Assembly: GCA_964646415.1 (NCBI GenBank)
Contig: CAZYEL010000002.1
Span: forward strand, 8,538 to 72,537
Length of the DNA stretch: 64,000 nucleotides
Source: an uncultured Candidatus Saccharibacteria bacterium
GTDB taxonomy: Bacteria > Patescibacteriota > Minisyncoccia > UBA6257 > 2-01-FULL-56-20
Reading direction: 5' to 3'
Numbering within the stretch: position 1 is the stretch's first letter; the number at the start of each line of letters is the position of its first letter. The notes below the pieces were generated by a model. It did no database searches, was not told where the DNA came from, and saw only the letters and a list, made by a program, of their open reading frames with translations. Shown here one piece after another: positions 1-64,000 of this stretch. A program made the position numbers and the translations under genes.

Positions 1-1469
1 TTTTGGAGCGCCGTTACATCATCGCCATTTGAACCAAGAGAGAGGTCATACATGAACTGATACCCAACGGTCTGCGCCGCCACGGGGACGTTTGGCGCAC
101 TCGCGGTAACTTTCGCCACAAGCTGCAACAGCGTGTTCTGCATGGTCTGGATTTCCGCCACAAGCTGCAACAGCTTGCTCTGCATGGACTGAAGGACCGC
201 AAGCACCTCGGCATTCGTCGAAGCGGTCTGCGGAGCTGCCGCAACCACCGGCGCCGGTGCTGCGGGCGTAGGTACCGGCACGGGCGCCACCGGTGCAGCA
301 GGAGCAGGAGCGGCAACTGGGGGAGCAGCGGCAGGACCGTTTATCACGGTGAAAAAGACGGTGGCACAGTTATTTGAATTCGACGCATCGCACACAGTGA
401 CGAATGCGGAGCCTGGAGCAACGCCGGTAAGCGTGAGCGTTCCCGCGTTCAAACTCGCCTTCACCAGATTCGGGCTTGGATTGTTCCCAATGGTGTATTT
501 CCCGGAAGCGCCCGAAACGGTTACCGGCGTATCCTGCCCCACCGTCACCGGCGGATTTGCCGCGCCAAACACAACCAAAGACTGGCTCGCGGCGGCGGCT
601 GACGCGCTTACGCTCACGGAAAGCGTGCCGCACGAACTTGTTCCGGAAGAACACACGGTGACTACCGCCGTCCCGCTCGTCGCGGGCGCATAGAGCGTGA
701 CAGTCGAACTGCTAAGCGTCGCCTGAACGACGGTTGGATTCGAATTCGAAGTAATGGCGTAATTACCGGTCCCGCCCGAAACGGTTATGGGCAAAGTTTG
801 CCCGGATGAAAGCGTGATATTGTTTTGGCTGAAAGAAACCGTTGCCACGCTCGCAGCCTGCACCGAAATGCTCACAATCGTGCAGCTTGACGCAGTACCG
901 ACATAACAAAGCGTCGCCGACGACGAACCAATCTGGTTTCCGGTCACGGTAACCTGCGTTCCGTTCGCGAACACTGTCGCAATCGTGGGCAGAGAGTTCA
1001 CCAGCAAATATACGCCGGTGGCACTCCCCTGCGAAATCACCGTCGTTGACTGCCCGACGCCAATCGTAACACTGCTTTGGCTGAACGTCGGCGCGCCCGT
1101 GGGCGTGGCCGTCGAAGCCGCCGCACCGGAGGTCGGCCATGCCTGCACCGAGGACTGCTGCCCGTTCACGATAACGTACACCGAGCCGCCGGTGTTGATT
1201 GCGTAGGAAGATGCGCTCAAAGTCACCCCAAACGAACCGTTGGCGTTAGTACTCCCCAATGCGGTCGAAAAAGCTCCCGACCCGGTACCCACGTTGTAAT
1301 AGAACATCACGCCCGCATTTGGGTCACCGGTGACGCTTATCTGCGCCGAATCGCCCCCCGCACTCGCGAGCGAGAGTATCGGCACTGCCGCATATACACG
1401 GGGAACACCGAATACGCCAATAAGGGCGAGAAAAAGTACAACCTTCGGGAACAGAAATCTCTTAGACAT
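1..1469 (-). CDS. Secreted surface protein with tandem Ig-like (BIG-like) repeats. Partial: the N-terminus lies in the window and the ORF runs off the left edge.
   Basis: A minus-strand ATG at 1469..1467 gives MSKRFLFPKVVLFLALIGVFGVPRVYAAVP, a signal peptide. Repeated Thr/Ser/Val-rich modules follow (for example ...TAVVTVCSSGTSSCGTLSVSV and ...AFVTVCDASNSNNCATVFFTV), then a Pro/Ala-rich linker. The frame stays open to position 1, so the ORF track (which appears to require an in-window stop) does not list it. Confidence 0.55.
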   Translation of the reverse strand, partial: MSKRFLFPKVVLFLALIGVFGVPRVYAAVPILSLASAGGDSAQISVTGDPNAGVMFYYNVGTGSGAFSTALGSTNANGSFGVTLSASSYAINTGGSVYVIVNGQQSSVQAWPTSGAAASTATPTGAPTFSQSSVTIGVGQSTTVISQGSATGVYLLVNSLPTIATVFANGTQVTVTGNQIGSSSATLCYVGTASSCTIVSISVQAASVATVSFSQNNITLSSGQTLPITVSGGTGNYAITSNSNPTVVQATLSSSTVTLYAPATSGTAVVTVCSSGTSSCGTLSVSVSASAAAASQSLVVFGAANPPVTVGQDTPVTVSGASGKYTIGNNPSPNLVKASLNAGTLTLTGVAPGSAFVTVCDASNSNNCATVFFTVINGPAAAPPVAAPAPAAPVAPVPVPTPAAPAPVVAAAPQTASTNAEVLAVLQSMQSKLLQLVAEIQTMQNTLLQLVAKVTASAPNVPVAAQTVGYQFMYDLSLGSNGDDVTALQ

Positions 1470-1559
1470 TACTTTGTAGCATACCATAAACAATCCGAGC
1501 GGGAAAATTGCGATTATTGCGCCGCACACCGCAGATATTGTATTACATCTCCTATAAAC

Positions 1560-2204
1560 ATGCAGCGGACAGTATCACTTTCAACAGCCGTTTTAATCGC
1601 CATCGTGGTGGGAATTATCTCCTACACGCTTGGCAGCGACTACGGGACGACGGGCACTCCCCGCGATTGCGAACCCTGCAACGGTTCGAGTGCGCAGATT
1701 CTCACCATCCGCCGCACCGATGCCATGCCGGACTTCACCGTGCACATTGACTCGGAGCAAACAAGCAGCTCCAAATTCATGGACTTTGCCATCACCAATC
1801 ACTCATCCTCAACCACCTACGATATAAAAGTTTTTTACCTCTTCCCCGGCATCCGGAACGACCACGCCCCGGCGTTTATACGAAACATCAACGTGTTCCA
1901 CGACGCGACCCTCATCGCTCGCCTGGATGAGCTCCCTTATTCTTCCGCCCAGGTCTCCACATCGACGCCGCTCCTTATCCCGCCCGGCGCTTCGCAGAAC
2001 TTCAGCATCTTCGGGCGCGTGGTCGGGTCGTATCCCACCTCCACCGCGCAGGTCGCGATAGGCAACATCTATGCGGTGCCAACGGGAGAAAGCTCAAGCA
2101 CCTCGCCGGAAACCGTATATAAGGAAAGCAACGGCGTGCCGCTTGCGCCGCCCGCAAGCACACCGGACGAATCGCTGGAATCGGCGGTATTCCTGATTCC
2201 GTAA
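1560..2204 (+). CDS. Hypothetical membrane-anchored protein, about 214 aa
   Basis: The first in-frame ATG inside track ORF 1077..2204 gives MQRTVSLSTAVLIAIVVGIISYTLG, one N-terminal transmembrane helix. The rest is Ser/Thr-rich with no recognisable motif. Confidence 0.4.
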   Translation: MQRTVSLSTAVLIAIVVGIISYTLGSDYGTTGTPRDCEPCNGSSAQILTIRRTDAMPDFTVHIDSEQTSSSKFMDFAITNHSSSTTYDIKVFYLFPGIRNDHAPAFIRNINVFHDATLIARLDELPYSSAQVSTSTPLLIPPGASQNFSIFGRVVGSYPTSTAQVAIGNIYAVPTGESSSTSPETVYKESNGVPLAPPASTPDESLESAVFLIP

Positions 2205-2262
2205 TCTTCGCCGATCAAACCTACGTCGCAAAGTGGCGCTCAGCTAAACGCTTTTTCGAGAG

Positions 2263-3054
2263 CTATATCGAACCAGCGCTCAGCTCCCAAAGAGTTTCAT
2301 AAACTGCCCTCATACTTTCCGCAATGCTTGCGCTTCGGATAATAATGCCGTGTTCTTTGCTTTTGATAAGCGATATGATGCCAACACAATCAGCATAAAT
2401 ATCAATTTCGTTTTTGAAGTGGTACAGACCAGGGGATAGAAAACGCACAGTACGCAATTCTTGGCGGTTTCGTTCGGGAGAAAATTCCTTGATCGCTTTT
2501 TCAGTTTTAGGGATGATTCCCCGCGTGGGGATACCAAGATTTGTGCGGCGCTTCCAATAATTATTCAAAAAGTTTTGGTCAAAACCAGATTCCAAAGATT
2601 CGATCGAAGCGAATGAAAGTATCTGATCGGGTTTTGTCTTCAACGTGTCATTCAAAACTTCTTTGATCCCGTCGACCCCTTCATAAAAAAGAATGGTTGG
2701 CTTTTCTTCGGCAGAAGAGAAATTGGCTTCAAATTCATGCTTGAACAACTCCGCTTTTTCAATCATCTCCGCAACTTGTCCTTGTTTTAACTTCAGCTTG
2801 GCGACAATGTCCGAATACTCCGCCGGCACAAAGTATTTCGTACGATTGTTCTTTTTTGCTCGGATTCTTACAAATCCTTTGCGTGAAAGTCGTTTTAGAG
2901 CCTCATACGCGGTAATTCTGTTGAGACCTGCCGCTTTGGCGACAGCGCTTGCCGAGCCAGAACCCAACTCTAGCGCGGCAAGATAGACCGCCATTTCAGC
3001 GCCGTTTAACCCAAGTTCTATTAAAAAATGTTTGACTTCTGTTTTTATATCCAT
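2263..3054 (-). CDS. TrmB-family transcriptional regulator
   Basis: The N-terminal winged helix-turn-helix LIELGLNGAEMAVYLAALELGSGSASAVAKAAGLNRITAYEALKRL is typical of TrmB. The C-terminal TrmB-like domain is present. Confidence 0.65.
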   Translation of the reverse strand: MDIKTEVKHFLIELGLNGAEMAVYLAALELGSGSASAVAKAAGLNRITAYEALKRLSRKGFVRIRAKKNNRTKYFVPAEYSDIVAKLKLKQGQVAEMIEKAELFKHEFEANFSSAEEKPTILFYEGVDGIKEVLNDTLKTKPDQILSFASIESLESGFDQNFLNNYWKRRTNLGIPTRGIIPKTEKAIKEFSPERNRQELRTVRFLSPGLYHFKNEIDIYADCVGIISLIKSKEHGIIIRSASIAESMRAVYETLWELSAGSI

Positions 3055-3232
3055 ATCTGTAGTATAGAATTTACAACATTAATTGCAAGTCGCCACGTCA
3101 ATAACCTTTATAGGTAAAGGAACTATGGTTATTCAGTGGATACTTCGGTAAGAAGTGTAAATCTTAATTTACCTAGTTTGGCTCATCGTATAAAACATGA
3201 TTGGAACATTCAACAAACCAATATGACACGTT

Positions 3233-3841
3233 ATGAAAATTCTTGTTATTGAAGATAAAGATAAGCACCGCAAAGCCGCGCAGGAAACCCTAAGCGCTCA
3301 CGAACTCACAGTCGTTTCATCTTTCGACGAAGGTATTAAGGCCTTGAATCGAAAAGTTGACTACGAATTGCGGGAGCGGCTCGCCAAAGAGGTCGGTCTT
3401 GGAGATCTCCCCCAAACCGGCACCGATGCCAAGAAAGGTGCTTGGTTCAAACTCCGCAATGAGCTGAATGAACGCGCAAGCCAGCAACCCGACTTTGAGG
3501 TGGTGCTCGCCGACATGATGATGCCGATGAGCAGGGAAGGTGCCGCATCCAGCACATACCAGCGTGGTGTCGAGGTCCCGTACGGGTTCGTACTTGTTCT
3601 TGTAGCCGCACGGATGGGCGCCAAATACATCGCAATGGTGACGGATACGAATCATCATCACAGCGCGATGAGCGCATCTCTGGATCACCTTGGAAGCTGC
3701 TATTATAAAGGCGACGAGGAGCCATTCGAAATCAATGGGGCGAAGTGCCTGTTCCTGCACGCTCCATTCATCGAGGATGCCGCCAAAGATTGGGGTCGAG
3801 TGCTCAGACACCTTATCACTGGGTCCGACAAAGAGAAATAA
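3233..3841 (+). CDS. Atypical CheY-like receiver-domain protein
   Basis: It starts MKILVIEDKD. The putative phospho-acceptor region VVLADMMMP resembles the DLVLLDIMMP consensus. A roughly 60-aa insertion and a His-rich stretch (TDTNHHHSAM) make it non-canonical. Confidence 0.45.
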   Translation: MKILVIEDKDKHRKAAQETLSAHELTVVSSFDEGIKALNRKVDYELRERLAKEVGLGDLPQTGTDAKKGAWFKLRNELNERASQQPDFEVVLADMMMPMSREGAASSTYQRGVEVPYGFVLVLVAARMGAKYIAMVTDTNHHHSAMSASLDHLGSCYYKGDEEPFEINGAKCLFLHAPFIEDAAKDWGRVLRHLITGSDKEK

Positions 3842-3858
3842 CTCCCAAGCATTACCCG

Positions 3859-3899
3859 AAAACCTCACACATTTCATGTGTGAGGTTTTCAATTTTCTG
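3859..3899 (+). terminator. Rho-independent terminator after the receiver-like gene
   Basis: A perfect 14-bp stem aaaacctcacacat / atgtgtgaggtttt with loop ttc, followed by ttttcaattttct. Confidence 0.7.
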
Positions 3900-3983
3900 G
3901 CATCACCTTCCTCACACTTCGCGTGCATACACCATCGCCTAAGTCTGATAAGATAAGCCATGTAAAGGGAAATATCTCACTTT

Positions 3984-4946
3984 ATGCTTATTGATGACGT
4001 AACAATCACGGTTGTTTCCGGCAACGGCGGGAGAGGCGCCGTCGCGTTCAACAAAAATATGATGAGTCTGGGCCCCGCCGGCGGCTCCGGCGGGAATGGC
4101 GGAAGCGTCTATGCGGAAGGTATTCCGGACATCGGCGCCTTGCGGCAGTTCCGCCACAAAAAAGAATTTGCCGCGATGAACGGCGGAGAGGGCAGAAGCC
4201 AATTCCGGGACGGACGCGACGGCGACGACCTTACTCTTAAAATGCCGGTGGGAACCGCCATCCATAGCCTCGACACCGAGGAAACCGTCGAAGTAACGAA
4301 GGTCGGCGAGCGGATACTCCTCGCGCAGGGCGGCCACGGAGGCAAAGGCAACTTTCAATATAGGTCATCCACGAATACTTCGCCCCGAGAGTTCCAGAAC
4401 GGATTCCCGGGCGAGAATCTTACGCTCCGGTTTGAATTGAAACTTATTGCGGACGTGGGATTCGTGGGACTTCCGAACGCCGGGAAATCGAGCTTTTTGA
4501 ACGAGCTCACCAACGCGAAAGCCAGGGTGGCGAATTATCCCTTCACCACGCTCGAACCGAATCTCGGCGCATATTACGAACTCATTCTTGCGGATATCCC
4601 AGGGCTGATTGAGGGCTCCTCCTCGGGCAAGGGACTTGGGGTAAAATTCCTGCGCCACATTGAGCGCACACGGATTCTCTTCCACCTCGTTTCCGCCGAA
4701 TCCCCCGCTCCCGCCGATGATTACCGGATTGTCCGGAAAGAACTGGATACTTATGCAAAAGCGCTTGTCGAAAAACCGGAGTATCTTTTCCTTTCTAAAA
4801 GCGATTGCGTACCCCCTGCGGAACTGAAGAAAAAGCTTGCAACACTGAAGAAAATTAATCCCAAGGTGATCGCCATCTCCATCCACGACGAAGCAAGCAT
4901 CATAAAAATCCAGAAAATCCTGAATACTCTGAAAACGGCAAAGTAG
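3984..4946 (+). CDS. obg: GTPase Obg
   Basis: The Obg fold N-terminus is glycine-rich. The G domain carries GFVGLPNAGKSSFLN, a DIPGLIEG switch and the other GTPase motifs. Confidence 0.9.
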   Translation: MLIDDVTITVVSGNGGRGAVAFNKNMMSLGPAGGSGGNGGSVYAEGIPDIGALRQFRHKKEFAAMNGGEGRSQFRDGRDGDDLTLKMPVGTAIHSLDTEETVEVTKVGERILLAQGGHGGKGNFQYRSSTNTSPREFQNGFPGENLTLRFELKLIADVGFVGLPNAGKSSFLNELTNAKARVANYPFTTLEPNLGAYYELILADIPGLIEGSSSGKGLGVKFLRHIERTRILFHLVSAESPAPADDYRIVRKELDTYAKALVEKPEYLFLSKSDCVPPAELKKKLATLKKINPKVIAISIHDEASIIKIQKILNTLKTAK

Positions 4947-4954
4947 TCCAAAGA

Positions 4955-5356
4955 TTGCACAATCATTCCCTAGAATTACCCCTGAAGAAGCCGTATACTT
5001 CACGCATGGGAACATTGCGCACCGACGAACTTGAAAAGACCTACGCGGCATACCGGAACCGCGGCGAGCTGGAGAATGATTGCAAGTTGTGCGGGAAACC
5101 TCCGCGTCAGACTTTCCAACACTGGAAAATTGTGCAGAATGATTTCCCCTACGACAAAATCGCGTCGGTGCACCACATGATTGTTCCGCTACGACACATG
5201 TCAGAATCGGAACTCTCACCGGAAGAAACGGAGGAACTGCGCGAATTGAAAAGCAGCTACTTAAACGAGCACTACGAGTTCATTATCGAGCCCGTGCAGC
5301 GAAAAAAAACTATTCCCAACCACTTTCATCTGCATCTGATTGTCGCGAAGGATTAG
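4955..5356 (+). CDS. HIT-family hydrolase
   Basis: The C-terminal histidine triad is NHFHLHLIV (HxHxHxx). The true start may be the internal M at about 5006. Confidence 0.6.
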   Translation: MHNHSLELPLKKPYTSRMGTLRTDELEKTYAAYRNRGELENDCKLCGKPPRQTFQHWKIVQNDFPYDKIASVHHMIVPLRHMSESELSPEETEELRELKSSYLNEHYEFIIEPVQRKKTIPNHFHLHLIVAKD

Positions 5357-5361
5357 AACCC

Positions 5362-6291
5362 ATGAAAAGAAACTACGGACCATATCTCATATTCCTCGCG
5401 GCGATGCTCTGGGCAACGGACGCGCCATTCCGCGTACACCTCACGAAAGAGTTAAGCAGCAACTTCATTGTCCTCGCGGAGCACTTCGTGGATGTTCTTA
5501 TCGTCCTGCCACTCCTCTTCCTCCACCGCGCCGCACTGAAAAAACTCTCCGCGCGGCAGTGGTGCGCGGTTGTAGTTATCGCCGTGGGCGGAAGCGCGCT
5601 TGCCTCCGTCGCCTTCACGCAGGCGTTCCACTATGTAAATCCCTCCGTAGCAATCCTCCTTCAGAAGCTCCAGCCGCTTATCGCCATCGGGCTTGCCGCG
5701 GGCCTGCTTAAAGAGCGCATCGGCAAATACTTTTGGGGCTGGGCGGCGCTCGCCCTCTTCGGGGCGTACATCATCTCTTTCCCCAACCTGAAACCGGAAC
5801 TCTTCCCCGGCGAACAATTTAATCCGAACACGGCAGGCGTGGGACTGGCGCTCCTCGCGGCGCTTCTCTGGGGCGCCTCGACGGTTCTGGGAAGATACGT
5901 CCTCCGCAACGCCGACTTCAAAGTAATGACCTCGCTCCGATTCGTCCTTGCCTTTGTGTTCCTCTTGATTCTGAACTTCTGGCAGGAGTCTTTCCCCGCG
6001 GCAGCCCAGATTTCCGCAAAGGATATATTCTACATCGCCGTTATCGCCATCACCTCCGGCGTGGTATCGCTCTTTATTTACTACCGCGGACTTTCGACCA
6101 CCAAAGCTTCCGTCGCAACCCTTGCGGAGCTTGGATTCCCCATGGCTGCGGTGCTCGTGAACTGGTTCTTTATCGCCGACGCGACACTTTCGCAAATGCA
6201 ACTCCTCGGCATGGCGCTTCTGCTTTTCGCCATTTACAAACTGGCGCGCGGAAATTCGACCGAAGTGAATCCACCGACAGCTTCGGCGTAG
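5362..6291 (+). CDS. EamA/DMT-family transporter
   Basis: About 10 predicted transmembrane helices with the duplicated EamA-domain architecture. Confidence 0.75.
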   Translation: MKRNYGPYLIFLAAMLWATDAPFRVHLTKELSSNFIVLAEHFVDVLIVLPLLFLHRAALKKLSARQWCAVVVIAVGGSALASVAFTQAFHYVNPSVAILLQKLQPLIAIGLAAGLLKERIGKYFWGWAALALFGAYIISFPNLKPELFPGEQFNPNTAGVGLALLAALLWGASTVLGRYVLRNADFKVMTSLRFVLAFVFLLILNFWQESFPAAAQISAKDIFYIAVIAITSGVVSLFIYYRGLSTTKASVATLAELGFPMAAVLVNWFFIADATLSQMQLLGMALLLFAIYKLARGNSTEVNPPTASA

Positions 6292-6293
6292 GC

Positions 6294-7019
6294 ATGGAGG
6301 ATGGAAGAACTTACATGCCCATCACGCACGACGAGCAGCGGGAAAAATGGAACGAGGAGCACCGTACGCCATTCGCCCTTAAGCAAATGGATGTGCAAAC
6401 GGCTTCGAGAGGCGTGAGGCTCTTTTTGGAATTTCTTCAGAGAAAAGATGCGCATAATCTGATTGGTCTTGAGATGGGTTGCGGCAAGGGACGCAATGTC
6501 ATTGGTCTCGCGAGGGAAAACATCGTTACGAAAATGTACGGCTTCGACTTTTCCGACGTTGCCATCGGTGAAGCCCGACGGCGGGCGGAAGAAGAAAAGG
6601 TATCAAGCAAAGTCCAATTTGACGTAATGGATGCCACGCAAACCTGGAAATATGAATCCGACTTCTTTGATTTTGGCATTGACTGCTTCGCCTCAACCGA
6701 TATTGAAAGCATGGAGGGTAGAAAGTTCGCGGTCGGCGAAATGCGGCGAGTGTTGAAACCAAGCGGGTACTTCCTCGTATACGTAATGTCTACCGACGAC
6801 GAATACCACAAAATGATGGCGGTTAAATCCCCCGCTGATGAAGCGAATGCATTCTACAACGAAGTAAATGGTAAATTTGAGAAATCCTTCTCCAAAGAGG
6901 AACTCGATGCGATGTATAAGAACTTTAAGCTTATTGAGTCAAAAAGGATTGAGAAAGCCACGAAGTTCTTCGAAAAATCCTACAACTGCAAACTTCACTG
7001 GAGGGTTTATAAAAAGTAG
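6294..7019 (+). CDS. Class I SAM-dependent methyltransferase
   Basis: Motif I LEMGCGKGRN and an acidic motif II (FDFSDVAI), consistent with a Rossmann-fold methyltransferase. Confidence 0.7.
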   Translation: MEDGRTYMPITHDEQREKWNEEHRTPFALKQMDVQTASRGVRLFLEFLQRKDAHNLIGLEMGCGKGRNVIGLARENIVTKMYGFDFSDVAIGEARRRAEEEKVSSKVQFDVMDATQTWKYESDFFDFGIDCFASTDIESMEGRKFAVGEMRRVLKPSGYFLVYVMSTDDEYHKMMAVKSPADEANAFYNEVNGKFEKSFSKEELDAMYKNFKLIESKRIEKATKFFEKSYNCKLHWRVYKK

Positions 7020-7044
7020 CGTTGCATAGGGGTATAATGGTCAT

Positions 7045-8211
7045 ATGACCCTCGCACTCACCGTTATTCGCTGGATTTTGGGAGTCGTGTGCGCCCTCTT
7101 TCTTGCCGCGCTGGTGCTCGTTACCGTGGGAATCGGCGTCCCTGCAACAAAACTCGCAAGCTCCGATTATGCGAAGCAAGTCCTCACCGCAAGCGGCATT
7201 TATGAACGGGCATCCGATATCGGAGTGGACTTTGTTCTCGTCAAAGTCCGCGCGACCGCCCAAGGCGCAGCCGCCCCGGGCGACGTGAAATCAATGAGCC
7301 GCAGGCTCGTGGACGGATCCGAACTCCGGCGCGAAGTGCATGACCTCTTCCCTCCCGAGTGGATACGGGCGCAGGCGGAAGCGAATATTGAAGGACTCTA
7401 TTGGTACCTTCGGGGCGGTCCCGCCTTTACACCCGTGCTTGATGTCGCCGGCCGGGAACGCGCCGCGCAGCAATCACTCGGTGGAATATTCAAGGGGAAA
7501 ATCAATGGGCTCCCCGCATGCGCATCGGGCGTCGCGGGCGACATGAACCGCCTCGACATTTTTTCCACAACCTGCTGGCCCGCAAACCTCAAGAAAGCGG
7601 AGGCGCATGCGAAAATCGATGACGCACTCAAAGATGCGCCCATCCTGAAGAGCGGCCAGCTGAACCTCGAAAATCCCGACGCGAAGGTCCTCGCGAATAT
7701 CGAGCCCGTCCGCCGCGCCTACAAGGTTGCCGCTTCCCTCCCCCCGCTCCTCGTCTCTCTCATTGCGCTTCTTTTCGCTCTTTCCTTCTTTCTTATCCCG
7801 GGAAAAATCCCGAAAATCGCCGTACCCGCAGGCATCTTGGGCGCGACCGGCCTCGTTCTTTCCGGTGCCGCACTTCTCTTCCGTACGCAATTCGGAAACG
7901 TCTGGGGCACTTTTGCCGAACCGCGGCTCGTGTCCCATGCGCCGTGGCTAAACGACGCGCTTGAAACCCTCGCTTCTGCCGCCATGCATGGCATGACCGG
8001 AGGATATTTACTCTGGGGCTTTTTCGCGATTGTGCTCGGAGCGCTGTTCCTCCTTACGCTCCATTATCCCGCCGCACTGAAAGCAGTCACCGTGGCGATT
8101 GCGATTATGGGCATTGCGGGCGTAATCGGCACCGCCGCATTCGGCATAAGCATACAAAACCGCATTGCCGCGCTCCGGGAAAATACAAGCTTATCCCTTC
8201 CGGCGAGATAA
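7045..8211 (+). CDS. Hypothetical polytopic membrane protein with a large extracytoplasmic loop
   Basis: An N-terminal transmembrane helix, about 200 aa of soluble domain, then about 5 C-terminal transmembrane helices. No recognisable motif. Confidence 0.5.
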   Translation: MTLALTVIRWILGVVCALFLAALVLVTVGIGVPATKLASSDYAKQVLTASGIYERASDIGVDFVLVKVRATAQGAAAPGDVKSMSRRLVDGSELRREVHDLFPPEWIRAQAEANIEGLYWYLRGGPAFTPVLDVAGRERAAQQSLGGIFKGKINGLPACASGVAGDMNRLDIFSTTCWPANLKKAEAHAKIDDALKDAPILKSGQLNLENPDAKVLANIEPVRRAYKVAASLPPLLVSLIALLFALSFFLIPGKIPKIAVPAGILGATGLVLSGAALLFRTQFGNVWGTFAEPRLVSHAPWLNDALETLASAAMHGMTGGYLLWGFFAIVLGALFLLTLHYPAALKAVTVAIAIMGIAGVIGTAAFGISIQNRIAALRENTSLSLPAR

Positions 8212-9381
8212 AACCCGGCCTTCAATCTCAAGAAGGCGGTTGTATTTCGCAATCCGTTCGCCGCGCCGCGGCGCACCCAGCTTGATGGCATCCGCACCGA
8301 CGCCGTACGCAAAGTCCGCGATGAAGTCGTCATTCGTTTCGCTCCCCCGGTGGGAGGCAATTACCATCCACCCATACGTCCGCGCAAGACGCACCGCCTG
8401 AATCGCTTCCGTAACCGTTCCTATTTGATTGGGTTTTATAATGACGCCGCGGACGGCTTCTTCCCGCGCCGCCTTCTCCATGCGCGAAACATTTGTCGTG
8501 GTAAGGTCATCCCCGGTAATACACACCGAGCCGCCCCAGCCGCGGTTCAGCGTTGCAAAATTCCGGAAGTCGTCTTCGCCGAACGGGTCTTCGAGGTATA
8601 TAAGCGGGAATTCCCTGATGAGCCGCGCATAACGCGCCATAAGTTCCCGCGGCGGGCGCCGGATGCCGCTTGCCGCCGCATCCAACCCAAACTCGATTTT
8701 CCGCTCAAGTCCGAGCGCTTGCGCAACACGTCGCATAACGACAAACGGCTCGCGATAATCCTTAAAGAGAGGGGCGAATCCTCCTTCATCGCCCGCATGC
8801 GCGGCGGAAGGGCCTTTCGCCCGCACAAGGTACGCACGGAGCGCGTGATACAGCCGCACCGCAATATCCACCTCGTCGCGAATACTTTTCCCTTCCGGAA
8901 TGACAAGGTATTCCTGAAAATCGAGCCCGTTTCCTGCGTGCATTCCTCCCTCAATAAGATTCACCAAAAGCCGCGGCGGGCGCCCGGGAACTTTGAAGCC
9001 GCCGATGCGCCGGAGGTGCCGCCAGAGCGGGATATTCCCCGCCAGGGCACCCGCGCGGGCGCAGGCAACCGAAGCGGCGAGAATCGCGTTTGCGCCAAGC
9101 CGGCGCTTGTTGCTCGTACCGTCAAGCTTCAGAAGCAACGCATCGATCTTTTCCTGCTCCGCCGGATTGAGCCCCTTCAGTCTAGGCGCGATAATGCGCA
9201 GAATATTGCGCACCGCTTTCTCCGCCGGAAGCGCGCGCGCCTCATGGGTCCCGGCACTCTCTCCCTTCGGTATGGACGCATGCACCGCGATGCGGCCGCA
9301 GAAAAGCGACGCCTCAACCGTCCAGTTGCCCTGGGAATCGAGTTCCTGACGCGCAGTAAGCTTGGTGATACGAAGCGCCAT
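8191..9381 (-). CDS. eno: Enolase (phosphopyruvate hydratase)
   Basis: The signature SHRGSETNDDFIADFAYG (SHRSGETED motif) and full-length similarity to Eno. Confidence 0.95.
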   Translation of the reverse strand: MALRITKLTARQELDSQGNWTVEASLFCGRIAVHASIPKGESAGTHEARALPAEKAVRNILRIIAPRLKGLNPAEQEKIDALLLKLDGTSNKRRLGANAILAASVACARAGALAGNIPLWRHLRRIGGFKVPGRPPRLLVNLIEGGMHAGNGLDFQEYLVIPEGKSIRDEVDIAVRLYHALRAYLVRAKGPSAAHAGDEGGFAPLFKDYREPFVVMRRVAQALGLERKIEFGLDAAASGIRRPPRELMARYARLIREFPLIYLEDPFGEDDFRNFATLNRGWGGSVCITGDDLTTTNVSRMEKAAREEAVRGVIIKPNQIGTVTEAIQAVRLARTYGWMVIASHRGSETNDDFIADFAYGVGADAIKLGAPRRGERIAKYNRLLEIEGRVLSRRKG

Positions 9382-9386
9382 GGGAT

Positions 9387-10393
9387 TTATTTCACGACAT
9401 TCTCCGGCTTCCCATCCATGAAACTCCGGATATTGCGGAGAGTGGTTTGCAAAATGCGCTGCATCGCTTCTTTCGAATTAAAGGCGTTGTGCGGCGTGAT
9501 GAGCACGTTCGGCATCCGTATCAGCTCGTGATTACGCAGCAAAACTTTGAGCTCGCTTTCACTCGGGTGCCCGGAAGAGAGGAAAAGCATCTCGTCCCGC
9601 GATTCGTTTTCCTCTTCAAGCACATCGAGTCCCGCACCGCCCAGTATCCCCTCTTGCAACGCCATAACAATCGCTTCCGTTTCCACAATCGCGCCGCGGG
9701 CGGTGTTCACAAGATATGCGCCCCGCTTTACCGTGCGTATATTCCCTTTGTGTATAAGGTGGTGCGTCTGCTCGTTATACGGGCAGTGCACCGTGATGAA
9801 ATCGGAGGAAGCGAGCAGCTCATCCAACCCCGCATAGGTAAACCCCATGCGCTCCGCAAGCGCGGAATCAGGGTACGGGTCATGCGCAACGACATTCATA
9901 TCGAATCCTTTCGCAATCTTCACCGCTTCTCTCCCGATACGGCCGGTGCCTATCACGCCGAGCGTTTTCCCGCGCACATCCACCCCCCGCAAATCATCAT
10001 TGCGGAACGTCCCCGTTTCCTTCACCCGGTCTATCCCCTGATATATTTTTCTCGAAAGATTCAAAATGAGGCCGAACGCGTACTCCGCGACGGTGTTATC
10101 GCCGTAGCCGGGAACGTACAGCACCGTTACTCCCCGCCGCTTCGCCGCAACGATATCAATGTGGTCATACCCCGTGGAACGGGTGGCGAGGCACTTCAGT
10201 TTCGGAAACTGCGCGAAGAGCGCATCGTCGAACTTTGTGTGTACGAATATCGCCGCAATTTCGATGTCTTCCCGTTCCTTCGGAGCGACTTCCGTGCATT
10301 TTTTTTCGTGCAGCCGCAGCTCTTCGCCGGGAAACGCCGTGCGGATTTCCGCTTCCTCCCAATCCTCGACTTGGAAAAATCCTATCGTCATTG
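9387..10393 (-). CDS. D-isomer-specific 2-hydroxyacid dehydrogenase (glycerate dehydrogenase / hydroxypyruvate reductase-like)
   Basis: The NAD-binding motif GVIGTGRIGREAVKIA and the catalytic R/E/H region (LITPHNAFNS). I trimmed the track ORF to the ATG giving MTIGFF..., which overlaps the ppsA stop by a few nt. Confidence 0.85.
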
Positions 10394-12925
10394 GCGTCTT
10401 TTCTTCCGGAGACGCCCTTCGGCTTTTGCGATTGCCAGCGTCGTGCGGATAACCGTATCGGCGTTGAGCGATATGCTCTCGATGCCCGCGCGCACGAGGA
10501 GTTCCGCGAATCCCGGGTGGTCCGAAGGCGCCTGCCCGCAAATGCCGATATATTTCTTTTTCTTTCTGCATACCGCAATTACTTTGGTGATAAGCTGCCG
10601 CACCGCATCGTCGGTTTCATCGGCAACTTTGTTCACGATTCCCGAATCGCGGTCAAGTCCGAGCGTGAGCTGCGTGAGATCGTTCGACCCGATGGACATG
10701 CCGTCGAATATCTTAAGAAACTCTTCCGCAAGGAGTACATTTGAGGGAATCTCGCACATTACGTAGACCGGCGTTCTTTCCCCCCGTCCGCCCGCAAGAT
10801 TCGCAAGTCCGGATCCGGCCATAAGCATAAGCGTTTTCCGCCCCTCCTCAACCGTCCTGCAAAACGGCACCATGGGAATCACGTTCCGGAGCCCCATGCG
10901 CTCCCGGACAATCCGCACCGCCTTGCATTCAAGCAAAAACGCATCTTTGAATTTCGGGTCGTAGTATCGCGACGCGCCCCGCCAGCCGATCATCGGATTC
11001 TCCTCCTCCGGCTCGTATGCGGCGCCGCCCGCAAGCGAGCGGTATTCGTTGCTCTTGAAGTCAGAAAAGCGGACAATGACCGGATGCGGGTAAAATGCCG
11101 CGCCGATTTTCGCGATGCCATAGGCGAGATTATCCACGTAGTAATCCACGGGGCGCTCCCAGCCGCGCATCTTCTCTCTGATGATGCGGCGCACCTCGGG
11201 CGTCTGGGAACGGTAATTCAAGAGTGCCATCGGATGCACGCCGATTTTTGAAGCGATAATAAACTCCTCCCGCGCAAGCCCTACGCCTGCGTTCGGCAGG
11301 AATGATGTTTCAAACGCCGAATCGGGAATCGCCACATTCACCATCACCTTCGTCCTTGGCTTCGGGATTTTCCGCACGTCATGCGCATGCGTCTTGAATT
11401 TCAGCGCGCCCGCATACACCGCGCCTTCGCTTCCGGTCGTATCCACGGTAAGCATCTCTCCGGTCTTTATTCTTCTTGTGGCATGCTCCGTGCCCACCAC
11501 CGCGGGAATACCGAGCTCGCGGCTCACGATCGCCGCGTGGCTCGTGCGCCCGCCTTTGTCCGTCACGATTGCGGCGGCAATTTTCATAATCGGCTCCCAG
11601 TCCGGGTCGGTCATGGTAGTCACCAGGATCTCTCCCCGCTTGAACTCCCCGATGTGCTTCGCGTCCATGATCACGCGCGCCTTCCCTGTCGCAATACGCG
11701 AACCGACGGAAGCGCCGCGCACCAGCGGCTCCCTTCCCTGCGCGCGGAGGCGGTATTCCGTAACTTTCGAATAATCCCGGTTTGCATGCACCGTCTCGGG
11801 ACGCGCCTGGACAACATAGAGTTCGCCGGTGACGCCGTCCTTCGCCCACTCCATATCCATCGGCGTCCATTTGCCGTTCTTCCCGGAATAGTGCTCCTCG
11901 ACCGCAACGGCCCAGCGCGCGAGCGTGAGCACCTCATCTTCCTGCAGCACGAAGCGGTCCCGCTCCGCGGGCGACGTACGCACCACTTTTGTCCGCTTGA
12001 TGCCGCTGCCGCGTGCGGCATACACCATTTTCTCGTTCTTGTTGCCGAGCCGCCTGTCGATAATAGGAACCAATCCTTTTCCCCCGATTCCCTTCTTCCA
12101 TACTATGAATTCATCGGGTGTCACGCGTCCCTGCACAATCATCTCGCCCAACCCCCACACCGCATTGATTACCACCGCGTCGCGAAAACCGGATTCCGTA
12201 TCAAGCGTAAATATGACTCCGGATGCGCCCTTATCCGACCGCACCATTTTCTGCACGCCTACCGAAAGCGCGATTTTCAAATGGTCGAACCCTTTGTCCG
12301 CACGGTAAGAAATCGCGCGATTGGTAAAAAGCGAAGCCATTGCCGCCCGGGTCGCGGCAACCAGGCCGTCTCCGCCACGGATACCGAGATATGTTTCATG
12401 CTCCCCGGCAAAACTTGCGCCGGGAAGGTCTTCCGCCGTCGCGGAAGAGCGCACCGCAACATCCACGCCTTTTCCGTAACGCTTTTCAAGTCCCTCATAC
12501 GCCCTCCGGATTGCCGCTTCGAGGTCTTCCGGGAACGGCGTCCGGCGGATAGCGTCGCGCACTTCTTTCCCCCGCAACGCAAGCTCACGAAGGTTTCTCG
12601 TATCCAACCCCTTAAGCGTAACGCGCACAAATTTGGCGAGCCCGGTTGTTTTGAGAAAGTGATAATAGGCATCCGCGGTAATCGCGAATCCCGACGGCAC
12701 TCGCACCCCTTTCTTGCGAAGCGAGCGAATCATTTCGCCGAGCGACGCATTTTTACCGCCCACACGGCCCACGTCCCCGATGCCCACCTCTTCAAACGGA
12801 AGAATGAATCCCGTTAGAAATTTCCGCGAGGCATTTGTATCCCTACGGGAATTTAACCCTGGCGATAACCCGCGCCGCAAACGTTGGGGTATTATTTCTA
12901 ACGGGATGAATGAACGCGGTGACAT
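10388..12925 (-). CDS. ppsA: Phosphoenolpyruvate synthase (pyruvate, water dikinase)
   Basis: The N-terminal ATP-grasp region (GGKNASLGEM), the phospho-histidine domain GGRTSHAAIVSRELGIPAVVG and the C-terminal PEP-utilising domain are all present. The first roughly 40 aa of the track ORF are probably not translated. Confidence 0.9.
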   Translation of the reverse strand: MSPRSFIPLEIIPQRLRRGLSPGLNSRRDTNASRKFLTGFILPFEEVGIGDVGRVGGKNASLGEMIRSLRKKGVRVPSGFAITADAYYHFLKTTGLAKFVRVTLKGLDTRNLRELALRGKEVRDAIRRTPFPEDLEAAIRRAYEGLEKRYGKGVDVAVRSSATAEDLPGASFAGEHETYLGIRGGDGLVAATRAAMASLFTNRAISYRADKGFDHLKIALSVGVQKMVRSDKGASGVIFTLDTESGFRDAVVINAVWGLGEMIVQGRVTPDEFIVWKKGIGGKGLVPIIDRRLGNKNEKMVYAARGSGIKRTKVVRTSPAERDRFVLQEDEVLTLARWAVAVEEHYSGKNGKWTPMDMEWAKDGVTGELYVVQARPETVHANRDYSKVTEYRLRAQGREPLVRGASVGSRIATGKARVIMDAKHIGEFKRGEILVTTMTDPDWEPIMKIAAAIVTDKGGRTSHAAIVSRELGIPAVVGTEHATRRIKTGEMLTVDTTGSEGAVYAGALKFKTHAHDVRKIPKPRTKVMVNVAIPDSAFETSFLPNAGVGLAREEFIIASKIGVHPMALLNYRSQTPEVRRIIREKMRGWERPVDYYVDNLAYGIAKIGAAFYPHPVIVRFSDFKSNEYRSLAGGAAYEPEEENPMIGWRGASRYYDPKFKDAFLLECKAVRIVRERMGLRNVIPMVPFCRTVEEGRKTLMLMAGSGLANLAGGRGERTPVYVMCEIPSNVLLAEEFLKIFDGMSIGSNDLTQLTLGLDRDSGIVNKVADETDDAVRQLITKVIAVCRKKKKYIGICGQAPSDHPGFAELLVRAGIESISLNADTVIRTTLAIAKAEGRLRKKRRQ

Positions 12926-12931
12926 ATATTT

Positions 12932-14230
12932 TTATTCTTTTAGCGCAATAACAAGATCCGACACATTCGACCCCGTAATTCCCGTACTAAGAAAATCGCC
13001 GACCTCGCGAAAGAACACGTAGGAATCGTTCGCCGCAAGATATTCGCCGGGCGCACGACCGAGCGCCTCGGCATGCTCTCCCGTCATTATATCGCATAGT
13101 GCCCCCGCATAGTCACTGTTATCCCTTCCGTCGGAGGCAAGCGAGAGCACCACTTCGCCGCGCTCCAGAAACCGGAGAGCGGAAAGCGCAAGCTCCATAT
13201 TGCGTCCGCCCGTTCCCGCCCCCTTTACGGTTACCGTCGTTTCACCCCCGTACAACAGCGCGCAGCGCGATTTTCCGGCGTGAAGCGCGCGAGCAATTTT
13301 CTCACCCGCTTCCCGCGCCTCCCCCACCAGTGCACCGCTCCGAGAATCGGGCGCGAATCCCCGCTGTTTCGCCGCATCCGCCATCGCGCGGAGCGCTATG
13401 TCGTTCGACACAGCAACGATGTTTTGAATTTTCTCGAAATATTTTTCGTCTTTCGGCGTTTCCACAAGCCCGCACCGTTCGCCCCCGCACGCCGCACGCA
13501 ACCCGTATTTCTCAAGTATCATTTCGGCATCACGAACACTCGTCGCATCCTTCACCGTAGGTCCGGAAGCGATAAACTGCACGTCATCGCCCGCAACATC
13601 GGAGAAAATGAGCGAGGCAACCCGCGCCGGGTACGCCTGCTGCGCAAGATATCCGCCCCGTGCCTGCGACGGGAGATGCTTCCGCACCGTATTCATTTCC
13701 TGTATTGCCGCGCCGCTCCGCATAAGCGCGCTCACTATTTTTCCCTCATCCCCGCAACCTTCTTCCCTCGGCAGACAAAGAAGCGTCGAACCTCCCCCTG
13801 AAATTATAAAAAGCACAAGGTCGTTTTCGCCCAGCCCCGCGAGCACCCCTCTCAGCATCGCAGACCCCCGGGCATTCGCCTCCGAAGGCAACGGATGAGT
13901 GCCTTCCACCGCGGTTATCCTTTCGAGCGGCGGCGGCGTCCCGACGCCGAGCGCCACGCCGCGGGTAATCGCCTCTCCCAATATGCGCTCAAGCGCCTTC
14001 GCCGCCTCAAACGCGCATTTCCCCACGCCCGCGACCACGATTTTATCCCCGGTACGCATCGGGTAGCTCTTCTCGCCGATTGTCACGCTTCCCTCCCCGG
14101 TTTTCACCCACTTCCCGATAACCTCCGCAGTGCGTATTGCCCGAATTCCTTCTTCCGCAATCTCCAAAGCCGCGCGTCTTGTTGCGGATGTCGCAAGCTT
14201 CTCAAAATTCTTTATCGCGCGCGTTTCCAT
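12932..14230 (-). CDS. Glycerate 2-kinase, MOFRL family
   Basis: The MOFRL architecture is recognisable (...IISGGGSTLL..., GGETTVTVKGAGTGGRNMELALSA...SDGRDN). Confidence 0.85.
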   Translation of the reverse strand: METRAIKNFEKLATSATRRAALEIAEEGIRAIRTAEVIGKWVKTGEGSVTIGEKSYPMRTGDKIVVAGVGKCAFEAAKALERILGEAITRGVALGVGTPPPLERITAVEGTHPLPSEANARGSAMLRGVLAGLGENDLVLFIISGGGSTLLCLPREEGCGDEGKIVSALMRSGAAIQEMNTVRKHLPSQARGGYLAQQAYPARVASLIFSDVAGDDVQFIASGPTVKDATSVRDAEMILEKYGLRAACGGERCGLVETPKDEKYFEKIQNIVAVSNDIALRAMADAAKQRGFAPDSRSGALVGEAREAGEKIARALHAGKSRCALLYGGETTVTVKGAGTGGRNMELALSALRFLERGEVVLSLASDGRDNSDYAGALCDIMTGEHAEALGRAPGEYLAANDSYVFFREVGDFLSTGITGSNVSDLVIALKE

Positions 14231-14337
14231 GCCGCGTTGTGTAAATTGCCAGGATGCCTCTTTATATGCATGGTACTTGCCCTCTATTGTAGCAAATCAC
14301 CGGGACACGCCACGGGCGAATTTGGTATAATTCTTAT

Positions 14338-14733
14338 ATGAAAGGCTACGTTGGCAACATTGAGGAAGAATCCCTCAAAAACGAGTGTTTCAGGAAAGTC
14401 CTCTACACCGCAAAAAAGAGCCAGCTTGTGCTGATGAACTTGCAGCCGGGAGAGGACATCGGCGAAGAGGTACATCAGCTCGACCAATTCCTCCGGTGCG
14501 AAGCCGGTACCGGCAAAGCAATCCTCAATGGAATCGAATATCCGGTCCATGACGGGACGGCAGTAGTGGTTCCCGCAGGAGTGAACCACAACATCATTAA
14601 TACGTCGCCCGACGCGCCCATGAAGCTTTACACCATCTATTCCCCGCCGAATCATCGCAACGTAGTGGTGCATCGCACGAAAGCGGATGCAGAGGCCGAC
14701 GAAGAGCACTTCGACGGGAGATTGAGTGAATAA
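14338..14733 (+). CDS. Cupin-domain protein
   Basis: A small beta-barrel cupin with metal-ligand-like residues (HQLDQF...H) and typical cupin spacing. Confidence 0.6.
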   Translation: MKGYVGNIEEESLKNECFRKVLYTAKKSQLVLMNLQPGEDIGEEVHQLDQFLRCEAGTGKAILNGIEYPVHDGTAVVVPAGVNHNIINTSPDAPMKLYTIYSPPNHRNVVVHRTKADAEADEEHFDGRLSE

Positions 14734-15169
14734 TCGAACCGCCCGCCCCCTCATGCACTGGAGCATTTACGCGTTAGGCTCGGCAGTCTTTGCGGCGCTG
14801 GTCGCCATTTTCGGCAAGCTCGGTCTTCAAGGAATAGATTCCACGCTTGCGACAACCGTCCGCTCGGTCGTAATGACGCTCTTCCTTGTTCTTGTTTCAT
14901 TCTCGCTCGGGAAGTTCGAATTCCTGGGCACCCTGAACAACCGGGCACTCGCCTTCATTATCCTTTCCGGGCTCGCGGGCGCGCTCTCCTGGCTCTTGTA
15001 TTTCCTCGCCATTAAGCTCGGGCCCGTTTCCGGCGTCGCAGGCATCGACCGGACAAGCGTAGTCTTCGCACTCATCCTCGCCGCACTTTTCCTGGGCGAA
15101 TCGTTCACTGCGCAAAAAGCGCTGGGTGCGGCGCTTGTCGCAATCGGCGCGGTCCTCCTTGCGATATAG
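14726..15169 (+). CDS. EamA-like 4-transmembrane half-transporter
   Basis: 147 aa with 4-5 transmembrane helices and a single EamA domain. It pairs with the adjacent frameshifted copy. Confidence 0.55.
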   Translation: MNNRTARPLMHWSIYALGSAVFAALVAIFGKLGLQGIDSTLATTVRSVVMTLFLVLVSFSLGKFEFLGTLNNRALAFIILSGLAGALSWLLYFLAIKLGPVSGVAGIDRTSVVFALILAALFLGESFTAQKALGAALVAIGAVLLAI

Positions 15170-15174
15170 CGAAC

Positions 15175-15480
15175 ATGCCGCTCACCGGCTTGTCGTATGC
15201 AATCAGTGCCGCCGTTACGTGGGGGCTGGTTTACACCATTGACCAGCGGATACTCCGAAATACGACTCCCTTTACTCTTCTTTTCGTTAACTCGCTTATC
15301 ACCGTAGCTATCCTGCTTCCCTTCATATTTTTAGAGCGGAAAGAATTTGCCGCACCGCGCCCGGCTCCGCGCTTCTCCTCGGCGGCTCGCTCATAGTTAT
15401 AGGCTCGGCCATTATCATCTCATCGGGGCGAAAAACCCTGAAAAATAAGGCTTTCCCATGTGAGCGACTAGAAACTAGCA
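15175..15480 (+). pseudogene. Second EamA-like half-transporter, interrupted by a +1 frameshift near 15360
   Basis: Frame A ends ...APRPAPRFSSAARS*. The overlapping frame continues TAPGSALLLGGSLIVIGSAIIISSGRKT..., a typical EamA C-terminus. This is either a real frameshift or an assembly error. Confidence 0.4.
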
Positions 15481-15550
15481 ATTAGAAATCTAGAATTTAG
15501 GCGGCTAGCAATACGGATCAACGAATAACGCACAAATCATTTATCTATTC

Positions 15551-15590
15551 CATATACAAACTTATTGCACGTGCAATAAGTTTGTATATG
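15551..15590. repeat. 40-bp perfect palindrome catatacaaacttattgcac|gtgcaataagtttgtatatg
   Basis: Read directly from the sequence. It is AT-rich and lies between the convergent EamA pseudogene (+) and uvrA (-). A partial copy of the leader-element arm (atcaacgaataacg, 15517..15530) lies just 5' of it. Confidence 0.8.
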
Positions 15591-15695
15591 TTTATATGAA
15601 ATACGGCGGCTTAAAACATCGCCACGTTTTAAAATCCAATTCGTTGCCCGCCTGTCAGTGATTCAGTTTTTATGAGTTTTAGGCGATTCGCGCTT

Positions 15696-18269
15696 TTATG
15701 CGCCTGCTCTTCCCAATACTTTGCGGAGATACTCCCCCGTAAAACTTCCTTTCTTACGCGCAATCTCTTCGGGAGTGCCCGCCGCCACAATTTCACCTCC
15801 CTTCTCCCCTCCTTCGGGACCAAGGTCAATCACCCAGTCCGCGGTCTTGATGACGTCCAAGTTATGCTCGATTACGACAACCGTGTTCCCGCGGTCAGCG
15901 AGCCGTTGAAGGACTTGCAGCAATTTATCCACGTCCGCGAAGTGAAGTCCCGTCGTCGGCTCGTCCAAAATATACAGCGTACGGCGCGTGTCGCGCTTCC
16001 CCAATTCCGACGCAAGCTTCACGCGCTGGGCTTCGCCTCCAGAGAGCGTCGTCGCGGACTGTCCTAATTCCAAATACCCCAATCCAACCTCATCCAAAAT
16101 TTTGAGACGATCCGCAAGCCACGGGATATCATCGAAGAATTTCACCGCTTCCTCAATCGTGAGTTTCAAAATCTCAAATATATTTTTACCTTTGTATTCC
16201 ACCGCAAGTGTCTCGCGATCGAAGCGTTTGCCTTTGCAGATATCGCACTGGATATAGACCGTCGGCAAAAAGTGCATCTCGATTGCGAGCGTGCCATGCC
16301 CCTCGCAATTCTCACACCGTCCGCCGGGAACGTTGAAACTAAACCGGCCGGGCTTGTAGCCGCGTACTTTCGCATCTGGCGTTGCGGCAAAAAGGTCGCG
16401 GATAAACGTCCAAGCACCCACATAGGTCGCCGGGTTTGAGCGCGGCGTGCGTCCGATTGCCGACTGGTCAATGTTAATCACGCGGTTCACGTGCTCCAGT
16501 CCGAAGATGCCGCTGTGCACGCCTTCCTTATAGCTCGAACCATGCCACCGGTTCGCGAGCGTCTTGTAAAGCACGTCATACACCAAACTCGACTTCCCCG
16601 AACCCGAGACGCCGGTTACCGCCGTGAAACGCCCTACGGGAATTTCCACGTCGATGTTCTTGAGATTATTTTCCTTTGCGCCTTTGATGGAAATGAACTT
16701 CGTCCCCTTGCCGATGCCGCGCCGTTCGCTCGGAACATTAATAAATCGCTTGCCCCGGAGGTACTCAAGCGTAAGCGACTGGGGAAATGCTCCCATGCTC
16801 TTCGCCGAGAGTATTTCCGGTATCGCACCTTGCGCCACAATCTTTCCTCCGTGTACTCCCGCGCCGGGTCCGAAATCAACCAGGTGGTCGCTCTCACGGA
16901 TGGTTTCCTCATCGTGCTCCACCACCACAATCGTGTTCCCCAGGTCACGGAGGTCATGAAGCGTCTTGATAAGCTTTGCATTGTCGCGCTGATGCAATCC
17001 GATCGTCGGCTCGTCCAAAATATAGAGCGTCCCCACGAGGCGCGAACCCACCTGCGACGCGAGGCGTATCCGCTGCGCTTCGCCGCCGGAAAGTGTTCCC
17101 GCCCGCCGCTCCAACGTAAGGTACTCGAGCCCCACATCAAGCATAAACTTCAGCCGGTTTTTAATCTCACGGAGCGGCGCTTCGGCAATTTCCTTGAAGC
17201 GTGCGGCGCCTTTAAGTTCAAGCTTTCCCATAAAGTCATATGCCTCGCCGATGGAGTAGGCAACCACTGATGCGATATTTTTCCCCTGAATCAAGACGTT
17301 CAGACTTTCCTCTTTAAGCCGTTTTCCCGCGCATATAGGACAAATTTTCTCGGACCACAAATCCTCCGTGCCCAATCCATGGCATTGCGGACATGCACCA
17401 TACGGACTGTTAAACGAGAAAAGGCGCGGTTCGATTTCCGGAAACGAGAATCCGTCGTTCGGGCAGGTAAATTTTGCGGAAAGAGACACCTCCTTGTCCG
17501 TCACGACCGTCACCACGTCATTGCCGTACTTCAAAGCAGTCTCAATCGCTTCGGAGAGCCGTAAGCGGTTGTCCTTTATGTCTTGTCCGCCAGAGGCGGA
17601 TCCGCCTTCGGCGGAAAATCTCACGCCCGCGGGAATACGGTCAACTACCAAATCAATGGAATGAGCTTTGTAGCGGCTAAGCTCCACCCGCTCACGGAGC
17701 GTTTTATAAATTCCATCCACACGCACCTCGGAGAACCCCGCATTCAAAAAGTCGTAGAGCAGCTGGTAATACTCCCCTTTCCGTCCGCGCACGACAGGCG
17801 CAAGAATCACAATGTTTTTCTTTGATTTATTTTCATTCGAAATCTGAATCGCAACATCCACAATTTCCTCATTCGTCATTTTCTGGATTTCTTTGCCGCA
17901 CTTGGGACAATGCGGCTTTCCCGCACGGGCAAAAAGCACGCGGAGATAGTCGTAAATTTCCGTCACCGTTGCCACCGTCGAGCGCGGATTCGAAGAGTGG
18001 CTCTTTTGGTCAATCGAAATTGCCGGTGAGAGCCCTTCAATATCGTCTATATCCGGCTTATCAAGCCGCCCCAAGAACTGCCGCGCATATGCGGAGAGCG
18101 ATTCGATATAACGGCGCTGGCCTTCCGCGAAAATCGTATCGAACGCCATGCTCGATTTCCCCGAACCGGAAAGGCCGGTAAACACGACCATTTTGTCGCG
18201 CGGTATTTCGAGATTTATGTTCTTTAAATTGTGCTCGCGCGCTCCTTTTATGATGATTTTGTCTTTCAT
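15696..18269 (-). CDS. uvrA: Excinuclease ABC subunit A
   Basis: Two ABC ATPase modules ([18 protein letters not shown]) with zinc-finger Cys clusters. I set the start at the ATG giving [18 protein letters not shown]. The 39-aa track extension is an alternative-start artefact. Confidence 0.95.
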
Positions 18270-18310
18270 GATTCCTTGCTTATATGCGCAATTCTGATTC
18301 CCAATATGCC

Positions 18311-18342
18311 GAGGATTAACCTCCTGCAGGAGGTTAATCCTC
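18311..18342. promoter_or_regulatory. 32-bp perfect palindrome gaggattaacctcctg|caggaggttaatcctc, about 42 nt upstream of the uvrA start
   Basis: Read directly from the sequence. It is centred on CTGCAG. Its position matches an operator overlapping the uvrA promoter. It is not a canonical LexA box. Confidence 0.6.
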
Positions 18343-18718
18343 GAAACATTGATCATAACGCAGAAACCGCCCCCTCCATGCGGCATATAGAGGGTAGCAG
18401 GGGAAAGTGTACCTCATCACCAACAAAAAACCACCTTCTCGCGGCGGGTTATACGGAGAGTTTCCTGCTGGCTTTAGCAGGAAACTCTATCTTGGTTCTT
18501 CGCCTCGCGCTTGAAACTCCTCCGCTGGTTTCACAAGTTATTGACTCTCAACGTGATACCCAAGGGCAACACATGCTTCGAGTCCTTGTGGTGAAATATT
18601 GTTTTGAACGGAAGTTTTGCACGAGCCTCAGAACCGTAATAATTTTCCCGCTTCTTTCCAAAAAGTCAATGGGGACATGGGGAGATGTGGTGGATAACCC
18701 CCGAGAAAAAGTGGATAA

Positions 18719-20836
18719 CTAAGTCTTTTCTGTGGATAGACTTTTCATATTCTTTGCGAGAACCTTGATTTCATCCCGCAAAATCGCGGCAAGCTCGAAA
18801 TTCAGTCCTTTCGCGGCTTCCCGCATCTCCCGCTCCTTCTCCCGCATAAGTTTTTCCATGGCGGTTTTGGATTTGGGGATGGGTTTGAGCTCAAGCTTCA
18901 ATACCTCTTCGGGCAAAATACTCGCGATTTTTCGGACAATCGTCTTCGGTGTAATGCCATGCTTTTCGTTATAAGCGATCTGGAGCTTCCGGCGCCGTTC
19001 GGTCTCCGACATCGCGCGCCTGATCGAACCCGTGATGTGATCCGCATACATGAGCACTTCCCCGCGCACGTTCCGCGCGGCCCGCCCGATGGTCTGGATG
19101 AGCGAGGTCTCACTCCGCAAAAATCCTTCCTTGTCCGCATCGAGAATCGCGACAAGCGAGACCTCCGGCAAATCAAGCCCCTCACGCAGGAGATTTACGC
19201 CCACGAGTACGTCGAACCCTCCTTTCACTTCTGAACCTTTCCGGAGATTCGTGAGAATCCGGATGCGGTCGAGCGTTTTTACATCAGAGTGCAAATATGC
19301 AACTTGTATCCCCTTGTCGCTTTTCGCTTGTCGCTTGTTACTAAGGTACTCCGCAAGGTCCTCCGCCATCTTTTTGGTAAGCGTCGTCACAAGTACCCGC
19401 TCTTTTGCCGCAATGCGCTCTTCAATGCGCGGGATCAAGTCGTCCACCTGCCCGCGCGCGGGGCGAATGGTGATTTTGGGGTCGATAAGCCCCGTTGGTC
19501 GTATTATCTGTTCTACGACCAACCCTGAGCCCGTCGAAGGGTCGGACTTCTTCAACTCATACAGCCCCGGAGTCGCAGAAGTGTATATCACCTGCCCCAC
19601 GCGCTTTTCGAACTCCGCGAACTTCAACGGCCGGTTATCCGCTGCGGAGGGAAGACGGAACCCGTATTCGATGAGCGTTCTCTTCCGCGATGCGTCGCCA
19701 TGATACATCCCCTGAATCTGCGGCACGGTGATGTGGGACTCGTCAATGATAGTCAGGAAATCGGGCGTTCCCAAGGTTCGACCTTGAGAATCCCCTAAAG
19801 GTCGAACCTTTGATGCACTTCGAGGAAAGTAGTCGAGGAGCGTATCCGGCGGCTCCCCTGCCGCGCGCCCGGAAAGATGCCGCGAGTAATTCTCGATGCC
19901 GTGGCAATAACCGATCTCGCGAATCATCGCGACGTCGAACTTCGTCCTGCGCTCGAGCCGTTCCGCCTCGAGAAACTTTTTGTTGTCCTCAAAATATTTG
20001 AGTTGCGCCTTGAGCTCCTCCTGAATCGCGCCGATTGCACGCTCACGGGCGTCCTTTTCGGTAATAAAGTGCTTTGCGGGCGGAATAATCACTTCCTCAA
20101 GCGGCGGAGTCTTCCCGTGCCGGAAACCCACGACGGGGTCGACTTCATAAATTGCGGCGATGGTGCCGCTCCGGACTTCCATGTTGTAAATCACCTCTCG
20201 GTCGGGCGGCATTATTTCCCAGTTTTCCCCGCGGAGACGGAACGTGCCGCGTTTCAAGTCGGAATTCGTGCGCGTAAACTGGAGCTCGATAAGTTTCCGC
20301 GCAAATTCTTTCCGTTCCATCCTATCCCCCACCTTGAACCGAAAAATATTCGCGGCATAGGTTTCGGGGGCGCCTAAGCCATAAATGCAGGAAACGGATG
20401 CCACCACAATCACGTCCCTGCGCGTGAGAAGCGCCGTTGTCGCCGCGTGGCGCAGCTTATCAATCTCGTCGTTGATGAGCGCTTCCTTGTCGATATAGGT
20501 GTCGGACGACGGAATATACGCCTCCGGCTGGTAATAATCGTAGTAGGATACGAAATAATTCACCGAATTCTTCGGGAACAGTTCCCTGAATTCATTCGTA
20601 AGTTGCGCCGCGAGCGTCTTGTTGTGCGCAATCACGAGCGTAGGCCTCTGCACCGCCGCAATCACGTTTGCCACAGTAAATGTTTTTCCGCTCCCCGTGA
20701 CACCCAAAAGCGTCTGGTGGCGATATCCTTTCTCCAAACCAGAAACAAGCTTCTCGATAGCTTGTGGCTGGTCACCAGCAGGCTTTAAATCTTTTGCGAG
20801 TTCGAATCCTGCCATAGCAGAAAAACTATACAGCAA
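18719..20836 (-). CDS. uvrB: Excinuclease ABC subunit B
   Basis: The helicase motifs (GVTGSGKT, DESH) and the UvrB beta-hairpin region are present. It also carries an unusual 19-aa in-frame insertion (see the repeat feature at 19766..19822). Confidence 0.95.
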   Translation of the reverse strand: MLYSFSAMAGFELAKDLKPAGDQPQAIEKLVSGLEKGYRHQTLLGVTGSGKTFTVANVIAAVQRPTLVIAHNKTLAAQLTNEFRELFPKNSVNYFVSYYDYYQPEAYIPSSDTYIDKEALINDEIDKLRHAATTALLTRRDVIVVASVSCIYGLGAPETYAANIFRFKVGDRMERKEFARKLIELQFTRTNSDLKRGTFRLRGENWEIMPPDREVIYNMEVRSGTIAAIYEVDPVVGFRHGKTPPLEEVIIPPAKHFITEKDARERAIGAIQEELKAQLKYFEDNKKFLEAERLERRTKFDVAMIREIGYCHGIENYSRHLSGRAAGEPPDTLLDYFPRSASKVRPLGDSQGRTLGTPDFLTIIDESHITVPQIQGMYHGDASRKRTLIEYGFRLPSAADNRPLKFAEFEKRVGQVIYTSATPGLYELKKSDPSTGSGLVVEQIIRPTGLIDPKITIRPARGQVDDLIPRIEERIAAKERVLVTTLTKKMAEDLAEYLSNKRQAKSDKGIQVAYLHSDVKTLDRIRILTNLRKGSEVKGGFDVLVGVNLLREGLDLPEVSLVAILDADKEGFLRSETSLIQTIGRAARNVRGEVLMYADHITGSIRRAMSETERRRKLQIAYNEKHGITPKTIVRKIASILPEEVLKLELKPIPKSKTAMEKLMREKEREMREAAKGLNFELAAILRDEIKVLAKNMKSLSTEKT
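19766..19822 (-). repeat. In-frame 57-nt palindromic insertion inside uvrB, encoding RSASKVRPLGDSQGRTLGT
   Basis: It lies between the conserved DYFP and PDFLTIIDESH segments. The DNA holds inverted copies of aaggttcgacctt and aaggtcgaacctt (19771..19812). Confidence 0.6.
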
Positions 20837-20857
20837 AAAATTAATTCTTGCCTCATT

Positions 20858-20881
20858 CTACCATTCGAGCGAATGGTTCTT
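20858..20881. promoter_or_regulatory. Palindromic motif tctaccattcgagcgaatggttct upstream of uvrB
   Basis: It is near-identical to ctctacctttcgagcgaaaggttct upstream of the ArsR-family gene, and related to the 40-bp palindrome at 41075..41114. Confidence 0.55.
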
Positions 20882-20904
20882 TAGGGAAAAGAGAGATTTT
20901 AGTC

Positions 20905-20949
20905 AATAAAAACGAAATTGCCCGAGCGGGATTTCCCCCGCCCGGGCAA
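20905..20949 (-). terminator. Rho-independent terminator downstream of the AT-rich cassette
   Basis: The minus strand reads gcccgggcggg-ggaaatc-ccgctcgggc followed by aatttcgtttttatt. Confidence 0.65.
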
Positions 20950-20975
20950 CTATAATAACCTATGGTCTATTTTGG

Positions 20976-21383
20976 TTATTTTAAACACTTTGGAAGGCCA
21001 TTAAACCGAACGCAATCTTTAAATGTTTCCCACATAGAATCAACCTCATTTTTAGTATATATATTTTTCTGTACTTCTATCGTTTTATCCATAAACTTTT
21101 CATAAAATTCTTGATACCTCACGTAATTATTATTAATGTAATCGATTGCTACGACAACAAAGGCTATTGCCACCGCAACGGTCACTCCCACTATAAGGTT
21201 ATGGATGACTTTTATTCCTTCTCTTGTTTTTTCTATCTCAGAATCCAAAACGGAAACCTTTTTACCTAAAGTAGTTATGAGCGCATCCACCTCCGTACTT
21301 CCACTTCCCGCTTGACTTCCTGTCGCTGCTGCCCTACTTTCTGTCCCGGCTCCTGCGGCTGTCTCAGTTTGGATCTCGGGCAT
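20976..21383 (-). CDS. Hypothetical single-pass membrane protein (AT-rich cassette, gene 3)
   Basis: A low-complexity Ala/Gly/Ser/Thr N-terminus, one transmembrane helix (IVGVTVAVAIAFVVVAI), and no recognisable domain. Local GC is clearly lower than in the flanks. Confidence 0.45.
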   Translation of the reverse strand: MPEIQTETAAGAGTESRAAATGSQAGSGSTEVDALITTLGKKVSVLDSEIEKTREGIKVIHNLIVGVTVAVAIAFVVVAIDYINNNYVRYQEFYEKFMDKTIEVQKNIYTKNEVDSMWETFKDCVRFNGLPKCLK

Positions 21384-21387
21384 ATTA

Positions 21388-21768
21388 TCAATCTACTGTA
21401 ATAATGTCGTTTCTATCGAAGCTCACTACTTGATCGTTAATTTTAAAAATAATTCTATAGATGCCTTTTTCTGGAAAACGAGCCCCAATGAGGTTAATCA
21501 CTAGATTTGCATTGGGCTTGTTTTCGAGATTGACAAGTTTCATTTCCGAAGAAACAATTTTATTACCACTGGGCGATATAATTTCGATTGTTTTCTTTTT
21601 ATCAAAAATCACACCCGTCACGTTAATTGCAATTGAAAACCTCGGATGAAAAGCTGGAAGACCATCCGTTTTAATCAGATCAAATATACCTATAACACTT
21701 AATTTTTTTTCTTCCGAAAAAAAGGCGTTCTCGCATACATGCAGAAAATTTATCTTAAAATCATTCAT
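21388..21768 (-). CDS. Hypothetical small protein (AT-rich cassette, gene 2)
   Basis: 126 aa with beta-rich composition and no recognisable motif. It lies 20 nt downstream of the protease gene and 4 nt upstream of gene 3, which suggests translational coupling. Confidence 0.4.
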   Translation of the reverse strand: MNDFKINFLHVCENAFFSEEKKLSVIGIFDLIKTDGLPAFHPRFSIAINVTGVIFDKKKTIEIISPSGNKIVSSEMKLVNLENKPNANLVINLIGARFPEKGIYRIIFKINDQVVSFDRNDIITVD

Positions 21769-21788
21769 TGTTTTTTACAGAATATTAC

Positions 21789-22814
21789 TCACTTCCACCC
21801 CTGCTCCATAATTCTCCATCCGACCTGTTCTTGCGGGACTTGAATCGGCCCCTGCGGGGTCTGCTGCACCATATTCACTTGCTGTTTGCGGTATTCGATG
21901 GAAAGCTCAAAGTGGCGTGATTCCTGCCAACTTTCGATAAACGCAATCTTATATTGCTTTCGATTTTGCATAGCATTTATACCCAACTCGTTTTCCGGGT
22001 TCCAGAGCGTTTCAAGGTCCATATCTTTCCTGTACTCCTCAAACAGCTCCGTCATCGCCTTCGCAAGAAGGTTATCCGCGTACGCAACCGACTTCAAACC
22101 CAAGTCCTCCTTCGCCTCCTTTCGCCCGATGAAATACTGGTGCGAGTAAAGTTTTTCGGTGAAGTAATCAACAATCTTTTCCACTTCATCATCCTTCATT
22201 GGCGCTTTATGACTCTTCAGCAACCGCTTCGCGAGGATGCGGATGAGGTTATGAATACGGTTTACGTTCCCGAGCGCCAAAGGATGAATCTGCGGATTCG
22301 ACTCCACGAATTTCGAGAAGATACGCGAAAGCTCTTCGTCGTTCTTGATACCGAACTTATTTTTCGCCAAATCGAAATATGCCATCACGTCCTCGACGGA
22401 AATCGGGATTCTGTTCTGCGGGTTCTGGGGGTCTTGCGGGTTGAAAACATTCGCCGTTGAGGGGTCGATCGGCGAGATTTCTGAAAGGTCGCTCATCGCA
22501 ATTTCATCCGCGCCGAGAGCAATCATCGTCGCCGCACTGTGCGCCTTATACGGCACGAGTACGGAAAACTTATCACAATACTCCCGAATCATGGACACAA
22601 TCCTCCACGGCACCATTGTGTCGCCTCCGGCACTATAGAGAAACAGGTCGATATTCTGGGTTTTCCCGATTGCGCGGAGTTGCTTGCTCACCACGGGAAT
22701 CACGTCCATCGCAATCCGCGCGTTCACCGGTCCTGTCCGGTCGCTTGTGACATAGGTAATTACCCGCGAATTCCGTAGTCCTTGTATCTGATGTATGAGT
22801 TGTTTCTTATCCAT
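21789..22814 (-). CDS. SDH-family (ClpP-fold) serine protease (AT-rich cassette, gene 1)
   Basis: The core IDLFLYSAGGDTMVPWRIVSMIREYCDKFSVLVPYKAHSAATMIALGADEIAMSDLSEISPIDP matches the serine dehydrogenase proteinase (ClpP-class) core (...HTPGG...AMSGGT.IALAADEI...PVDP). About 170 extra C-terminal residues follow. Confidence 0.7.
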   Translation of the reverse strand: MDKKQLIHQIQGLRNSRVITYVTSDRTGPVNARIAMDVIPVVSKQLRAIGKTQNIDLFLYSAGGDTMVPWRIVSMIREYCDKFSVLVPYKAHSAATMIALGADEIAMSDLSEISPIDPSTANVFNPQDPQNPQNRIPISVEDVMAYFDLAKNKFGIKNDEELSRIFSKFVESNPQIHPLALGNVNRIHNLIRILAKRLLKSHKAPMKDDEVEKIVDYFTEKLYSHQYFIGRKEAKEDLGLKSVAYADNLLAKAMTELFEEYRKDMDLETLWNPENELGINAMQNRKQYKIAFIESWQESRHFELSIEYRKQQVNMVQQTPQGPIQVPQEQVGWRIMEQGWK

Positions 22815-22858
22815 CGCAATAAGGCAATTATACTCCAGTCATCCCAACTTTCCAACAG

Positions 22859-22904
22859 TTTCGTACTATTCGCTTATTCGTACGAATAAGCGAATAGTAC
22901 GAAA
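22859..22904. promoter_or_regulatory. 46-bp perfect palindrome tttcgtactattcgcttattcgta|cgaataagcgaatagtacgaaa at the 5' end of the AT-rich cassette
   Basis: Read directly from the sequence. It is centred on GTAC. It lies 45 nt upstream of the protease start and 44 nt downstream of the MazG-like stop. Confidence 0.75.
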
Positions 22905-22947
22905 GAATGACCACCCAACAGCCAGAAATCCGTATATGCGATTCTTC

Positions 22948-23325
22948 CTACCGCGTATCCCCGTCGCCGTGGAGCGTCCCGCGCTCCTTACGCGAGAAAA
23001 GCTTTTCGATGTTCCCCTTCGCAACTTCTTCGAGCGAGAGCCCAAGCTCGGTTGCAACCTGCGCCACGTACCACAACACATCGCCAAGTTCCCCGCGAAG
23101 CGCCGCCTTTCGCTCATCGCTCATAACCCCACCGTCATCCCGAAACGCTTTCTTCACTTTTTCCGCAACCTCCCCCACCTCCCCGGCAAGTCCCAAAACC
23201 GGATACACCAAATTACTGCCGCTATTCGGATAAATCGCCGTCTTGCGGGATTCCTTTTGGTATTCTTCGAATGTCATCGCCGTGAATTTATTTTTTATGG
23301 CAACCCTGCCTTCGACAAAGGGCAA
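22948..23325 (-). CDS. MazG-like nucleotide pyrophosphohydrolase (all-alpha NTP-PPase)
   Basis: The motif EVGEVAEKVKK...ELGDVLWYV is typical of small MazG-domain proteins. Confidence 0.7.
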   Translation of the reverse strand: MPFVEGRVAIKNKFTAMTFEEYQKESRKTAIYPNSGSNLVYPVLGLAGEVGEVAEKVKKAFRDDGGVMSDERKAALRGELGDVLWYVAQVATELGLSLEEVAKGNIEKLFSRKERGTLHGDGDTR

Positions 23326-23410
23326 AGTTCATGCTTGTGCGGTCTCGCGAACCCCCGTAAAGTCCCGCCCCTCGCGGAACCACGGGGCGCCATCCTAGCG
23401 CAAAGTCTTT

Positions 23411-24061
23411 TTAATTTGGAAGTTTGGCTAATGGACATAGTTCGTGCCGATGAGGGCGAGCTGGGCAATATTTTCTTCCATAATCAATCAGTAAATATGT
23501 CGCCCTGAACCAGTCCTTCTTCGGGATGATTACCATCAAGTCCCGCTCGATTTTCTCCGGCGTCTTTTCGCGGCTCAACCCCAGCACTCTCGACAAGCGC
23601 TTCACGTGCGTATCGACGGCAATCCCCTCCACGACGCCATACGCGTTCCCAAGGATTACGTTCGCGCTTTTCCGCCCAACGCCGGGAATCGTGAGCATCT
23701 CCTCCATCGTGCGGGGTAGTTTTCCGTCAAACCGCTCCTTCACTGCCTTCGCCGCCGCAAGGATATTCCGCGTTTTCGCCCGGAAGAAGCCACATTGGTG
23801 GATATCCTTCTCAAACTCCCGCGGATTGGCTTCCGCATAGTCCTTGAGTTTGAGATACTTCTTAAAGAGCGCGGGCGTCACCTCGTTCACCTTCTTATCG
23901 GTACACTGTGCGGAAAGCTGGACCGCCACAAGCAATTCCCAGTTGTTTCCATACTTTAAAGCGATTTTCGGGTCCGGAAAGAGCTTCTGAAGCGTATGAA
24001 AAACCTTCGCCGCCCGCTTCTTAAGTTTTGAGAAATCTTTTTCGATTGCCATAGGCACCAT
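23411..24061 (-). CDS. nth: Endonuclease III
   Basis: The HhH-GPD motif (IPGVGRKSANVIL), the catalytic Lys/Asp spacing and a C-terminal Cys cluster. Confidence 0.9.
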   Translation of the reverse strand: MVPMAIEKDFSKLKKRAAKVFHTLQKLFPDPKIALKYGNNWELLVAVQLSAQCTDKKVNEVTPALFKKYLKLKDYAEANPREFEKDIHQCGFFRAKTRNILAAAKAVKERFDGKLPRTMEEMLTIPGVGRKSANVILGNAYGVVEGIAVDTHVKRLSRVLGLSREKTPEKIERDLMVIIPKKDWFRATYLLIDYGRKYCPARPHRHELCPLAKLPN

Positions 24062-24133
24062 TATACCCCGCGCGGGAAATTTTCCGGGATTTTTTCCCGC
24101 CCAATCCTTGGGAGGATCATAATTTCACGATAT

Positions 24134-24162
24134 TTGACAATCCTCGTCAAACCTGCTATCAT
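24134..24162 (+). promoter_or_regulatory. Sigma70-type promoter TTGACA-17-TATCAT for the 3D-domain gene
   Basis: TTGACA at 24134..24139 and TATCAT at 24157..24162, with a 17-nt spacer. A small GC hairpin followed by a U-tract (24182..24204) sits in the leader, before an AAGGA Shine-Dalgarno sequence. Confidence 0.6.
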
Positions 24163-24223
24163 ATCCCCTAACAATTGAATACCCCTTCAAAGGGGGGTTT
24201 TTATTTAAGCGGCGCAAGGAATC

Positions 24224-24667
24224 ATGACTAAAACACTTATTCTTACCCTTATAACGGGTTCGCTCATACTCTACCCTTCCGCAACAGGGATTACTATGGC
24301 GGACGAGAAAATTGCCGGCATTCCCGCCGAAGCAACGCTTCTTCAGAGTGCGCCGCGGGCCCATATTGCGAAGCAAGCATCCATGGTTACCGTCTGGATT
24401 ACCGCATATTCAAGCACGCCCGAGGAAACGGACGACACGCCCTTCATCACTGCAAAAGGCACGCTGGTGCGCGATGGCATCATTGCCGCGAACTTCCTTC
24501 CCTTTGGGACCAAAGTCAAGATTCCTTCGCTTTTTGGGGATAAGATTTTTGTGGTGGAAGACCGCATGCACCGCCGGAAAACGAACAACGTGGACATATG
24601 GATGCCTACGAAGATGGACGCGCTCCGGTTTGGCGCGCATAAAGTGCAGATTGCGGTGTTGAATTAA
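24224..24667 (+). CDS. Secreted 3D-domain (RlpA/MltA-like double-psi beta-barrel) protein
   Basis: A signal peptide, then the 3D domain motifs (ITAYSSTPEETDDTPFITA...GTLVRDGIIAAN...GTKVKIP). Confidence 0.7.
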   Translation: MTKTLILTLITGSLILYPSATGITMADEKIAGIPAEATLLQSAPRAHIAKQASMVTVWITAYSSTPEETDDTPFITAKGTLVRDGIIAANFLPFGTKVKIPSLFGDKIFVVEDRMHRRKTNNVDIWMPTKMDALRFGAHKVQIAVLN

Positions 24668-24700
24668 CAGGGCAAACTAATAACTTATAACCAATAACTG

Positions 24701-24730
24701 GACCCCGCGAAAGCGGGATTTTTATTTATT
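24701..24730 (+). terminator. Rho-independent terminator
   Basis: The hairpin ccccgc-gaaa-gcggg followed by atttttatttatt. Confidence 0.6.
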
Positions 24731-24756
24731 GATAATCTACAGGTAAAATAGAAGCT

Positions 24757-25326
24757 ATGAGAAAAGTACTCAAAAAAAGTTTCTTCAATCGCCCGACGCT
24801 CAGCGTGGCGAAAGAGCTTCTCGGGAAGTTTCTTGTGCGGCGGATGAGCACAAAAACAGTCGCAGTGATGCTCACCGAAGTTGAGGCGTACGACGGACCA
24901 GAAGACAAAGCGTCACACGCTTCGCGAGGCATCACTCCCCGCACCAAAATCATGTTTGGTAGGGCGGGGCGTTTCTACGTCTATCTCACCTACGGCATGC
25001 ACTGGATGCTGAATGTTGTGACAGGCGCGAAAGGATATCCGGCTGCAATTCTTATCCGAGCGGGAGTCGCTTATCACTTACCGCTTACCGCCTCCAAACT
25101 CATCAGTGGTCCGGCGCGGCTTACGAAATATCTCCGCATCGGGAAAAGTTTCAACGGGAAACCAGCAACGAGAAAAACCGGGCTCTGGTTTGAAAACAGA
25201 GGAATAAAAATCAGTGCGAAAGACATTGTTGCAGGCAAACGAATCGGCGTGGAATACGCCGGTGCATGGGCGAAGAAACCCTACAACTTCAAATTGCGCC
25301 TTCCCGCTTCAAAATCGCGCGCTTGA
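24757..25326 (+). CDS. mpg: DNA-3-methyladenine glycosylase (Mpg/AAG family)
   Basis: The segment EVEAYDGPEDKASHASRGITPRTKIMFGRAGRFYVYLTYGMHWMLNVV matches the AAG-family core. Confidence 0.85.
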   Translation: MRKVLKKSFFNRPTLSVAKELLGKFLVRRMSTKTVAVMLTEVEAYDGPEDKASHASRGITPRTKIMFGRAGRFYVYLTYGMHWMLNVVTGAKGYPAAILIRAGVAYHLPLTASKLISGPARLTKYLRIGKSFNGKPATRKTGLWFENRGIKISAKDIVAGKRIGVEYAGAWAKKPYNFKLRLPASKSRA

Positions 25327-25537
25327 GCTTCACTCCGCGGTTATAGCCGCCAATCTCTCCGTCGGAACGAACCACACGATGGCAAGGAATCTTCGGGTCA
25401 AAATTCTTAGCCAAAATATTTCCCACCGCACGTGAAGCATCGGGATTCCCTGCGCGGCGTGCGACTTCCTTGTACGTCAACGCCTTCCCGCAAGGAATTT
25501 TTGAAACCACTGCGTACACCCGCTCTTGGAAAGTCAT
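25289..25537 (-). CDS. ogt: Methylated-DNA-protein-cysteine methyltransferase, DNA-binding domain only
   Basis: The active-site PCHRV motif and the helix-turn-helix YKEVARRAGNPDASRAVG. It is short (82 aa) and lacks the N-terminal domain. Confidence 0.8.
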   Translation of the reverse strand: MTFQERVYAVVSKIPCGKALTYKEVARRAGNPDASRAVGNILAKNFDPKIPCHRVVRSDGEIGGYNRGVKLKRAILKREGAI

Positions 25538-25950
25538 GCGAGTAAATTCAAGCCCGTCTCTGCGTCCGGCATGCGCTCAAGCTTTCCGGAAAACGCCTCA
25601 AGGCGCACTTCGCATGTTCCGGAAACGACAATTTCCTTCACGTGCCCCGCCTTGGCAGCACAATCCTTTCCTGAAAACACCCCATGCACATGCACTGCAT
25701 ATTCCCCCTTGCAAATGCCGATATTACCGGTGAGCGATGCAATCTCCACCTCCCTCATTATCGTCTCAAGATATTGCCTTGCCTCGAAATCATAGTACGC
25801 AAGCGTAACTCTTAAAGCGGCACCCAGCCCTTGGAATGTGCCCGCGCGGATGTGCGAATCTCGTGCGAAGGATATGATCCCCGTAAGCAACTCTTCCCCC
25901 TTGTCGAACCGAAGTATGGATACAGAACCTTCCCTTAGAATTTCTTTCAT
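25534..25950 (-). CDS. PPC (DUF296) domain protein
   Basis: The segments GEYAVHVHGVFSG...GHV...GTCEV are typical of the PPC/DUF296 fold. Confidence 0.6.
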   Translation of the reverse strand: MKEILREGSVSILRFDKGEELLTGIISFARDSHIRAGTFQGLGAALRVTLAYYDFEARQYLETIMREVEIASLTGNIGICKGEYAVHVHGVFSGKDCAAKAGHVKEIVVSGTCEVRLEAFSGKLERMPDAETGLNLLA

Positions 25951-26768
25951 TCCACTATCATAACTTCCCCGCCCTTGCGCCGCAAAAAGCCTTCCCGCTC
26001 AAGCGCACGGAATACTTTATCCATACGCTCGCCGGATTCACCGGTGAATGCCACAAACGACAAAACCGCCACGCGGGATTTCTCCGCAAGGAGCCGTACC
26101 ACGCGCCCGCGAAGCTCCCGGTCAGAACCTCTGAACGGCGATTGACGGCGATATTCCGCGCTTCTTCGGTTGGGATTCAAGACGCTTTTCCCCAGCATGG
26201 AGCCGTAATCCATGAGCGCCCAATACCACTCACGCGGCTTCTTTCTATCAAGCGCTTCTGCCGCGATTGCTACTACCTCTTCTTCCGGAACATTGCGTCG
26301 CCGCGGGAAAAAGTGGTGGAGAATCGCGCGCCGTATGTTTGTCTCGATAAACGTCGCAGGCGCATTGAAAGCGAAAGCGGCGATAGAGCCGGCCGTTGCC
26401 GGGCCCACGCCGGGAAGCGTTTCAAGCGCCTCGGGCGTGCACGGTAATTTACCGCAATACTCTTCCATGACAATTTTTGAAACCCGATGGAGTGCGAGCG
26501 CGCGGCGATTATATCCCAATCCCTGCCACACCCGGAGTACGCTCGCGGGAGAAGCGTTTGCAAGCGCGCGGAAATTCGGGAATGCTTTGAGAAACTCCCC
26601 GTACTTTCCCCGCACGCGTTCCACCTGCGTCTGCTGGAGCATTATTTCCGATACCGCGATTGCGTAGGGATTCCGTGTGCGTCGCCACGGAAAGTCTCTG
26701 CCGTGCGCGCGATAATAATTCCGCACGATGCGGCGAAATTGTGCGACTTGCTCTTCGCTCTTTGCCAT
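25947..26768 (-). CDS. MutY-like HhH-GPD adenine glycosylase, without a recognisable Fe-S cluster or NUDIX domain
   Basis: The N-terminus YYRAHGRDFPWR, the QQTQVERV motif and the HhH-GPD motif LPGVGPATAGSIAAFAF. Confidence 0.75.
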   Translation of the reverse strand: MAKSEEQVAQFRRIVRNYYRAHGRDFPWRRTRNPYAIAVSEIMLQQTQVERVRGKYGEFLKAFPNFRALANASPASVLRVWQGLGYNRRALALHRVSKIVMEEYCGKLPCTPEALETLPGVGPATAGSIAAFAFNAPATFIETNIRRAILHHFFPRRRNVPEEEVVAIAAEALDRKKPREWYWALMDYGSMLGKSVLNPNRRSAEYRRQSPFRGSDRELRGRVVRLLAEKSRVAVLSFVAFTGESGERMDKVFRALEREGFLRRKGGEVMIVE

Positions 26769-26771
26769 GCG

Positions 26772-27068
26772 CTATAGGCTTGTTTCCATGAGCGGCATCC
26801 CCTTCTTCGCGCATCCTTCCGCCTGGCATACGCCAGGCTTCGGCGATACTCCTCCGCAACCGCCAGTGCACATGTAATGCGTCCCGCGCTTCCGAAAACT
26901 CTCATACGCGAGATATCCGGAAAGTACGACAATAAGCACACTTACCCAAACAGGCACCGAACGCCCCGCAAACGACATTTCCCATCGAAGCGCAGCCCGC
27001 ACAAGATGTGCAAGCGCGATTACCCCAAACACGACCCCGGTTGCTTTCACCAATGAGCGAATGTTCAT
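26772..27068 (-). CDS. Small membrane protein with a C-terminal Cys-rich motif, possibly metal-binding
   Basis: I trimmed it to the M giving MNIRSLVKATGVVFGV... The C-terminus reads CTGGCGGVSPKPGVCQAEGC. It overlaps the msrB end by 4 nt. Confidence 0.35.
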   Translation of the reverse strand: MNIRSLVKATGVVFGVIALAHLVRAALRWEMSFAGRSVPVWVSVLIVVLSGYLAYESFRKRGTHYMCTGGCGGVSPKPGVCQAEGCAKKGMPLMETSL

Positions 27069-27508
27069 TTTGATTTGGAATTTTTCTTCGTGTCTTTTTG
27101 AAGTTCGAGACAAACGGAGTTGATGCAAAAATGTTCGCCGGAAGGAAAAGTCTCGTCTTTGAAAATATGCCCAAGATGCGAACCGCATTTCGCACACATT
27201 ACTTCAATGCGATGCATTCCATGCGAATCATCATTCTCCAGCCGCACCGCCCCGGGAAGAGCCCGACTGAATGAAGGCCATCCGCGAAGTCCTGCCGGCC
27301 CCTTCTCTGCGTCGAATTTCGTGTCCGACGGAAAAAGCGCCGCTTCGCATACGCCACATTGATACACCCCGTCGTCAGTCGTATGGACATATTTTCCGCT
27401 ATAAGGCGCTTCGGTCCCCTTCTCCCGCGCCACCTTGTAAAGCTCCGGCGCAAGCTTTCTCTTCCACCCGGCTTCGTCGTCTGATATATCTTTTGAACCG
27501 CATACCAT
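27065..27508 (-). CDS. msrB: Peptide-methionine (R)-S-oxide reductase
   Basis: The CxxC pairs (CGVCEA, CAKCGSHLGHIF) and the catalytic motif RYCINSVC, as in the SelR domain. Confidence 0.9.
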   Translation of the reverse strand: MVCGSKDISDDEAGWKRKLAPELYKVAREKGTEAPYSGKYVHTTDDGVYQCGVCEAALFPSDTKFDAEKGPAGLRGWPSFSRALPGAVRLENDDSHGMHRIEVMCAKCGSHLGHIFKDETFPSGEHFCINSVCLELQKDTKKNSKSK

Positions 27509-27875
27509 GCCGCTTTATTGTACCAAATGAAAAGCTCCAAGGGAGGAAATCACAAGCCCCGGTATCCCGGGGCTTGTGCTGCCTGTGTTATCTGCGGCGC
27601 TTGCTGCTTTTCCGCCGCTTGCTCACACGCTTCACTGTTCTCTTTTTCGTCTTCTTTGCCTTTTTCTTTTTTGCCATTTTTCAAACTACTATCCCAATAT
27701 GAACGCCGACCTTTGAGGCGGCGGCGATCGCATCTCGCTCCGTCTGCAAAAAATTTTTAAAAAATAGAATGCCTCGCCCTTATTAAAAATTGTAGAGCGT
27801 ATTGCGCATATGTACAGAGAAGTTATGCACAACCCTGCGAAAATTTTCCGAACCTTCGATGGCGGTGAAAGAAAA

Positions 27876-28061
27876 TCAGCGCGGAGAAGAATTCACGCTG
27901 CCGCTTATCAATGCCGGAGGAAAGTGAGGCGTGTTTCCGCCGACAAGCGATATGCCCTTCGAACGATAGAATAAAAGCGCCAAAACACTGACGGCAACCG
28001 CGACAACAAACACCACGATATGCATCATTCCCTCCCGGTCGGTAATTTTCATAACCCTCAT
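27876..28061 (-). CDS. Possible small transmembrane peptide coupled to the dinB stop
   Basis: 61 aa with one hydrophobic helix (IVVFVVAVAVSVLALLF). It overlaps the dinB stop by 4 nt. Support is weak. Confidence 0.25.
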   Translation of the reverse strand: MRVMKITDREGMMHIVVFVVAVAVSVLALLFYRSKGISLVGGNTPHFPPALISGSVNSSPR

Positions 28062-29131
28062 TCTAAACCCTCCACCCGTACTCCGACAAGCCGTACGGGC
28101 TTCTTGGCGGGATTCTCCCGGGCATCGAAAAAAGGCATAAGCAACTTGAGCATTTCAAAGGCGAGCGCGTCCGCAGACGCAAGCGCATCGGGAAATGTCC
28201 GCGATCTGGTCATTGTCCTGAAATCAGCGAAGCGCACCGTGAGCACCGCGCGCCGGAAAGCGGAAAAGCCCTGCCGCCCAAGCCGCGCAACAACGGCATC
28301 CGCAAGCGCCCGCACCCGCGCCGAGACGAAGGAAGGCTCTCCCGTATCTTGTTCAAACGTCTCCTGCTCGCCCATAGACTTTGTTTCTTCTTCAATACCC
28401 ATCGGCGTGTCATCCCTGCCGCGCAAACGCTCATATAACTGCACGCCCCATACCCCGCACAGTTCCCGAAGCTCTTCGGAGGAAAATGGCAGGAGATCGC
28501 GCACGAATCGCGCCCCGCGCCTCGCGAAAAGCGCCTCGGTCTTCGGCCCAACCCCGGGAATTGCACGAAGCGGGAGCGGCGCAATCGTTCCCGCCGCCGC
28601 CTCTTCCCGTATCACGGTAAGTCCGTCGGGCTTATGCATCTCCGTCGCAATCTTTGCAATAAAGCGATTCGGACCGATGCCCACCGTCGTAGTAAGCCGC
28701 TCTTTCTTCCCTATGGAACTTTTAATCTCCCGCGCAATTTTCTCCGCCGCTTGATATGAGCCGGCAGAGGAAAGGTCGAGATATGCTTCATCAATGCTTG
28801 TCTGCTCCACGCAAAGGACTTTCTCCGAAGCAATCCCCATAATCCGCCGTGAAACTTCCCCATATTTTCTCATGTTCACGGCGCAAAACACCGCAGCAGG
28901 TTTCCCTGCCGCGCGGGCTTCTTCGGCCAAACGCCACGCCCGCGAAATCGGCATCGCGGAATGCATCCCGTATTCACGGGCTTTATAATTTGCCGTCGAT
29001 ACCACGCCCCGCCCCTCCCCGCCCTTGGGGTCCGCACCCACCACAAGCGGTTTTCCGCGGAAACGCGGATTGTCCCGCTCCTCCACGGAAGCGAAGAAGG
29101 CGTCCATATCCAAATGAGCGATTATTCTCAT
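28058..29131 (-). CDS. dinB: DNA polymerase IV (Y-family)
   Basis: The N-terminus MRIIAHLDMDAFFASVE and the motif SIDEAYLD. I set the start at the ATG at 29131; the track M at 29140 is a TTG. Confidence 0.9.
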   Translation of the reverse strand: MRIIAHLDMDAFFASVEERDNPRFRGKPLVVGADPKGGEGRGVVSTANYKAREYGMHSAMPISRAWRLAEEARAAGKPAAVFCAVNMRKYGEVSRRIMGIASEKVLCVEQTSIDEAYLDLSSAGSYQAAEKIAREIKSSIGKKERLTTTVGIGPNRFIAKIATEMHKPDGLTVIREEAAAGTIAPLPLRAIPGVGPKTEALFARRGARFVRDLLPFSSEELRELCGVWGVQLYERLRGRDDTPMGIEEETKSMGEQETFEQDTGEPSFVSARVRALADAVVARLGRQGFSAFRRAVLTVRFADFRTMTRSRTFPDALASADALAFEMLKLLMPFFDARENPAKKPVRLVGVRVEGLE

Positions 29132-29346
29132 ACTCTCCAATCTATACCTCGATATGGATGCGGGAAAGGGGTCGGGGAAACGGGAGCTTCCCCGTTGCGG
29201 AAGTATTGAAACCGCTGGGTTTCAAGGAGCGGAGCGACGCATCCATGTCTAAATGAGAAATTATTCGCATGGCTGCATTATCACCCTCCAGGAATAAAGA
29301 AGCTTCGAGAATTCTCGAAGCTTCTTTCCCTCCGGACGCATACCTT

Positions 29347-29637
29347 CTAGAGATTGTTCTGGATATCAACGTCAAGCATATCCACGTCATTGTCCAAATC
29401 CAGACTCCCGGAATCCGCGGCATTGAGGTCACGCTCAATCGCTCCCGTGCTGTCGGCTGCCGGCGCCGCCGGAGCAACTGTTTGCGGAAGAGGAGGTACC
29501 GTGGCGGGTGCGGCAACTTGACCACTTTGAGTGGGCGAAGCTATCTCTGAACCGGTACCCACGTACCACCACGCAACCGCTGCCACAACCAGAACCACCA
29601 CCACTGCGACTATCCAAGCTGTTTTATTTTCTTGCAT
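29347..29637 (-). CDS. Small membrane-anchored protein with a Pro/Ala-rich middle and an acidic C-terminus
   Basis: An N-terminal transmembrane helix (WIVAVVVVLVVAAVAWWYV) followed by a low-complexity tail. Confidence 0.35.
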   Translation of the reverse strand: MQENKTAWIVAVVVVLVVAAVAWWYVGTGSEIASPTQSGQVAAPATVPPLPQTVAPAAPAADSTGAIERDLNAADSGSLDLDNDVDMLDVDIQNNL

Positions 29638-29655
29638 TGTAGGTAATGAAAATTA

Positions 29656-30336
29656 TTACGACGACGTTGCGTTTGTGCCGGTGGCTCTCACGCTATCATC
29701 ATCCACGCCCGGGATGCCGCGAAGCGCCTGAATCGCTTTCTGCACCGCCTCGCGCGCGCTTTTCATTGCACCGTCGCGCAAATCCATGAGGTCTTTTTTA
29801 AGCGCAACGTGCGACGCCTGGAATGCCGCGCGGAGTCTCGCGTCGGTCGTGACCGTCACCTGGTACGTTTTTTTTGCTTGAACTTCCGCCGCCGTCCTCG
29901 CACCGGCAATTGCCGCGTTCGCTTCCTGCAACGCCGCGTTCACCGCCGCTACGTCTTTTCCCGCCGCGTGCGCCTTATCGCGCCGGCTCTCCACTTTCGC
30001 AAGCGTCGCATCATACCTCTCAAGCACATTGGTGAAATGCGTCGCCCATTTTTCATTCAAAGCGCCAAGTCGCTCAAAAAGATTGTCCGCGGCTTGTTTC
30101 TTTTTCTCGTCTTTTACCTGTTTCAGTTTTGCCTGGAACTCCGTTCGCGCCGTTTTCATCCTCTCCGCCGCATCTTTCTTCGCCGTCTCGAACTTCACCC
30201 GCAATTCTTCGACCGCTGCGCGGCGCACCTCCCCCCGCGTCGTCGTCGCGGGAGCCTGGGCGCCCGCAATCGCAACCGCTGCAACATACGCCACCACCGC
30301 ACCTCCTCCCATAAAATTCTTAATAATTGTGCTCAT
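29656..30336 (-). CDS. Secreted coiled-coil protein, hypothetical
   Basis: A signal peptide (MSTIIKNFMGGGAVVAYVAAVAIAGAQA) followed by long Ala/Lys/Glu-rich helical repeats. Confidence 0.45.
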   Translation of the reverse strand: MSTIIKNFMGGGAVVAYVAAVAIAGAQAPATTTRGEVRRAAVEELRVKFETAKKDAAERMKTARTEFQAKLKQVKDEKKKQAADNLFERLGALNEKWATHFTNVLERYDATLAKVESRRDKAHAAGKDVAAVNAALQEANAAIAGARTAAEVQAKKTYQVTVTTDARLRAAFQASHVALKKDLMDLRDGAMKSAREAVQKAIQALRGIPGVDDDSVRATGTNATSS

Positions 30337-30449
30337 ACTGTGAATTGTATAAGGTAAAATCCGGCTTTCCAAGCAAGGTTACCCACAGAACACGAACGAA
30401 TCATGAATTATCTGGGGAAAAATGCTTTAAGTATTCCCCCGCCCCAGCC

Positions 30450-30917
30450 CTATAATTCCCCAACTTCCCGTAGTGAATGCTTCATTATTACGTCGCCCTT
30501 GCCGAATAAAAACTTCCCGGCGAACTTCTTCCCCTCAAGGAACAACGGGAACCAATAGCGGTCATCGGGCCACATGGAATCGTAGGGAATCTCGTCTGCG
30601 CCGAACCACCGCGGCTTCATCTCGTCGCTCTCACATGGCTCTCCGCTGAATTCCGTAGCGCGGAAAATATGCACCTCAAGAATCTCCGGGTTCCCTCGGA
30701 ATTCAAAGCTGATGATGCCCACCTTCACCGCGTCACTCACTGCAATCCCCGCTTCCTCGCGCAATTCCCGCTGCATCGCCTCCTCAATCGTCTCCCCTTC
30801 CTGCACTTTTCCGCCAAAGCCATTCCACCGCCCCGCCCCGAACCCGCGCTTCTTGAGCCCCAGCAAAATCCGTGGGGGCTGATGCACCAGGCAAAGCGTC
30901 AAAGCCTTCTTCGTCAT
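30450..30917 (-). CDS. NUDIX hydrolase (MutT / 8-oxo-dGTPase-like)
   Basis: The Nudix box [24 protein letters not shown]. Confidence 0.8.
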
Positions 30918-31180
30918 TCGAGCGACATAATCTGCAATCCCTTCGCTTTTATCTCCTCTTCGGGCCAGTATAACTTATCAACTTTAAATACCCGGGCATA
31001 CGTCACTTTCTTCTCGACTTTTCTCCCTGTGTATCCTTTCGTTTTCGGGTCCCACTCCTCGAGCAGAAGCGTGTCGCCCTCATGTACCTCGAATTCATTC
31101 AGGCGCAGCTCGTATTTCTTCTTGCCTGATGCCACGTCGTCGAAATACTCGGGCCATATTTTCTTTTTAATTATTGCCAT
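30914..31180 (-). CDS. DUF3850 (ASCH/PUA-like) domain protein
   Basis: The segment [23 protein letters not shown]...[19 protein letters not shown] matches the DUF3850 pattern. Confidence 0.6.
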
Positions 31181-31232
31181 TGGAGGTTAAAAAAAGAAAG
31201 TAGAAAATGGAAAATAGAAGCTGCTCGCATAA

Positions 31233-31748
31233 CTACTTCATAACCCCATATCGAAGCCGGATGGTACTCGCGGAAAGTTTCGAAATTTCGAGCAACTCAA
31301 GCTTCACCTCCGCATCCGTGTCCTTAAAAAGTTTAATGCCCTTCCCGAAAACCAACGGTTCGACGTCAAGAATCATCTCATTGAACAAACCCTCTTTCAA
31401 GAATCCGGCGTTCAAGGTCCCGCCACCTCCCACGACGATTTCTTCGAACCCCTTCTCCTTCAAAACTTCAACCGCTTCGCGCGGCGAAGAGACAAAAATC
31501 GTATTCATATCATTCTTATTTTCATTCTTCTCTGAAACTATTACCACCATCGGATTCCCGCATTTTTCAAAATCTCCTCCTTCTTTCATAAGTTTATAGG
31601 TGTTCCGGCCAACTACGACATTCCCCCGCTCCTTCACAAAATCGTAATACGCCTCGAATTCTTCTTCCGACCACGGCGTGTCGCCATTCTCGCGGGCGAT
31701 ATACCCGTTTGCCGTGATTGCCATGTAGAGAATGACTTTCATATTCAT
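31233..31748 (-). CDS. Dihydrofolate reductase-family protein (RibD C-terminal domain-like)
   Basis: The segment ILYMAITANGYIA...VVVGRNTY...VVGGGGTLNAGFL matches the DHFR/RibD_C fold. Confidence 0.7.
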   Translation of the reverse strand: MNMKVILYMAITANGYIARENGDTPWSEEEFEAYYDFVKERGNVVVGRNTYKLMKEGGDFEKCGNPMVVIVSEKNENKNDMNTIFVSSPREAVEVLKEKGFEEIVVGGGGTLNAGFLKEGLFNEMILDVEPLVFGKGIKLFKDTDAEVKLELLEISKLSASTIRLRYGVMK

Positions 31749-31772
31749 GCCTTTGCTATATCATATACAACA

Positions 31773-32711
31773 ATGAATATTTTGCACAAAGAAATTTTGG
31801 AGATTCCGGATGCAGCAGCTGCTTGTTACGAAAAGAATCACGGGCTTGTGCTGCCCACCAATGTCCCCTACCTTGCCATGGGCGGCGCCTCTTATGCTCC
31901 GCTTACACTGTTTTACTGTGGCGCAGCTATCCAACCCATAACCGCTTCCGAATACTTTCATTACCGACCGCAGGCCATCCTCCCCCAAGGCGTACTCCTT
32001 TCGCAGTCCGGCGAAAGCTCGGAAACGCTCTGGTGCCTAGAACGATTCGAAAAAGTAATCGCGGTCACGAACAACCCCAAATCTACGCTTGCAACCTCGC
32101 CCAAAACCGTTCAGGTGGCGCCACTCATGGCGGGCGAGGAAAAGTTTCTCTCCTCCACGAAAACCTACGTGAACATGCTCATCGCGCTCTACCTGGGGTT
32201 GGGCATCGACCCCGCTCCGGGGATTGCGGCGCTCAAAGCGAACTTTCCCAAAATCCAAACCGAGGCGGGAAAGAATGCGGCACGTATACATGCGGCCATC
32301 GCCGACAAAAAACAGCGGGGATTGTACGTCTTGGGAAGCGGACCGAATGCCGCGACCGCCATGCATGCCGCGCTCATTCTCACCGAAACGCTCTGCCTCC
32401 CGTGGCACGGCATGTCGCTCGCGCAATTTGACCATGGCCCAAAAGAAGCCGCCGTGGATGCGGTAGTGATTCTCCTCGACGGCAACGGCAAAGACCACGC
32501 GCGCATTGATTACGCCGGAAAAATATTTGCGGAACAAGCCCGCGCGCATGTTATACGAATTAAGGAACGAGAACTTGCGGAGCCCCTCACACCGCTCACG
32601 CTCATCACGCACGTCTGCCTCCTTATGGATTACCTCGGCGATGCACTCGGCGTAACCGCGGCATCGCGCATCGGAAGCAAAATCACCCGCGTCCCAAAGG
32701 AAGTGCATTGA
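31773..32711 (+). CDS. SIS-domain sugar-phosphate isomerase/deaminase-like protein, two SIS domains
   Basis: The phospho-sugar binding motif SQSGESSETL, and a second SIS-like half (LGSGPNAATAMHAALILTE). Confidence 0.7.
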   Translation: MNILHKEILEIPDAAAACYEKNHGLVLPTNVPYLAMGGASYAPLTLFYCGAAIQPITASEYFHYRPQAILPQGVLLSQSGESSETLWCLERFEKVIAVTNNPKSTLATSPKTVQVAPLMAGEEKFLSSTKTYVNMLIALYLGLGIDPAPGIAALKANFPKIQTEAGKNAARIHAAIADKKQRGLYVLGSGPNAATAMHAALILTETLCLPWHGMSLAQFDHGPKEAAVDAVVILLDGNGKDHARIDYAGKIFAEQARAHVIRIKERELAEPLTPLTLITHVCLLMDYLGDALGVTAASRIGSKITRVPKEVH

Positions 32712-32766
32712 GATAAACACCTGGAAAAATGGGGGTACTAATGTGACGCAGTCCGCAAATAAATTT

Positions 32767-33645
32767 CTAAGCCGAGAAAATTATCTCAAAAATCTTCTGG
32801 CCGATACGTGAAGGGTTGCGTACCTCCAACGCAATTTTGCATGGAGGATTCGCATCGCTGAGAATCGTCCGGCCCCGTTCTACTCCGTTGGTTACAACCT
32901 GGATACCAGATATAATCCATTCAAGGCTGCCCGGGAAATACATGGAGTATATTGCAAGCGGATCATGAAGGTGGAAAACCAACTCTCGTTTTCCACCATG
33001 GCTTTCAAACCAAGTGAGCAGCATCTTTTTGACCCAAGCTACGTGCGCCGTATTGTCCGGTATCCGGACAACATCATCCTTTGTCCAGAAAACCTTTTTG
33101 GTGACATCAAGCGGCACAACATTTATGCCCGCGCCTCCAAAGTGAGCAAAAACGTATTCCGCAGCTTCAGGATCGAATGCAATATTCGTCTCCGCATGCG
33201 AAGTTTCGTTTCCCGGTACATGAATCGCCCCTCCCATGACGGTAATATTTTCTATATTCCCACGGCGCAGCATAGCACCGACTCCCGTCATTGGCCCGAT
33301 TGAGATGATGCTTTTCGCCGCACCAGATGCCGCCTGCGTTTTTACACCGGACACGTCTACCGCAGGATGTATCCCACAGACACCGTCCTCGCCATGAAAA
33401 TAAGACGGCCAAGGGTGCTCCAACGGCTTCACGGGATTCTTCGGGCCGCTTTCAAAAAACCAATGAGGAGCAGCAAACGATATAAACTCTTTCGCATTTT
33501 GCGCAGTATATTCCTCTGGCGCATTTCCAAAAGTAGAAACAAGCGTATGCCCTCCTCTCGCTGATAGTTTCAACAGGAGAAGCAGCGCAATAATGTCATC
33601 TACTCCCGGGTCAGAAACAACCGTATACGTTTCGGTATTTTTCAT
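32767..33645 (-). CDS. Nucleoside hydrolase (IU-NH family)
   Basis: The N-terminal Asp cluster VVSDPGVDDIIAL (DxDxxxDD). I trimmed it to the M giving MKNTETY. Confidence 0.8.
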   Translation of the reverse strand: MKNTETYTVVSDPGVDDIIALLLLLKLSARGGHTLVSTFGNAPEEYTAQNAKEFISFAAPHWFFESGPKNPVKPLEHPWPSYFHGEDGVCGIHPAVDVSGVKTQAASGAAKSIISIGPMTGVGAMLRRGNIENITVMGGAIHVPGNETSHAETNIAFDPEAAEYVFAHFGGAGINVVPLDVTKKVFWTKDDVVRIPDNTAHVAWVKKMLLTWFESHGGKRELVFHLHDPLAIYSMYFPGSLEWIISGIQVVTNGVERGRTILSDANPPCKIALEVRNPSRIGQKIFEIIFSA

Positions 33646-33734
33646 TTTGATTGTTACAATTAATGAGGGGATGGTGCTATTTTCCATAATAACACCATCC
33701 CCATTTTGTTACCTCCGCTTTCGATACGTGCGCC

Positions 33735-35573
33735 TTAGATGCCGATGATTGCGCGTATCAGTTCAATCGTCCCTTGCGTGCACGAACTTGCCGCAGCGAT
33801 GCGCTCGGCAGGAACATTGCCAAGAAGTTGGACCAATCCAACACGGCACAGCGCGGGAGCGTACGTGAGGTCACTCCTGGAGTTCCCAATCATCCAGCAC
33901 TCCTTGCCCTCCTTATACAATTCCCACCCAATCCGACGGAGGGCTCGCCCTTTCCCGGAAGAAAGGCTGACGGCGTGTACAGCAATAAACCCATGCTCCG
34001 GCGAAGAATCAACGCTGATGTTCGGTTGAACGCGCTCCACGTGAGCAGCGACTTTCGCCGCTAACTCGCCGTCCGGCACGCCTTTCTTCACGCAAAACAT
34101 CGAAACGCTGGCGATGCGCCCTGCGCCGAACCCTATCCCCGTATCCGCCCTGTTCGTCCTGTCGTGCGGTTCCTGGAATTCCGGGCTTACCACATCCGGC
34201 AACACGCATACGGAATGCGCCTGCGCCCACTCTTGAACTATCCGCCTGGTCATCGCCGCGTCAACTCCCTCTCGTAGCACACACCCCTCCATAGGACGTA
34301 GTTCTTGAGAAGAGAAGAGGAGCGCGCCATTCTCGGCAATCGTAGGACCGTCAATGCCGTACTTTGCTCCCCACAACATGAGCAGCTCCGCAGGAGAATC
34401 CGAGCATAGCCCTATCTGCCAGCCACGCGCTTTCGCCTCGGCCACCACGGCCCTCAATTCGCCCTCATCCGCAGCCAGCAACCCGGCGTCTTCGGTGATT
34501 AGAGTCCCGTTGAGGTCTATCCAGATGACTCCCTTCCCCAGGCACTTGAAGTTCGTTGCGGGCGGAATCAAAAGGAGGTCACGCATGTGCTCACAAAATG
34601 AGTACATTGCGGTCTCCCAGTCGAATCCCCACTTTACGGCCATCGCCGCAAAGCATTTGTCCGCATCCCCAACCTTTACTTCAGGAAAACCTCTCCAGAA
34701 TTCGAGGCTACATTCCCAAATTTTCCTCGAGAACTCCAGCACTCGCTCCCGTGGGACGCTCGACCTTGCAAAAGTGTCCACGAAGGGAAGCACGTAGGGC
34801 GCTCTGCACTCTTCCGGGTAATCATGGGACGTCGTGCGGGGATAATGTATCACAAGACCGCCCCCGTATGACCCCGCGAGGAAATCCCGCGGGTCGTTGA
34901 GGTCGACGACCTCTTCCGACGTATAACTATGAAGAGCTTCGACTGGCACGCCTACTCTTGGTTCTCCAACTTGCATCCCAACGATAAGTTTTTTGATAAC
35001 AATCTTGTCACTCACCGATCGCATCAAGTGGACAAACTCCTGAATTGTGCCGCCGGAGAAAACATCGTCCTCGATGAGGATATATTCTCCCGCAGGAATT
35101 CTCCTTATTTGCTGCTCTAAAGGAAGAAATCCTGGTCGCTCATGAATCCCTAACTCGACATTTCCTCCCGGAGCGAATATCCGGGACACGCCCAGATTTA
35201 TATCTCCCTTAATGCAAGGGTCCATTGAGATAGTGGGGCACCCTCCTGCTTTTTCCATGATTCCCCTTTCAATGTCTTCAAGCCGATGACTCACAATTTC
35301 GAGGGAAGCTTTTCCACGAAACGCCTGAGAGTAGATTTCGTAGAGGTTTACCACAAATCTATCCCACGCCTCCTTTGCAGCTCTTCCTAATTTAAGGTGT
35401 TGCAACGCCCACTTTCCCTCGTCCCGGAATAAATACAGTCTTTTCATATCGAATCTCTTTCTTTTTTGTCTCCCCGCACCAGCCCGCGGAGAATTTGTTA
35501 ATGTGCGTTTTCGGGCTGGAAGAGAAGATATGGAGATGCGCCGGAAGCTTTCGGAGCATATCGCCTTTCCCAA
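33735..35573 (-). CDS. Fusion protein: type-I phosphoribosyltransferase domain plus a HAD-superfamily phosphatase domain
   Basis: The PRPP-binding motif YILIEDDVFSGGT is in the N-terminal half. HAD motifs are in the C-terminal half (VIWIDLNGTLI, GNSRSDL). The start may be the internal M giving MKRLYLF at about 35447. Confidence 0.55.
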   Translation of the reverse strand: MGKAICSESFRRISISSLPARKRTLTNSPRAGAGRQKRKRFDMKRLYLFRDEGKWALQHLKLGRAAKEAWDRFVVNLYEIYSQAFRGKASLEIVSHRLEDIERGIMEKAGGCPTISMDPCIKGDINLGVSRIFAPGGNVELGIHERPGFLPLEQQIRRIPAGEYILIEDDVFSGGTIQEFVHLMRSVSDKIVIKKLIVGMQVGEPRVGVPVEALHSYTSEEVVDLNDPRDFLAGSYGGGLVIHYPRTTSHDYPEECRAPYVLPFVDTFARSSVPRERVLEFSRKIWECSLEFWRGFPEVKVGDADKCFAAMAVKWGFDWETAMYSFCEHMRDLLLIPPATNFKCLGKGVIWIDLNGTLITEDAGLLAADEGELRAVVAEAKARGWQIGLCSDSPAELLMLWGAKYGIDGPTIAENGALLFSSQELRPMEGCVLREGVDAAMTRRIVQEWAQAHSVCVLPDVVSPEFQEPHDRTNRADTGIGFGAGRIASVSMFCVKKGVPDGELAAKVAAHVERVQPNISVDSSPEHGFIAVHAVSLSSGKGRALRRIGWELYKEGKECWMIGNSRSDLTYAPALCRVGLVQLLGNVPAERIAAASSCTQGTIELIRAIIGI

Positions 35574-35576
35574 GCA

Positions 35577-35607
35577 AAAACCGCCTTGCGGGCGGTTTTT
35601 GCTGCTG
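35577..35607 (-). terminator. Rho-independent, probably bidirectional terminator
   Basis: The hairpin aaaaccgcc-ttgcg-ggcggtttt, flanked by A- and T-runs. Confidence 0.55.
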
Positions 35608-35714
35608 TGCTCTTAAAGAACCGCCCGTTTAAGTACGGCGGCTCCGACGAACGTTTGCTATTTGTATGAATGCCAGTTGCATTTGTGTAAATGATACGGA
35701 GAACTCCCTCCTTG

Positions 35715-35981
35715 TCAACTCTTCCAGTTCCACCACTTGAGAAGTTCCGGATTGTGCCGCGCGTGCGAAGCGTAATATACCGCACATCGCATTACATACA
35801 ACATACAGCGATCTATGTGCCGACCTTCACACGCGCACAGTTTCTGATAAAGCTTTTCTGGATCTCTTCCTTTCAAATCTCGCTCCGCGCGGATGCCGAT
35901 ATTCCAAAAATCTTCGGCGATTTCCTTTCCCACGCCGGGAATCGTGCGGAGCGCCCGAAGCGATTCTTTTTTATTTTCCAT
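35715..35981 (-). CDS. Helix-hairpin-helix DNA-binding protein (Cdd1 / pathogenicity-locus family)
   Basis: The segment IPGVGKEIAEDFWNIGIRAERDL...LCACEGRHIDRCMLYVMRCAVYYA. Confidence 0.55.
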   Translation of the reverse strand: MENKKESLRALRTIPGVGKEIAEDFWNIGIRAERDLKGRDPEKLYQKLCACEGRHIDRCMLYVMRCAVYYASHARHNPELLKWWNWKS

Positions 35982-36564
35982 CTTTCAAAACAATTCCTTC
36001 AAGGTGCGTCACCACCAAATCTTTCCCGATGACCTCGCACTCCGCAAACCCGCAATCGGCGACGTCGCCTATCTCCCCTTTTTTCATGATATCCCGAAAC
36101 ACCACCTTCATGGGACCGCCGTGGAACACGACCGCGATGCACTCATACCGCACGTCTTTCGTCATCTCCCGCACCACAAGCTGCACCCGCATGCTGAACT
36201 CCGCATAGGTCTCCGCTCCCGCGACCGTGTGCATCCTGTCTTTCACAAGCTCCACAAGTTCGGGATGCAGTTGCTTCGCCTCTTCCCTCTTCATACCCGT
36301 GAGAATCCCGTACATATTCCGCTCTTTAAGATGCTGCTTCACCATGACCGCGCACCCAAGCCGCTTCGCAAGAATTTCCGCGGTTTCGCGCGCCCGGAAA
36401 AGCGGGCTCGAAAGCACCGCCTCAATTCCCTTGTCTTTGAGTTTCTCTCCCAATTCCTCCGCCTGGTTTCGCCCTAACTCGGTAAGGTGGTCGTCATAAT
36501 CGCCGCCGTAGCGGTCTTCAATGTCGCCCATCGTCTGCCCGTGCCTGATGAAAAAAATGGTCAT
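35971..36564 (-). CDS. Histidine phosphatase (phosphoglycerate mutase family)
   Basis: The RHG motif in MTIFFIRHGQT and the downstream catalytic His (VVFHGGPMK). The start is trimmed from a TTG-extended track ORF. Confidence 0.75.
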   Translation of the reverse strand: MTIFFIRHGQTMGDIEDRYGGDYDDHLTELGRNQAEELGEKLKDKGIEAVLSSPLFRARETAEILAKRLGCAVMVKQHLKERNMYGILTGMKREEAKQLHPELVELVKDRMHTVAGAETYAEFSMRVQLVVREMTKDVRYECIAVVFHGGPMKVVFRDIMKKGEIGDVADCGFAECEVIGKDLVVTHLEGIVLKDGK

Positions 36565-36565
36565 G

Positions 36566-36805
36566 TTATTTCTCCCGCACCCACTTGAACCTCGGGCGCT
36601 TCTCCCTACCCACTTCAACTTCATCCGTGAACGTCGCGAAGGGACGCACAAAAAACGGAAACTTCCCAAATTCCGTTTCTAAGTCGGGGCATTCCTGCAA
36701 CGATTTGTAGACAACCATTTTCTCCTTCGTGTCGCTGTGATGCGCTACACCAACTAATTCGTAATAACCTCCCTTGTAGTGCTGATAGATGCCTGGTTTG
36801 AGCAT
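36566..36805 (-). CDS. DUF1653 protein
   Basis: The segment GIYQHYKGGYYELVGVAHHSDTKEKMVVYKSL matches DUF1653. Confidence 0.6.
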   Translation of the reverse strand: MLKPGIYQHYKGGYYELVGVAHHSDTKEKMVVYKSLQECPDLETEFGKFPFFVRPFATFTDEVEVGREKRPRFKWVREK

Positions 36806-36812
36806 GTTTTTA

Positions 36813-37436
36813 TTATTTCCTATATTTCGCAACAAGGAAAAGAACGAGGAAGAGTGCCATAAAACCCACGGCAACATACACCCCGTAGGCGAATGCAACG
36901 CCCCCGAGGTAGAAAAACGCCAAGCTCCCCAGTGCATCCACGCTCACGCTTGCAAGCAAAAAATTCCGGAACGATATCTTTGAAAGTCCGGCGGCGTAAC
37001 TTAAGAAGTCCACGACCACCGCCGACATGAACCGGAGCGCGACAAATCCCCAAAACTGCCGCCGCACCGAAATCTTTTCCTGCCATCCGTGCAGCTCCTG
37101 AAGAGGAGCGAATTTCGCCGCAATCGGTTCCCGCCACTTTCGTGCAATAAAAAAGGCGCACACCGAGCCAAGCTCTACGCCAGCCAAGTTATACAACCAC
37201 GCCTCCTGCCATGGCAACAACGCAATACTCGCGAACGCAACCGGCGCGCCGGGAAGCGGCGCGAGCACTACACCCAAAAAACGGAACACGATGATAACGA
37301 GCGGGGCAAGCGCCGGATATTTCTTAATAATCTCCACCGCATATTGGTTATACCCGGGGAAAAATATGGGCACGAGAAAAACGACAGTGAGTAATGCTCC
37401 CGCCGTTATCCATAAAACCTTTTTCTTATTAGACAT
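36813..37436 (-). CDS. DedA / SNARE-associated (TVP38/TMEM64) family membrane protein
   Basis: Multiple transmembrane helices and the DedA core (...FRFLGVVLAPLPGAPVAFASIALLP...). The start is set at MSNKKK. Confidence 0.7.
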   Translation of the reverse strand: MSNKKKVLWITAGALLTVVFLVPIFFPGYNQYAVEIIKKYPALAPLVIIVFRFLGVVLAPLPGAPVAFASIALLPWQEAWLYNLAGVELGSVCAFFIARKWREPIAAKFAPLQELHGWQEKISVRRQFWGFVALRFMSAVVVDFLSYAAGLSKISFRNFLLASVSVDALGSLAFFYLGGVAFAYGVYVAVGFMALFLVLFLVAKYRK

Positions 37437-37887
37437 CCTTATGAGTACCCCATCCGAACTCGGAATATGGAATTTTATTCGAAAAGCTTTGAATCGCGTA
37501 CCGGATGTAGGGAATGGTGTTCTCGGGAAGATGGTCCAACGGAAACCAGTCCAAATCATCACATTTGTCCGGTTCCATATTTTTTATCTCGCCGTTCCAT
37601 TTGCTCACCGCAAAGAAGAAATCGATGCGCTCATGGTCGCCGCACCAGCGGTGCATTGTGAGCGCAAGACTCAAGTCATCGAGCGCAACCTGGACACCCA
37701 CCTCCTCCGCCGCCTCCCTCGCCATAGCTTCCCGAAATGTTTCTCCCCCTTCGGCATGTCCCGAGGGCAATCCGTAATTCCCGTCCTCATAGCCGGTCTG
37801 GAACCTTCGCGACAGTAAAATCTTCCCGTCTTTTATGAAAAGGGCGTAGATCGAAGGAATAATTTTGAAACGTTCCTTAGCTGCCAT
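37429..37887 (-). CDS. NUDIX hydrolase
   Basis: The Nudix box GHAEGGETFREAMAREAAEEVGV. Confidence 0.8.
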   Translation of the reverse strand: MAAKERFKIIPSIYALFIKDGKILLSRRFQTGYEDGNYGLPSGHAEGGETFREAMAREAAEEVGVQVALDDLSLALTMHRWCGDHERIDFFFAVSKWNGEIKNMEPDKCDDLDWFPLDHLPENTIPYIRYAIQSFSNKIPYSEFGWGTHKDV

Positions 37888-38269
37888 AAAGCTCTATCTG
37901 AATCCCATCCGGATCGCTTAAAAAGCAATACACTCCCTCACTCGCACCTGTACGCGGTTCGGATATATCCACTTTCATTTTTAGTTCTTCGTATGCGTTT
38001 CGTACATCCGCCACGGAAAAAGCGATATGCCGGATGCCTTTTATTTTCAGGTTCTTCAAATCGTCCTTCGGCTCCTTCTTATCTTCAAACTCCCAAATTT
38101 CGAGCCGCGCATTCCCAAGCTTCAAAAAAACCGCTTTCCCGCGTAGATCCGCCCGCGCAAAACGCTGCGCCTCTTCGAACCCGAAGATTTCTTTATAAAA
38201 CTGCGCCGAGCGTTCGAGGTCCTCAACGCTTATCGCAATGTGGTCGATTCCTTTTATGCTCCGTGACAT
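37877..38269 (-). CDS. VOC / glyoxalase-family protein
   Basis: Paired beta-alpha-beta-beta-beta modules with the metal ligands H and E (GIDHIAISV...GIRHIAFSV...E). Confidence 0.75.
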   Translation of the reverse strand: MSRSIKGIDHIAISVEDLERSAQFYKEIFGFEEAQRFARADLRGKAVFLKLGNARLEIWEFEDKKEPKDDLKNLKIKGIRHIAFSVADVRNAYEELKMKVDISEPRTGASEGVYCFLSDPDGIQIELYGS

Positions 38270-38335
38270 TTTTTATACCCCGTAAAATTTGCTTCGCTCA
38301 TCACGGGGCAAGCTTCTTCCCCTTTCAATAATAAG

Positions 38336-40966
38336 CTATCTTCCATGACAATGCTTATACTTTTTCGGTCGTCCATCTTCGTGTTTCGCTCCGCACGGGC
38401 ACGGCTCGTTCCTCCCCACTTTTCCGATTGAGTCCGCCGCCTGCCGGACTTTCGCGGGAATCACCGACACGTTCTCCGGTTGCTTCCCCGCAACACCCTG
38501 CCGTGCGAGCCGGAATACGTTTAGAAATATCCACGCATTGAAGTTCGCCCAGAAGCTCCTGAAAAGCCGGTGTGCTTCGTGGCGGTATTCCACAAGCGGG
38601 TCCTTTTGCGCGTAGGCACGAAGCCCGATGGACTCGTTCAATGCCTCAAGATCTTCGAGGTGGTTCATCCACAGGAGGTCGAGAATGTTGAGCATCCGGC
38701 CCAAGGTTTGCGGGTCGGCGCTCGCCTCAAGGCTCCGCTTTGCGAGTATATCCTTGAGCGTCGCATAATTCGCGATGTGCGCTTCCTCGCCCTTCTCCGC
38801 GATTCCAGCTTCCGCAAGCCCCTTCGCTACGTTCTCTTTCGCCTCGCCGGAGAAATCTCCCGCCTGCGCTTCGGGAGGAATAAGCACTTTCAAATGCCCC
38901 TCCGCTGCTTCAAAGACAAGTTTCGTAAGCTCACCTTTGTTCATGCTCTCCATAATCTCCTGCCGCCGCGCATAAACGGCGCTCCGCTGCTTGTTCAGCA
39001 CGTCGTCATACTCAAGCAAGTGTTTCCGCATGTCGAACGTCGCGCCCTCCACCTTCGCCTGCGCCTGCGCCACCGCTTTCGAAACGATTCCCGCCTCAAT
39101 CGGCTGGTCTTCCGGCAAATCAAAGCGCGTCATGAGTTTTTTAATCATCTCCCCACCAAAGACGCGGAGGAGGTCGTCTTCAAGCGAAAGGTAGAACCGA
39201 GAAGAGCCGGGGTCGCCCTGCCGCCCGGAACGGCCGCGGAGCTGGTTGTCTATGCGCCGCGCCTCATGCCGCTCGGTACCGATGACGTGGAGCCCTCCCA
39301 CCGCGCGCACTTTTTCCGCTTCCGCGGCTGAAGGAGGGTTGCCGCCAAGAATGATGTCCACGCCGCGCCCCGCCATGTTCGTCGCCACCGTCACCGCCCC
39401 GGCTCTTCCCGCCTGCGCGATTATCGCGCCTTCGCGCTCGTTGTTCTTCGCATTCAACACTTCGTGAGGCACGTGCTCACGCTCCAAGAACGCCGAGAGA
39501 AGCTCGTTTTTCGCAATTGAGGTCGTGCCCACCAGAACCGGCTGCCCCTTCTCGTGCCGCGCCTTGATTTCCTTCGCCGCCGCCATCCACCGCGTTTCGG
39601 CGGTTTTGTAAATCACGTCCGCCAAATCTTTCCGCACAAAGGGCTTGTTCGGCGGAATACTCGTCACCTCCATCCCGTACACTTTATGGAACTCCTCAGC
39701 AGACGTCTGCGCCGTTCCCGTCATGCCCGCGAGCTTCTTGTAGAGGCGGAAATAATTTTGAATCGAGATGCGTGCATAGGTTTTGGATTCCTGCTGCACG
39801 GGAACCGATTCCTTCGCCTCAATCGCCTGGTGGAGCCCGCCGCTGTAGCGCCGCCCGTGGAGCAGACGCCCCGTGAATTCGTCCACCAGCACAATCTCGC
39901 CGTTCTTGACCACGTAATCCTTGTCGCGGTGGAACAGCGCCTTCGCTTTCAAACTCTCTTCAAGATAGTGCACAAGCCGGAGATTTTGAGGCCCGTAAAG
40001 GTCACGCACGCCGAGCATCGCCTCCACTTTCTCAATACCCTCGTTTACGATGCACACCGACTTGGTTTTTTCATCCACGGTGTAGTGCGTCTCGGGCTGC
40101 AGGTCGCGCACCACGCGCGTGAACGTTTTGTAATACTCGCTCGACTCGGTGTCCGGCGCCGCGATGATAAGCGGCGTCCGCGCCTCGTCAATCAAAATGC
40201 TGTCCACCTCGTCGATAATCGCATAGTAATTGCTTCCCCGCGCGGACTGCACCTGGCCAAATAAACTGTAGGAAAGATTGTCCCGCAAATAATCGAAACC
40301 GAATTCGTGGTTCGTGCCGTACGTCACGTCCGCCAAGTACGCCTCGCGTCGCGTGATGGGACGCAGGAACTCCTGCTGCACGAGGAAACTTCCGGTTTCA
40401 TCGCGCTCCTTATCGAGCAGCTTTGATTCTCCTTCTCCCTCTTTTTTCTTTTCGGACTCCGCTGGTGCTTTATACGTAGGGTCGTAGAGATACGCCGCGT
40501 TTGGCACAAGGCATGCGACGGAGAGCCCCAAAGCTCGGTAAATCTGCCCCATCCACACGGCGTCGCGCCGCGCGAGGTATTCGTTCACCGTCACCACGTG
40601 CACGCCTTTCCCGCCAAGCGCATTCAAGTAGGCAGGCGCCACCGCTGCAAGCGTCTTCCCTTCACCCGTCATCATCTCGGCGATGCCGCCCTCATGAAGC
40701 ACCATGCCGCCCATAAGCTGCACATCGTAGGGGCGCTGCCCCAGGGTCCGCCGCGCCGCCTCGCGCGAGAGCGCAAACGCACGCGGCAGCATGTCGTCAA
40801 GCGGCGTCCCGCTCCCCGCCAGTGTTTTAAGCTTTGCACTCTCCTCGCGGAGCGCCTCGTCCGAGAGCTGCTGCACCTCCGGCTCAAGCGCGGTAATAGC
40901 CACCGCCCGTTCCCGGAAAGCGTTCAGCTTCCTTCCGCTAAAAATATTTTTTACGATGCCGAGCAT
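38336..40966 (-). CDS. secA: Preprotein translocase ATPase SecA
   Basis: The DEAD motor motifs (MTGEGKTL, DEVDSILIDEA), the preprotein cross-linking domain and the C-terminal zinc finger CPCGAKHEDGRPKKYKHCHG. Confidence 0.95.
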   Translation of the reverse strand: MLGIVKNIFSGRKLNAFRERAVAITALEPEVQQLSDEALREESAKLKTLAGSGTPLDDMLPRAFALSREAARRTLGQRPYDVQLMGGMVLHEGGIAEMMTGEGKTLAAVAPAYLNALGGKGVHVVTVNEYLARRDAVWMGQIYRALGLSVACLVPNAAYLYDPTYKAPAESEKKKEGEGESKLLDKERDETGSFLVQQEFLRPITRREAYLADVTYGTNHEFGFDYLRDNLSYSLFGQVQSARGSNYYAIIDEVDSILIDEARTPLIIAAPDTESSEYYKTFTRVVRDLQPETHYTVDEKTKSVCIVNEGIEKVEAMLGVRDLYGPQNLRLVHYLEESLKAKALFHRDKDYVVKNGEIVLVDEFTGRLLHGRRYSGGLHQAIEAKESVPVQQESKTYARISIQNYFRLYKKLAGMTGTAQTSAEEFHKVYGMEVTSIPPNKPFVRKDLADVIYKTAETRWMAAAKEIKARHEKGQPVLVGTTSIAKNELLSAFLEREHVPHEVLNAKNNEREGAIIAQAGRAGAVTVATNMAGRGVDIILGGNPPSAAEAEKVRAVGGLHVIGTERHEARRIDNQLRGRSGRQGDPGSSRFYLSLEDDLLRVFGGEMIKKLMTRFDLPEDQPIEAGIVSKAVAQAQAKVEGATFDMRKHLLEYDDVLNKQRSAVYARRQEIMESMNKGELTKLVFEAAEGHLKVLIPPEAQAGDFSGEAKENVAKGLAEAGIAEKGEEAHIANYATLKDILAKRSLEASADPQTLGRMLNILDLLWMNHLEDLEALNESIGLRAYAQKDPLVEYRHEAHRLFRSFWANFNAWIFLNVFRLARQGVAGKQPENVSVIPAKVRQAADSIGKVGRNEPCPCGAKHEDGRPKKYKHCHGR

Positions 40967-41074
40967 AGCAATAATAATAAAAACCGTGAATCCGCTCTAC
41001 CGAAGAACGCCTACAACTATACAGCGTTTAAGGTTTCTTTTCCATAACTGCGCGTCCGGATCCACTCATATGTC

Positions 41075-41114
41075 CCCCTCATTCTACCTTTCGCGCGAAA
41101 GGTAGAATGAGGGG
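41075..41114. promoter_or_regulatory. 40-bp perfect palindrome cccctcattctacctttcgc|gcgaaaggtagaatgagggg, about 110 nt upstream of secA and 30 nt downstream of the ArsR-family gene
   Basis: Read directly from the sequence. Its core TACCTTTCG-CG-CGAAAGGTA is related to the motifs at 41447..41470 and 20858..20881. Confidence 0.7.
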
Positions 41115-41142
41115 AATCAATTCTTGCTACAACGCTTATTTA

Positions 41143-41403
41143 CTACAGTAAAGCAATGATCCGCTCTACCGGAACGGACTGACTCCTGGCAAGCCAATAA
41201 TATGCCTGCGCGCTCCGCTGCTCGCGCTCCACAATGTCGCACCCACTAAGTATGCCGAGATGCTTTGAAGTTGCTTTGAGTGAAATGCGAACCTCCCGGG
41301 CAATATCTCCCACGGAGGCCTCGCCGTGATGTTTGAGGTGCTTAAGAATCGCAAGCCGCCTCCTATTGGCAAGTGCTTTTAGCGGTTTCTCCATTTCGCG
41401 CAT
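41143..41403 (-). CDS. ArsR/SmtB-family transcriptional regulator
   Basis: The winged helix-turn-helix ANRRRLAILKHLKHHGEASVGDIAREVRISLKATSKHLGIL. Confidence 0.8.
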   Translation of the reverse strand: MREMEKPLKALANRRRLAILKHLKHHGEASVGDIAREVRISLKATSKHLGILSGCDIVEREQRSAQAYYWLARSQSVPVERIIALL

Positions 41404-41446
41404 AGCAATAAAATTGCAAAAAATATCCAGTGCCTCTCTCCTATAC

Positions 41447-41470
41447 TCTACCTTTCGAGCGAAAGGTTCT
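41447..41470. promoter_or_regulatory. Palindromic motif tctacctttcgagcgaaaggttct in the promoter region of the ArsR-family gene
   Basis: Read directly from the sequence. It lies about 45-65 nt upstream of the arsR-like start. Confidence 0.6.
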
Positions 41471-41489
41471 CATAACGGGCGGCTTTTCG

Positions 41490-41834
41490 CTATCCCTGTT
41501 TTGATACTCGCCGGGGGTTATCTACAAACTTCGTCTTATATTTGGCGATTTCGACTTCAAGAACATGGTGCAAGCGGTCGATTGCGACCCGCACGTCTTC
41601 CGCGCATTCCTCCGCGCGCACAAGCTCCTTCGGCAAGCGGAGATTCGCCTCCGCGCGGAATATTACTCCTTTTTTGTGATGCTCCGTCGTCTTCGCGATT
41701 TCCACACGCAATTCAATGTCGCCTTCCGCATCAAACCGCTTCACAAACTTCTGAAGCGTCCCCAGCTTTTTCTCCACGAACGACTTTAATGCGGGAGTCC
41801 ACTCGAAACCGGTTGCTTTAAGATTGAGGTTCAT
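41490..41834 (-). CDS. hpf: Ribosome hibernation promoting factor (RaiA/HPF, short form)
   Basis: The N-terminus MNLNLKATGFEWTPALKSFVEKKL and the sigma54-modulation protein fold. Confidence 0.85.
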   Translation of the reverse strand: MNLNLKATGFEWTPALKSFVEKKLGTLQKFVKRFDAEGDIELRVEIAKTTEHHKKGVIFRAEANLRLPKELVRAEECAEDVRVAIDRLHHVLEVEIAKYKTKFVDNPRRVSKQG

Positions 41835-41878
41835 AACTATATTCTACTATACATATAAAGCCCTGCCAAAATTTCACC

Positions 41879-42805
41879 TTACAGCATCTGTACCTCCGGC
41901 TCGAGCAACACCCCGAATTTCTTTTTCACCGCACGCTGCACCCGCGCAATAAGCTTCTTTACATCTGCCGCTTTCGCGCCTCCTTTGTTCACGATGAAAT
42001 TCGGATGCTTCGTGGAAACTTCCGCGCCGCCGACGCGCGCACCTTTCATTCCGGCTTCCGAGATGAGGTACGCCGCCGGCACCACCGGGAAAGGGTCTCG
42101 CTTCACCACATGCGCAACGGCGTGAAATGCATCTTTGGGAAAATCTTTCACGTCTACGTTTTTGAAAATGCTCCCCACGTTCGGGAACTCAAGCGGATGC
42201 CGCGCCTTCCGGTACGCAATCTTCTCCGCAGTCGCCTTTTGAATCGCCCGCCGGTTATCCTTCTTCAGCCTGAACACCACTCCCGTCACAATTTCCTTTC
42301 CCCCTCTTTGTTTGAAAATACTCGAGCGATACCCGAAGCAACATTTCGCTCCCGTGCATGTTCTCTCTTGTAAACTTTGAATCCCAAGACTTCGCACTTC
42401 CAAAATAGAGTCCTTCGTTTCGCCCCCGAACGCCCCCGCATTCCCGCGGATTGCGCCGCCCACCGTTCCCGGAAGCCCGCCCGCCCATTCCAATCCCGAC
42501 AAGCCGTTTTTTGCGGCGAACGCGACAAGGCGGCGCATCGGCACTCCCGCGCCCGCATCAATACAGGTTCCTTTCACGGAAAGCGCCATGAACGCCGGGC
42601 GGACCACAAGTCCCTTGAATCCCCCGTCGTGCACGAGGAGGTTTGTGCCTCCCCCAAGCACAAAAACTTTGAGTTTTTTCTCTTTCGCAATCCGCAAAGC
42701 GCCCATAAGAACCGCAATGCTCTTCGCCTCAAAAAAATAACGGGCACGGCCGCCTATTTTGTACGCCACATGCCCGGCAAGGGAAACGTTTCTTCGAAAG
42801 CGCAT
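41879..42805 (-). CDS. murB: UDP-N-acetylenolpyruvoylglucosamine reductase
   Basis: The FAD-binding region (KIGGRARYFFEAKS...VLGGGTNLLV) and the C-terminal MurB domain. I set the start at the ATG giving MRFRRNV; the track M at 42865 is a TTG. Confidence 0.9.
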   Translation of the reverse strand: MRFRRNVSLAGHVAYKIGGRARYFFEAKSIAVLMGALRIAKEKKLKVFVLGGGTNLLVHDGGFKGLVVRPAFMALSVKGTCIDAGAGVPMRRLVAFAAKNGLSGLEWAGGLPGTVGGAIRGNAGAFGGETKDSILEVRSLGIQSLQERTCTGAKCCFGYRSSIFKQRGGKEIVTGVVFRLKKDNRRAIQKATAEKIAYRKARHPLEFPNVGSIFKNVDVKDFPKDAFHAVAHVVKRDPFPVVPAAYLISEAGMKGARVGGAEVSTKHPNFIVNKGGAKAADVKKLIARVQRAVKKKFGVLLEPEVQML

Positions 42806-43150
42806 AACATAAGGATTCCCTCCCGAAGAGCTGCAGGTGGTGACCTCTCCCGCACATCTCCGCAACGCGAAGCGTAAGGGTAGATGTGCGCAGATCCCGT
42901 TTGTCCACGATAGAGGCGTGCGGTGCTTCTATGCGGAGACAGCGGGATCACGCCAACTGTAACCGCTCGCGTTGTCGCTCGCGGACAGTTGCGGGACAAT
43001 TCTGCCCTACATGGTCGTCAGTGGTGACCTCCAATTCTGTTTGTAATGAATGAGTGCTCGCTGACGACCATGTAGGGAACAATATGTGAATGAGTGCTCG
43101 CCTGCAGCTCTTCGGGAGTAATCATTCAAAATAATACCAATTCCCTGATA
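42806..43150 (-). promoter_or_regulatory. Long structured 5' region upstream of murB
   Basis: A 17-bp perfect inverted repeat ccctacatggtcgtcag (43005..43021) / ctgacgaccatgtaggg (43061..43077). Two direct copies of gaatgagtgctcgc (43048..43061 and 43088..43101). A 9-bp inverted repeat cgcacatct/agatgtgcg at 42850..42890. No protein-coding signal. Confidence 0.45.
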
Positions 43151-43156
43151 AAAACC

Positions 43157-43185
43157 AAACCCCGCCGTGAGGCGGGGTTTGACCA
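43157..43185 (-). terminator. Rho-independent terminator (minus strand)
   Basis: The hairpin ccccgcc-gtga-ggcgggg. The minus-strand downstream run is tttggtttttatc. Confidence 0.6.
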
Positions 43186-43423
43186 AACAGATGGATGGGA
43201 CATACCTTAGTCGATATCATCGTTAAGGTATACTCACACTCATTCGGGGGTAGTGTAGCAGATATCTTTCAAAAAAGCAAGGGGGGTGGTTGGTTGTGGA
43301 AGCGAGTCGGGATAATCGTCGTCGGTCTATGGGGAACACACTCTCAACAACAAAACTCAAACCTGTATTCCAACTTTATAACCAAAGTCCATTTGCCATA
43401 CTCGCCTCTATAGCCTTCAACTT

Positions 43424-44023
43424 TTAGCCAGTCCGGCGGAACACCCAAAACTTGTAGCCAAAAAAGTTCCACAGGAACGACGCGGCAACGCCGCAAAGCC
43501 CGCCGACGTTCAGCCATAACTCGGGCGAAATGCCCGGATGAGAAACAAAATTCACCACAAACGAAACCGCCCCCACATTAAGCCCCCATCCAATAAACGA
43601 GATGAAATAGAACTTAAACGCTTCCCCCGCCTTCGGGCGTTCATGCGCTCCGAACGTCCAAAATTTGTTCCAAAAAAAGCTGTTGGTCGTCGCTCCCACG
43701 AAAGCGACAGTTGCAAATACCGGAATGAGCGCGCCGGACGTTACATGGAAAAGGAGTGACTGCAGATTCAAAAGTCCGAAACTGATGAGCGTGTTCAGCG
43801 TCCCCACCGCGCCGAACTTCGCGAACTGGTAGAGCGCGGGAACAAGCTTCCCCAGGAGATACGCCACAAAGAGCGCGAACGGGGCGAACACCAGGCACCC
43901 AAACACAACCCCCGCGCGGAGCACGGGGGTTATCTCTTGCGCCACGTTTGTCAAAACGGGCTGGGCAAGAAAACCTATCGCAAGGCCGATGATGGTTACT
44001 ATCGCAAAATCCCATCTATTCAT
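43424..44023 (-). CDS. GtrA-family membrane protein
   Basis: The segment KFGAVGTLNTLISFGLLNL...NSFFWNKFWTF matches the GtrA-like pattern. Confidence 0.7.
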   Translation of the reverse strand: MNRWDFAIVTIIGLAIGFLAQPVLTNVAQEITPVLRAGVVFGCLVFAPFALFVAYLLGKLVPALYQFAKFGAVGTLNTLISFGLLNLQSLLFHVTSGALIPVFATVAFVGATTNSFFWNKFWTFGAHERPKAGEAFKFYFISFIGWGLNVGAVSFVVNFVSHPGISPELWLNVGGLCGVAASFLWNFFGYKFWVFRRTG

Positions 44024-44066
44024 TTTGGTTGACTTCTGCGTCAGTCCGCGTCCGTCTGCGCTATGA

Positions 44067-44834
44067 CTAGCGAATTTCGTAGGTGACGTTCACGCTCAAC
44101 TTCACTTCGCTTGTTCCTGGCTGAATGGTCGGTGCCACCGGCGCCGATGCGCCGCCCATTCCAAGACCGAACTTTTCGGCAGAAGCCATCATGTAAGGAA
44201 TCGGGCCTTGCTGGTACTCCGACGCGGTAATCACCCCTCCCAACACCACTCCCGCTTCTCCCGCTATCTCACGCGCCTTCGCTTCCGCCTTCCTGAACGC
44301 ATCCTTGCGCGCCTGGCTCAAGTACTGCTCCGGGTTATCAATGGTGAAGTTCACGCCTCCGATTTGGTTCACTCCAAGCGGCGTGAGCCCCGCAATAACC
44401 GTAGCCACTTTTTCGAGCTTCCGTACTTTAATAGTCAAGGTCTGCGTAAGCGTGTACCCGGTGATGAAATTCCTCTGCGTTGTGCGGTCATACTGGTAAT
44501 TCGGCTGGAGCGAGTACGAAGTGGTCTTCATGTCCGCCTCCGCAATTTCCAGGCCCTTCACGAACTTCGCCACCGCATTCATCTTCTGATTGTTGCTGTC
44601 GGAAAGTTCGTCCGGATTTTTCCCCTGCGAAATCACGGAAAACGACAATTCCGCAATGTCCGGCGCGGCGAGCGTCTTTCCCTCCGCGGAAACCGCAATC
44701 GTGCGGACCGGCACGAACGACCTCCCCCACTTCCCCACCGCGGGCATCGCAAAAAACACCGCGCACACGACCCACACCACCAGAAGCACATCAAGCAATA
44801 TCCAGAAATACAACTTTGCTCTTGTTTCGTGCAT
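44067..44834 (-). CDS. SIMPL-domain (DUF541) periplasmic protein
   Basis: A transmembrane/signal anchor followed by the SIMPL domain (...GYTLTQTLTIKVRKLEKV...). Confidence 0.7.
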   Translation of the reverse strand: MHETRAKLYFWILLDVLLVVWVVCAVFFAMPAVGKWGRSFVPVRTIAVSAEGKTLAAPDIAELSFSVISQGKNPDELSDSNNQKMNAVAKFVKGLEIAEADMKTTSYSLQPNYQYDRTTQRNFITGYTLTQTLTIKVRKLEKVATVIAGLTPLGVNQIGGVNFTIDNPEQYLSQARKDAFRKAEAKAREIAGEAGVVLGGVITASEYQQGPIPYMMASAEKFGLGMGGASAPVAPTIQPGTSEVKLSVNVTYEIR

Positions 44835-44910
44835 ATCAATAGCTTATAGCGAATTGCAAATAGCGCATCGCGATAACATTAATGACTTAATAACTGATGA
44901 CCTTTATTTA

Positions 44911-45705
44911 TTACTTGTGCCTCATGCTACCACATTTTTCCGCTGCCTTCAAAATTCCCAAGAACTCCTTTGGCTTCAAACTTGCCCCGCCGACAAGCGC
45001 GCCGCCGATTTCGGGCTCGCGCAAAAATGAACCGGCATTCTTCGCGTTTACGGAGCCGCCGTACAAGACAGCAAGTGGCAAATAGCAAATGGCAAGTAGC
45101 TGGGATTTTATGAAGCGAATCATCTCGACGGCGTTTTTGGGGTCGTCCGCGGCGTGAGTCGGGTCGCCTCCACTGATTGCCCACACCGGCTCGTACGTGA
45201 TAGATAGCTTTAAGCCTTGAACTTCAAGCTTCAAGTGGTCAATGCCACTCAAATCCTCTCTAAGCTGCCGCTCCACGAAGCGCTTCGCGGCGGGAATGCC
45301 CTTGCGGCGCACCTCTTTCGACTCCCCCACGCAGAGAATTACGTGTAACCCCGCCTTGAGCGCGGCGAGTACTTTCTTGTTCACCATCACATCGGTCTCC
45401 GCGAGATTGTGCCGCCGCTCGGAGTGCCCGACAATCACATACTCCACGTTTGAACTTTTGAGCATCGCCGCCGACACCTCGCCCGTAAAAGCACCCGCCT
45501 CTTCCCAAAACACGTCCTGCGCGCCGAACTTCACCTTCCCCGTCGACTCATGCGACATATCGGTGAGCCACACGAAAGGCGGGCAAAGCACCACGTCCAC
45601 TTTCTTGGGAGAAGATTTGATAACCGCCTCCGCCAACTGCTCCGCCTCCTTGTAGGTAGGAGGGTTCATCTTCCAATTGGCGATGATGAGTTTATTCACA
45701 GGCAT
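44911..45705 (-). CDS. tpiA: Triosephosphate isomerase
   Basis: The motifs ANWKMN, VGHSERR, YEPVWAI and YGGSV. Confidence 0.9.
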   Translation of the reverse strand: MPVNKLIIANWKMNPPTYKEAEQLAEAVIKSSPKKVDVVLCPPFVWLTDMSHESTGKVKFGAQDVFWEEAGAFTGEVSAAMLKSSNVEYVIVGHSERRHNLAETDVMVNKKVLAALKAGLHVILCVGESKEVRRKGIPAAKRFVERQLREDLSGIDHLKLEVQGLKLSITYEPVWAISGGDPTHAADDPKNAVEMIRFIKSQLLAICYLPLAVLYGGSVNAKNAGSFLREPEIGGALVGGASLKPKEFLGILKAAEKCGSMRHK

Positions 45706-45744
45706 ATTGGGATTTTAACACAAAGCCGTAGCAAACAAGGAACT

Positions 45745-46245
45745 TCAATTCTTGATCAAAGAAAACTCAAGAAAGTTGAGTACTTTATTTTTAAGTTCAT
45801 CAAAAGAGGAAACATGTTTGTCGCTTCTTTCTGCGATTATGATTGACAAGTTATAGTAGCCATACTCTTCCGGCCTAAAATCATTGAAATCATGGAAGCT
45901 ATCATAATTCGGAAATAATTCTCTTAGCTTAGTTTGATAATCTTTTTTTGTTTTGCCTGCAATATCGTGATCGTTGTAGAAAATAAAGAATAGCGTAGTG
46001 GCTAGAGCAACTCTTTTATTGCCGTTCGAGAAGAAGTGCCCTTTGCTGATTTGGACGAGCAGATAAGCCGCTTTTTCAATAACGGTGGGATAAAAATCCA
46101 TCTGTACTCCTCGCAAAACACCGCATAATTTCTCTACGCCATTTTTTTCTAACGAGAAATCAGGAACACTTTCATGTGAAGAAAAGTGGTCTTTAACAAC
46201 TTCAAAAATAGCCCTCAAATCATCCGGGTCTACATAAATCACCAT
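45745..46245 (-). CDS. doc: Doc-family (Fic/Doc) toxin
   Basis: The Doc signature HFFSNGNKRVALATT (HxFx(D/N)GNKR). It lies in an AT-rich island. Confidence 0.75.
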   Translation of the reverse strand: MVIYVDPDDLRAIFEVVKDHFSSHESVPDFSLEKNGVEKLCGVLRGVQMDFYPTVIEKAAYLLVQISKGHFFSNGNKRVALATTLFFIFYNDHDIAGKTKKDYQTKLRELFPNYDSFHDFNDFRPEEYGYYNLSIIIAERSDKHVSSFDELKNKVLNFLEFSLIKN

Positions 46246-46253
46246 TGATATCT

Positions 46254-46424
46254 CTATCTATCCGCAAGCCGTTCCAAAGCCCTGCCAAACCTAGTACTCA
46301 CAATGCTGGAGACCGATTCCCGGCGGCGCTTCACTTCACGATTTTCACGCTCGGTTTTAACATCCTTTCTTTCATTATTCTCTCTCCCCTTATTTTGGAA
46401 AAAGGACTTGATTTTATTGACCAT
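46254..46424 (-). CDS. Small charged ORF immediately upstream of doc, a putative antitoxin
   Basis: The minus strand encodes MVNKIKSFFQNKGRENNERKDVKTERENREVKRRRESVSSIVSTRFGRALERLADR*, ending 8 nt before the doc ATG. It is not in the ORF track (under 60 aa). No recognisable Phd fold. Confidence 0.3.
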   Translation of the reverse strand: MVNKIKSFFQNKGRENNERKDVKTERENREVKRRRESVSSIVSTRFGRALERLADR

Positions 46425-46631
46425 GATATGGATTTGCTAGAGATACAATTATTGTAGCACAAGCCCCTAGGTTAGTTGGGGACAGGGCCACATAGTAAAA
46501 CACGGTTCTTCATAGCATTGCAATATCGCCGGTTGGCAACAATAAGTTTGTGCGCGTTCATTTTTAATTCTATTTGCACAAAAAAAGCTTTGCGGGAGAG
46601 TTGGAATTGATGTATTATGCTTTCTGTTTGA

Positions 46632-46703
46632 AGGCCCCATCGTCTAGTGGTTAGGACACTGCGTTCTCAGCGCAGGAACAGGAGTTCGATTCTCCTTGGG
46701 GCT
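46632..46703 (+). tRNA. tRNA-Glu (anticodon CUC)
   Basis: I built the cloverleaf by hand. Acceptor GGCCCCA/TGGGGCT (G1-U72), D-arm GTCT-AGTGGTTA-GGAC, anticodon stem CTGCG/CGCAG with loop TTCTCAG, T-arm AGGAG-TTCGATT-CTCCT, discriminator A. No CCA is encoded. Confidence 0.85.
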
Positions 46704-47502
46704 ACGGATAAAATGTTTTACTATCGTGCACGAGCTTAATACGTCCGATATTGAGAAACAGGAAGCTATTGTCCGCCGAATTACTCACCAAAGATTGGGT
46801 GGATTCTGCACTTACCTTAATAAAGCAATCGATGTCTTGATCAAGCTTTATTACAGGTTGCCAAAAATAAAGGACGTAGAAACTCTTGAAGATAGATATC
46901 TATCTGATCTCGGTTACTGGCTTTATATGTCTACATTCACATTTCGATCTTGTTTCCTTCTCATCGAAAACGGTTATTATCTTGAAGCAAATATAATATG
47001 TCGAAGTCTGATCGAGATTTATGTAAAAATGCGCTATTTTGAGAACCGTAAGGATCAATTAGAAACTTTCGAGCAGCCACATATCAATTCTAAGAAGAGA
47101 CCCACGGTGAACTTTAAAACAATGTTTGATGAGGTTTTGCCAGGATACTACGATGAAGTCTATAGATTTATGCTTTCTCATATGGCTCATGGTGGGGTAG
47201 GGGCTCGACTTTTCAAAGTCAGATTCAGATCGCCGACAAATATGGAAGCAGACCAAGGCGTTGTATTCAATGAAGAGTGGGGTAGTATGGTAATTAATAA
47301 TTTAAGTAGTTATATTTTTGGTTATATAAGGTTTTATAAACACATCTACCCCGATACCATAAAAGGATTAGAGCCCGATGTGATTAAAGAACTATTATCA
47401 GTGGAGAAAACTTTAGAGACTAATTTTAATCAGCATATCCAGCTTAAAGGAAAAGAAAATGCTTGGCATAAAGTTTCCCGGCAAATCTGGGATTTCAAGT
47501 AG
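46696..47502 (+). CDS. Hypothetical protein in the AT-rich island adjacent to tRNA-Glu; possible HEPN/Abi-like
   Basis: AT-rich codon usage and no clear family. The motif RFMLSHMAH fits an Rx4H HEPN-like motif. The track ORF start overlaps the tRNA, so the true start is probably internal (for example the GTG giving VHELNT at about 46726). Confidence 0.4.
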   Translation: MGLRIKCFTIVHELNTSDIEKQEAIVRRITHQRLGGFCTYLNKAIDVLIKLYYRLPKIKDVETLEDRYLSDLGYWLYMSTFTFRSCFLLIENGYYLEANIICRSLIEIYVKMRYFENRKDQLETFEQPHINSKKRPTVNFKTMFDEVLPGYYDEVYRFMLSHMAHGGVGARLFKVRFRSPTNMEADQGVVFNEEWGSMVINNLSSYIFGYIRFYKHIYPDTIKGLEPDVIKELLSVEKTLETNFNQHIQLKGKENAWHKVSRQIWDFK

Positions 47503-47513
47503 ATTAGAGATTA

Positions 47514-48803
47514 CTACCCCACCTTAATCTCCCCCACCACCTCCTCAAGATGCATCGCGTGCGAGCCCTTCACAAGCACGAGGTCTCCTTTTTGAATCAG
47601 GTTATGCACCGGATTCGCCGCATCTTCCGCCGTATCGAAACTCATAATGCGGTCGCGGGGAACGCCGGCATGGAGGGCGGCGTCGGCAATGAGCTTCGCG
47701 TGCGCGCCCACGGTGACGATTATGTCCGCGCATTTCGCGGCGAGCCGCCCGGCTGATTCATGCGCCTGCATCGCGAACGAGCCGATTTCAAGCATATCGC
47801 CCAGAACCGCGACGCGGCGGGTTCCCGGAAGGTCGCGGAGCGTCTCGAGTGCGCTCCGCATCGAGAGCGGACTTGCGTTGTACGAGTCGTCGAGCACGCA
47901 CGACTCCTTTACTCCCGCATGCAAATCCATACGTCCCTCTGCAGGCACATAGCGCTTCAATGCCTCGGAAATCGTGACGAGGTTCATGCCGAAAATCAAC
48001 CCGACGGACGCCGCCGCGCCCGCCGCGTACGCGTGCGCGCGCCCGAAGGCGTTGTCGAGCCGCACCGGCACGAAACTGCCGCCGTGCTCTATCTTAAACG
48101 AAATGCCGAGCGGCTTCCCTTCGAAGACCTTGTGCTCGAACCGCGCGAGCGCAACTTCCGCGCCGTCCCCGAATCCGTAAGTGCATACGTGCGCGCGCGT
48201 CTGGTCTTTAAGCGCCATGACCGCCGGGTCGTCGTGATTCAGCACCGCGAACCCCGCGGCGGGAAGGCTCTCGATAAGCCGCGCCTTTTCGCGGGCGACC
48301 TCCCCGGGATTCGCATAGAACTCCACATGCACCGGCACCTCGCCTATCGCCGTGATAACGCTCACGCTCGGCCGCGCAATCGAAAGGAGTTCCTTGATGT
48401 CCCCGGGTTTGTCCGCACCGTATTCAAGCACAAGAATCTCCGGATACTTCTTCTTCGGCAGAAAAAGAAACTGCGCCATGCCGCCGCAGAGCACCCGAAA
48501 CCAAAAAAACGCCTTGCGCACGGGCTGCCCCGGAGGAGCTTCCCTGCTCACGAGTCTCGCCGCAGCATCTCCCCACTCTCCCAAAATGGCGACAGGGAGC
48601 CCCAAATCGTTATTCAAATTCCCCGGCGCGGCGCGCACCCGCCGGGCCGCCCCGAGCACGGCGGCAATCGCAAGCTTTGCGGAAGTCTTGCCGACGCTCC
48701 CCGTTACCCCCACGATATCCGGCTCGAACCGCCACAATGTAAGCCGCGCAAGCGTTTTCAATTTCCAACGCAACATACTACGCACAAAATTTCTCATACT
48801 CAT
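47514..48803 (-). CDS. murF: UDP-N-acetylmuramoyl-tripeptide--D-alanyl-D-alanine ligase
   Basis: The Mur ligase P-loop GVTGSVGKTS, the central domain and the C-terminal GSHAMHLE. Confidence 0.9.
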   Translation of the reverse strand: MSMRNFVRSMLRWKLKTLARLTLWRFEPDIVGVTGSVGKTSAKLAIAAVLGAARRVRAAPGNLNNDLGLPVAILGEWGDAAARLVSREAPPGQPVRKAFFWFRVLCGGMAQFLFLPKKKYPEILVLEYGADKPGDIKELLSIARPSVSVITAIGEVPVHVEFYANPGEVAREKARLIESLPAAGFAVLNHDDPAVMALKDQTRAHVCTYGFGDGAEVALARFEHKVFEGKPLGISFKIEHGGSFVPVRLDNAFGRAHAYAAGAAASVGLIFGMNLVTISEALKRYVPAEGRMDLHAGVKESCVLDDSYNASPLSMRSALETLRDLPGTRRVAVLGDMLEIGSFAMQAHESAGRLAAKCADIIVTVGAHAKLIADAALHAGVPRDRIMSFDTAEDAANPVHNLIQKGDLVLVKGSHAMHLEEVVGEIKVG

Positions 48804-48835
48804 GACTTATAACTTATAACGAATGCCGTTATTAG

Positions 48836-50503
48836 TCATAAGTTATTAGTTTTTGCCGCACTCGGCAGCCTGTCCGGCGGCACGTTGTAATAATTTAGCA
48901 TGAATTGCGCAAGGCTTTGGAACGCGGGCACGACGGAGAAGCCCGCAAGCGGCGCATCGGGCGGCTGGTCGAGCTTGATAAGAATGACAAAGCGGGGGTT
49001 GGTTGCCGGCCCGAATCCGACGTACGTATTGACAACATTTTCGGTATACCCTCCTTTTTTGAAATCAGGCACGAACGCGGTGCCGGTTTTCCCCGCAATG
49101 GCGTATCCGTTCACGCGGGCAACCGCCGCCCGGTCGACTGCGGACACCATCATGCCGGTGACCTGCCGCGCGGCATCCTCGCTCACCGCGCGCCGCACCA
49201 CTTTTGGTCCAAGACTCGCATCAACATACGGGCGCATAAGATTCCCGCCGTTCGCAATCGCGCCCACGGCCTGGAGAAGTCCGAGCGGCGTCACCGCAAT
49301 CCCCTGCCCGTAAGAAGCGGTGGCAAACACGATATCGCGCGCCCCCCGTTCGAGAAGCGGCCGGAGACTCCCCTTCACCTCGCCGGGGAGCGTAATGCCG
49401 GTCTTCTGGTCCAGCCCGAAGCGCCGGAGATATTCCAAAAAGGGAACATTGCCAAGCTTCTGCTGCGCGAACACCGCGCCGGTGTTCAACGAATGCTCGA
49501 TTGCATACGTCATGGAAACCTTCCCATGCTCACCGCGCGTCGCATAATCGAAATTTTTGATGGTATACCCGTTCATCGTGAGCATGCCTTTATCAACATA
49601 GGTGGTACTCGAAGCAATTTTCCCCGCGTCGATGGCGCCCGCCATGGTAACCACCTTGAGCACCGAGCCAGGCTCGTAAATCCGCTGCACCGAAGGATTC
49701 ATGAAATGCTCAAGCGGAAAAGTCCTGTAGGAATTCGGGTCGAATGTCGGGTAGCTCCCCATCGCGAGAATTTTCCCCGTCTTCGGTTCCGCGATGAGGA
49801 TGCTCCCTCCCTGCGCGCGGTATTCCGCCACAAGGTCTTTCAAGACGCGCTCCGTCTCGGCCTGAATGGTGGGGTCAAGCGTGAGCACCACATCCCCGCC
49901 GGATTGTGATGCGGTGAATTTTCCGTCTTCTTCGACTCCCGGCACGCCCTTCAGCGTGTCGTCAAAAAACTCCTCCACCCCGTACCGCCCCTTTTCCGCC
50001 TCGCCGCTTGCATCCGGCGCCACAAATCCCAGGACCTGCGCCCCAAGCGTCCCGTTCGGATATGACCTTCCGGACATGGCATCCACATATATTCCCTTCA
50101 AGTCCAGCGCCGCAACGGCGCCTGCCGTCGCCTCATCGGGCCGCTTTGAAAGAAGCACGTACAAACTGCCCTGCCGCGAAAACTTCGCGCGAAGCTCGTC
50201 GACGGAAAGGGGCACCACTCCCGCAAGAGTGTTCGCCGCCTCTTCAGGGTCGTCGATTTCTTTGGGAACGGCGTAGATGGTCGGAAAATCTTTGTTGAGC
50301 GCCATAGGAAACCGCGTGCCGTCTTTTCCCGTAAAATAAACAAGCCCCCGCGGCGCCTCAAACGACGCTATGGCGCGGTACTGCGACTGCGCACGGGCAA
50401 GAAATTGCTCCCCGCGCACAAGCTGCAGGTCGTACAAGCGGCCAATGAGGGCAAGATACCCGAGTGCGATGCCGAATATCACTGCCCCGAAACGGAACGC
50501 CAT
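48836..50503 (-). CDS. ftsI: Penicillin-binding protein 2 / FtsI-type transpeptidase
   Basis: An N-terminal transmembrane helix, the dimerisation domain, and the transpeptidase motifs (SVLK-like, SxN, KTG: AGKTGTA). Confidence 0.9.
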   Translation of the reverse strand: MAFRFGAVIFGIALGYLALIGRLYDLQLVRGEQFLARAQSQYRAIASFEAPRGLVYFTGKDGTRFPMALNKDFPTIYAVPKEIDDPEEAANTLAGVVPLSVDELRAKFSRQGSLYVLLSKRPDEATAGAVAALDLKGIYVDAMSGRSYPNGTLGAQVLGFVAPDASGEAEKGRYGVEEFFDDTLKGVPGVEEDGKFTASQSGGDVVLTLDPTIQAETERVLKDLVAEYRAQGGSILIAEPKTGKILAMGSYPTFDPNSYRTFPLEHFMNPSVQRIYEPGSVLKVVTMAGAIDAGKIASSTTYVDKGMLTMNGYTIKNFDYATRGEHGKVSMTYAIEHSLNTGAVFAQQKLGNVPFLEYLRRFGLDQKTGITLPGEVKGSLRPLLERGARDIVFATASYGQGIAVTPLGLLQAVGAIANGGNLMRPYVDASLGPKVVRRAVSEDAARQVTGMMVSAVDRAAVARVNGYAIAGKTGTAFVPDFKKGGYTENVVNTYVGFGPATNPRFVILIKLDQPPDAPLAGFSVVPAFQSLAQFMLNYYNVPPDRLPSAAKTNNL

Positions 50504-50796
50504 TGTGTATCCACCGCTACATACACCGGATTTTTCTCCCGGACGAGCGACCTCAATTCCGCGAACGCGGCAAGATGCGCAGTATCAAAAAGAGAAAGGA
50601 GATTGCTCTTCAGTCTGGCGTTTTCCGCTTCCTGCCTCTGAAGTGCGGCGGTTGCGGCGCTTATGCCCCTTTCGAAACTCATGGAGCGATTATATGCAAA
50701 TACAAGCGACCCGGCGCCCGCAATCATTATAAAGACCATACATGCAAGTATAACCGTAAGAATACTTTTTTTATTGTGAGGTTTGATAAAAGTCAT
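50479..50796 (-). CDS. ftsL: FtsL-like cell-division protein
   Basis: A small bitopic protein with one transmembrane helix followed by a coiled coil (ALQRQEAENARLKSNLLSL). It sits between rsmH and ftsI. Confidence 0.6.
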   Translation of the reverse strand: MTFIKPHNKKSILTVILACMVFIMIAGAGSLVFAYNRSMSFERGISAATAALQRQEAENARLKSNLLSLFDTAHLAAFAELRSLVREKNPVYVAVDTQWRSVSGQ

Positions 50797-50852
50797 GAAA
50801 GTAGAACTTAGGATTTAGCCATTAGAAGTTATGAGTGTCTAATTTCTACTGG

Positions 50853-51734
50853 CTAAGTTCTAATGGCTATCCGTGCGGCGCGCAGTTTTGCCGAACGACT
50901 CCGGGGATTCACTGCAATTTCTTCCTCGGAAGCAGTCACGGGCTTTTTGGTGATAATTTCGAGCGCCCCCTGCGCCGCCATCTCCCGAAACATTGTTTTC
51001 ACGATTCTGTCTTCGAGCGAATGGAATGAAATAATCACGACGCGTCCTCCGACACGCACTATCTTCGGCAACTCCAGAATCACGCGGCGGAGATTTTCAA
51101 GTTCGCCGTTCGCGTAAATCCGCAGGGCCTGGAAGGTGCGCGTGGCGGGGTGTATCCTCCCCCGTTCGTAATTTCCCGGAACCGCCGCGAAAACGGTTTC
51201 CGCAAGTTCCTTCGAAGTCAGAATCGGCGTCTGCTTCTCCCGCATCGCAATCGCCCGGGCAATCCGCATCGCGTATCGTTCTTCGCCGTAATCGCGGATA
51301 ATCCGCACCAGCTCGCGCTCGGGAGTTTTCCGGAGCAGGACCGCGACAGGCTCGCGGCTTCCGTCGTAGGTCATGAGAAGCGGCTCATCCCGCTCGAAGC
51401 TGAATCCCCGGGGCATATCCAGCTGTTCCGACGAGAACCCCAAGTCAAGGAGCAATCCATCCGCGTTCGGCAGGTTTCGCTCCGCGAGAATTTCCGGAAG
51501 GTCGGCGTAATTGCCATGGACAAGCACTATGTTTTCGCTATTCGCCATCCGCTCTTTGCTCTTTGCGAGCACGCGCTCATCCCAATCGATTCCCAAAAGT
51601 TTCCCGTCCGGTTTAACTTTTTCAAGAATCGCTTTCGCATGTCCCCCGCCGTTCACCGTCCCGTCAATTACGAACTTCCCCGGCGCAAGCGCCAGATATT
51701 GCAAAACTTCTTCTAAAAGAACAGGCGTATGCAT
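50853..51734 (-). CDS. rsmH: 16S rRNA (cytosine1402-N4)-methyltransferase
   Basis: The start MHTPVLLEEV and the motif DGTVNGGGHA. I trimmed it to the ATG at 51734; the track M at 51752 is a TTG. Confidence 0.9.
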   Translation of the reverse strand: MHTPVLLEEVLQYLALAPGKFVIDGTVNGGGHAKAILEKVKPDGKLLGIDWDERVLAKSKERMANSENIVLVHGNYADLPEILAERNLPNADGLLLDLGFSSEQLDMPRGFSFERDEPLLMTYDGSREPVAVLLRKTPERELVRIIRDYGEERYAMRIARAIAMREKQTPILTSKELAETVFAAVPGNYERGRIHPATRTFQALRIYANGELENLRRVILELPKIVRVGGRVVIISFHSLEDRIVKTMFREMAAQGALEIITKKPVTASEEEIAVNPRSRSAKLRAARIAIRT

Positions 51735-51802
51735 GACGATGACGAATGACAATAACTATGACTGCACTCTAAACATTTGCCGCGTCATCGTCATGGTCAT
51801 CG

Positions 51803-52234
51803 TTAAATTCCAAGTTCCCCCAGCTTCTCCGCAATTTCTTCCGACGCCCCTTCCGTCTTCCGCTTGTACTCCGCCCATCGGGCGCTGTCCCAAATCTCCG
51901 CTCTGCTGTGGAGCCCCGCAAACGTCACTTCTTTCGAAAGACCCGCATACTTCCGGAGATAATCGGGAACAAGAATCCTTCCCTGACCGTCGAGCGCCAC
52001 ATCCATCGCGCCCGCAAGCATAAGCCGTACGAACGCCCGCGAGTTCGCCTGCGCGAGCGGCAGGGCAACCAGCTTCGCCGCAAGCGCTTCCCACTCCTTC
52101 GTCGCAAACAAAAACAAACAATTGTCCAAACCGCGCGTGATGATGGTGCCGACGCCAAGCGCGTCCTTAAACTTGGCCGGTATTGCCACCCGACCTTTTG
52201 AATCCATTGTGTGGTTGTATTCTCCGAGCAACAT
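51803..52234 (-). CDS. mraZ: Transcriptional regulator MraZ
   Basis: The duplicated MraZ domains with DxxxR motifs (MDSKGRVAIP, LDGQGRILVP). Confidence 0.9.
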   Translation of the reverse strand: MLLGEYNHTMDSKGRVAIPAKFKDALGVGTIITRGLDNCLFLFATKEWEALAAKLVALPLAQANSRAFVRLMLAGAMDVALDGQGRILVPDYLRKYAGLSKEVTFAGLHSRAEIWDSARWAEYKRKTEGASEEIAEKLGELGI

Positions 52235-52242
52235 GTTGCTTT

Positions 52243-52312
52243 ATCAACGAATACCGAATGGATTGCGAATTTACGAATTCGTACATTCGAAATAGATTCG
52301 TTATTCGCTGAT
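52243..52312 (-). repeat. Conserved leader element, copy A, ending 8 nt upstream of the mraZ ATG
   Basis: Plus strand atcaacgaataccgaatgg...ttcgttattcgctgat. It has about 19-bp terminal inverted repeats and shares both arms with the copies at 58777..58859 and 59411..59489. Confidence 0.75.
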
Positions 52313-52515
52313 GGTTATACCCAGAAGTGAGGACTTATCCACAGCTTTATCCACTTCCCCCCACTTTGATACAATCTTATACCACTTTTATCTACTGTCA
52401 AAACAATTAAAAACTCGCGAGGAAAACAAAAAATGCCTTATTTTTCAAGGCAATTCTCAAGACAAGACACAAACTATGCACAGTTCCCCTTTACGGGGGC
52501 TTCCCCACTCTCGAT

Positions 52516-53205
52516 TCAGGCCTTTCCGCGAACAAGTTTAAGATTTTTCACTTCCTCATACACGGTCCCGAAAACCATCCCCAGGAAAAAACCGTAGATG
52601 TATTCCTCAAGAGGGATTCCAAGAACAAGCACGCCCCATGTTCCCTGAAAATTCCACTCGCGCACGATGAACCCCCCGAACGCGAAGTCCACGAAGCGCA
52701 GCACAAGCACATACAGCGCCATGAACGTAACGCCCGCGAGCGCGCTTGGCTTTGCAAGGTCCGGGCGCGTCACAAGGAAGTAAGGCGCGAGGAGCGTCAC
52801 CACAATGAACCATGCCCAAAGAACGGAGTAGGACGTATATAACTTCACGAACACGAGAACGGCGGTGGACAAAAGAAGCGAACCGTAAATCATGTACGCG
52901 TGCGCGCGGCGGGGATGGAAACGCCGCGAGGGGACAAGCGCGTAGCCGAAAATCTCTTCATAGAGCGACGCGGCGACCCCGCCGATAAAAAAAGTGTGGA
53001 GCAGGCTCTCGACGTCGAACAGCCCGAAGAATTTGTGTATCACCGCCGGATTCCAGTATTCGGGCACAAAAAGCGGCTGGGTGAATCCGAACGGAAGAAA
53101 CAGGAAACTCACGAACAAAATCTCGTACCGGAGGTCTTTGCGGTAGAGAAAAAGCGCGAGCCATATAAGGCCGAAGATAACCGAGGAAGTGAGGTATGCG
53201 TACAT
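52516..53205 (-). CDS. Lycopene-cyclase-domain membrane protein (CrtYcd-like)
   Basis: Polytopic, with PLEEY-type motifs (IPLEEYIYGF). Confidence 0.45.
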   Translation of the reverse strand: MYAYLTSSVIFGLIWLALFLYRKDLRYEILFVSFLFLPFGFTQPLFVPEYWNPAVIHKFFGLFDVESLLHTFFIGGVAASLYEEIFGYALVPSRRFHPRRAHAYMIYGSLLLSTAVLVFVKLYTSYSVLWAWFIVVTLLAPYFLVTRPDLAKPSALAGVTFMALYVLVLRFVDFAFGGFIVREWNFQGTWGVLVLGIPLEEYIYGFFLGMVFGTVYEEVKNLKLVRGKA

Positions 53206-53209
53206 GGCA

Positions 53210-53959
53210 TTACGCCTTTCCCAAAAATACCTTCTCCAATATCCCGCTCTCCACTATTTTTTTCGATTCTCCTTCCGCAACTACTTTTCCTTTATCGAGC
53301 ACATACGCGCGGCTCGCGATGGAAAGTAGGGAAACAAGATTATGCTCCACGATAAGTATCGCGGTTCGGTGCCGGCCTGCCCGCCGAAACCTCAGCGTAG
53401 GCGGGTCGCTTATTTCTTTTATTTTTGCAAACACTTCTTTCACGATTTTGGGAGCCAAGCCAAGCGAGGGCTCGTCCAAGAGCAATACTTTGGGTTCGGT
53501 AATCATGCCGCGCGCAATTGCGAGCATCTGCTGCTCGCCGCCGGAGAGCATTCCCGCACTGCGGCTCCGCTTGTGTTTCAAGACCGGAAAGAAGTCCATC
53601 ACCTCCACGATGCGCCGCTTTCGCTCTGTTTTGTCTTTTACCAAAAATCCCCCCACCTCCAAATTTTCTTCGACGTTCAATCCCGTGAACACCCGCCGCC
53701 CCTGCGGCACGAAAGAAATACCGCGTGCAACAATTTCGTGCGGCACCGGCTTGATTGCTGCGCCATGCCAACGCACCTCACCGCTTTCGAGAGGCGCGAG
53801 TCCGAATATCGCTTTCAAGATGGTGGACTTCCCCGCTCCGTTCGGCCCCATGAACGCCACCACTTCCCCCTCGTCAAGTGAAACGCTCGCGCCGTCGAGT
53901 GCTTTGACACCGCCATAATGCACATGCACATTGTTTACTTGTAGTAACATGTCTTTCAT
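53210..53959 (-). CDS. livF: Branched-chain amino acid ABC transporter ATP-binding protein (LivF-like)
   Basis: Walker A GPNGAGKST, signature LSGGEQQM, Walker B LLLDEP. It has about 11 extra residues (PPTLRFRRAGRH) before the H-loop. Confidence 0.85.
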   Translation of the reverse strand: MKDMLLQVNNVHVHYGGVKALDGASVSLDEGEVVAFMGPNGAGKSTILKAIFGLAPLESGEVRWHGAAIKPVPHEIVARGISFVPQGRRVFTGLNVEENLEVGGFLVKDKTERKRRIVEVMDFFPVLKHKRSRSAGMLSGGEQQMLAIARGMITEPKVLLLDEPSLGLAPKIVKEVFAKIKEISDPPTLRFRRAGRHRTAILIVEHNLVSLLSIASRAYVLDKGKVVAEGESKKIVESGILEKVFLGKA

Positions 53960-54046
53960 AAATTCTAAATTCTAATATCGAAATTCGAAACAATATCTAA
54001 TTTCAAATGTTTAAAATTCAAAACGGTTTGGGTTATTGTCCTCCAA

Positions 54047-54060
54047 AGGCGGATCCGCCT
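54047..54060. repeat. REP-like palindrome aGGCGGATCCGCCt in the livG-livF spacer
   Basis: The 12-bp perfect core GGCGGATCCGCC. A second copy at 54950..54961 has a similar flank, ctcc..ag/GGCGGATCCGCC/t.cgg.gg. Confidence 0.6.
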
Positions 54061-54131
54061 CGGGCGGAAGATTTTGAACATTGGGATTTGTTTAGGATTT
54101 CGGATTTAGATATTAGGATTTGTGGCGAGCT

Positions 54132-54878
54132 TCATTCGCCAAGATATGCTTCCACCACCTCCCTCCTCGAGAGCACCTCATCCGGTTTCCCTTCCGCGAG
54201 AAGTTTCCCCGAATCGAGCACAAAAACGTAATCCGTGAGGCGGCGGATAAGCCCCATGTCGTGCTCCACCAAAATAATCGTTTTGCCCGCCGCTTTGAGC
54301 GCGCGGAACACTTCCGCCACCGTTTCCACCATTGCCGGGAAAAGTCCCGCGAAGGGCTCGTCAAAAAGATAAATATCCGAACGCATGGCATATGCCCTGG
54401 CAATCTCCAGAAGCTTTCGCTGTCCATAGGAAAGATTCACCGCAAGCTCGTTCCTCTTCTCCCAAAGCCCCACAAGCCGCAGCACTTCCTCCGCTTGCTT
54501 GAGGTGAAATTCGCTGTGCCGCTCAAACAACGCTCCGAATACGCCGCGTTCGGTGAGCACGAAGAGAATGTTGTCCAAGACGGGCATCTGCTCAAAGAGC
54601 CGCACATTCTGGAACGTCCGCGTGATGCCGTACGCGGGCAACTCCTGCGGCAAAATCCGCTTGAGCGCAACGCCGCTCACCACCACCGCGCCGCCGTCCA
54701 TGGGGAGAAGTCCGCTTATCACATTGATAAGCGTGGTTTTCCCCGAACCGTTCGGACCCACAAGCGCGGTGATGCTCCCCTTCTCTATTTTGAGCGAAAG
54801 GTTATCCACCGCGTACACTCCCCCGAAGTGCTTTGCAAGGTTCTTTATCTCAAGCGCGATCATGATATAACGATGCAA
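54132..54878 (-). CDS. livG: Branched-chain amino acid ABC transporter ATP-binding protein (LivG-like)
   Basis: Walker A GPNGSGKTT, signature LSYGQRKL, Walker B YLFDEP. Confidence 0.85.
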   Translation of the reverse strand: MHRYIMIALEIKNLAKHFGGVYAVDNLSLKIEKGSITALVGPNGSGKTTLINVISGLLPMDGGAVVVSGVALKRILPQELPAYGITRTFQNVRLFEQMPVLDNILFVLTERGVFGALFERHSEFHLKQAEEVLRLVGLWEKRNELAVNLSYGQRKLLEIARAYAMRSDIYLFDEPFAGLFPAMVETVAEVFRALKAAGKTIILVEHDMGLIRRLTDYVFVLDSGKLLAEGKPDEVLSRREVVEAYLGE

Positions 54879-54949
54879 ATATACTAATGCGTACTAATTA
54901 TACGAATCGGAATTCCTATTGGTATCATTAGCATGAATTCTCCGCCAGA

Positions 54950-54961
54950 GGCGGATCCGCC
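54950..54961. repeat. REP-like palindrome GGCGGATCCGCC in the livM-livG spacer
   Basis: The second copy of the 12-bp palindrome, nested inside ctccgcc...ggcggatccgcc...cggagg. Confidence 0.6.
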
Positions 54962-54994
54962 TTCGGAGGAGTATATTAATATTAGCATCGCGTA

Positions 54995-55876
54995 TTAGAA
55001 TTTATACTCCCCCATTATTCCCTGCGGCCTGTATAACATAAAGAGAATGAGCGCCAAGCCATAAACCGCCTGCTGCATATTCGCCGCAATGCTTGCAGGA
55101 AATCCCGCAAAGCGCAGCGCTTCGGGAAGCAGTATAAGGATGAGCGCACCCACGAGAGACCCCCGGATGTTCGCAAATCCCCCAACCACCACAACGGCAA
55201 GGACAAGTACCGAAGTCATTACGTCAAAAGTAGAAGGGTCAATGAACGCGAGGTATGACGCGAAGAGTGCTCCGGCAAGTCCCGCACACGCGGCAGCAAT
55301 GCCGGACACCGCAACTTTATACGCAAGCGTATGATACCCGAATACGCGCGCCGCCTCTTCATCTTCGCGAATCGCTTTGAGCACTCTCCCGAACGAGGAA
55401 GATACGACTCTCCGTGCAAACCAATACACCATACCCAGCAAAATAACGGTGAGAAAAAGAAATAAAATCGGCGTACCAATCCGTATCCCCAGAAAAGTTA
55501 CGGGCAGCGAGAAGGGGCGGCCGATTCCCGGGATTCCCAGCGGTCCATTCGTAAGACTTTCCCAATTCACGAATACGCTCACCACAAGATAGTTGAACGC
55601 TATGCTTCCAAACACATAGTAGTCGCCCCCCAGCCGCGAGAAAACCCACCCGGCGCATGCTCCTATCACCGCCGCGATCAATATTCCCGAAAGAGCGGCG
55701 AGAAAAAATCCCATGCCGAGCTTGGTCATAAGAATTGCCGCTGCGTAGGCGCCGATGCCGAAAAATGCCGCATGCATTACGGACACAAGACCGGTGAATC
55801 CCACAACCAAATTCAAGCTGACGCCTAAAATGGCGTAGATGGAAAATAAGGTGGCGAGGTGGATAAAATAAGACAT
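54995..55876 (-). CDS. livM: Branched-chain amino acid ABC transporter permease (LivM-like)
   Basis: About 8-9 transmembrane helices and the Liv permease family pattern. Confidence 0.8.
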   Translation of the reverse strand: MSYFIHLATLFSIYAILGVSLNLVVGFTGLVSVMHAAFFGIGAYAAAILMTKLGMGFFLAALSGILIAAVIGACAGWVFSRLGGDYYVFGSIAFNYLVVSVFVNWESLTNGPLGIPGIGRPFSLPVTFLGIRIGTPILFLFLTVILLGMVYWFARRVVSSSFGRVLKAIREDEEAARVFGYHTLAYKVAVSGIAAACAGLAGALFASYLAFIDPSTFDVMTSVLVLAVVVVGGFANIRGSLVGALILILLPEALRFAGFPASIAANMQQAVYGLALILFMLYRPQGIMGEYKF

Positions 55877-55929
55877 AACAAATTACAAAATCCAAAATCC
55901 AAAATCCCAGCTTTGATATTTGAGCTTTG

Positions 55930-56799
55930 TCATTTGGATTTTCCTAAGATTCCCTGCGGTCTGAAAATCAAAAATAGCGTAAGCAACCCGAATGCAATCG
56001 CTCCCTTCCACTGGCTTGGGATAAACCAAATTGCAAAGTTTTCAACAAACCCCAGGAGAAACGCCCCGAGCACTCCTCCCGCCATATTCCCGATACCGCC
56101 CACAATGGATGGAATCGCCCCTTCTATCACGATGAATAACCCCATGTTCGGCTGGATACCGGTGTCCATTCCCACAAGCACTCCCGCAAATCCCGCGAGC
56201 GCGGCACCCAGAAAAAATATCCAAGAAATGACGCGATTGGTGTTTATTCCCAACATCTTTGCCACCTCCTCGTCATCCGAAAGCGCACGAATCACTTTCC
56301 CAAACATCGTAAAGCGCATCAGGAAAAACGATGTGACGCTTACCGCCAGGGCAAGCCCGATGATCCACAGCTGCACACCGGTAACGGATGCCCCCGCTAT
56401 CTCAAACACGCGCCCCCCTTGGGAATCGGAGAGCAGAAAAAACTGGCTGCTGAATATCACCGAGAGTATGGCTTGCGCAACAGTAAACAGCCCAAGCGAT
56501 GCAACAAAATGTGCCAGGGGTTTCGCGCGCCGCTTCCGCAGCGGCTTAAACACAAATATATCCGAAAGCGCCCCGGCAGCACCTCCGGCAAGCGTTCCCA
56601 AAATCATGCTCGGCAAGATTCCCCACCCCATCCCCCGCAACACGAAAAACGCTCCATACGCGCCCACGGCGGCGTAGCTCCCGTGCGCCATGTTAATGAA
56701 CCGTGTCGCTCCGAAAATAAGATTGAATCCGAGCGTGATAAGCGTATATATCGCTCCCGCAATCAGGCTGTTCGCGACAAGCTGGGCGAAAATGTCCAT
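55930..56799 (-). CDS. livH: Branched-chain amino acid ABC transporter permease (LivH-like)
   Basis: A polytopic permease with the typical LivH architecture. Confidence 0.8.
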   Translation of the reverse strand: MDIFAQLVANSLIAGAIYTLITLGFNLIFGATRFINMAHGSYAAVGAYGAFFVLRGMGWGILPSMILGTLAGGAAGALSDIFVFKPLRKRRAKPLAHFVASLGLFTVAQAILSVIFSSQFFLLSDSQGGRVFEIAGASVTGVQLWIIGLALAVSVTSFFLMRFTMFGKVIRALSDDEEVAKMLGINTNRVISWIFFLGAALAGFAGVLVGMDTGIQPNMGLFIVIEGAIPSIVGGIGNMAGGVLGAFLLGFVENFAIWFIPSQWKGAIAFGLLTLFLIFRPQGILGKSK

Positions 56800-56880
56800 A
56801 GAAAGCGTTAAGCTTTAAGTGATAAACGATAAGAAAAAACCGCGCATACGCAAGATTCAGTAATTCTAGCGGGTTATGAA

Positions 56881-56911
56881 GCAAAAAAGCAAAAGCCCCG
56901 CAGAATGGGGC
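56881..56911 (-). terminator. Intra-operon Rho-independent terminator or attenuator after the substrate-binding protein gene
   Basis: The minus strand reads gcccc-attctgc-ggggc followed by ttttgcttttttgc. Confidence 0.55.
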
Positions 56912-56957
56912 CTTTGCCACTTATCACTTATCGCTTCGCACTCAAGCAATATTCCTG

Positions 56958-58121
56958 CTATTTCTGCTCCGCCGCCTTCCCGTCCTTCACCACTTTCACG
57001 ATGTAGCTTGCACTTACCGGGTCGCCATTCGCATCAAATGCAACTTTCGCCGCAGAAACGCCTCCAGTGTACTCGGTTTTATAGAGCTCGTTCTTTATCG
57101 CCGTGGAGTCGGTTCCAACCTTCGCCATCACCTGCGCGAGAATCTTGATGCCATCGTACGCCCCGGGGCTGCATGCAATCACATTCTCACTCCCCGTTTT
57201 TTCTTTCATCTTCGCCTTAAACGCATCCGAGAGCGGGGCTGACACCACCGTGAACAAAGCTCCTTCTCCCGCAGCTCCCACATCGGTCCAAACCTTCGGG
57301 TCATCCCAAGCGTCCGCGCCAAAGAGTGGTACGCCAAGCTTCAAATCTGCCGCCTGCTTAATGCCGATAATTGAGTCTCCGGTATAGCCCGCGAAGTAAA
57401 CAATGTCGGGTTTTGCGGCTTTGATTTTGGTAATCTGCGTTCTAAGATCACGCACCGCCTGGTCATACCCTTCGCTCGCAACAACCGTACCTCCAAGCTT
57501 TACGAATGTATCCTTAAACACGCCGCTTACCCCCACCCCCCAATCGCTTTTCACATAGAGAACACCCACCTTCCGTTTCCCCAACGTCGCATAAGCGTAG
57601 TTTGCACCAAATGTTCCCTGAAGAAGGTCAGAGGGATAATCCCGGAAAATATAATCTCCCGCCTGCGTAACCGAAGGCGCCGAAGAGCAGTACGAGAGCA
57701 CCACGCGCTTTGCCTGCTCCGCCGCGCTCGCAAACGCCATTGTCTCGCCCGAGCAGGCACCGCCAAGAATCACCGGCACATTATCCGCATTAATAAGCTT
57801 GTTCGCCGCATCCGAGCCGTCTTTTCCATTACACCTCCCGTCTTCGTAAATCACCCGAAGCGGGCGGCCGTTTACTCCCCCGGCAGCGTTTACCTCTTCA
57901 AGTGCAATCTCCACTGCGGCTTTCGCGTTCTGCCCAAGATTCGCCGTGTCCCCCGTAAGCGGCCCGATAAACCCGATGGTTATGGGTTGCGCCACAGCCT
58001 GCCCGGGCGCCGCCGGACCGTTCGCCGTCTCCGGCGACTGGAGCAAGGCATACACCCCCGCAAGCACCGCTATGATAATTACCACTCCCAACACCAATCT
58101 TCCTGAACTGTTCATGTCCAA
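56958..58121 (-). CDS. livK: Branched-chain amino acid ABC transporter substrate-binding protein (LivJ/LivK-like)
   Basis: A signal anchor and the type I periplasmic-binding fold (Leu/Ile/Val-binding family). Confidence 0.8.
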   Translation of the reverse strand: MDMNSSGRLVLGVVIIIAVLAGVYALLQSPETANGPAAPGQAVAQPITIGFIGPLTGDTANLGQNAKAAVEIALEEVNAAGGVNGRPLRVIYEDGRCNGKDGSDAANKLINADNVPVILGGACSGETMAFASAAEQAKRVVLSYCSSAPSVTQAGDYIFRDYPSDLLQGTFGANYAYATLGKRKVGVLYVKSDWGVGVSGVFKDTFVKLGGTVVASEGYDQAVRDLRTQITKIKAAKPDIVYFAGYTGDSIIGIKQAADLKLGVPLFGADAWDDPKVWTDVGAAGEGALFTVVSAPLSDAFKAKMKEKTGSENVIACSPGAYDGIKILAQVMAKVGTDSTAIKNELYKTEYTGGVSAAKVAFDANGDPVSASYIVKVVKDGKAAEQK

Positions 58122-58260
58122 TATAAATATAAAATAGGTGACCTTTTATTTGCCTTCATTTTACTACCCTCCCAACATAGGATGCAAGCCTCCGTTCTTT
58201 TGGTAGTTTATGATGAAGTTTGCGGGCAACGCCTTTTTGTTTTACCATCTTCAATTGTAA

Positions 58261-58332
58261 GCGCGTTTAGCTCAGTGGCAGAGCGTTCCGTTCACATCGG
58301 AAAGGTCGCAGGTCCGATCCCTGCAACGCGCA
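58261..58332 (+). tRNA. tRNA-Val (anticodon CAC)
   Basis: Acceptor GCGCGTT/AACGCGC, D-arm GCTC-AGTGGCA-GAGC, anticodon stem TTCCG/CGGAA with loop TTCACAT, T-arm GCAGG-TCCGATC-CCTGC, discriminator A. No CCA is encoded. Confidence 0.85.
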
Positions 58333-58340
58333 CAAATAAC

Positions 58341-58370
58341 AAAAGAGCGGCTCCCGCCGCTCTTTTGCAT
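58341..58370. terminator. Bidirectional Rho-independent terminator (tRNA-Val on +, rplL on -)
   Basis: The hairpin agagcgg-ctcccg-ccgctct, flanked by aaaa and tttt. Confidence 0.6.
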
Positions 58371-58403
58371 TTCTGCGCCCTACTGCTTACTACATACCAC
58401 CTA

Positions 58404-58769
58404 CTATTCTATAACCGCCTTCGCCCCCGCCGCTTCGAGTTTCTTTTTTACTTCCTCCGCCTCTTCCTTCTTCAATCCTTCCTTCACCGTCTTCGGCGCG
58501 GCGTCCACCAAGTCCTTCGCTTCTTTGAGTCCCAGGCTCGTTACCTCGCGGATAACCTTGATGACATTAATCTTTGTCGCACCCGACTCCTTAAGCACCA
58601 CATTGAAGCTCGTCTGCTCCTCTACGGCGGCGGCCGGCGCGCCTCCGCCGGAAGCTACGGCGGCCGAAGCCGAAATACCGAACTTTTCTTCAAGCTTCTT
58701 CACCAACTCCGCAAGCTCAACCACGGTGAGCGTTTCCACCTTCGCAATGATGTCGTTAAGTTTTTCCAT
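58404..58769 (-). CDS. rplL: 50S ribosomal protein L7/L12
   Basis: The start [31 protein letters not shown], an Ala/Gly hinge and the C-terminal domain ...[18 protein letters not shown]. The start is trimmed from the track extension. Confidence 0.9.
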
Positions 58770-58776
58770 GTTCTTT

Positions 58777-58859
58777 ATCAACGAATATCGAATGGATTGC
58801 GAATGACCCAATAAAACCTCGCAATTCGTAAATTCGTAAAATATTCGTTATTCGATGAT
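58777..58859 (-). repeat. Conserved leader element, copy B, ending 7 nt upstream of the rplL ATG
   Basis: Plus strand atcaacgaatatcgaatggattgcgaatg...ttcgtaaaatattcgttattcgatgat. Confidence 0.75.
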
Positions 58860-58877
58860 TTACCCTTACGACCTTTT

Positions 58878-59402
58878 CTAGGTTTTGGCCTGTTTTGATT
58901 TTTCCTGGAGCAAATACATAAATGAGCGCAACGGCGCCGCAAACATACCGAGAAGCTGGGCCAGCAAAACCTCGCGCGGCGGGAGCTTGCCGATGAAGAG
59001 CACCTGGTCCGCGCCTACAGGGATTTTTCCTTTCGCGTCATATGCGCCCAAGATGTGCTTCACCCACATTCCCTTCTCGCCCCCTTCCGGCACTTCAAGC
59101 TTCGAGAAAAAGTTGTACACGGGCCCGCTGATTTTCTCCATATTGCCCTTCGAGAAAATCGTTCCCACCGAGCCGCCGAACTGCTTCACATCGTATGCAA
59201 TCCCCTTCTCCTTCAAAAGCACGTTCAAAAGCCGCTTCTTGATGACAAGAAACTCGGCGCCCGCTTCGCGCGCCGCTTTCCGCAGCTTCTTCAGGTTCTC
59301 GTTCGAAACGCGCGAAAAATCCGCGAAGACGACTGCTTCGCTTTCCGCAAGGAGCTTCCGCCCCTTTTCGAGTTCCGATGCTTTTTGGGATTTGGTCTTC
59401 AT
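58878..59402 (-). CDS. rplJ: 50S ribosomal protein L10
   Basis: The L10 fold consensus (...AVVFADFSRVSNENLKKLRKAAREAGAEFLVIKKRL...). Confidence 0.9.
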   Translation of the reverse strand: MKTKSQKASELEKGRKLLAESEAVVFADFSRVSNENLKKLRKAAREAGAEFLVIKKRLLNVLLKEKGIAYDVKQFGGSVGTIFSKGNMEKISGPVYNFFSKLEVPEGGEKGMWVKHILGAYDAKGKIPVGADQVLFIGKLPPREVLLAQLLGMFAAPLRSFMYLLQEKSKQAKT

Positions 59403-59410
59403 GGTTCTCC

Positions 59411-59489
59411 ATCAACGAATATCGAATTGAGAACGAATAAACGAATGAATCTCATTCGCAAATTCGTACAATATTCGTTATTCGCTGAT
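59411..59489 (-). repeat. Conserved leader element, copy C, ending 8 nt upstream of the rplJ ATG
   Basis: Plus strand atcaacgaatatcgaattgagaacgaataaacgaatg...aattcgtacaatattcgttattcgctgat. A TATAAT box lies immediately upstream on the transcribed strand. Confidence 0.75.
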
Positions 59490-59633
59490 TATAAATAAAA
59501 ACAGCCCCCTCCAAAGGCCGTCCGAGAATGACGATGACTCGTCATATTTCCTCGGCGGGGCTTACTCCTTGCGAATGCCCGCTGTCTTTGGATTTGGGTA
59601 CTATAGCATGCGCCCCACCGACGTCAACCTCCC

Positions 59634-60251
59634 TTAATGGTTATGTTGCTTGATCGCAAACACATGCGTTTTTTCTGCCGGGGAATCCTCGGCGAGAAGA
59701 AGCAGCTCCGAATTTCCGAAGTGAAACATGGAGAGGACACGCTCCCACGGAAGGCCATAATACGCCGCATAGAGCATCTTCCCCATATCGCCATGCCCGA
59801 CAAGAAGCACGTTCCCTTCGGCGTGCTTCTCTTTCACCCAGTAGATTACCTTTCTGCTCCGCTCCATCTCTTCCGGGAATGTTTCCGCGCCCTGGGGATT
59901 GATGAAATAAACCACCGGGTCGGCTTTGATGATGTCGGGGGTGCACAGCTTTTCGATGTCCTGCACCCGCTTTCCCGTCATAACGCCGAAATCCCGCTCG
60001 GTGAGGTCATCAAGCACGACGGGCGCTTTCGCTCCCAGCCCCTCCGCAATAATCTCCGCCGTACGCCGCGCCCGTACAAGAGGCGAGGCATAAATCGCAT
60101 CAAACGGAATCCCCTGCGTTTTGATGTTTGCCGCAAGCCGCTCCGCCTGGGCCATACCGAGCTTCGTGAGCGGCGTATCGCGCCGCCCGTTCAAGATACC
60201 TTTCGCATTGTCCTCGTCCTGCCCGTGCCGGGCAAGATATATCCGAAGCAT
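59634..60251 (-). CDS. Histidine phosphatase (phosphoglycerate mutase family)
   Basis: The RHG motif in MLRIYLARHGQDEDN and the second catalytic His (LLVGHGDM). Confidence 0.75.
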   Translation of the reverse strand: MLRIYLARHGQDEDNAKGILNGRRDTPLTKLGMAQAERLAANIKTQGIPFDAIYASPLVRARRTAEIIAEGLGAKAPVVLDDLTERDFGVMTGKRVQDIEKLCTPDIIKADPVVYFINPQGAETFPEEMERSRKVIYWVKEKHAEGNVLLVGHGDMGKMLYAAYYGLPWERVLSMFHFGNSELLLLAEDSPAEKTHVFAIKQHNH

Positions 60252-60298
60252 GCAAGTAGCATAATGCATTTTGTGTCAATTTGGGATACACTCAAAGC

Positions 60299-61199
60299 AA
60301 TGGAAAAGCGGGATGTCTTGATTATCGGCGCGGGAGAACTGGGACGCGCGATAAAAAAAGTGCTTGCGGAAAAGCGGGTGCGTCCCGCGCTGTGGGACAA
60401 GACTCCCGGGAAGGTTCCGCATCAAAAACCTCTCTCCGCTACCGCCCCGCGCGCCGCAATTATTCTTTTGTGCGTCCCCTCGTGGGCGCTGCGCGAGGTT
60501 GCAAGAGGGATACAACCGTACCTCGCGCGCGGAGCGACCCTCGTCACGTTCGCAAAGGGGCTTGAGCATACCTCGCACGAAACCGCCGCGGAACTCCTTG
60601 CACGGCTCCTGCCGCAACAGCAAACCGCATTCATCGGAGGTCCGATGCTTGCGGAAGAATTAGAGATAAAGAAAGGCGGCATGGGCATCCTTGCATCAAC
60701 GAATGTGCGGGCGCGGACACAGGTGCACGAACTCTTCCGCGGAAGCTCGCTCCGCCTTGAGTGCATGGGCGACCCGCGGAGCACGGCACTCGCCGGAGTC
60801 CTCAAAAACATTTACGCAATCGGGCTTGGCATCGCGACGGCGCTCCAGTGGGGAGACAACCGCAAAGGCTGGTTCGCGAGTGCCGCGTTCCGTGAAATAA
60901 GCGGCATCCTGCGGGAACTCCGCGCCGCGCCGGACGCGGCGTACAGCGCTGCGGGCCTGGGCGATTTCCTCGCGACCGGTTACAGCGGCTACTCAAGCAA
61001 CCACCACGTGGGACTCGAACTTATCAGGAAAGGCCGCGCGGAACGCCGGAGCGAAGGCACGTATTCCCTCCCCACGGTACTGGTACTCCTCGGGAAAAAG
61101 AAAAGGCGCTATGTGATTCTCACCGCGCTTGAAGCGGTCACCCTCCGCCGCGCAGATGCCACGAAAGCGTTCGAGAAACTCTTCAGCGAAACGTGTTGA
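60299..61199 (+). CDS. gpsA: NAD(P)H-dependent glycerol-3-phosphate dehydrogenase
   Basis: The N-terminal Rossmann motif LIIGAGELGRA and the GpsA core (...KNIYAIGLGIA...). I set the start at the ATG giving MEKRDV; the upstream part of the track ORF is antisense to the phosphatase gene. Confidence 0.8.
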
Positions 61200-61473
61200 T
61201 GAGAACCCATTTCAAAACCCTTTCCGCGACCGCGTTCCTGCTGGTGGCGCTGATCCGGCAAGGCGCGACGAGGAAGCTGTGCTTCGTGCACTGCGACGAG
61301 GAGCAACACCGCCGGGCGGCACCATCAGCGGAACCCGAAGGGATACGGCGAATATTCGCGATGGTCTGCGTCGTTCCTCCTTGGAGTACCACAGGGGTAT
61401 ACCGTCGTCGTCACTTCTTGCCCTCACAAAAATTCGCTCGTATCGCGGCCGGAAGAGGGTTGTGAAATGGGTG

Positions 61474-61926
61474 CTACCTCCTTCGCAACGCGAGATACTC
61501 TTTTACGCCTGCAAGCCACCCGCCGGAAAAATAATCCTCCGGTTTGAATGTTTTGATATCCACCCACTGCATTTCGGTGTGCGCGGACGAAAGATGCGCT
61601 TCGCCCTCCTCAAGCTTCGCTTCGTACCCGATTGCGAATATCCGTACGAGCGGCTTCTCCGGCGTCGCCTCCACCCGCTCATGGCGCATAAACACCACTG
61701 GTTCCCCAATTGCATATGCAATTCCCTCGCCCAACTCCTCGCGCATTTTTCGCCGCAGAATATCTTCAAGCGGCGTCTTGAACTCGGCGGCGGTGATTCT
61801 CCCGCCGGGCAAGTCCCATCTGGCAGTTGCCGGACCGAATTTGTCTTTCAAAATCAAAAGTTGCCCCTCGCGCTCGAGGAAAGCCTTTACCGCGACGAAA
61901 TACGCGTCTTTGACAACAGGCGGCAT
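61474..61926 (-). CDS. NUDIX hydrolase
   Basis: The Nudix box GGRITAAEFKTPLEDILRRKMREELG. Confidence 0.75.
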   Translation of the reverse strand: MPPVVKDAYFVAVKAFLEREGQLLILKDKFGPATARWDLPGGRITAAEFKTPLEDILRRKMREELGEGIAYAIGEPVVFMRHERVEATPEKPLVRIFAIGYEAKLEEGEAHLSSAHTEMQWVDIKTFKPEDYFSGGWLAGVKEYLALRRR

Positions 61927-62505
61927 TTACGGAAATAGGATTTTCCTAAACTCCTCCTTTTTCTTCGCATCACACTTCGCGCGGAGCATGTAATTCTTGA
62001 ACTCGGCAGACATCCAGAAACGCGGGTCGTCAACCAAACCAAGAAATGCGTCAAACGAGATGAGGCGCGTGCCGATTTTCTCTCCTGCGTCGAGCTGCGG
62101 CTCGGCGGTTTTTGCGCAGTCGCGGGCGATGAAATAATACACGTCATGGAGTATCTTGCTGTTATCCCGTCCGTGCTTCATAAAAAGCGACCACTGCGCC
62201 GACGTGTAACCCGTCTCTTCAAGAAGTTCCCGCTTCGCCTCTTCAAGCGGGTCTTCTCCCTTGTCCGCCCTCCCGCTCGGCAAGTTTATGTTTCCCAGCC
62301 TGTCCGGCTGGTCCTGTTCCTCAATAAGAAGCTTGTCACCCACCGTCGCAAATACTTCGATAGTCGGATAACGCCACACCCTCTCAAATGTCCCGCTGGT
62401 CCCATCAAACAACTTCTGCTCCCACTGCCACACCTCGAAAATCTCGCCCTTAAACACCCGCTTGGCGTTTACGGGAAGACCTTCTCTTGGCGTAACATCA
62501 TTCAT
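61927..62505 (-). CDS. NUDIX hydrolase (ADP-ribose pyrophosphatase-like)
   Basis: The Nudix box PSGRADKGEDPLEEAKRELLEETGY. Confidence 0.75.
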   Translation of the reverse strand: MNDVTPREGLPVNAKRVFKGEIFEVWQWEQKLFDGTSGTFERVWRYPTIEVFATVGDKLLIEEQDQPDRLGNINLPSGRADKGEDPLEEAKRELLEETGYTSAQWSLFMKHGRDNSKILHDVYYFIARDCAKTAEPQLDAGEKIGTRLISFDAFLGLVDDPRFWMSAEFKNYMLRAKCDAKKKEEFRKILFP

Positions 62506-62510
62506 CGTTT

Positions 62511-64000
62511 CTATTGCTGCAAGGCATAGAGACTTCCAAGTTTTGACCCACGCCTCTTGATTAACATATCAAACTTCCCGCGCTCCACAATCGCACCCTT
62601 GTCGAACACAATGACTTCGTCTGCGTTGCGAATTGTGGAAAGGCGGTGCGCCACAATAAGGAAAGTCTTGTTTCCGCCGAACTCGCCGAAGAGCCGGTCC
62701 ACGATGCGCTTCTCGGTTTTGCCGTCGAGGGACGATGTTGCTTCGTCCAAAATCACAATCGGGCAATCCTTGTAAATCGCGCGCGCAATGCCGATGCGCT
62801 GGCGCTCCCCTCCCGAAAGATTGTATCCCCGCTCTCCGATATAGGTATTGATTCCCTCGGGGAGCCGCGCGATTACCTCCTTCAAGTCGGCAACCTTGAT
62901 TGCGCGCGCAAAAAGCTCGCGGTCAAAATCGCGCATCATCGTGATGTTCTCCTGAAATGAGAGATTGAAAAGCTCCGCCTCCTGCAACACCACCGCGATG
63001 TTGCCGGTAACCGCCTCGCGGGACATCTCATAAAAATCGGTTTCGCCCACGGCGAACTTCCCACGCTTGAGCTCGTAGAGCCCGAGGAGAATCTTTACGA
63101 GCGTAGACTTCCCGCTGCCGGAACCTCCTGCGACTCCCACCCGCGCGCCGCGCGAGATATTCAAACTGAAACGGGAAAGTCCGGAATGCGTATTCGGATA
63201 GTAAAACTCGGCACGGTCGAGCGTGAGTGCATCCCACTCCTTCGGGAAGGGTTTCTTCCCCGAGCGCACCGCCGACTTCTCCCGGAAAATGGGCATCATG
63301 CGCCCGACGTCAACTTTGAATCCGACGAGTACCGTGCCGATGTCATTGATATCGTTCGCGGATTCCCGCAATTTACTGAAATACACGTAGAGCACGAGGA
63401 TTAAGCCGATACTCACCGTGCCGGCAAGAACCTGCTGCCCGATGAGGAAGAGAAGAATGCCGTACGCGCATCCGTTCCACACCTGGAAAAATTGCCACTT
63501 CTTATTATTTGTGTCCGCGATTTTGAACTGAAACTCTTTGACGCTCATTTCATGCGCCTGCACCCGCGAATGCACGTTGGATTCCGCGCCCGCGGCTTTG
63601 ATGGAAAGGATATTGCCTGCGCCTTCAATGTACGTTCCGCTTGAACGCTCGAGTGCCTGGTCGTACCCGAAACTTAATGCTTCCATTTTCCTGCTGAACG
63701 TAATAAGTATGGTGAGAAACACCGCAACGTACACCAACGCGAATACGAAAAGCGTCCAGTGCGTAAAAAAGAAAAATAAAGGAACGCCTATAAAATTCGC
63801 GAGAACGAGATATACGTTGCGGGTAGTGATTTGGATAAGCTCAAAGAGCGCCATGCTGCCGCCCAAAACCCGCTGGACCTTATTCCCGGTGTTCTCCTTG
63901 GCGTGCCACTCAATTGAAGCATCCATAAGCCGCTCGAATCCCTTCACCTTTGCGCGGGACCGCACCGCAATGGCGATCTTGCTTAAGATGTTTTTGGTGC
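62511..64000 (-). CDS. ABC exporter, fused transmembrane domain plus ATPase (MsbA-like). Partial: the N-terminus lies beyond the right edge.
   Basis: The C-terminal nucleotide-binding domain carries GGSGSGKST, LSGGERQRIGIARA and ILDEATSSLD. Only about 4 transmembrane helices are present, and the frame stays open to 64000. The track M at 63965 is a GTG. Confidence 0.8.
   Translation of the reverse strand, partial: TKNILSKIAIAVRSRAKVKGFERLMDASIEWHAKENTGNKVQRVLGGSMALFELIQITTRNVYLVLANFIGVPLFFFFTHWTLFVFALVYVAVFLTILITFSRKMEALSFGYDQALERSSGTYIEGAGNILSIKAAGAESNVHSRVQAHEMSVKEFQFKIADTNNKKWQFFQVWNGCAYGILLFLIGQQVLAGTVSIGLILVLYVYFSKLRESANDINDIGTVLVGFKVDVGRMMPIFREKSAVRSGKKPFPKEWDALTLDRAEFYYPNTHSGLSRFSLNISRGARVGVAGGSGSGKSTLVKILLGLYELKRGKFAVGETDFYEMSREAVTGNIAVVLQEAELFNLSFQENITMMRDFDRELFARAIKVADLKEVIARLPEGINTYIGERGYNLSGGERQRIGIARAIYKDCPIVILDEATSSLDGKTEKRIVDRLFGEFGGNKTFLIVAHRLSTIRNADEVIVFDKGAIVERGKFDMLIKRRGSKLGSLYALQQ

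Follow-up and report, generated by a model that had tools for sequence, protein, structure and literature searches.

Between a MazG-like gene and the protease gene that follows it, a 46-nt segment of DNA reads identically on both strands, and the question raised by this locus is what so long a symmetry might serve. The first-pass annotation of the window, that is, of the whole 64,000-nt stretch of DNA analyzed here, had considered an operator for a dimeric repressor, a bidirectional terminator, an insertion or recombination boundary, and a site of TA-like autoregulation. Comparison with related loci favors the operator. With a probability of about 0.7, the palindrome would be the operator of an ArsR/SmtB-family regulator, placed in front of a horizontally acquired protease operon.

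The palindrome and the protease cassette

The features around the palindrome are as follows.

22859..22904, no strand assigned: 46-nt perfect palindrome, its own reverse complement, both halves found in independent Logan assemblies
22948..23277, minus strand: MazG-like gene upstream of the palindrome, from domain annotation
22827..22855, minus strand: sigma-70-type promoter of the protease operon, TTGGAA, 17 nt, TATAAT
21789..22814, minus strand: ClpP-like SDH-type serine protease (Pfam PF01972), first gene of the cassette
21388..21768, minus strand: DUF6941 gene of the cassette, from domain annotation
20976..21383, minus strand: hypothetical gene of the cassette, an ORF of 135 aa
20916..20951, minus strand: canonical intrinsic terminator closing the cassette, a 16-bp GC-rich stem followed by a T-run

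The two arms, TTTCGTACTATTCGCTTATTCGT and ACGAATAAGCGAATAGTACGAAA, form a perfect 23+23 inverted repeat whose symmetry stops at the non-pairing flanking bases G/G. Both the perfection of this repeat and its rarity had been claimed earlier, and both are confirmed by the letters of the window, since the number expected by chance in 64 kb is approximately 64000 x 4^-23, or about 1e-9. In at least five SRA runs, Logan contigs carry MazG, the left arm and 7 nt of the right arm; in two other SRA runs, they carry 7 nt of the left arm, the right arm and the protease. All of these contigs stop 30 nt into the palindrome, as expected of a k=31 graph. Because both arms are reproduced by independent contigs, the palindrome is not an assembly artefact. 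A search of the 64-kb window with the 23-nt arm gave no second match with up to three mismatches allowed, leaving the palindrome as a single copy and, within these 64 kb, without the several near-identical copies of a REP- or MITE-type element.

The genes around the palindrome are all on the minus strand. The MazG-like gene ends 43 nt before it and the protease ATG (22814) follows 44 nt after it, so that the earlier placement between the MazG-like stop and the protease start holds and only its spacings, given as 44 and 45 nt, were off by a trivial amount. The AT-rich cassette described at the same time is also real, with a GC content of 0.38 at 21001-22000 against approximately 0.53 elsewhere. 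The -35 of the protease promoter lies 3 nt from the edge of the palindrome, and the protease leader is very short because the ATG comes 12 nt after the -10. The terminator scan listed no canonical terminator in the mazG-protease spacer.

Homologues of the protease number more than 3000, and identity is 81-100% for the best 120. Among the matches listed, homologues occur in Liptonbacteria, other Parcubacteria, Azambacteria and Omnitrophota in unrelated neighborhoods, and the protease therefore moves horizontally, often though not always followed by DUF6941. PADLOC returned no match for the three cassette proteins or MazG. The palindrome is absent upstream of the protease in L004, L006, L010 and L133 (Parcubacteria, Omnitrophota and other MAGs), where the upstream regions are short and AT-rich. 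Since protease upstream regions outside Liptonbacteria-like genomes lack the palindrome, it is not part of the mobile gene, and the idea of a cassette-borne site was ruled out on the same grounds.

Two relatives have a palindrome at the same position. In L003, where the protease is 97% identical and the nth...uvrB locus is shared in the absence of MazG, it is a perfect 32-nt palindrome with arms CTATTTTCTTATTCGC and GCGAATAAGAAAATAG. In L129, where the protease is 93% identical and MazG is present, it spans 30 nt. Relative to both, the window palindrome has three substitutions per arm, each mirrored in the opposite arm, and it is 7 nt longer per side than the 32-nt version. An alignment of the three upstream regions contains three conserved blocks (the palindrome core, the -35, and the -10/start region) with variable sequence between them; the -35 and the -10 are both conserved in L003 and L129, and the spacers vary. 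Where gene content differs among three relatives, the changes lie on the downstream side of the protease and on the upstream side of the palindrome, and not at the palindrome itself.

A shared candidate operator motif

At the center of the palindrome lies the segment to which the operator reading refers.

22869..22894, no strand assigned: 26-bp operator core with 12-2-12 layout, arms TTCGCTTATTCGT and ACGAATAAGCGAA, 25.9 bits with the position weight matrix (PWM)

The center can be written ATTCG-CTT-ATTCG-TA-CGAAT-AAG-CGAAT, with ATTCG units at 22868-72 and 22876-80 and CGAAT units at 22883-87 and 22891-95, which overhang the 26-bp span by 1 nt on each side. The arms around the central dinucleotide are each 12 nt long, as TTCGCTTATTCG-TA-CGAATAAGCGAA. 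Sites from other loci, when aligned on their centers, read ATTCn-N3-ATTCG-N2-CGAAT-N3-nGAAT in the same 12-2-12 layout. Across 947 kb of CPR DNA, ATTCG-N2-CGAAT is present in 10 copies (0.9 expected), and the spacings 0, 1 and 3-8 give 0-4 copies. The shorter core TTCG-NN-CGAA has 8 copies in the 64-kb window against approximately 1 expected, and half of these (4/8) are intergenic, namely in the palindrome (22877), in the uvrB promoter (20864), at the center of a second palindrome (41075-41114) and at 41454. Variants of ATTCGNNCGAAT with a single mismatch show no enrichment in the window (7 against 5.5 expected); therefore only exact cores and matches at the level of the PWM are informative.

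Training of the PWM used 13 sites taken from other loci and promoters, with no protease-upstream site among them, so that the palindrome and its orthologues were excluded. Its scores in the window are 33.3 bits at 41090, 26.4 at 20864, 25.9 at 22877 (the palindrome, third best) and 20.0 at 41454. After these top four, the best match outside the training set reaches 12.7 bits, and the maximum over 20 shuffled windows was 17.7 bits. Details of the palindrome's arms recur elsewhere, as CGAATAAGCGAATAAG in L138, three times as CTATTCGCTCATTCG in L143 and as CGAATGTGCGAAT in L140. From these sequence comparisons, membership of the palindrome in the putative operator family of an ArsR-like regulator can be regarded as established. 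Literature searches for the motif strings gave nothing relevant.

The ArsR-like regulator

The candidate regulator and the other members of the family in the window are these.

41143..41403, minus strand: 86-aa winged-helix regulator of the ArsR/SmtB family, candidate binding protein (tblastn, Pfam HTH_5, NCBIfam NF033788)
41446..41471, minus strand: operator in the regulator's own promoter, TTTCG-CT-CGAAAGG then TAGAGT, PWM 20.0 bits
41075..41114, no strand assigned: 40-nt perfect palindrome with the operator TTTCG-CG-CGAAA, PWM 33.3 bits
20856..20881, minus strand: operator in the uvrB promoter, ACCATTCG-CT-CGAATGG then directly TAGAAT, PWM 26.4 bits (uvrB ATG at 20815)

The regulator scores 33.2 bits against Pfam HTH_5 (cutoff 22) and 66.6 bits against NCBIfam NF033788, "metalloregulator ArsR/SmtB family transcription factor" (cutoff 55). 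Its nearest solved relatives are HlyU, SrnR, NolR and BigR, with weak phmmer matches of 25-35.5 bits (E = 1e-7 to 2e-4). At E < 1e-8 there are 702 homologues, nearly all of 86 aa, from Parcubacteria-type MAGs. The window therefore contains an ArsR/SmtB-type protein together with a site at its own promoter (41454), and the 41075..41114 palindrome fills the spacer between the regulator's stop codon and the start of secA (40966).

The same arrangement recurs around homologous regulators. A metagenome scan with the regulator alignment gave four loci, and more distant loci were reached by exact-protein look-ups; the regulators in the counted loci are 58-85% identical to that of the window. All nine loci counted have TTCG-NN-CGAA no more than 150 nt upstream of the regulator gene (binomial p = 3e-23), and eight of the nine also have it within 150 nt downstream (p = 8e-20), given a background rate of 0.021 per kb measured in 814 kb of other CPR loci. 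The genes that come after the downstream site are diverse: secA, nth, a zinc-ribbon protein, an RNA-ligase-like gene, DUF456, Sua5 and a glycosylase-like gene. In L003, a regulator copy of 60% identity precedes nth, with the site TAATTCGTACGAATGGTAGAAT followed by ATG in its own promoter and a second site past its stop codon. This operator-regulator-operator unit, at 4620-5120 of L003, is additional with respect to the window, which has a plain 160-nt spacer at 24062-24223; the regulator and its two flanking sites are therefore gained or lost as a unit. The proposal of an operator for a dimeric regulator gains from these comparisons, as the center of the palindrome matches a family of operators found beside an ArsR/SmtB-type wHTH gene at each of the loci examined. 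We infer, as the parsimonious choice, that the ArsR-like protein probably binds the palindrome.

How the proposed operator may act

In the proposed mechanism, the 26-bp core, an inverted repeat of four pentamers (ATTCG-N3-ATTCG-N2-CGAAT-N3-CGAAT) in the 12-2-12 arrangement, would be recognized by this regulator, which is widespread in Parcubacteria. By analogy with ArsR/SmtB proteins, it may bind as a dimer or as two dimers. Located between the MazG-like gene and the sigma-70 promoter, the bound regulator would set the transcription that enters the protease-DUF6941 cassette.

At the regulator's own promoters and at uvrB, the gene-facing outer unit doubles as the -10 (TAGAAT, TAGAGT, GAGAAT or TATAAT), and a protein bound there would occlude it, amounting to classical repression. 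At the palindrome, the sequence of both outer units is GCGAAT; without the A that is essential at position 2, it does not qualify as a -10. The operator center instead lies 49 nt upstream of the real -10, at approximately -61 from the predicted start, and simple promoter occlusion is for these reasons not applicable. The distance from operator center to -10 is 50 nt in L003 and 49 nt in L129, and L138 has a comparable layout at 46 nt. The 26-bp core itself ends 13 nt from the -35. One option is repression by a roadblock to read-through from nth-mazG, suggested by the lack of a terminator between mazG and the protease. Another is interference with the stretch immediately preceding the -35, given that the full 46-nt palindrome ends only 3 nt from that element. 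The third option is activation from a class-I-like position at about -61, which comes into consideration because the nearest relative, HlyU, is an activator. Against the operator reading as a whole stand the 18 kb that separate the regulator gene from the palindrome and a putative regulon without a single theme (secA, uvrB, nth, a glycosylase-like gene, Sua5 and the protease).

Extra symmetry and the RNA-hairpin alternative

Beyond the 26-bp operator, ten further positions in each arm are perfectly paired, and the operator does not account for them. Similar behavior is seen in the secA spacer, where the palindrome is 40 nt long in the window (41075-41114) and 36 nt in L134 (approximately 2768-2803), with three arm differences that are all mirrored. 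Each secA-spacer palindrome consists of two mirrored copies of the operator half plus a TAGAAT-like hexamer. Upstream of uvrB, L003 has a 15+15 palindrome that mirrors what is the uvrB promoter in the window. Long palindromes with little or no loop are frequent in the intergenic DNA of CPR genomes, with about 35 that have arms of at least 16 nt and loops of 0-6 nt in approximately 1 Mb of CPR loci. We infer that the 46-nt extent is lineage-specific and that it came about either from arm-to-arm copying (template switching) or from an added hairpin function, with selection on the stems as RNA or DNA hairpins.

An added hairpin function leads to the alternative in which the palindrome works, as its main or second role, as an RNA hairpin at the 3' end of the nth-mazG message, be it a terminator without a U-tract, a 3' stabilizer or an RNase III site that insulates the cassette. 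The transcript would form a stable stem-loop with a 20-bp stem (-35.7 kcal/mol, z = -6.6), and no canonical terminator intervenes to end the message before the protease. The perfect pairing reaches well past the operator, the three mirrored pairs relative to L003 and L129 are the expected product of selection on a stem, and the secA palindrome likewise comes after a gene end. However, neither strand has a U-tract: the palindrome has TTT at its start and AAA at its end, opposite to the layout of a bidirectional terminator, its 3' flanks are CTGTTGG (minus) and GAATGAC (plus), and the terminator scan did not list it. The evident terminators of this genome are GC-rich, with 3-5-nt loops and T-tails. 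Furthermore, L138, L140 and L142 have short and imperfect palindromes after the regulator gene, which argues that a long stem is not generally required at that position, and in L003 the nearest upstream gene ends approximately 150 nt away. A hairpin role is regarded as unlikely. Within it, a terminator as the main role was rejected for want of a U-tract on either strand, which also leaves the bidirectional terminator suggested by the first-pass annotation unsupported, given that canonical GC-rich, T-tailed terminators exist elsewhere in the genome. A dual terminator and operator role for all sites after the regulator gene was weakened by the several short sites.

Other alternatives

If the palindrome is a protein-binding site, the binder could be another factor that also controls the regulator gene. 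A damage-response repressor, for example, might bind the motif, leaving the ArsR-like gene as merely a constant member of the regulon. The sites at uvrB, nth and the glycosylase-like gene would suit such a protein, and co-occurrence by itself does not name the binder. Yet the sites lie on both sides of the ArsR-like gene in nearly all loci, in very different neighborhoods, as is typical of an autoregulator; the 12-2-12 geometry suits the ArsR/SmtB family, and the motif is unlike known LexA boxes. A different binder is thus considered improbable.

A recombination or cruciform site at the border of an inserted cassette is still harder to sustain. In its favor, sites of the family lie on both sides of the low-GC cassette (22877 and 20864), the mobility of the protease is clear, and the surrounding gene content differs among the three relatives. 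On the other hand, the protease does without such a palindrome in L004, L006, L010 and L133, and the variable points fall downstream of the protease on one side and upstream of the palindrome on the other. No recombinase domain is present in the ten genes between 18.7 and 26.8 kb, and housekeeping promoters carry the same type of site. The earlier suggestion of an insertion boundary is not upheld, as this type of site occurs at many loci that have no cassette and the changes in gene content do not fall at the palindrome. TA-like autoregulation is likewise not supported, as the cassette encodes no DNA-binding protein.

Finally, membership in the CGAAT-rich palindromic repeat family that precedes rplJ, rplL and mraZ (E-type) is scarcely credible: the palindrome shares the CGAAT pentamer and the CGAAT-N3-CGAAT register and is the fourth-densest CGAAT cluster in the window, but an nhmmer family profile that finds the three window copies (E = 1e-13 to 1e-20) misses the palindrome even with the threshold relaxed to E <= 10, the family termini ATCAnCGAAT and ATTCGnTGAT are lacking in it, and its units are everted where the E-type CGAAT units face inward. 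This family was first suspected to include the palindrome, and the family profile ruled it out. The same check addresses the concern, raised at first pass, that the palindrome might belong to a genome-wide REP family; it is not a member of this one.

Other elements in the window

The CGAAT arrays lie at 52243-52312, 58777-58859 and 59411-59490, directly before mraZ, rplL and rplJ, respectively, with the consensus ATCAnCGAATAnCGAAT-N6-CGAAT-N3-CGAATTCG-N3-ATTCG-N6-ATTCGnTATTCGnTGAT. In the window and in L011-L128 they measure 70-86 nt (70-83 nt for the three window copies), with size classes of 70-71 and of 84-86 nt. A search of species-representative genomes with their arm pattern listed more than 118 matching stretches, where approximately 17 were expected. 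Among the matches listed are stretches from Saccharibacteria, many Parcubacteria classes, Gottesmanbacteria and some Bacteroidia, and their neighbors are often ribosomal-protein, groEL or nusG genes. Since the N6 spacers and variable arm positions are not complementary between the arms, the conserved feature is the pentamer array and not a stem. Neither an Rfam family nor a paper was found for the array. At gathering thresholds, Rfam reports two tRNAs only in the whole window, and a permissive Rfam scan around the rplJ and rplL elements gave only hairpin-like chance matches and a sub-threshold L10 leader. The latter, at 59487-59609 on the minus strand (33.4 bits against a gathering threshold of 44, E = 0.002), is immediately upstream of the rplJ array and, if real, would put the array inside the rplJ 5' leader.

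Several other elements were observed. DnaA-box-like 9-mers (TTATCCACA with at most one mismatch) number 26 in the window against 8.6 expected, with three clustered between uvrB and uvrA (18689-18739) and two upstream of the mraZ array (52335-52355); the GC skew has no switch in the window. A double hairpin centered on GGCGGATCCGCC is found at 17583-17618, 54039-54068 and 54937-54974, three exact copies against 0.5 expected, and also in L019 and L090; the copy at 17595 is inside the uvrA reading frame and is translated (10 residues). A small palindromic element, AAGGTTTGACCTT...AAGGTCGAACCTT, is present at 19773-19810 of the window and at 4063-4100 and 5764-5800 of L003, where it occurs in the nth-protease spacer, adjacent to a duplicated nth 3' end. 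Three more perfect palindromes, 32-40 nt long, without a loop and unrelated in sequence, lie between convergent gene ends (15551-15590), before uvrA (18310-18343) and 150 nt before a Y-family polymerase gene (29296-29327). The kinship that had been noted between the 15551-15590 palindrome and the one studied here does not stand, as the former lacks TTCG/CGAA, is not among the top matches of the operator matrix and is located between convergent gene ends.

Significance

CPR/Patescibacteria are largely uncultured, and literature searches found no description of the motif or of a transcription-factor regulon in this group. The present analysis offers a concrete, testable pairing of an 86-aa ArsR-family protein, with approximately 700 homologues, and a putative operator, ATTCn-N3-ATTCG-N2-CGAAT-N3-nGAAT. 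Candidate targets include secA, uvrB, base-excision repair genes and the widely transferred ClpP-like protease cassette. In some of the operators, mirrored substitutions have preserved perfect palindromes of 36-46 nt, for which protein binding alone is no explanation. For annotation, it is of practical value that such palindromes break k-mer assemblies at predictable points.

More speculatively, the palindrome might be one piece of a pentamer-based cis-regulatory code in CPR, in which CGAAT in an 8-bp register builds both the ArsR-like operators and the CGAAT arrays that, from Saccharibacteria to Parcubacteria, precede ribosomal-protein, mraZ, groEL and nusG genes. In such a code, the long palindromes at 22859 and before secA would be kept perfect by active arm-to-arm copying or by a dual function as DNA operator and RNA hairpin. 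This generalization is doubtful at present.

Comparison with known systems

Like intrinsic terminators and REP-type palindromes, the palindrome is intergenic, strongly self-complementary and situated after a gene end. It differs from them in having no U-tract, in being single-copy in the window and in matching an operator family.

LexA and its SOS boxes offer a parallel, with a palindromic site over the uvrB -10, sites before base-excision repair genes and an autoregulated regulator. Here, however, the associated protein is ArsR-like and the motif is different, LexA boxes being GAAC-N4-GTTC in Gram-positive bacteria and CTGT-N8-ACAG in E. coli. The sites described here also precede secA, Sua5 and an RNA-ligase-like gene. 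The SOS network of Patescibacteria was reportedly the subject of a study by Sanchez-Osuna et al. in 2017.

Among the nearest solved relatives of the regulator, HlyU, NolR and BigR are small dimeric wHTH proteins that bind palindromic or near-palindromic sites. HlyU is an activator or anti-silencer, and BigR and NolR are repressors; because the family includes both, it does not settle the sign of regulation at the protease operon. We know of no similarity between the operators of HlyU, NolR or BigR and those associated with the window regulator.

The closest comparison is with the SmtB/ArsR proteins, which are reported to bind 12-2-12 inverted repeats at or near the promoters that they control (PMC8790569). 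The smtA, ziaA and nmtA operator-promoters resemble the sites described here in their arms of approximately 12 nt and 2-nt center, in their placement at the regulator's own and target promoters, and in being paired with a small winged-helix protein of the same family. The units differ, being TGAA/TTCA in the SmtB/ArsR operators and ATTCG/CGAAT here. Moreover, SmtB/ArsR operators lie over the promoter, whereas the present palindrome is centered at approximately -61 and is perfectly symmetrical over 46 nt, and the protein that would bind it has only 86 aa.

Follow-up and report, generated by a model that had tools for sequence, protein, structure and literature searches.

The AT-rich islet between tpiA and murF of this CPR genome probably consists of two independent accessory-gene slots that flank a resident tRNA-Glu(CUC) gene. 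A tRNA-Glu(CUC) was found at the same place in three relatives with different genes on either side, and hence the tRNA is regarded as resident and the islet as two variable slots. The GC content of the islet (45706-47513) is about 0.383-0.385 compared to about 0.532-0.533 for the window, i.e. the complete 64,000-nt stretch of DNA that was analyzed. Both flanking genes lie above the islet (tpiA 0.553, murF 0.616), and no other 1.8-kb stretch in the 64 kb has as low a GC content (mean 0.532, standard deviation 0.036). These values support the AT-rich islet proposed in the initial annotation. The four features listed there, a Doc toxin, a small ORF, the tRNA-Glu and a 268-aa ORF, were all found, with coordinates deviating by no more than 1-2 nt (Table 1). 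An Rfam scan of 45000-48000 detected the tRNA alone. Overall, the islet is of a rather common type, apart from two unusual details: the antidote is Phd-like and very short, and the DUF5677 gene stands alone.

Table 1. Features of the tpiA-murF interval (positions refer to the window)
Feature	Coordinates	Strand	Evidence or remark
Variable 5' slot of the tRNA	45723..46612	-	Both ends bounded by sequence conserved in L042 (blastn)
Doc-type toxin gene, 166 aa	45745..46245	-	Pfam, PHROG, PDB, AF2/Foldseek
56-aa antitoxin candidate	46254..46424	-	Ends 8 nt before doc; homologous small ORFs in L035, L037 and L039
Intergenic, non-conserved, antitoxin gene to tRNA promoter	46425..46612		Similarity to relatives stops at 46613
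tRNA-Glu(CUC), resident core including conserved -10 region (TATTAT) and leader	46613..46705	+	ARAGORN, Rfam, relatives
Presumed recombination core TTGGGGCTAC, 3'-end of the acceptor stem	46696..46705	+	Genomes diverge directly after it
DUF5677-family gene, 258 aa, GTG start	46726..47502	+	Sole occupant of the tRNA 3' slot
Right junction	47498..47516		DUF5677 stop 47500-47502, then 11 nt, murF stop 47514-47516 (- strand)

The PBP-murF flank together with the tRNA-Glu(CUC) was kept in 3 out of 3 Liptonbacteria relatives (L042, L043 and L044), and the genes between the flanks differed. In each of these the tRNA is convergent with murF. Its limits in the window are 46633-46705 according to ARAGORN or 46633-46704 according to Rfam (59.6 bits), and the tRNA region shares 93-94% identity with L042 and L043. 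On the tpiA side, tpiA-SIMPL-GtrA-murB is retained in L042 and the beginning of tpiA in L043; the contig of L044 stops 1 kb beyond murF, before the tpiA side is reached.

In the relatives the 3' slot was near-empty, scar-filled, or occupied by other genes. Only 4 nt separate the tRNA 3'-end from the murF stop codon in L044 (MurF 74% identical), L042 (MurF 79%) carries a filler of ~195 nt between 16-nt direct repeats, TTCCCCTTGGGGCTAC, of the tRNA 3'-end, and the slot of L043 (MurF 87%) contains a Trypsin_2 gene besides an ORF of 98 aa. Tyrosine integrases would more typically leave a 16-nt repeat such as that of L042 than serine recombinases would. The 5' slot of L042 contains an HTH_3 and a Gp49 gene (HigBA-like) where doc would be, plus a gene for a 180-aa protein. 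The latter is also present in the 5' slot of L043, there next to a GIY-YIG ORF, and is missing from the whole window. All comparison loci are metagenome contigs, so misassembly could account for some of the differences in context; the main configurations were found again in 2-6 independent assemblies. The differing slot content behind the same flanks agrees with the previous proposal of an accessory, horizontally acquired region.

That the region is vertically inherited, ordinary intergenic or housekeeping DNA whose low GC content reflects local composition seems extremely unlikely. Conservation of the tRNA-Glu and its promoter in the relatives would fit this explanation, but in each of the examined relatives both slots differ in gene content, Doc modules of three other loci (L035, L037, L039) are likewise lower in GC than their flanks, and a profile search returned 278 representative clusters (E <= 1e-3) in 1.84 billion cluster representatives. 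The gene order tpiA-doc-tRNA-ORF-murF at similar GC, which if common to all relatives would have spoken for such inheritance, was not shared by them, and clear housekeeping homologs of the 268-aa protein were not found.

The limits of the 5' slot were derived from blastn comparisons of the window to L042 and L043, in which the tpiA side is conserved up to 45722 and the tRNA promoter from 46613 onwards. Judged from the gene order, the promoter of the antitoxin-doc operon is presumably located in the non-conserved intergenic region; a simple consensus scan of the islet for promoters and terminators, which was uninformative overall, gave no promoter there. The doc gene itself shares the strand of tpiA and lies 39 nt upstream of it.

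Assignment of the toxin to the Doc family, suggested earlier by the HFFSNGNKR signature, was confirmed by profile, motif and fold. The protein matched Pfam Fic/DOC PF02661 (33.2 bits, cutoff 24), PHROG 577 'Doc-like toxin' (E 7e-12), and PDB entry 9vzc 'Death-on-curing family protein' (E 3.5e-8). Its motif KGHFFSNGNKR at residues 68-78 is invariant in 20 homologs and fits the Doc-type motif HxFx(D/N)(A/G)NKR, in which Lys replaces the Gly of Fic. P1 Doc accounted for the top five PDB matches of the AF2 model (pLDDT 92.6) in Foldseek, with a probability of 1.00 and TM scores of 0.69-0.75. The NCBIfam model DOC_P1 (TIGR01550) was matched with 34.6 bits, which is under its cutoff of 38.65. The window Doc is a member of a divergent subfamily. 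Doc toxins phosphorylate EF-Tu and halt translation, and by its family membership the window protein would be expected to do the same.

The small ORF upstream of doc had been noted for its canonical antitoxin position, and it indeed turned out to be a conserved partner of Doc. In L035, L037 and L039, homologous small ORFs that share its C-terminus stop 9-16 nt short of the doc homologs. All 4 partners share the C-terminal segment I-V-S-T-R-F-G-R-A-L-E-R-L-A-D-R, and the basic N-terminus is variable and not conserved among them. The 5' slot holds a probable bicistronic type II toxin-antitoxin module. In agreement with the initial annotation, which recognized no Phd fold in the small ORF, the 56-aa protein matched neither a Phd/YefM profile nor any entry of Pfam, NCBIfam or PDB. 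Since it lacks the Phd/YefM DNA-binding domain, autoregulation, if any, must differ from that of Phd.

The C-terminal GRALERLADR aligns with residues 64-73 of Salmonella Phd, GNELRELADK (PMC9207808), a C-terminally anchored match of 10 residues that is too short for a formal statistic. In Salmonella experiments the C-terminal peptide of Phd alone was sufficient to neutralize Doc. By its sequence, the 56-aa partner looks like a natural form of this peptide; it may neutralize Doc by a C-terminal helix-kink-helix that corresponds to residues 52-73 of Phd.

The gene in the 3' slot had been described as a 268-aa ORF of unknown family directly abutting the tRNA 3'-end. The mechanically called ORF (46696-47502), including RFMLSHMAH, is present, and its TTG start falls inside the tRNA. 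The GTG at 46726 (MHELN...) aligns with M1 of every homolog and is consistent with the NCBI product of 258 aa; thus, instead of abutting the tRNA, the gene starts 20 nt beyond it. Contrary to the previous description, the protein can be assigned to a family. It matched Pfam PF18928 (DUF5677) with 38.7 bits (gathering cutoff 27.1), covering only profile positions 12-58 of 166, and 94 out of 100 relatives of the 258-aa protein also matched this profile. The gene has a GC content of 0.369, and dN/dS among homologs is 0.08-0.28 where computable, showing that DUF5677 is under purifying selection. The protein is all-alpha. R93 and H155, 62 residues apart, are the only residues invariant across 100 family members, and E97 is near-invariant. 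No PADLOC model matched the window protein, tblastn against plasmid and phage collections gave zero matches, and a conserved partner gene was not found among the neighbors in nine loci. A conserved three-gene module was considered and dropped, since the genes that adjoin DUF5677 in L004 show no relationship to the doc and small ORF of the window. Our best guess is that DUF5677 is a stand-alone defense or addiction-type cargo protein. As the gene starts only 20 nt behind the tRNA, its transcript is probably a read-through product of the tRNA promoter that would be freed by tRNA processing.

The earlier model suggested a single mobile island or remnant at the tRNA, with the toxin-antitoxin module and possibly an Abi/HEPN-type defense protein, which would here be an RNase with an Rx4H active site. 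Low GC, tRNA adjacency and the presence of a toxin-antitoxin module agree with this model, as does the RFMLSH of the window protein, and a CARF+HEPN model of PADLOC was matched by 2 out of 100 DUF5677 members (E ~1e-3, roughly chance level). Nevertheless, this model is very unlikely. Among 11 close homologs the R of RFMLSH is replaced by K and the H by N or E, the only two family-wide invariants lie 62 residues apart, the AHGG loop is modeled as disordered rather than as a helix N-terminus, and HEPN profile and fold searches with the DUF5677 protein gave no match. Furthermore, the tRNA is resident in the relatives, and its 5' slot with Doc and its 3' slot with DUF5677 vary independently of each other. 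Integration at the tRNA 3'-end would also not put the Doc module where it is found, 5' of the tRNA. Overall, the initial interpretation was supported in part.

Comparison of tRNA junctions in the window, L042, L043, L044 and L004 supported the suggested integration at the tRNA. CPR homologs of DUF5677 repeatedly start just past the 3'-end of a tRNA-Glu or tRNA-Gln. A same-strand tRNA 3'-end is located 20-190 nt upstream of DUF5677 in the window, in L004/L006 (Glu), and in L001 and L018/19/21 (Gln). L001 and L018 share the dnaX-tRNA-Gln locus. The range of 20-190 nt also includes L046, where the tRNA 3'-end is cut by the contig end, and L002/3 with a tRNA-3'-like fragment; L001 contains a displaced tRNA-Gln 3' fragment. 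A 1.9-kb cassette is 99.5% identical between L004 (5905-7787) and L022 (4905-6791), which have unrelated flanks; its left junction lies within the last 8 nt of tRNA-Glu, at GGGGCTAC, and it is bordered by GGG(G/T)CTAC on both sides. By this comparison of junctions, the crossover at the 3'-slot integration hot spot would lie in the last tRNA bases, GGGGCTAC, and TTGGGGCTAC presumably acts as recombination core. Rfam reported only tRNAs in L001, L004 and L022, and the ~75-nt repeats of L004 and L022 fold no better than shuffled sequence.

At the right junction, GTAGATTAG (47498-47506) equals the spacer beside the murF stop in L042, a match of only 9 nt and hence a weak marker of the insert end. 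The initial annotation had proposed a search near 47510 for a direct repeat of the tRNA-Glu 3'-end as an att site. A second copy of this end was absent from the window (24-mer with <=3 mismatches; 10-mer with <=1 mismatch), and repeats inside 45500-47800 were short and no more than expected by chance. At the murF stop, GGTGGGGTAG resembles an inverted att core, a candidate that was dropped because 7-10 matching nt are too few to be meaningful. As had been observed before for integrases, the ORF list contains no recombinase gene in the tpiA-murF interval, and a 33-nt motif from recombinase 3' fragments of related loci had zero matches in the window. With neither a recombinase gene or fragment nor an att repeat in the window, the 3' insert is considered a remnant. 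From comparison with the other genomes we infer a mobile origin of the window copy: an element would integrate at the tRNA 3'-end, and the DUF5677 gene may be its stripped remnant with only the tRNA-proximal cargo gene left.

In four members of one clade, DUF5677 adjoins a large serine recombinase, encoded less than 2 kb away in L022, L045 and L007, or a recombinase 3' fragment in L004. DUF5677 might be an accessory factor of a large serine recombinase, e.g. a recombination directionality factor, and the window copy a fossil left after loss of the recombinase. Known directionality factors of serine integrases are similar in size to DUF5677 (~255 aa), which counts for this explanation. In Bacillota, DUF5677 is reported to be enriched and predicted to be co-transcribed beside serine recombinases (10.1101/2025.10.07.681051, preprint), and a distant Bacillota homolog was not among the 5 out of 9 tested ORFs reported to defend E. 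faecalis against six phages (10.1101/2025.10.07.681051); the latter result also counts against the defense-type cargo proposed above. We nevertheless regard an accessory factor as highly improbable. DUF5677 genes of 72-73% identity adjoin recombinases whose mutual identity is only 25-33%, a contrast that fits exchangeable cargo and not a co-evolving partner. In the window, L001, L018, L015 and L046, DUF5677 has stayed intact and no recombinase is present, and dN/dS between L001 and L018 is 0.08.

The recurrent position of DUF5677 on the same strand beside tRNA-Glu(CUC) or tRNA-Gln(UUG), co-oriented in every case, could alternatively point to a functional pair, in which, for instance, tRNA-Glu or tRNA-Gln is a target of the protein, or the module carries the tRNA as a spare or decoy. 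The inversion of the tRNA-DUF5677 pair relative to murF between the window and L004 would also fit. Such a pair has even less probability, because relatives without DUF5677 have the tRNA-Glu at the same site in the same orientation, the cassette boundary falls after the tRNA, the cassette lacks a full tRNA in L022 and L002/3, and non-CPR family members such as L016 and L032 have no nearby tRNA.

A more far-reaching scenario, unlikely but worth considering, is a CPR cassette system which stacks small cargo cassettes behind tRNA genes in an integron-like manner. Its core GGGCTAC would mimic the tRNA-Glu 3'-end and also lie inside the 3'-end of the serine recombinase gene itself, so that an incoming cassette would bring a replacement 3'-end for the tRNA or the recombinase gene. 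In that case, DUF5677 would represent a new kind of effector that has no promoter of its own, is co-transcribed with the tRNA, and carries an R-E-H site on a fold without a solved relative.

The two-slot reading of the islet does not overturn current understanding. CPR genomes are tiny and the exchange of accessory genes among them is poorly known; this locus and its relatives show the tRNA 3'-end as a recurrent insertion point and tie the widespread, uncharacterized DUF5677 family to serine-recombinase cassettes. The 56-aa protein provides a compact test case of a toxin-antitoxin module without a DNA-binding antitoxin.

Like Phd-Doc of phage P1 and Salmonella, the window module combines a toxin with Doc fold and HxFx(D/N)(A/G)NKR motif with a small gene directly upstream, separated by an 8-nt gap. 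GRALERLADR matches Salmonella Phd in sequence at the positions of the Gly kink (G64), the hot spot L67, the gatekeeper L70 and the terminal A-D-K/R. In contrast to Phd, the partner comprises 56 aa, lacks the Phd/YefM DNA-binding domain, and is basic, variable and profile-less in its N-terminal two thirds. P1 Doc has 126 aa, whereas the window toxin has 166 aa with an extra conserved block, YNLSIIIA. DUF5677 resembles HEPN-domain Abi proteins in being all-alpha and in its accessory or defense-type neighborhoods, but has no conserved Rx4-6H and matches neither HEPN profiles nor the HEPN fold.

Linkage of DUF5677 to a serine recombinase, or a remnant of such linkage, in four CPR loci is reminiscent of RADS (Andersen et al., bioRxiv 10.1101/2025.10.07.681051). 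There, DUF5677 is located downstream of the recombinase on the same strand, whereas in CPR it is convergent with or separated from the recombinase, of which nothing is left in the window. Similar to tRNA-linked genomic islands, the window insert begins at a tRNA 3'-end, deviates in composition and is missing in relatives with the same flanks, and direct repeats or displaced fragments of tRNA 3'-ends occur in the relatives L042 and L001. In contrast to these islands, it consists of one 0.8-kb gene without integrase or attR. Moreover, tRNA-linked islands usually use tyrosine integrases, whereas the homologous DUF5677 cassettes adjoin large serine recombinases.

The AT-rich islet between tpiA and murF described in the initial annotation was confirmed. 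In the window, contig JACPQV010000030.1 of MAG GCA_016190325.1, whose proteins carry the NCBI label Candidatus Liptonbacteria (CPR/Patescibacteria group), this interval shows a GC content of 0.33-0.44 compared to 0.55-0.65 in its flanks, and its value of 0.385 is the minimum among the 1.8-kb stretches of the 64 kb (mean 0.532, sd 0.036). ORF and tRNA positions were borne out except for the start of the 268-codon ORF, whose mechanical start is a TTG inside the tRNA. Since all homologues start at the position of GTG 46726 (MHELN...), in agreement with the 258-aa NCBI product, the gene is present but begins 20 nt past tRNA-Glu(CUC) instead of directly abutting its 3'-end. A second low-GC islet adjoins an excinuclease-like helicase gene, presumably uvrB, and encodes a 135-aa protein of no known kind, a DUF6941 protein (126 aa) and an SDH-type ClpP-like serine protease (341 aa). 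A TrmB-like transcriptional regulator gene is also compositionally deviant.

Features of the window and of the compared homologue or relative loci (L numbers)
Sequence	Feature	Position	Strand	GC
window	tpiA, islet flank	44911-45705	-	0.553
window	doc			0.361
window	small ORF			0.45
window	tRNA-Glu			0.575
window	DUF5677 gene			0.369
window	murF, islet flank	47514-48803	-	0.616
window	second low-GC islet	20976-22814	-	0.37-0.42
window	TrmB-like regulator gene	2263-3054	-	about 0.41
L042	short filler (~195 nt)	7264-7483		
L001	short filler (~125 nt)	5816-5934		
L042	180-aa gene	8417-8959	-	
L043	180-aa gene	4304-4846	-	
L043	GIY-YIG ORF (86 aa)	3856-4116, with 4158-4222	-	
L004	GIY-YIG ORF (79 aa)	553-792		
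L001	66-nt direct repeat	6780-6845, 9913-9978		
L004	cassette	5905-7787		
L022	cassette	4905-6791		
L022	~75-105-nt repeat	4835-4912, 6684-6791		
L004	~75-105-nt repeat	7707-7787, 9130-9204		
L004	~145-nt stretch	7074-7219		
L022	~145-nt stretch	10082-10221		

All loci used for comparison are metagenome contigs. The closest relatives were chosen via MurF, and three contigs were taken (L042, L043, L044), all of which keep PBP-murF on one side. mraZ-rsmH-ftsL lie ahead of PBP in L042 and L044, and the L043 contig begins inside the gene located just before murF. On the other flank L042 carries tpiA-SIMPL-GtrA-murB and L043 the start of tpiA; the L044 contig stops 1 kb past murF, the tpiA side lying outside its coverage. 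tRNA-Glu(CUC) is convergent with murF in the window and in all three relatives. It is a resident gene, because the window shares 93-94% identity with L042 and L043 over the tRNA and ~20 nt of promoter/leader. The genes around it are unlike in every genome compared, and similarity between genomes ends directly past GGGGCTAC(G) at the tRNA 3'-end. A conserved tpiA-doc-tRNA-ORF-murF order of similar GC was not seen in these relatives, nor did the 258-aa protein have clear housekeeping homologues. The islet is accessory and comprises two slots parted by the resident tRNA, not the one island initially proposed.

Contents of the slots on both sides of tRNA-Glu(CUC), with MurF identity in %
Sequence	MurF	3' side (towards murF)	5' side (towards tpiA)
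window		DUF5677 gene only	small ORF and doc
L042	79%	~195-nt filler between 16-nt direct repeats of tRNA 3'-end (TTCCCCTTGGGGCTAC), then 65 nt	HTH_3 and Gp49 (HigBA-like), 180-aa gene
L043	87%	Trypsin_2 gene and 98-aa ORF	GIY-YIG ORF with duplicated tRNA 5' half, 180-aa gene
L044	74%	empty, 4 nt to murF stop	202-aa gene, contig end before tpiA

Several occupants of such sites deserve mention. The 180-aa genes of L042 and L043 (82% identity), located between tRNA-Glu and tpiA in both, contain CAE...PCxxC motifs that appear deaminase-like by eye; no Pfam match was obtained, and the gene was not found anywhere in the 64-kb window. Small GIY-YIG ORFs abut tRNA genes, one bracketed by the duplicated tRNA-Glu 5' half (L043) and one touching tRNA-Val (L004), and may represent a homing-type element of CPR genomes that targets tRNAs. 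The short fillers between the tRNA and a second 3'-end copy in L042 and L001 both contain GAAGCGAGG and a hairpin and may be miniature non-autonomous integrative elements.

The protein in the 3' slot, initially assigned to no known family, scores above the Pfam DUF5677 threshold (PF18928), the model being covered in part only. A word-index search found 11 similar proteins, and an exhaustive profile search 278 representative clusters (E <= 1e-3) among 1.84 billion representatives. tRNA adjacency recurs: tRNA-Glu(CUC) lies 88 nt upstream of DUF5677 on the same strand in L004 and L006, tRNA-Gln(UUG) lies 185 nt upstream in L001 and 91 nt upstream in L018, L019 and L021, and L046 opens with a tRNA 3'-end 110 nt ahead of the gene. 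The L001 cassette begins directly after a displaced second tRNA-Gln 3'-end copy (CCCCGCAGCCA|TTTTGTG), and an identical cassette is found in L002 and L003 behind a different tRNA-3'-like fragment. In L001 a 66-nt direct repeat surrounds a 3.1-kb segment (HAD hydrolase, inositol monophosphatase-like gene, two genes of no known kind) missing in L003, an insertion/deletion polymorphism at the repeat. The GC content of the window gene (0.37) resembles that of homologues in low-GC Parcubacteria genomes (0.35-0.39) and is also lower than the flanks in several other hosts. dN/dS values of 0.08-0.28 where computable, with dS saturated in most pairs, argue for working proteins. No conserved partner gene was found beside DUF5677. 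All tRNA-linked DUF5677 genes share the orientation of the tRNA and the window leaves no room for a promoter; thus, the window gene would depend on read-through transcription started at the tRNA promoter, with tRNA processing as the next step.

Comparative evidence supported the reading as a mobile remnant. The L004 and L022 cassettes, each comprising DUF5677 and two small ORFs, share 99.5% identity across 1887 nt, lie between unrelated flanks and carry GGG(G/T)CTAC at both ends; the left junction in L004 lies within the last 8 nt of tRNA-Glu. To the right, L022 encodes a 555-aa large serine recombinase, of which L004 retains only the last ~105 nt of the gene. DUF5677 also neighbors recombinases in two further loci: in L045 a Rep gene, a reverse transcriptase and a restriction-modification pair are close by as well, and in L007 a fusion of reverse transcriptase and protease. 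Mutual identity is 72-73% for these DUF5677 genes and only 25-33% for the adjoining recombinases, a pattern that fits cargo being shuffled, not a co-evolving partner. In Bacillota, DUF5677 is independently listed among the domains enriched and predicted to be co-transcribed beside serine recombinases (2025 preprint, 10.1101/2025.10.07.681051). The window insert is essentially the ORF and its 20-nt leader; a recombinase, a recombinase fragment and the suggested att repeat of the tRNA 3'-end were not found in the window.

A ~75-105-nt repeat occurs in four copies in L004 and L022, all ending in ...CTCTCAC(TT/GG)GG(G/T/A)CTAC, with a core equal to the tRNA-Glu 3'-end. In L022 the final 35 codons of the recombinase are one such copy, and an orphan copy is found left of the cassette; the cassette appears to have inserted into the recombinase's own 3'-end, supplying a replacement end. 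A ~145-nt stretch (77% identical, promoter-like TTGACA and leader) sits upstream of two different small ORFs in these loci and, with no Rfam match, perhaps represents a regulatory leader common to both or an RNA element.

The proposed HEPN/Abi reading of the Rx4H motif in the DUF5677 protein was not supported, as RFMLSH shows R to K and H to N or E exchanges in close homologues. Only R93 and H155 are invariant across 100 diverse members, with L79, G83, Y85, E97, Y104, Y142 and G178 conserved at >=90%. In the AF2 model (pLDDT 85), the protein folds as an all-alpha bundle that includes a single small hairpin, and the AHGG loop is disordered. No match was obtained in viral structures, PDB sequence profiles or PADLOC, or by tblastn against plasmid and phage records. 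One homologue assayed against six E. faecalis phages was outside the 5 of 9 ORFs reported as defending (10.1101/2025.10.07.681051). Our best guess, based on neighbors and mobility, is a stand-alone cargo protein of defence or addiction type.

The 5' slot encodes the expected Doc-family toxin. Toxins of the Doc family are known to phosphorylate EF-Tu. The 166-aa product exceeds the Fic/DOC profile threshold, matches the PHROG 'Doc-like toxin' and PDB 9vzc ('Death-on-curing family protein'), and scores below the NCBIfam DOC_P1 cutoff. KGHFFSNGNKR is invariant in 20 homologues, and the top five PDB matches of the AF2 model (pLDDT 92.6) are P1 Doc. The doc modules of three other loci likewise have a GC content below that of their flanks. 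The antitoxin position of the 56-aa small ORF recurs in three other genomic contexts, where it ends 9-16 nt ahead of doc. Partner ORFs share the C-terminus I-S-T-R-F-G-R-A-L-E-R-L-(A/G)-D-R (a close variant in L037) behind a basic, variable N-terminus.

As anticipated, no Phd fold was recognized, the small ORF giving no profile match to the Phd/YefM DNA-binding domain. Aligned from the C-terminal residue, its GRALERLADR corresponds to Salmonella Phd 64-73 (GNELRELADK) and shares the kink at Gly64, the hot spot Leu67, the 'gatekeeper' Leu70 and a final A-D-K/R. The 22-residue Salmonella Phd C-terminal peptide alone binds Doc with picomolar affinity and rescues growth (PMC9207808). Thus, the 56-aa protein resembles the C-terminal domain of Phd, with the DNA-binding domain missing. 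The islet is of a known kind, accessory genes at a tRNA hot spot together with a toxin-antitoxin module; less ordinary are the putative minimal Phd-like antitoxin family and the DUF5677 clade at tRNA 3'-ends travelling with serine recombinases.

Follow-up and report, generated by a model that had tools for sequence, protein, structure and literature searches.

Three short sequences with terminal inverted repeats, located a few nucleotides upstream of mraZ, rplL and rplJ in the window (the whole 64-kb stretch of DNA analysed here), are on balance likely to be ORF-less copies of a family of selfish palindromic elements of the IVS or REPIN type. Judged by analogy, the nearest counterparts would be the 23S-rRNA intervening sequences (IVSs) and the REPIN/RAYT systems. 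The family is widespread and has apparently gone undescribed so far.

All three copies lie on the minus strand. Copy 1 (52243..52312, 70 nt) ends 8 nt before the ATG (52234) of mraZ (51803..52234, minus strand; Pfam MraZ, 3e-38). Copy 2 (58777..58859, 83 nt) is intercistronic, beginning 18 nt past the rplJ stop codon and ending 7 nt before the ATG (58769) of rplL, which encodes L7/L12 (58404..58769, minus strand; Pfam Ribosomal_L12, 8.5e-28). Copy 3 (59411..59489, 79 nt) is located between the terminator tail of an L10 leader and the start codon of rplJ, with a gap of 8 nt to the ATG (59402); the L10 gene itself (58878..59402, minus strand; Pfam Ribosomal_L10, 3.5e-15) has a product whose identical protein carries the NCBI name Candidatus Liptonbacteria L10. 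Each arm is built from four CGAAT boxes spaced 7, 11 and 8 nt apart, and the opposite arm is its mirror image. Copy 1 has 4+4 intact CGAAT/ATTCG boxes and copy 3 likewise 4+4, both between ATCAG...TTGAT termini, while copy 2 has 4+3, one inner box having decayed, between ATCAT...TTGAT termini (8, 7 and 8 boxes in copies 1 to 3).

The arms occur far more often than expected by chance. With at most one mismatch, the motif CGAATAACGAAT has 6 matches in the window against 0.57 expected and the proximal arm motif 7 against 0.5, and in 100 shuffles neither number was ever attained. A covariance model (CM) trained solely on copies from other genomes and then run on the window found exactly the three sites, at 60–70 bits (E about 1e-11 to 1e-13), and no further match above 22 bits. 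The three copies of the preliminary description and their assignment to one conserved family are thereby confirmed. Their common orientation holds as far as the small asymmetries go (ATCAG/ATCAT distal, TTGAT proximal), but it says little as evidence because the element is almost perfectly symmetric and scores nearly equally on both strands (67.6/67.0, 60.9/62.3 and 70.1/67.1 bits for copies 1 to 3).

A solo fragment of a terminal arm, ATCAACGAATAACG (15517..15530, plus strand), extends over the terminus, the whole of box 1 and half of box 2 and is located between convergent genes. In 128 kb, counting both strands, an exact 14-mer match is unlikely to be accidental, and the fragment probably remains from a copy that has decayed. 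The perfect 40-bp palindrome reported next to it (15551-15590) is also present. A more distant relative, to which no strand is assigned, spans 22850..22907 (CM 22 bits, E about 0.01) and contains a perfect 46-nt palindrome (22859-22904; TTTCGTACTATTCGCTTATTCGT followed by ACGAATAAGCGAATAGTACGAAA) with TATTCG/CGAATA units as in the element, but in inside-out order. Unrelated hairpins occupy the equivalent position before murE-like, ftsL-like, livF, livG and livM genes of the window.

It had been proposed that the element forms the entire 5' UTR, starting at the transcription start, with a TATAAT-like hexamer just 5' of it. The upstream context contradicts this at all three sites. At rplJ, a TG-extended promoter-like sequence, TTGACG-16-TATAGT (59600..59627, minus strand), with equivalent hexamers conserved in the relatives L247, L248 and L249, precedes an L10-leader-like RNA (59487..59609, minus strand) directly 5' of copy 3. 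This RNA matches Rfam RF00557 over its full length (model positions 1-138) at 33.4 bits, below the gathering score of 44; in L248, which has the same arrangement, the match reaches 39.1 bits. According to a terminator scan, a terminator-like hairpin of the leader at 59523-59499 is followed by the T-tail TTATTTATAA, and it is this tail that had been taken for a TATAAT hexamer. At mraZ, copy 1 lies about 60 nt 3' of a promoter-like TTGACA-16-TAAGAT (52374..52401, minus strand), and GTGG repeats resembling MraZ boxes (52331-52370) lie between the two; promoter-like sequence and repeats are conserved in L247 and L249, both of which lack the element there. The rplL copy, finally, is internal to its operon. 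The element shares the 5' UTR upstream of rplJ with the L10 leader but is separate from it, as originally stated: the leader-like match stops where the hairpin starts, relatives keep the leader without the hairpin, and the hairpin matches no r-protein leader nor, in an Rfam search, any other family.

A cis-regulatory RNA had also been suggested. The predicted folds of the mraZ and rplJ copies have energies of -27.6 kcal/mol (z -6.3) and -34.8 kcal/mol (z -6.2); that of the rplL copy, which lost one inner box, reaches -18.8 kcal/mol (z -1.15). However, the element is not a covarying RNA: covariation is below that of shuffled controls, 499-500 of 500 shuffles reaching the observed values. Conservation is confined to the boxes, the spacers being mostly unpaired and devoid of covariation. 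G·U and A·C mismatches on the sense strand number 24 vs 30 (p = 0.5) and show no strand bias, in line with the equal CM scores of the two strands. A protein-binding role of the CGAAT boxes, the alternative already considered in the preliminary description, is plausible.

Comparison of the three sites among eight relatives reveals turnover. At mraZ, L249 has an empty site and L247 another insert. At rplJ, the site is empty in two relatives, L249 and L254, and two more, L253 and L255, have other, unrelated hairpins there but no CGAAT element. At rplL, empty sites occur in L254 and L255, with spacers of 31 and 21 nt, and L253 has a variant with TACGAAA boxes; L247 and L248 carry genome-specific variants at both rplJ and rplL. 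Copies are more similar within than between contigs (0.78 vs 0.73, p = 0.006). The elements are gained, lost and homogenised within genomes. It counts against a selfish element that no instance of transposition or homing, no duplicated target site and no footprint of a clean excision came to light; the sequences flanking the empty sites have diverged too far for a decision.

At 16 loci the arms are split and flank a gene of about 131 aa encoding a GxxExxY protein, a PD-(D/E)XK nuclease whose D...ExK triad is intact. The enclosed ORF is GxxExxY in 16/16 of these copies, three of which were picked solely by protein similarity, and none of them encloses a transposase. Arms in the family have four, sometimes five, CGAAT boxes and ATCAA/TTGAT termini. 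No GxxExxY gene is present within the window, a point against the selfish-element reading. The full-length versions with the ORF, together with the presence/absence pattern and variants in relatives and the fragment at 15517, undo the argument that fixed position and orientation speak against mobility. Mobility of the ordinary kind, as a MITE of an insertion sequence with a DDE transposase whose closeness to start codons simply follows from how small intergenic spacers are in a streamlined genome, is nevertheless very improbable. Small size, terminal inverted repeats, multiple copies, a patchy distribution and the remnant would all suit a MITE, and native rplJ-rplL spacers are just 21-31 nt long; yet the cargo is always the nuclease, no target-site duplication is visible, the start codon is hugged also at sites with over 50 nt of free spacer, and viral contigs gave no matches.

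The host of the window is a MAG of Candidatus Liptonbacteria (Patescibacteria). Its element architecture recurs in many other Patescibacteria genomes, with MAGs of Saccharibacteria, Gottesmanbacteria, Parcubacteria and Peribacteria among the carriers, and on more than 120 metagenome contigs; IMG/VR viral contigs had 0 matches to the element. Closeness to the starts of highly expressed or essential genes, first noticed at the three sites, proved to be a general rule: an ORF starts within 20 nt of 52 of 77 elements in other genomes (median 8 nt). Among these 52, the stop codon of the upstream gene lies within 10 nt of the opposite end in 21, and the far side has free space in 23. The downstream genes encode mainly r-proteins (L7/L12 three times, L16 and L10 twice each, L2, L4, L17, S9 and S10) and chaperones (Hsp70 and Cpn60 twice each, DnaJ), besides SecY, GAPDH, SSB and others, and genes of the tuf operon are also typical. 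In the str/S10 operon of L181, hairpin copies are found at four junctions, one at each; the rpsG-fusA junction, as a fifth, has a copy with the ORF, and tuf is preceded by a degenerate arm. Distant genomes are occupied at the same genes (rplJ, rplL, groEL, dnaK, rplP and rpsG-fusA), and two copies are located just 3' of 23S genes.

That the downstream genes form a coherent group, serving growth or encoding chaperones, could point to an operator array, the second option of the preliminary description, in which the eight CGAAT boxes are DNA sites of a global host transcription factor that co-regulates growth-related genes. The conserved boxes between free spacers, the strand symmetry and, at mraZ and rplJ, a position 3' of the promoter and 5' of the start codon agree with this idea, which we still consider improbable. 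Many copies are intercistronic and far from promoters (rplL here; S7, S10, L3, L4, L16, L17 and secY elsewhere), some adjoin 23S rRNA, and occupancy is patchy in close relatives. In addition, the arms can be separated by a 400-nt nuclease ORF, and spacings of 7, 11 and 8 nt would keep no single helical face.

A domesticated intercistronic RNA signal deserves more weight, although it too is rather unlikely. The hairpin, whatever its origin, would be retained for its effect on the transcript; it could act as a processing or stabilising stem or delimit the initiation region on its 5' side, and either option would aid translation of internal or leader-bearing cistrons in a leaderless-prone lineage without Shine-Dalgarno (SD) sequences. 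SD-like 4-mers upstream of called starts are indeed no more frequent than in random sequence, and TAACTGA heptamers offer an analogy, being found a few nt before starts where ribosome binding sites (RBSs) are rare (PMC4679880). Placement next to the start codon persists where upstream space is free, the bias to highly expressed genes is strong, distant genomes share the occupied genes, and the window has its unrelated hairpins before the murE-like, ftsL-like and liv genes. On the other hand, close relatives dispense with the element in expressing these genes, the stems have many internal loops, and neither compensatory changes nor strand asymmetry are apparent. A sequence-specific signal is unlikely because the 3' arm, which the downstream host gene sees, is the complement of the 5' arm, which the element's own ORF sees.

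For the selfish element that we favour, the CGAAT boxes would be recognition sites for its nuclease or another protein and not helix-forming positions, and the hairpin-only copies may be non-autonomous derivatives or relics of ORF-bearing ones. The elements occupy transcribed spacers, usually of highly expressed operons, at a distance of a few nt 5' of the start codon, and would be tolerated, or processed, there. Once co-transcribed, the imperfect stem of about 30 bp might be excised or cut by a double-strand-specific nuclease such as RNase III, leaving a very short leader on the downstream cistron, which the lineage, making no use of SD sequences, should tolerate. However, the boxes are intact at most sites, and the start-codon rule and the repeated occupation of the same genes in distant genomes exceed what a purely neutral parasite predicts and fit selection for function.

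Among known systems, the TAACTGA repeats of Beggiatoaceae, Cyanobacteria and Bacteroidetes, proposed to be sites for an RNA-binding protein (MacGregor 2015, PMC4679880), resemble the element in their period of about 7 nt, their end a few nt before starts, the scarcity of canonical RBSs, the inclusion of ribosomal-protein operons and a patchy distribution across phyla. They differ in being direct repeats of another sequence in one orientation that lack an inverted partner arm, and no ORF was described in association with them. The 23S rRNA IVSs come closer. That in helix 45 of Coxiella burnetii, which contains an S23p ORF, has a 28-bp stem of terminal inverted repeats with tandem heptamers before the small ORF and is cut out by RNase III (PMC4990558). 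Element and IVSs share tandem repeats of about 7 nt directly before a small ORF in the loop, insertion into very highly transcribed DNA, ORF-less or ORF-decaying versions and a patchy distribution, and IVSs are considered selfish. L247 even has a 23S_rRNA_IVP ORF with inverted heptamer arms of the same kind between two liv genes. In contrast to IVSs, which reside in an rRNA helix and encode the four-helix-bundle S23p/IVP, the element sits in an mRNA spacer before a start codon and carries a GxxExxY PD-(D/E)XK nuclease; RNase III excision is established for the former and inferred for the latter. With REP/REPIN sequences and their RAYTs (PMC3116915, PMC3337134), the element has in common many dispersed copies of a short extragenic palindrome, often co-transcribed between genes, a single protein gene lying between inverted copies of the repeats, and genome-specific families that are homogeneous within a genome. 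Its partner is a PD-(D/E)XK nuclease and not an IS200/IS605-type Y1 transposase, its arms are arrays of 5-nt boxes instead of a GTAG-headed hairpin, and it is tied to start codons, whereas REPs are mostly located 3' of genes.

A palindrome built from CGAAT boxes is present on the minus strand of the window at the three places claimed in the preliminary description (52243-52312, 58777-58859 and 59411-59489), and Pfam identifies the genes directly downstream as MraZ, L7/L12 and L10, respectively. Each arm is an array of four boxes (spacings 7, 11 and 8 nt) that is mirrored in the other arm. On the minus strand, the mraZ copy reads ATCAG-CGAAT-AA-CGAAT-CTATTT-CGAAT-GTA-CGAAT-TCG-TAA-ATTCG-CAATCC-ATTCG-GT-ATTCG-TTGAT, then AAAGCAAC-ATG; the rplL copy reads ATCAT-CGAAT-AA-CGAAT-ATTTTA-CGAAT-TTA-CGAAT-(19 nt)-ATTCG-CAATCC-ATTCG-AT-ATTCG-TTGAT, then AAAGAAC-ATG; and the rplJ copy reads ATCAG-CGAAT-AA-CGAAT-ATTGTA-CGAAT-TTG-CGAAT-(7 nt)-ATTCG-TTT-ATTCG-TTCTCA-ATTCG-AT-ATTCG-TTGAT, then GGAGAACC-ATG. 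The arm motifs occur far more often than expected by chance (6 against 0.57 and 7 against 0.5, neither count being equalled in any of 100 shuffles) and the CGAAT/ATTCG clusters of the three copies are the densest in the window. A covariance model (CM) built exclusively from copies of other genomes returns exactly these three sites with 60-70 bits, the rest of the window scoring 22 bits or less. Stem predictions are strong (z about -6) for all but one of the copies. Both the 15517-15530 arm fragment and the 40-bp palindrome (15551-15590) are real as well; the latter and a second perfect 40-bp palindrome (41075-41114) are related neither to each other nor to the CGAAT element. A perfect 46-nt palindrome at 22859-22904, TTTCGTACTATTCGCTTATTCGT followed directly by ACGAATAAGCGAATAGTACGAAA, carries TATTCG/CGAATA units as in the element but in inside-out order. 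It lies in a divergent region, adjoins the start of a 341-aa gene at 22814 (minus strand) and scores 22 bits with the CM.

The element is not a peculiarity of this genome. The L10 protein of the window is identical to that encoded on contig JACPQV010000030.1 of GCA_016190325.1, named Candidatus Liptonbacteria by NCBI (Patescibacteria/Parcubacteria lineage), and identical element copies occur in five other assemblies of the same species. A scan of a genome collection with a pattern of two boxes, a gap and two inverted boxes yielded at least 120 loci; among the matches listed, the form ATCAA-(CGAAT)4 ... (ATTCG)4-TTGAT is found in Saccharibacteria, Gottesmanbacteria, Parcubacteria and Peribacteria MAGs. 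A single four-box arm is found in at least 120 metagenome contigs, mostly from groundwater and sediment among the matches listed. It had no match in IMG/VR viral contigs, so the element is not evidently phage-borne. Across 38 aligned canonical copies the boxes and termini are invariant and the spacers free, with a fifth central box pair (CGAA-TTCG) often present in the longer copies.

What these copies share beyond sequence is their position. Among the 77 full elements in these loci, 52 have an ORF of at least 60 aa that begins no more than 20 nt from one end, at a median distance of 8 nt; the family is real and spans lineages, and the proposed start-codon-proximal arrangement holds for it. 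For 21 of the 52 the stop codon of the preceding co-directional gene lies within 10 nt of the other end, so that the element occupies the whole spacer; in 23 the far side is clear of gene ends for 50 nt, and the element still adjoins the start codon. The downstream genes encode L7/L12 (three times), L16, L10, Hsp70 and Cpn60 (twice each), L2, L4, L17, S9, S10, SecY, GAPDH, DnaJ, SSB, ATP-synthase delta, RsmH, MraZ and others; L3, L11, L24 and RpoA, absent from the Pfam listing, were added by reading N-terminal sequences. On a single 9.4-kb contig (L181), hairpin copies lie between rpsL and rpsG, between tuf and rpsJ, before rplC and between rplC and rplD, with an ORF-bearing copy between rpsG and fusA and a degenerate arm before tuf. 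The matches at groEL, dnaK, dnaJ and hsp20 had raised the idea of an HrcA/CIRCE-like heat-shock operator, which was rejected because most targets are ribosomal protein cistrons inside operons.

The preliminary description further held that the element probably forms the entire 5' UTR from the transcription start. This does not hold at any of the three sites. Upstream of the rplJ copy lie a promoter-like TTGACG-16-TATAGT, then a full-length, sub-threshold match to L10_leader (RF00557; 59487-59609, 33.4 bits against a gathering score of 44) and then a terminator-like hairpin, whose T-rich tail (TTATTTATAA) accounts for the TATAAT that had been taken as a -10 box beside the distal arm. An L10_leader match at the equivalent place in the relative L248 scores 39.1 bits. 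In both genomes it lies upstream of the CGAAT hairpin and not on it, and the element is thus indeed distinct from the L10 leader. At mraZ, TTGACA-16-TAAGAT and a series of GTGG repeats are found about 60 nt upstream of the copy, and both are kept in relatives that lack the element; the rplL copy is intercistronic. Nor does the element look like a promoter that faces outwards and yields leaderless mRNA: A2/T6, conserved in -10 boxes, are missing from the terminal TTGAT(A), and if this were a -35 box its partner hexamer would lie within the ORF. The rplJ-rplL pair is uncoupled from rplKA and rpoBC in the window, an order conserved in relatives; it is preceded by a histidine-phosphatase gene (59634-60269, minus strand) and followed by a convergent tRNA (58261-58332, plus strand) and the liv ABC-transporter operon.

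Most genes in the window have no Shine-Dalgarno (SD) motif, and SD-like tetramers upstream of called starts are not enriched in this genome and its relatives (4-19 % against 12-19 % in random sequence). A TATAAT-like hexamer precedes the ATG by 6-8 nt in many genes of the window, for example those starting at 7045 (+), 27508 (-), 24757 (+) and 45705 (-), which suggests leaderless mRNAs. That the stretch from hairpin to ATG has no SD is thus usual in this lineage.

Do the boxes specify an RNA structure or are they recognized as sequence? Although 84.5 % of the cells in the 38-element alignment pair, this pairing comes from the invariant boxes only, and the variable spacer positions are mostly unpaired. 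Covariation falls below that of 499-500 of 500 shuffles, an independent script agreeing on the spacers, and spacer complementarity is no higher within a copy than between copies. With the downstream gene setting the orientation, sense-strand mismatches comprise 24 G·U and 30 A·C (p = 0.5); G·U wobble as a sign of an RNA-sense structure was accordingly dropped. CM scores are nearly equal on the two strands. The asymmetry of ends seen in the window (ATCAG distal, TTGAT proximal) has no link to the gene side in other genomes. In searches of Rfam at gathering and at permissive thresholds the hairpin matches no curated family; the only matches are chance-level miRNA hairpins (mir-983, 35-37 bits; gathering score 100). 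Without covariation, strand specificity or an Rfam match, the proposal of a cis-regulatory RNA acting from the transcription start loses its footing. The conserved feature is a symmetric array of sequence boxes. Protein recognition sites and terminal repeats have this signature, a strand-specific riboregulator does not. Symmetric boxes would also be expected of a DNA operator bound by a host regulator, but this reading fits the data less well and we consider it improbable.

The same sites were compared in syntenic relatives, given here in order of L10 identity to the window (the L253, L254 and L255 loci cover the rplJ and rplL sites). L247 (88 %) has a partly decayed, genome-specific variant at rplJ, the same variant at rplL and, at mraZ, a different insert of ~230 nt. 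This GC-rich insert (L247 about 17860-18050, ends TTGATAACTCC ... GGAGTTCATCAA) lies in the mraZ 5' UTR at the place of the window's hairpin. L253 (88 %) has no CGAAT element at rplJ and a TACGAAA-box variant at rplL; in this sister variant (L253 1421-1539, rplJ-rplL spacer) TACGAAA/TTTCGTA boxes (4+4) replace CGAAT. L248 (83 %) carries one variant with CACA...TGTG termini at both rplJ and rplL, mraZ not being in the locus. In L249 (76 %) the rplJ and mraZ sites are empty and rplL has a degenerate hairpin, in L254 (70 %) both rplJ and rplL are empty (31-nt spacer at rplL), and in L255 (67 %) rplJ has other hairpins without a CGAAT element and rplL is empty (21-nt spacer). The AAAGGTCG that follows the rplJ stop codon is conserved and kept upstream of the insert. 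Copies on the same contig are more similar than those on different contigs (0.78 against 0.73; Mann-Whitney p = 0.006), and paralogous rplJ/rplL copies are 0.81 and 0.84 alike, compared to 0.75 and 0.77 for the same site across genomes. Together with the arm remnant at 15517, these site states and similarities show gain, loss and within-genome homogenisation of the element. No direct repeats flank the three window copies, and the empty-site junctions in relatives are too diverged for reconstruction. The element family is evidently mobile or turned over, and it is not essential for regulating the mraZ, rplJ and rplL genes.

A candidate partner comes from split copies. Thirteen metagenome loci have a pure ">>>>" arm and, 0.4-1 kb away, a pure "<<<<" arm, with an ORF of ~131-134 aa between them and sometimes extra cargo (a 163-aa ORF without Pfam or NCBIfam match, or a glyoxalase-like ORF). 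The bracketed ORF is a GxxExxY protein (TIGR04256, 9e-34; Pfam PDDEXK_3, 4e-32), a family of PD-(D/E)XK nucleases. As an unbiased test, three homologues were picked by protein similarity alone (60-73 % identity) and their loci then fetched: split arms flank the gene in all three. The arrangements are rpsO-[arm]-GxxExxY-[arm]-NYN-pnp (L250), rpsG-[arm]-GxxExxY-[arm]-fusA, the same junction as in L181 (L251), and a Bacteroidota locus (L252) with arms ending in CATCTG...CAGATG around GxxExxY plus an ORF-less hairpin 3 nt before hisS. At one end of the ORF the last box of the array supplies the start codon (CGAATG), and at the other the stop codon runs into the first box of the 3' arm. Copies without the ORF are far more numerous than copies with it, and the 64-kb window contains no GxxExxY gene. 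The function of GxxExxY/PDDEXK_3 was given as "Unknown" in a 2012 survey of PD-(D/E)XK proteins (PMC3424549), and the cargo protein has no match among PDB sequences. For this large family without known function or solved structure, a fixed DNA architecture around the gene and hundreds of ORF-less copies provide a defined nucleic-acid partner and a testable hypothesis on the substrate. Terminal inverted repeats, small size and multiple copies would also befit a plain MITE of the DDE type; however, the ORF-bearing copies encode GxxExxY and never a transposase between their arms. We rate this possibility as very remote.

CGAAT elements are thus symmetric box arrays; they occupy transcribed spacers and lie close upstream of the start codons of highly expressed genes. 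We think it probable that they are selfish, IVS-/REPIN-like elements (IVS, 23S rRNA intervening sequence) whose boxes would be recognized by the GxxExxY nuclease or another protein. By analogy with IVS stems, the co-transcribed stem would be cut, and the flanking cistrons would still be functional because initiation here can do without an SD and with a very short leader. A less likely but live rival is a role in processing or initiation for which the hairpin was co-opted; it draws on the strength of the positional rule and on the unrelated hairpins that occupy the same position before other dcw and liv operon genes of the window. These 45-80-nt hairpins (48804-48850, 50797-50870, 53960-54030, 54879-54940 and 55877-55945) end 0-10 nt before the starts of murE-like, ftsL-like, livF, livG and livM genes, and several consist of short tandem units (ACTTATA x2; GAATTT/AAATTC; GGATTTT x3). 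A hairpin directly before the ATG is thus general in these operons, beyond the CGAAT family. A GC-rich palindrome, CCGCCAGAGGCGGATCCGCCTTCGGCGG, occurs three times in the window (17583-17618, 54039-54068 and 54937-54974), twice in liv-operon spacers. Beside rpmG, a small GIY-YIG ORF (L249 6258-6720; also L001 2330-2566 and L247 526-819) is flanked in L249 by 65-nt direct repeats (95 % identical), each a GC-rich hairpin; it is possibly a further selfish cassette of small size.

Hairpins in which tandem (CGAATAG)n units precede (CTATTCG)n units are found in Rhizobiales and other Alphaproteobacteria upstream of atpC (seven loci: L007, L023, L027 from Rhodopseudomonas palustris BisB18, L028, L042, L096 and L116), rplQ (L024 and L045) and rpsP (L117). 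Similar heptamer hairpins exist in Planctomycetota, Acidobacteriota, Gemmatimonadota, Chloroflexota and Bacteroidota MAGs; the 8-kb tiles around these hairpins contain no GxxExxY ORF. Tentatively, GxxExxY and the CGAAT palindromes could represent an unrecognized, multi-phylum, IVS-like class in mRNA operons. Its members would home to, or survive only in, the few nucleotides upstream of the starts of the most highly expressed genes, would in SD-less Patescibacteria have been recruited as a signal for processing and initiation between cistrons, and would include the Rhizobiales hairpins before atpC, rplQ and rpsP as the same phenomenon. The CGAAT element itself extends IVS-type elements to mRNA operons and links the long-unexplained 23S rRNA IVSs to a wider set of hairpins within protein-coding operons. 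In Patescibacteria it is a repeated feature exactly at the translation starts of ribosomal protein, chaperone and cell-division genes, which may bear on processing and translation of polycistronic mRNAs in reduced cells without an SD signal. Unless recognized, CGAAT repeats will mislead motif- and riboswitch-discovery pipelines.

With regard to known systems, no description of the CGAAT element was found in the literature searched, neither under its sequence strings CGAATAGCGAATAG and CGAATAACGAAT nor under GxxExxY, PDDEXK_3 or Patescibacteria MITEs. It is best read as an IVS-/REPIN-like palindromic element with a PD-(D/E)XK partner. Integron attC sites were discarded: the ATCAAC...GTTGAT ends only loosely resemble RYYYAAC...GTTRRRY cores, instead of cassettes, the neighbours are essential housekeeping genes of conserved operons, and the gene lists of the loci examined contain no integrase. 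The TAACTGA repeats of Beggiatoaceae (PMC4679880) are similar in being heptamers close to start codons. REPIN/RAYT systems (PMC3116915, PMC3337134) likewise combine dispersed extragenic palindromic doublets with one gene flanked by inverted repeat copies, but RAYT is an IS200/IS605-like Y1 transposase, in contrast to the GxxExxY/PDDEXK_3 nuclease. The nearest described architecture is the 23S rRNA IVS. That of Coxiella combines terminal inverted repeats, which form a 28-bp stem, with tandem heptamers ahead of a small loop ORF (S23p); RNase III removes it from the transcript (PMC4990558). The CGAAT element shares the long stem of terminal inverted repeats and the short tandem repeats beside the loop ORF, its arms having 4-5 boxes. 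IVSs, however, sit inside a 23S (or 16S) rRNA helix, whereas the window copies lie in mRNA leaders and spacers. Only two of all loci are near rRNA, both just 3' of the 23S gene in an rRNA operon spacer and neither inside it: a canonical Patescibacteria element (L219 12153-12212) and an alphaproteobacterial heptamer hairpin (L068 3012-3076). The cargo also differs, the IVS ORF being an S23p/23S_rRNA_IVP four-helix bundle instead of a PD-(D/E)XK fold. In L247, a 126-aa 23S_rRNA_IVP (PF05635) ORF lies between the liv permease genes livH and livM (13400-13873), flanked by 43-nt inverted arms of TTCAAT-type heptamers, and the matching junction of the window carries the GGATTTT-heptamer hairpin. One design thus occurs with two cargo families and with different boxes.
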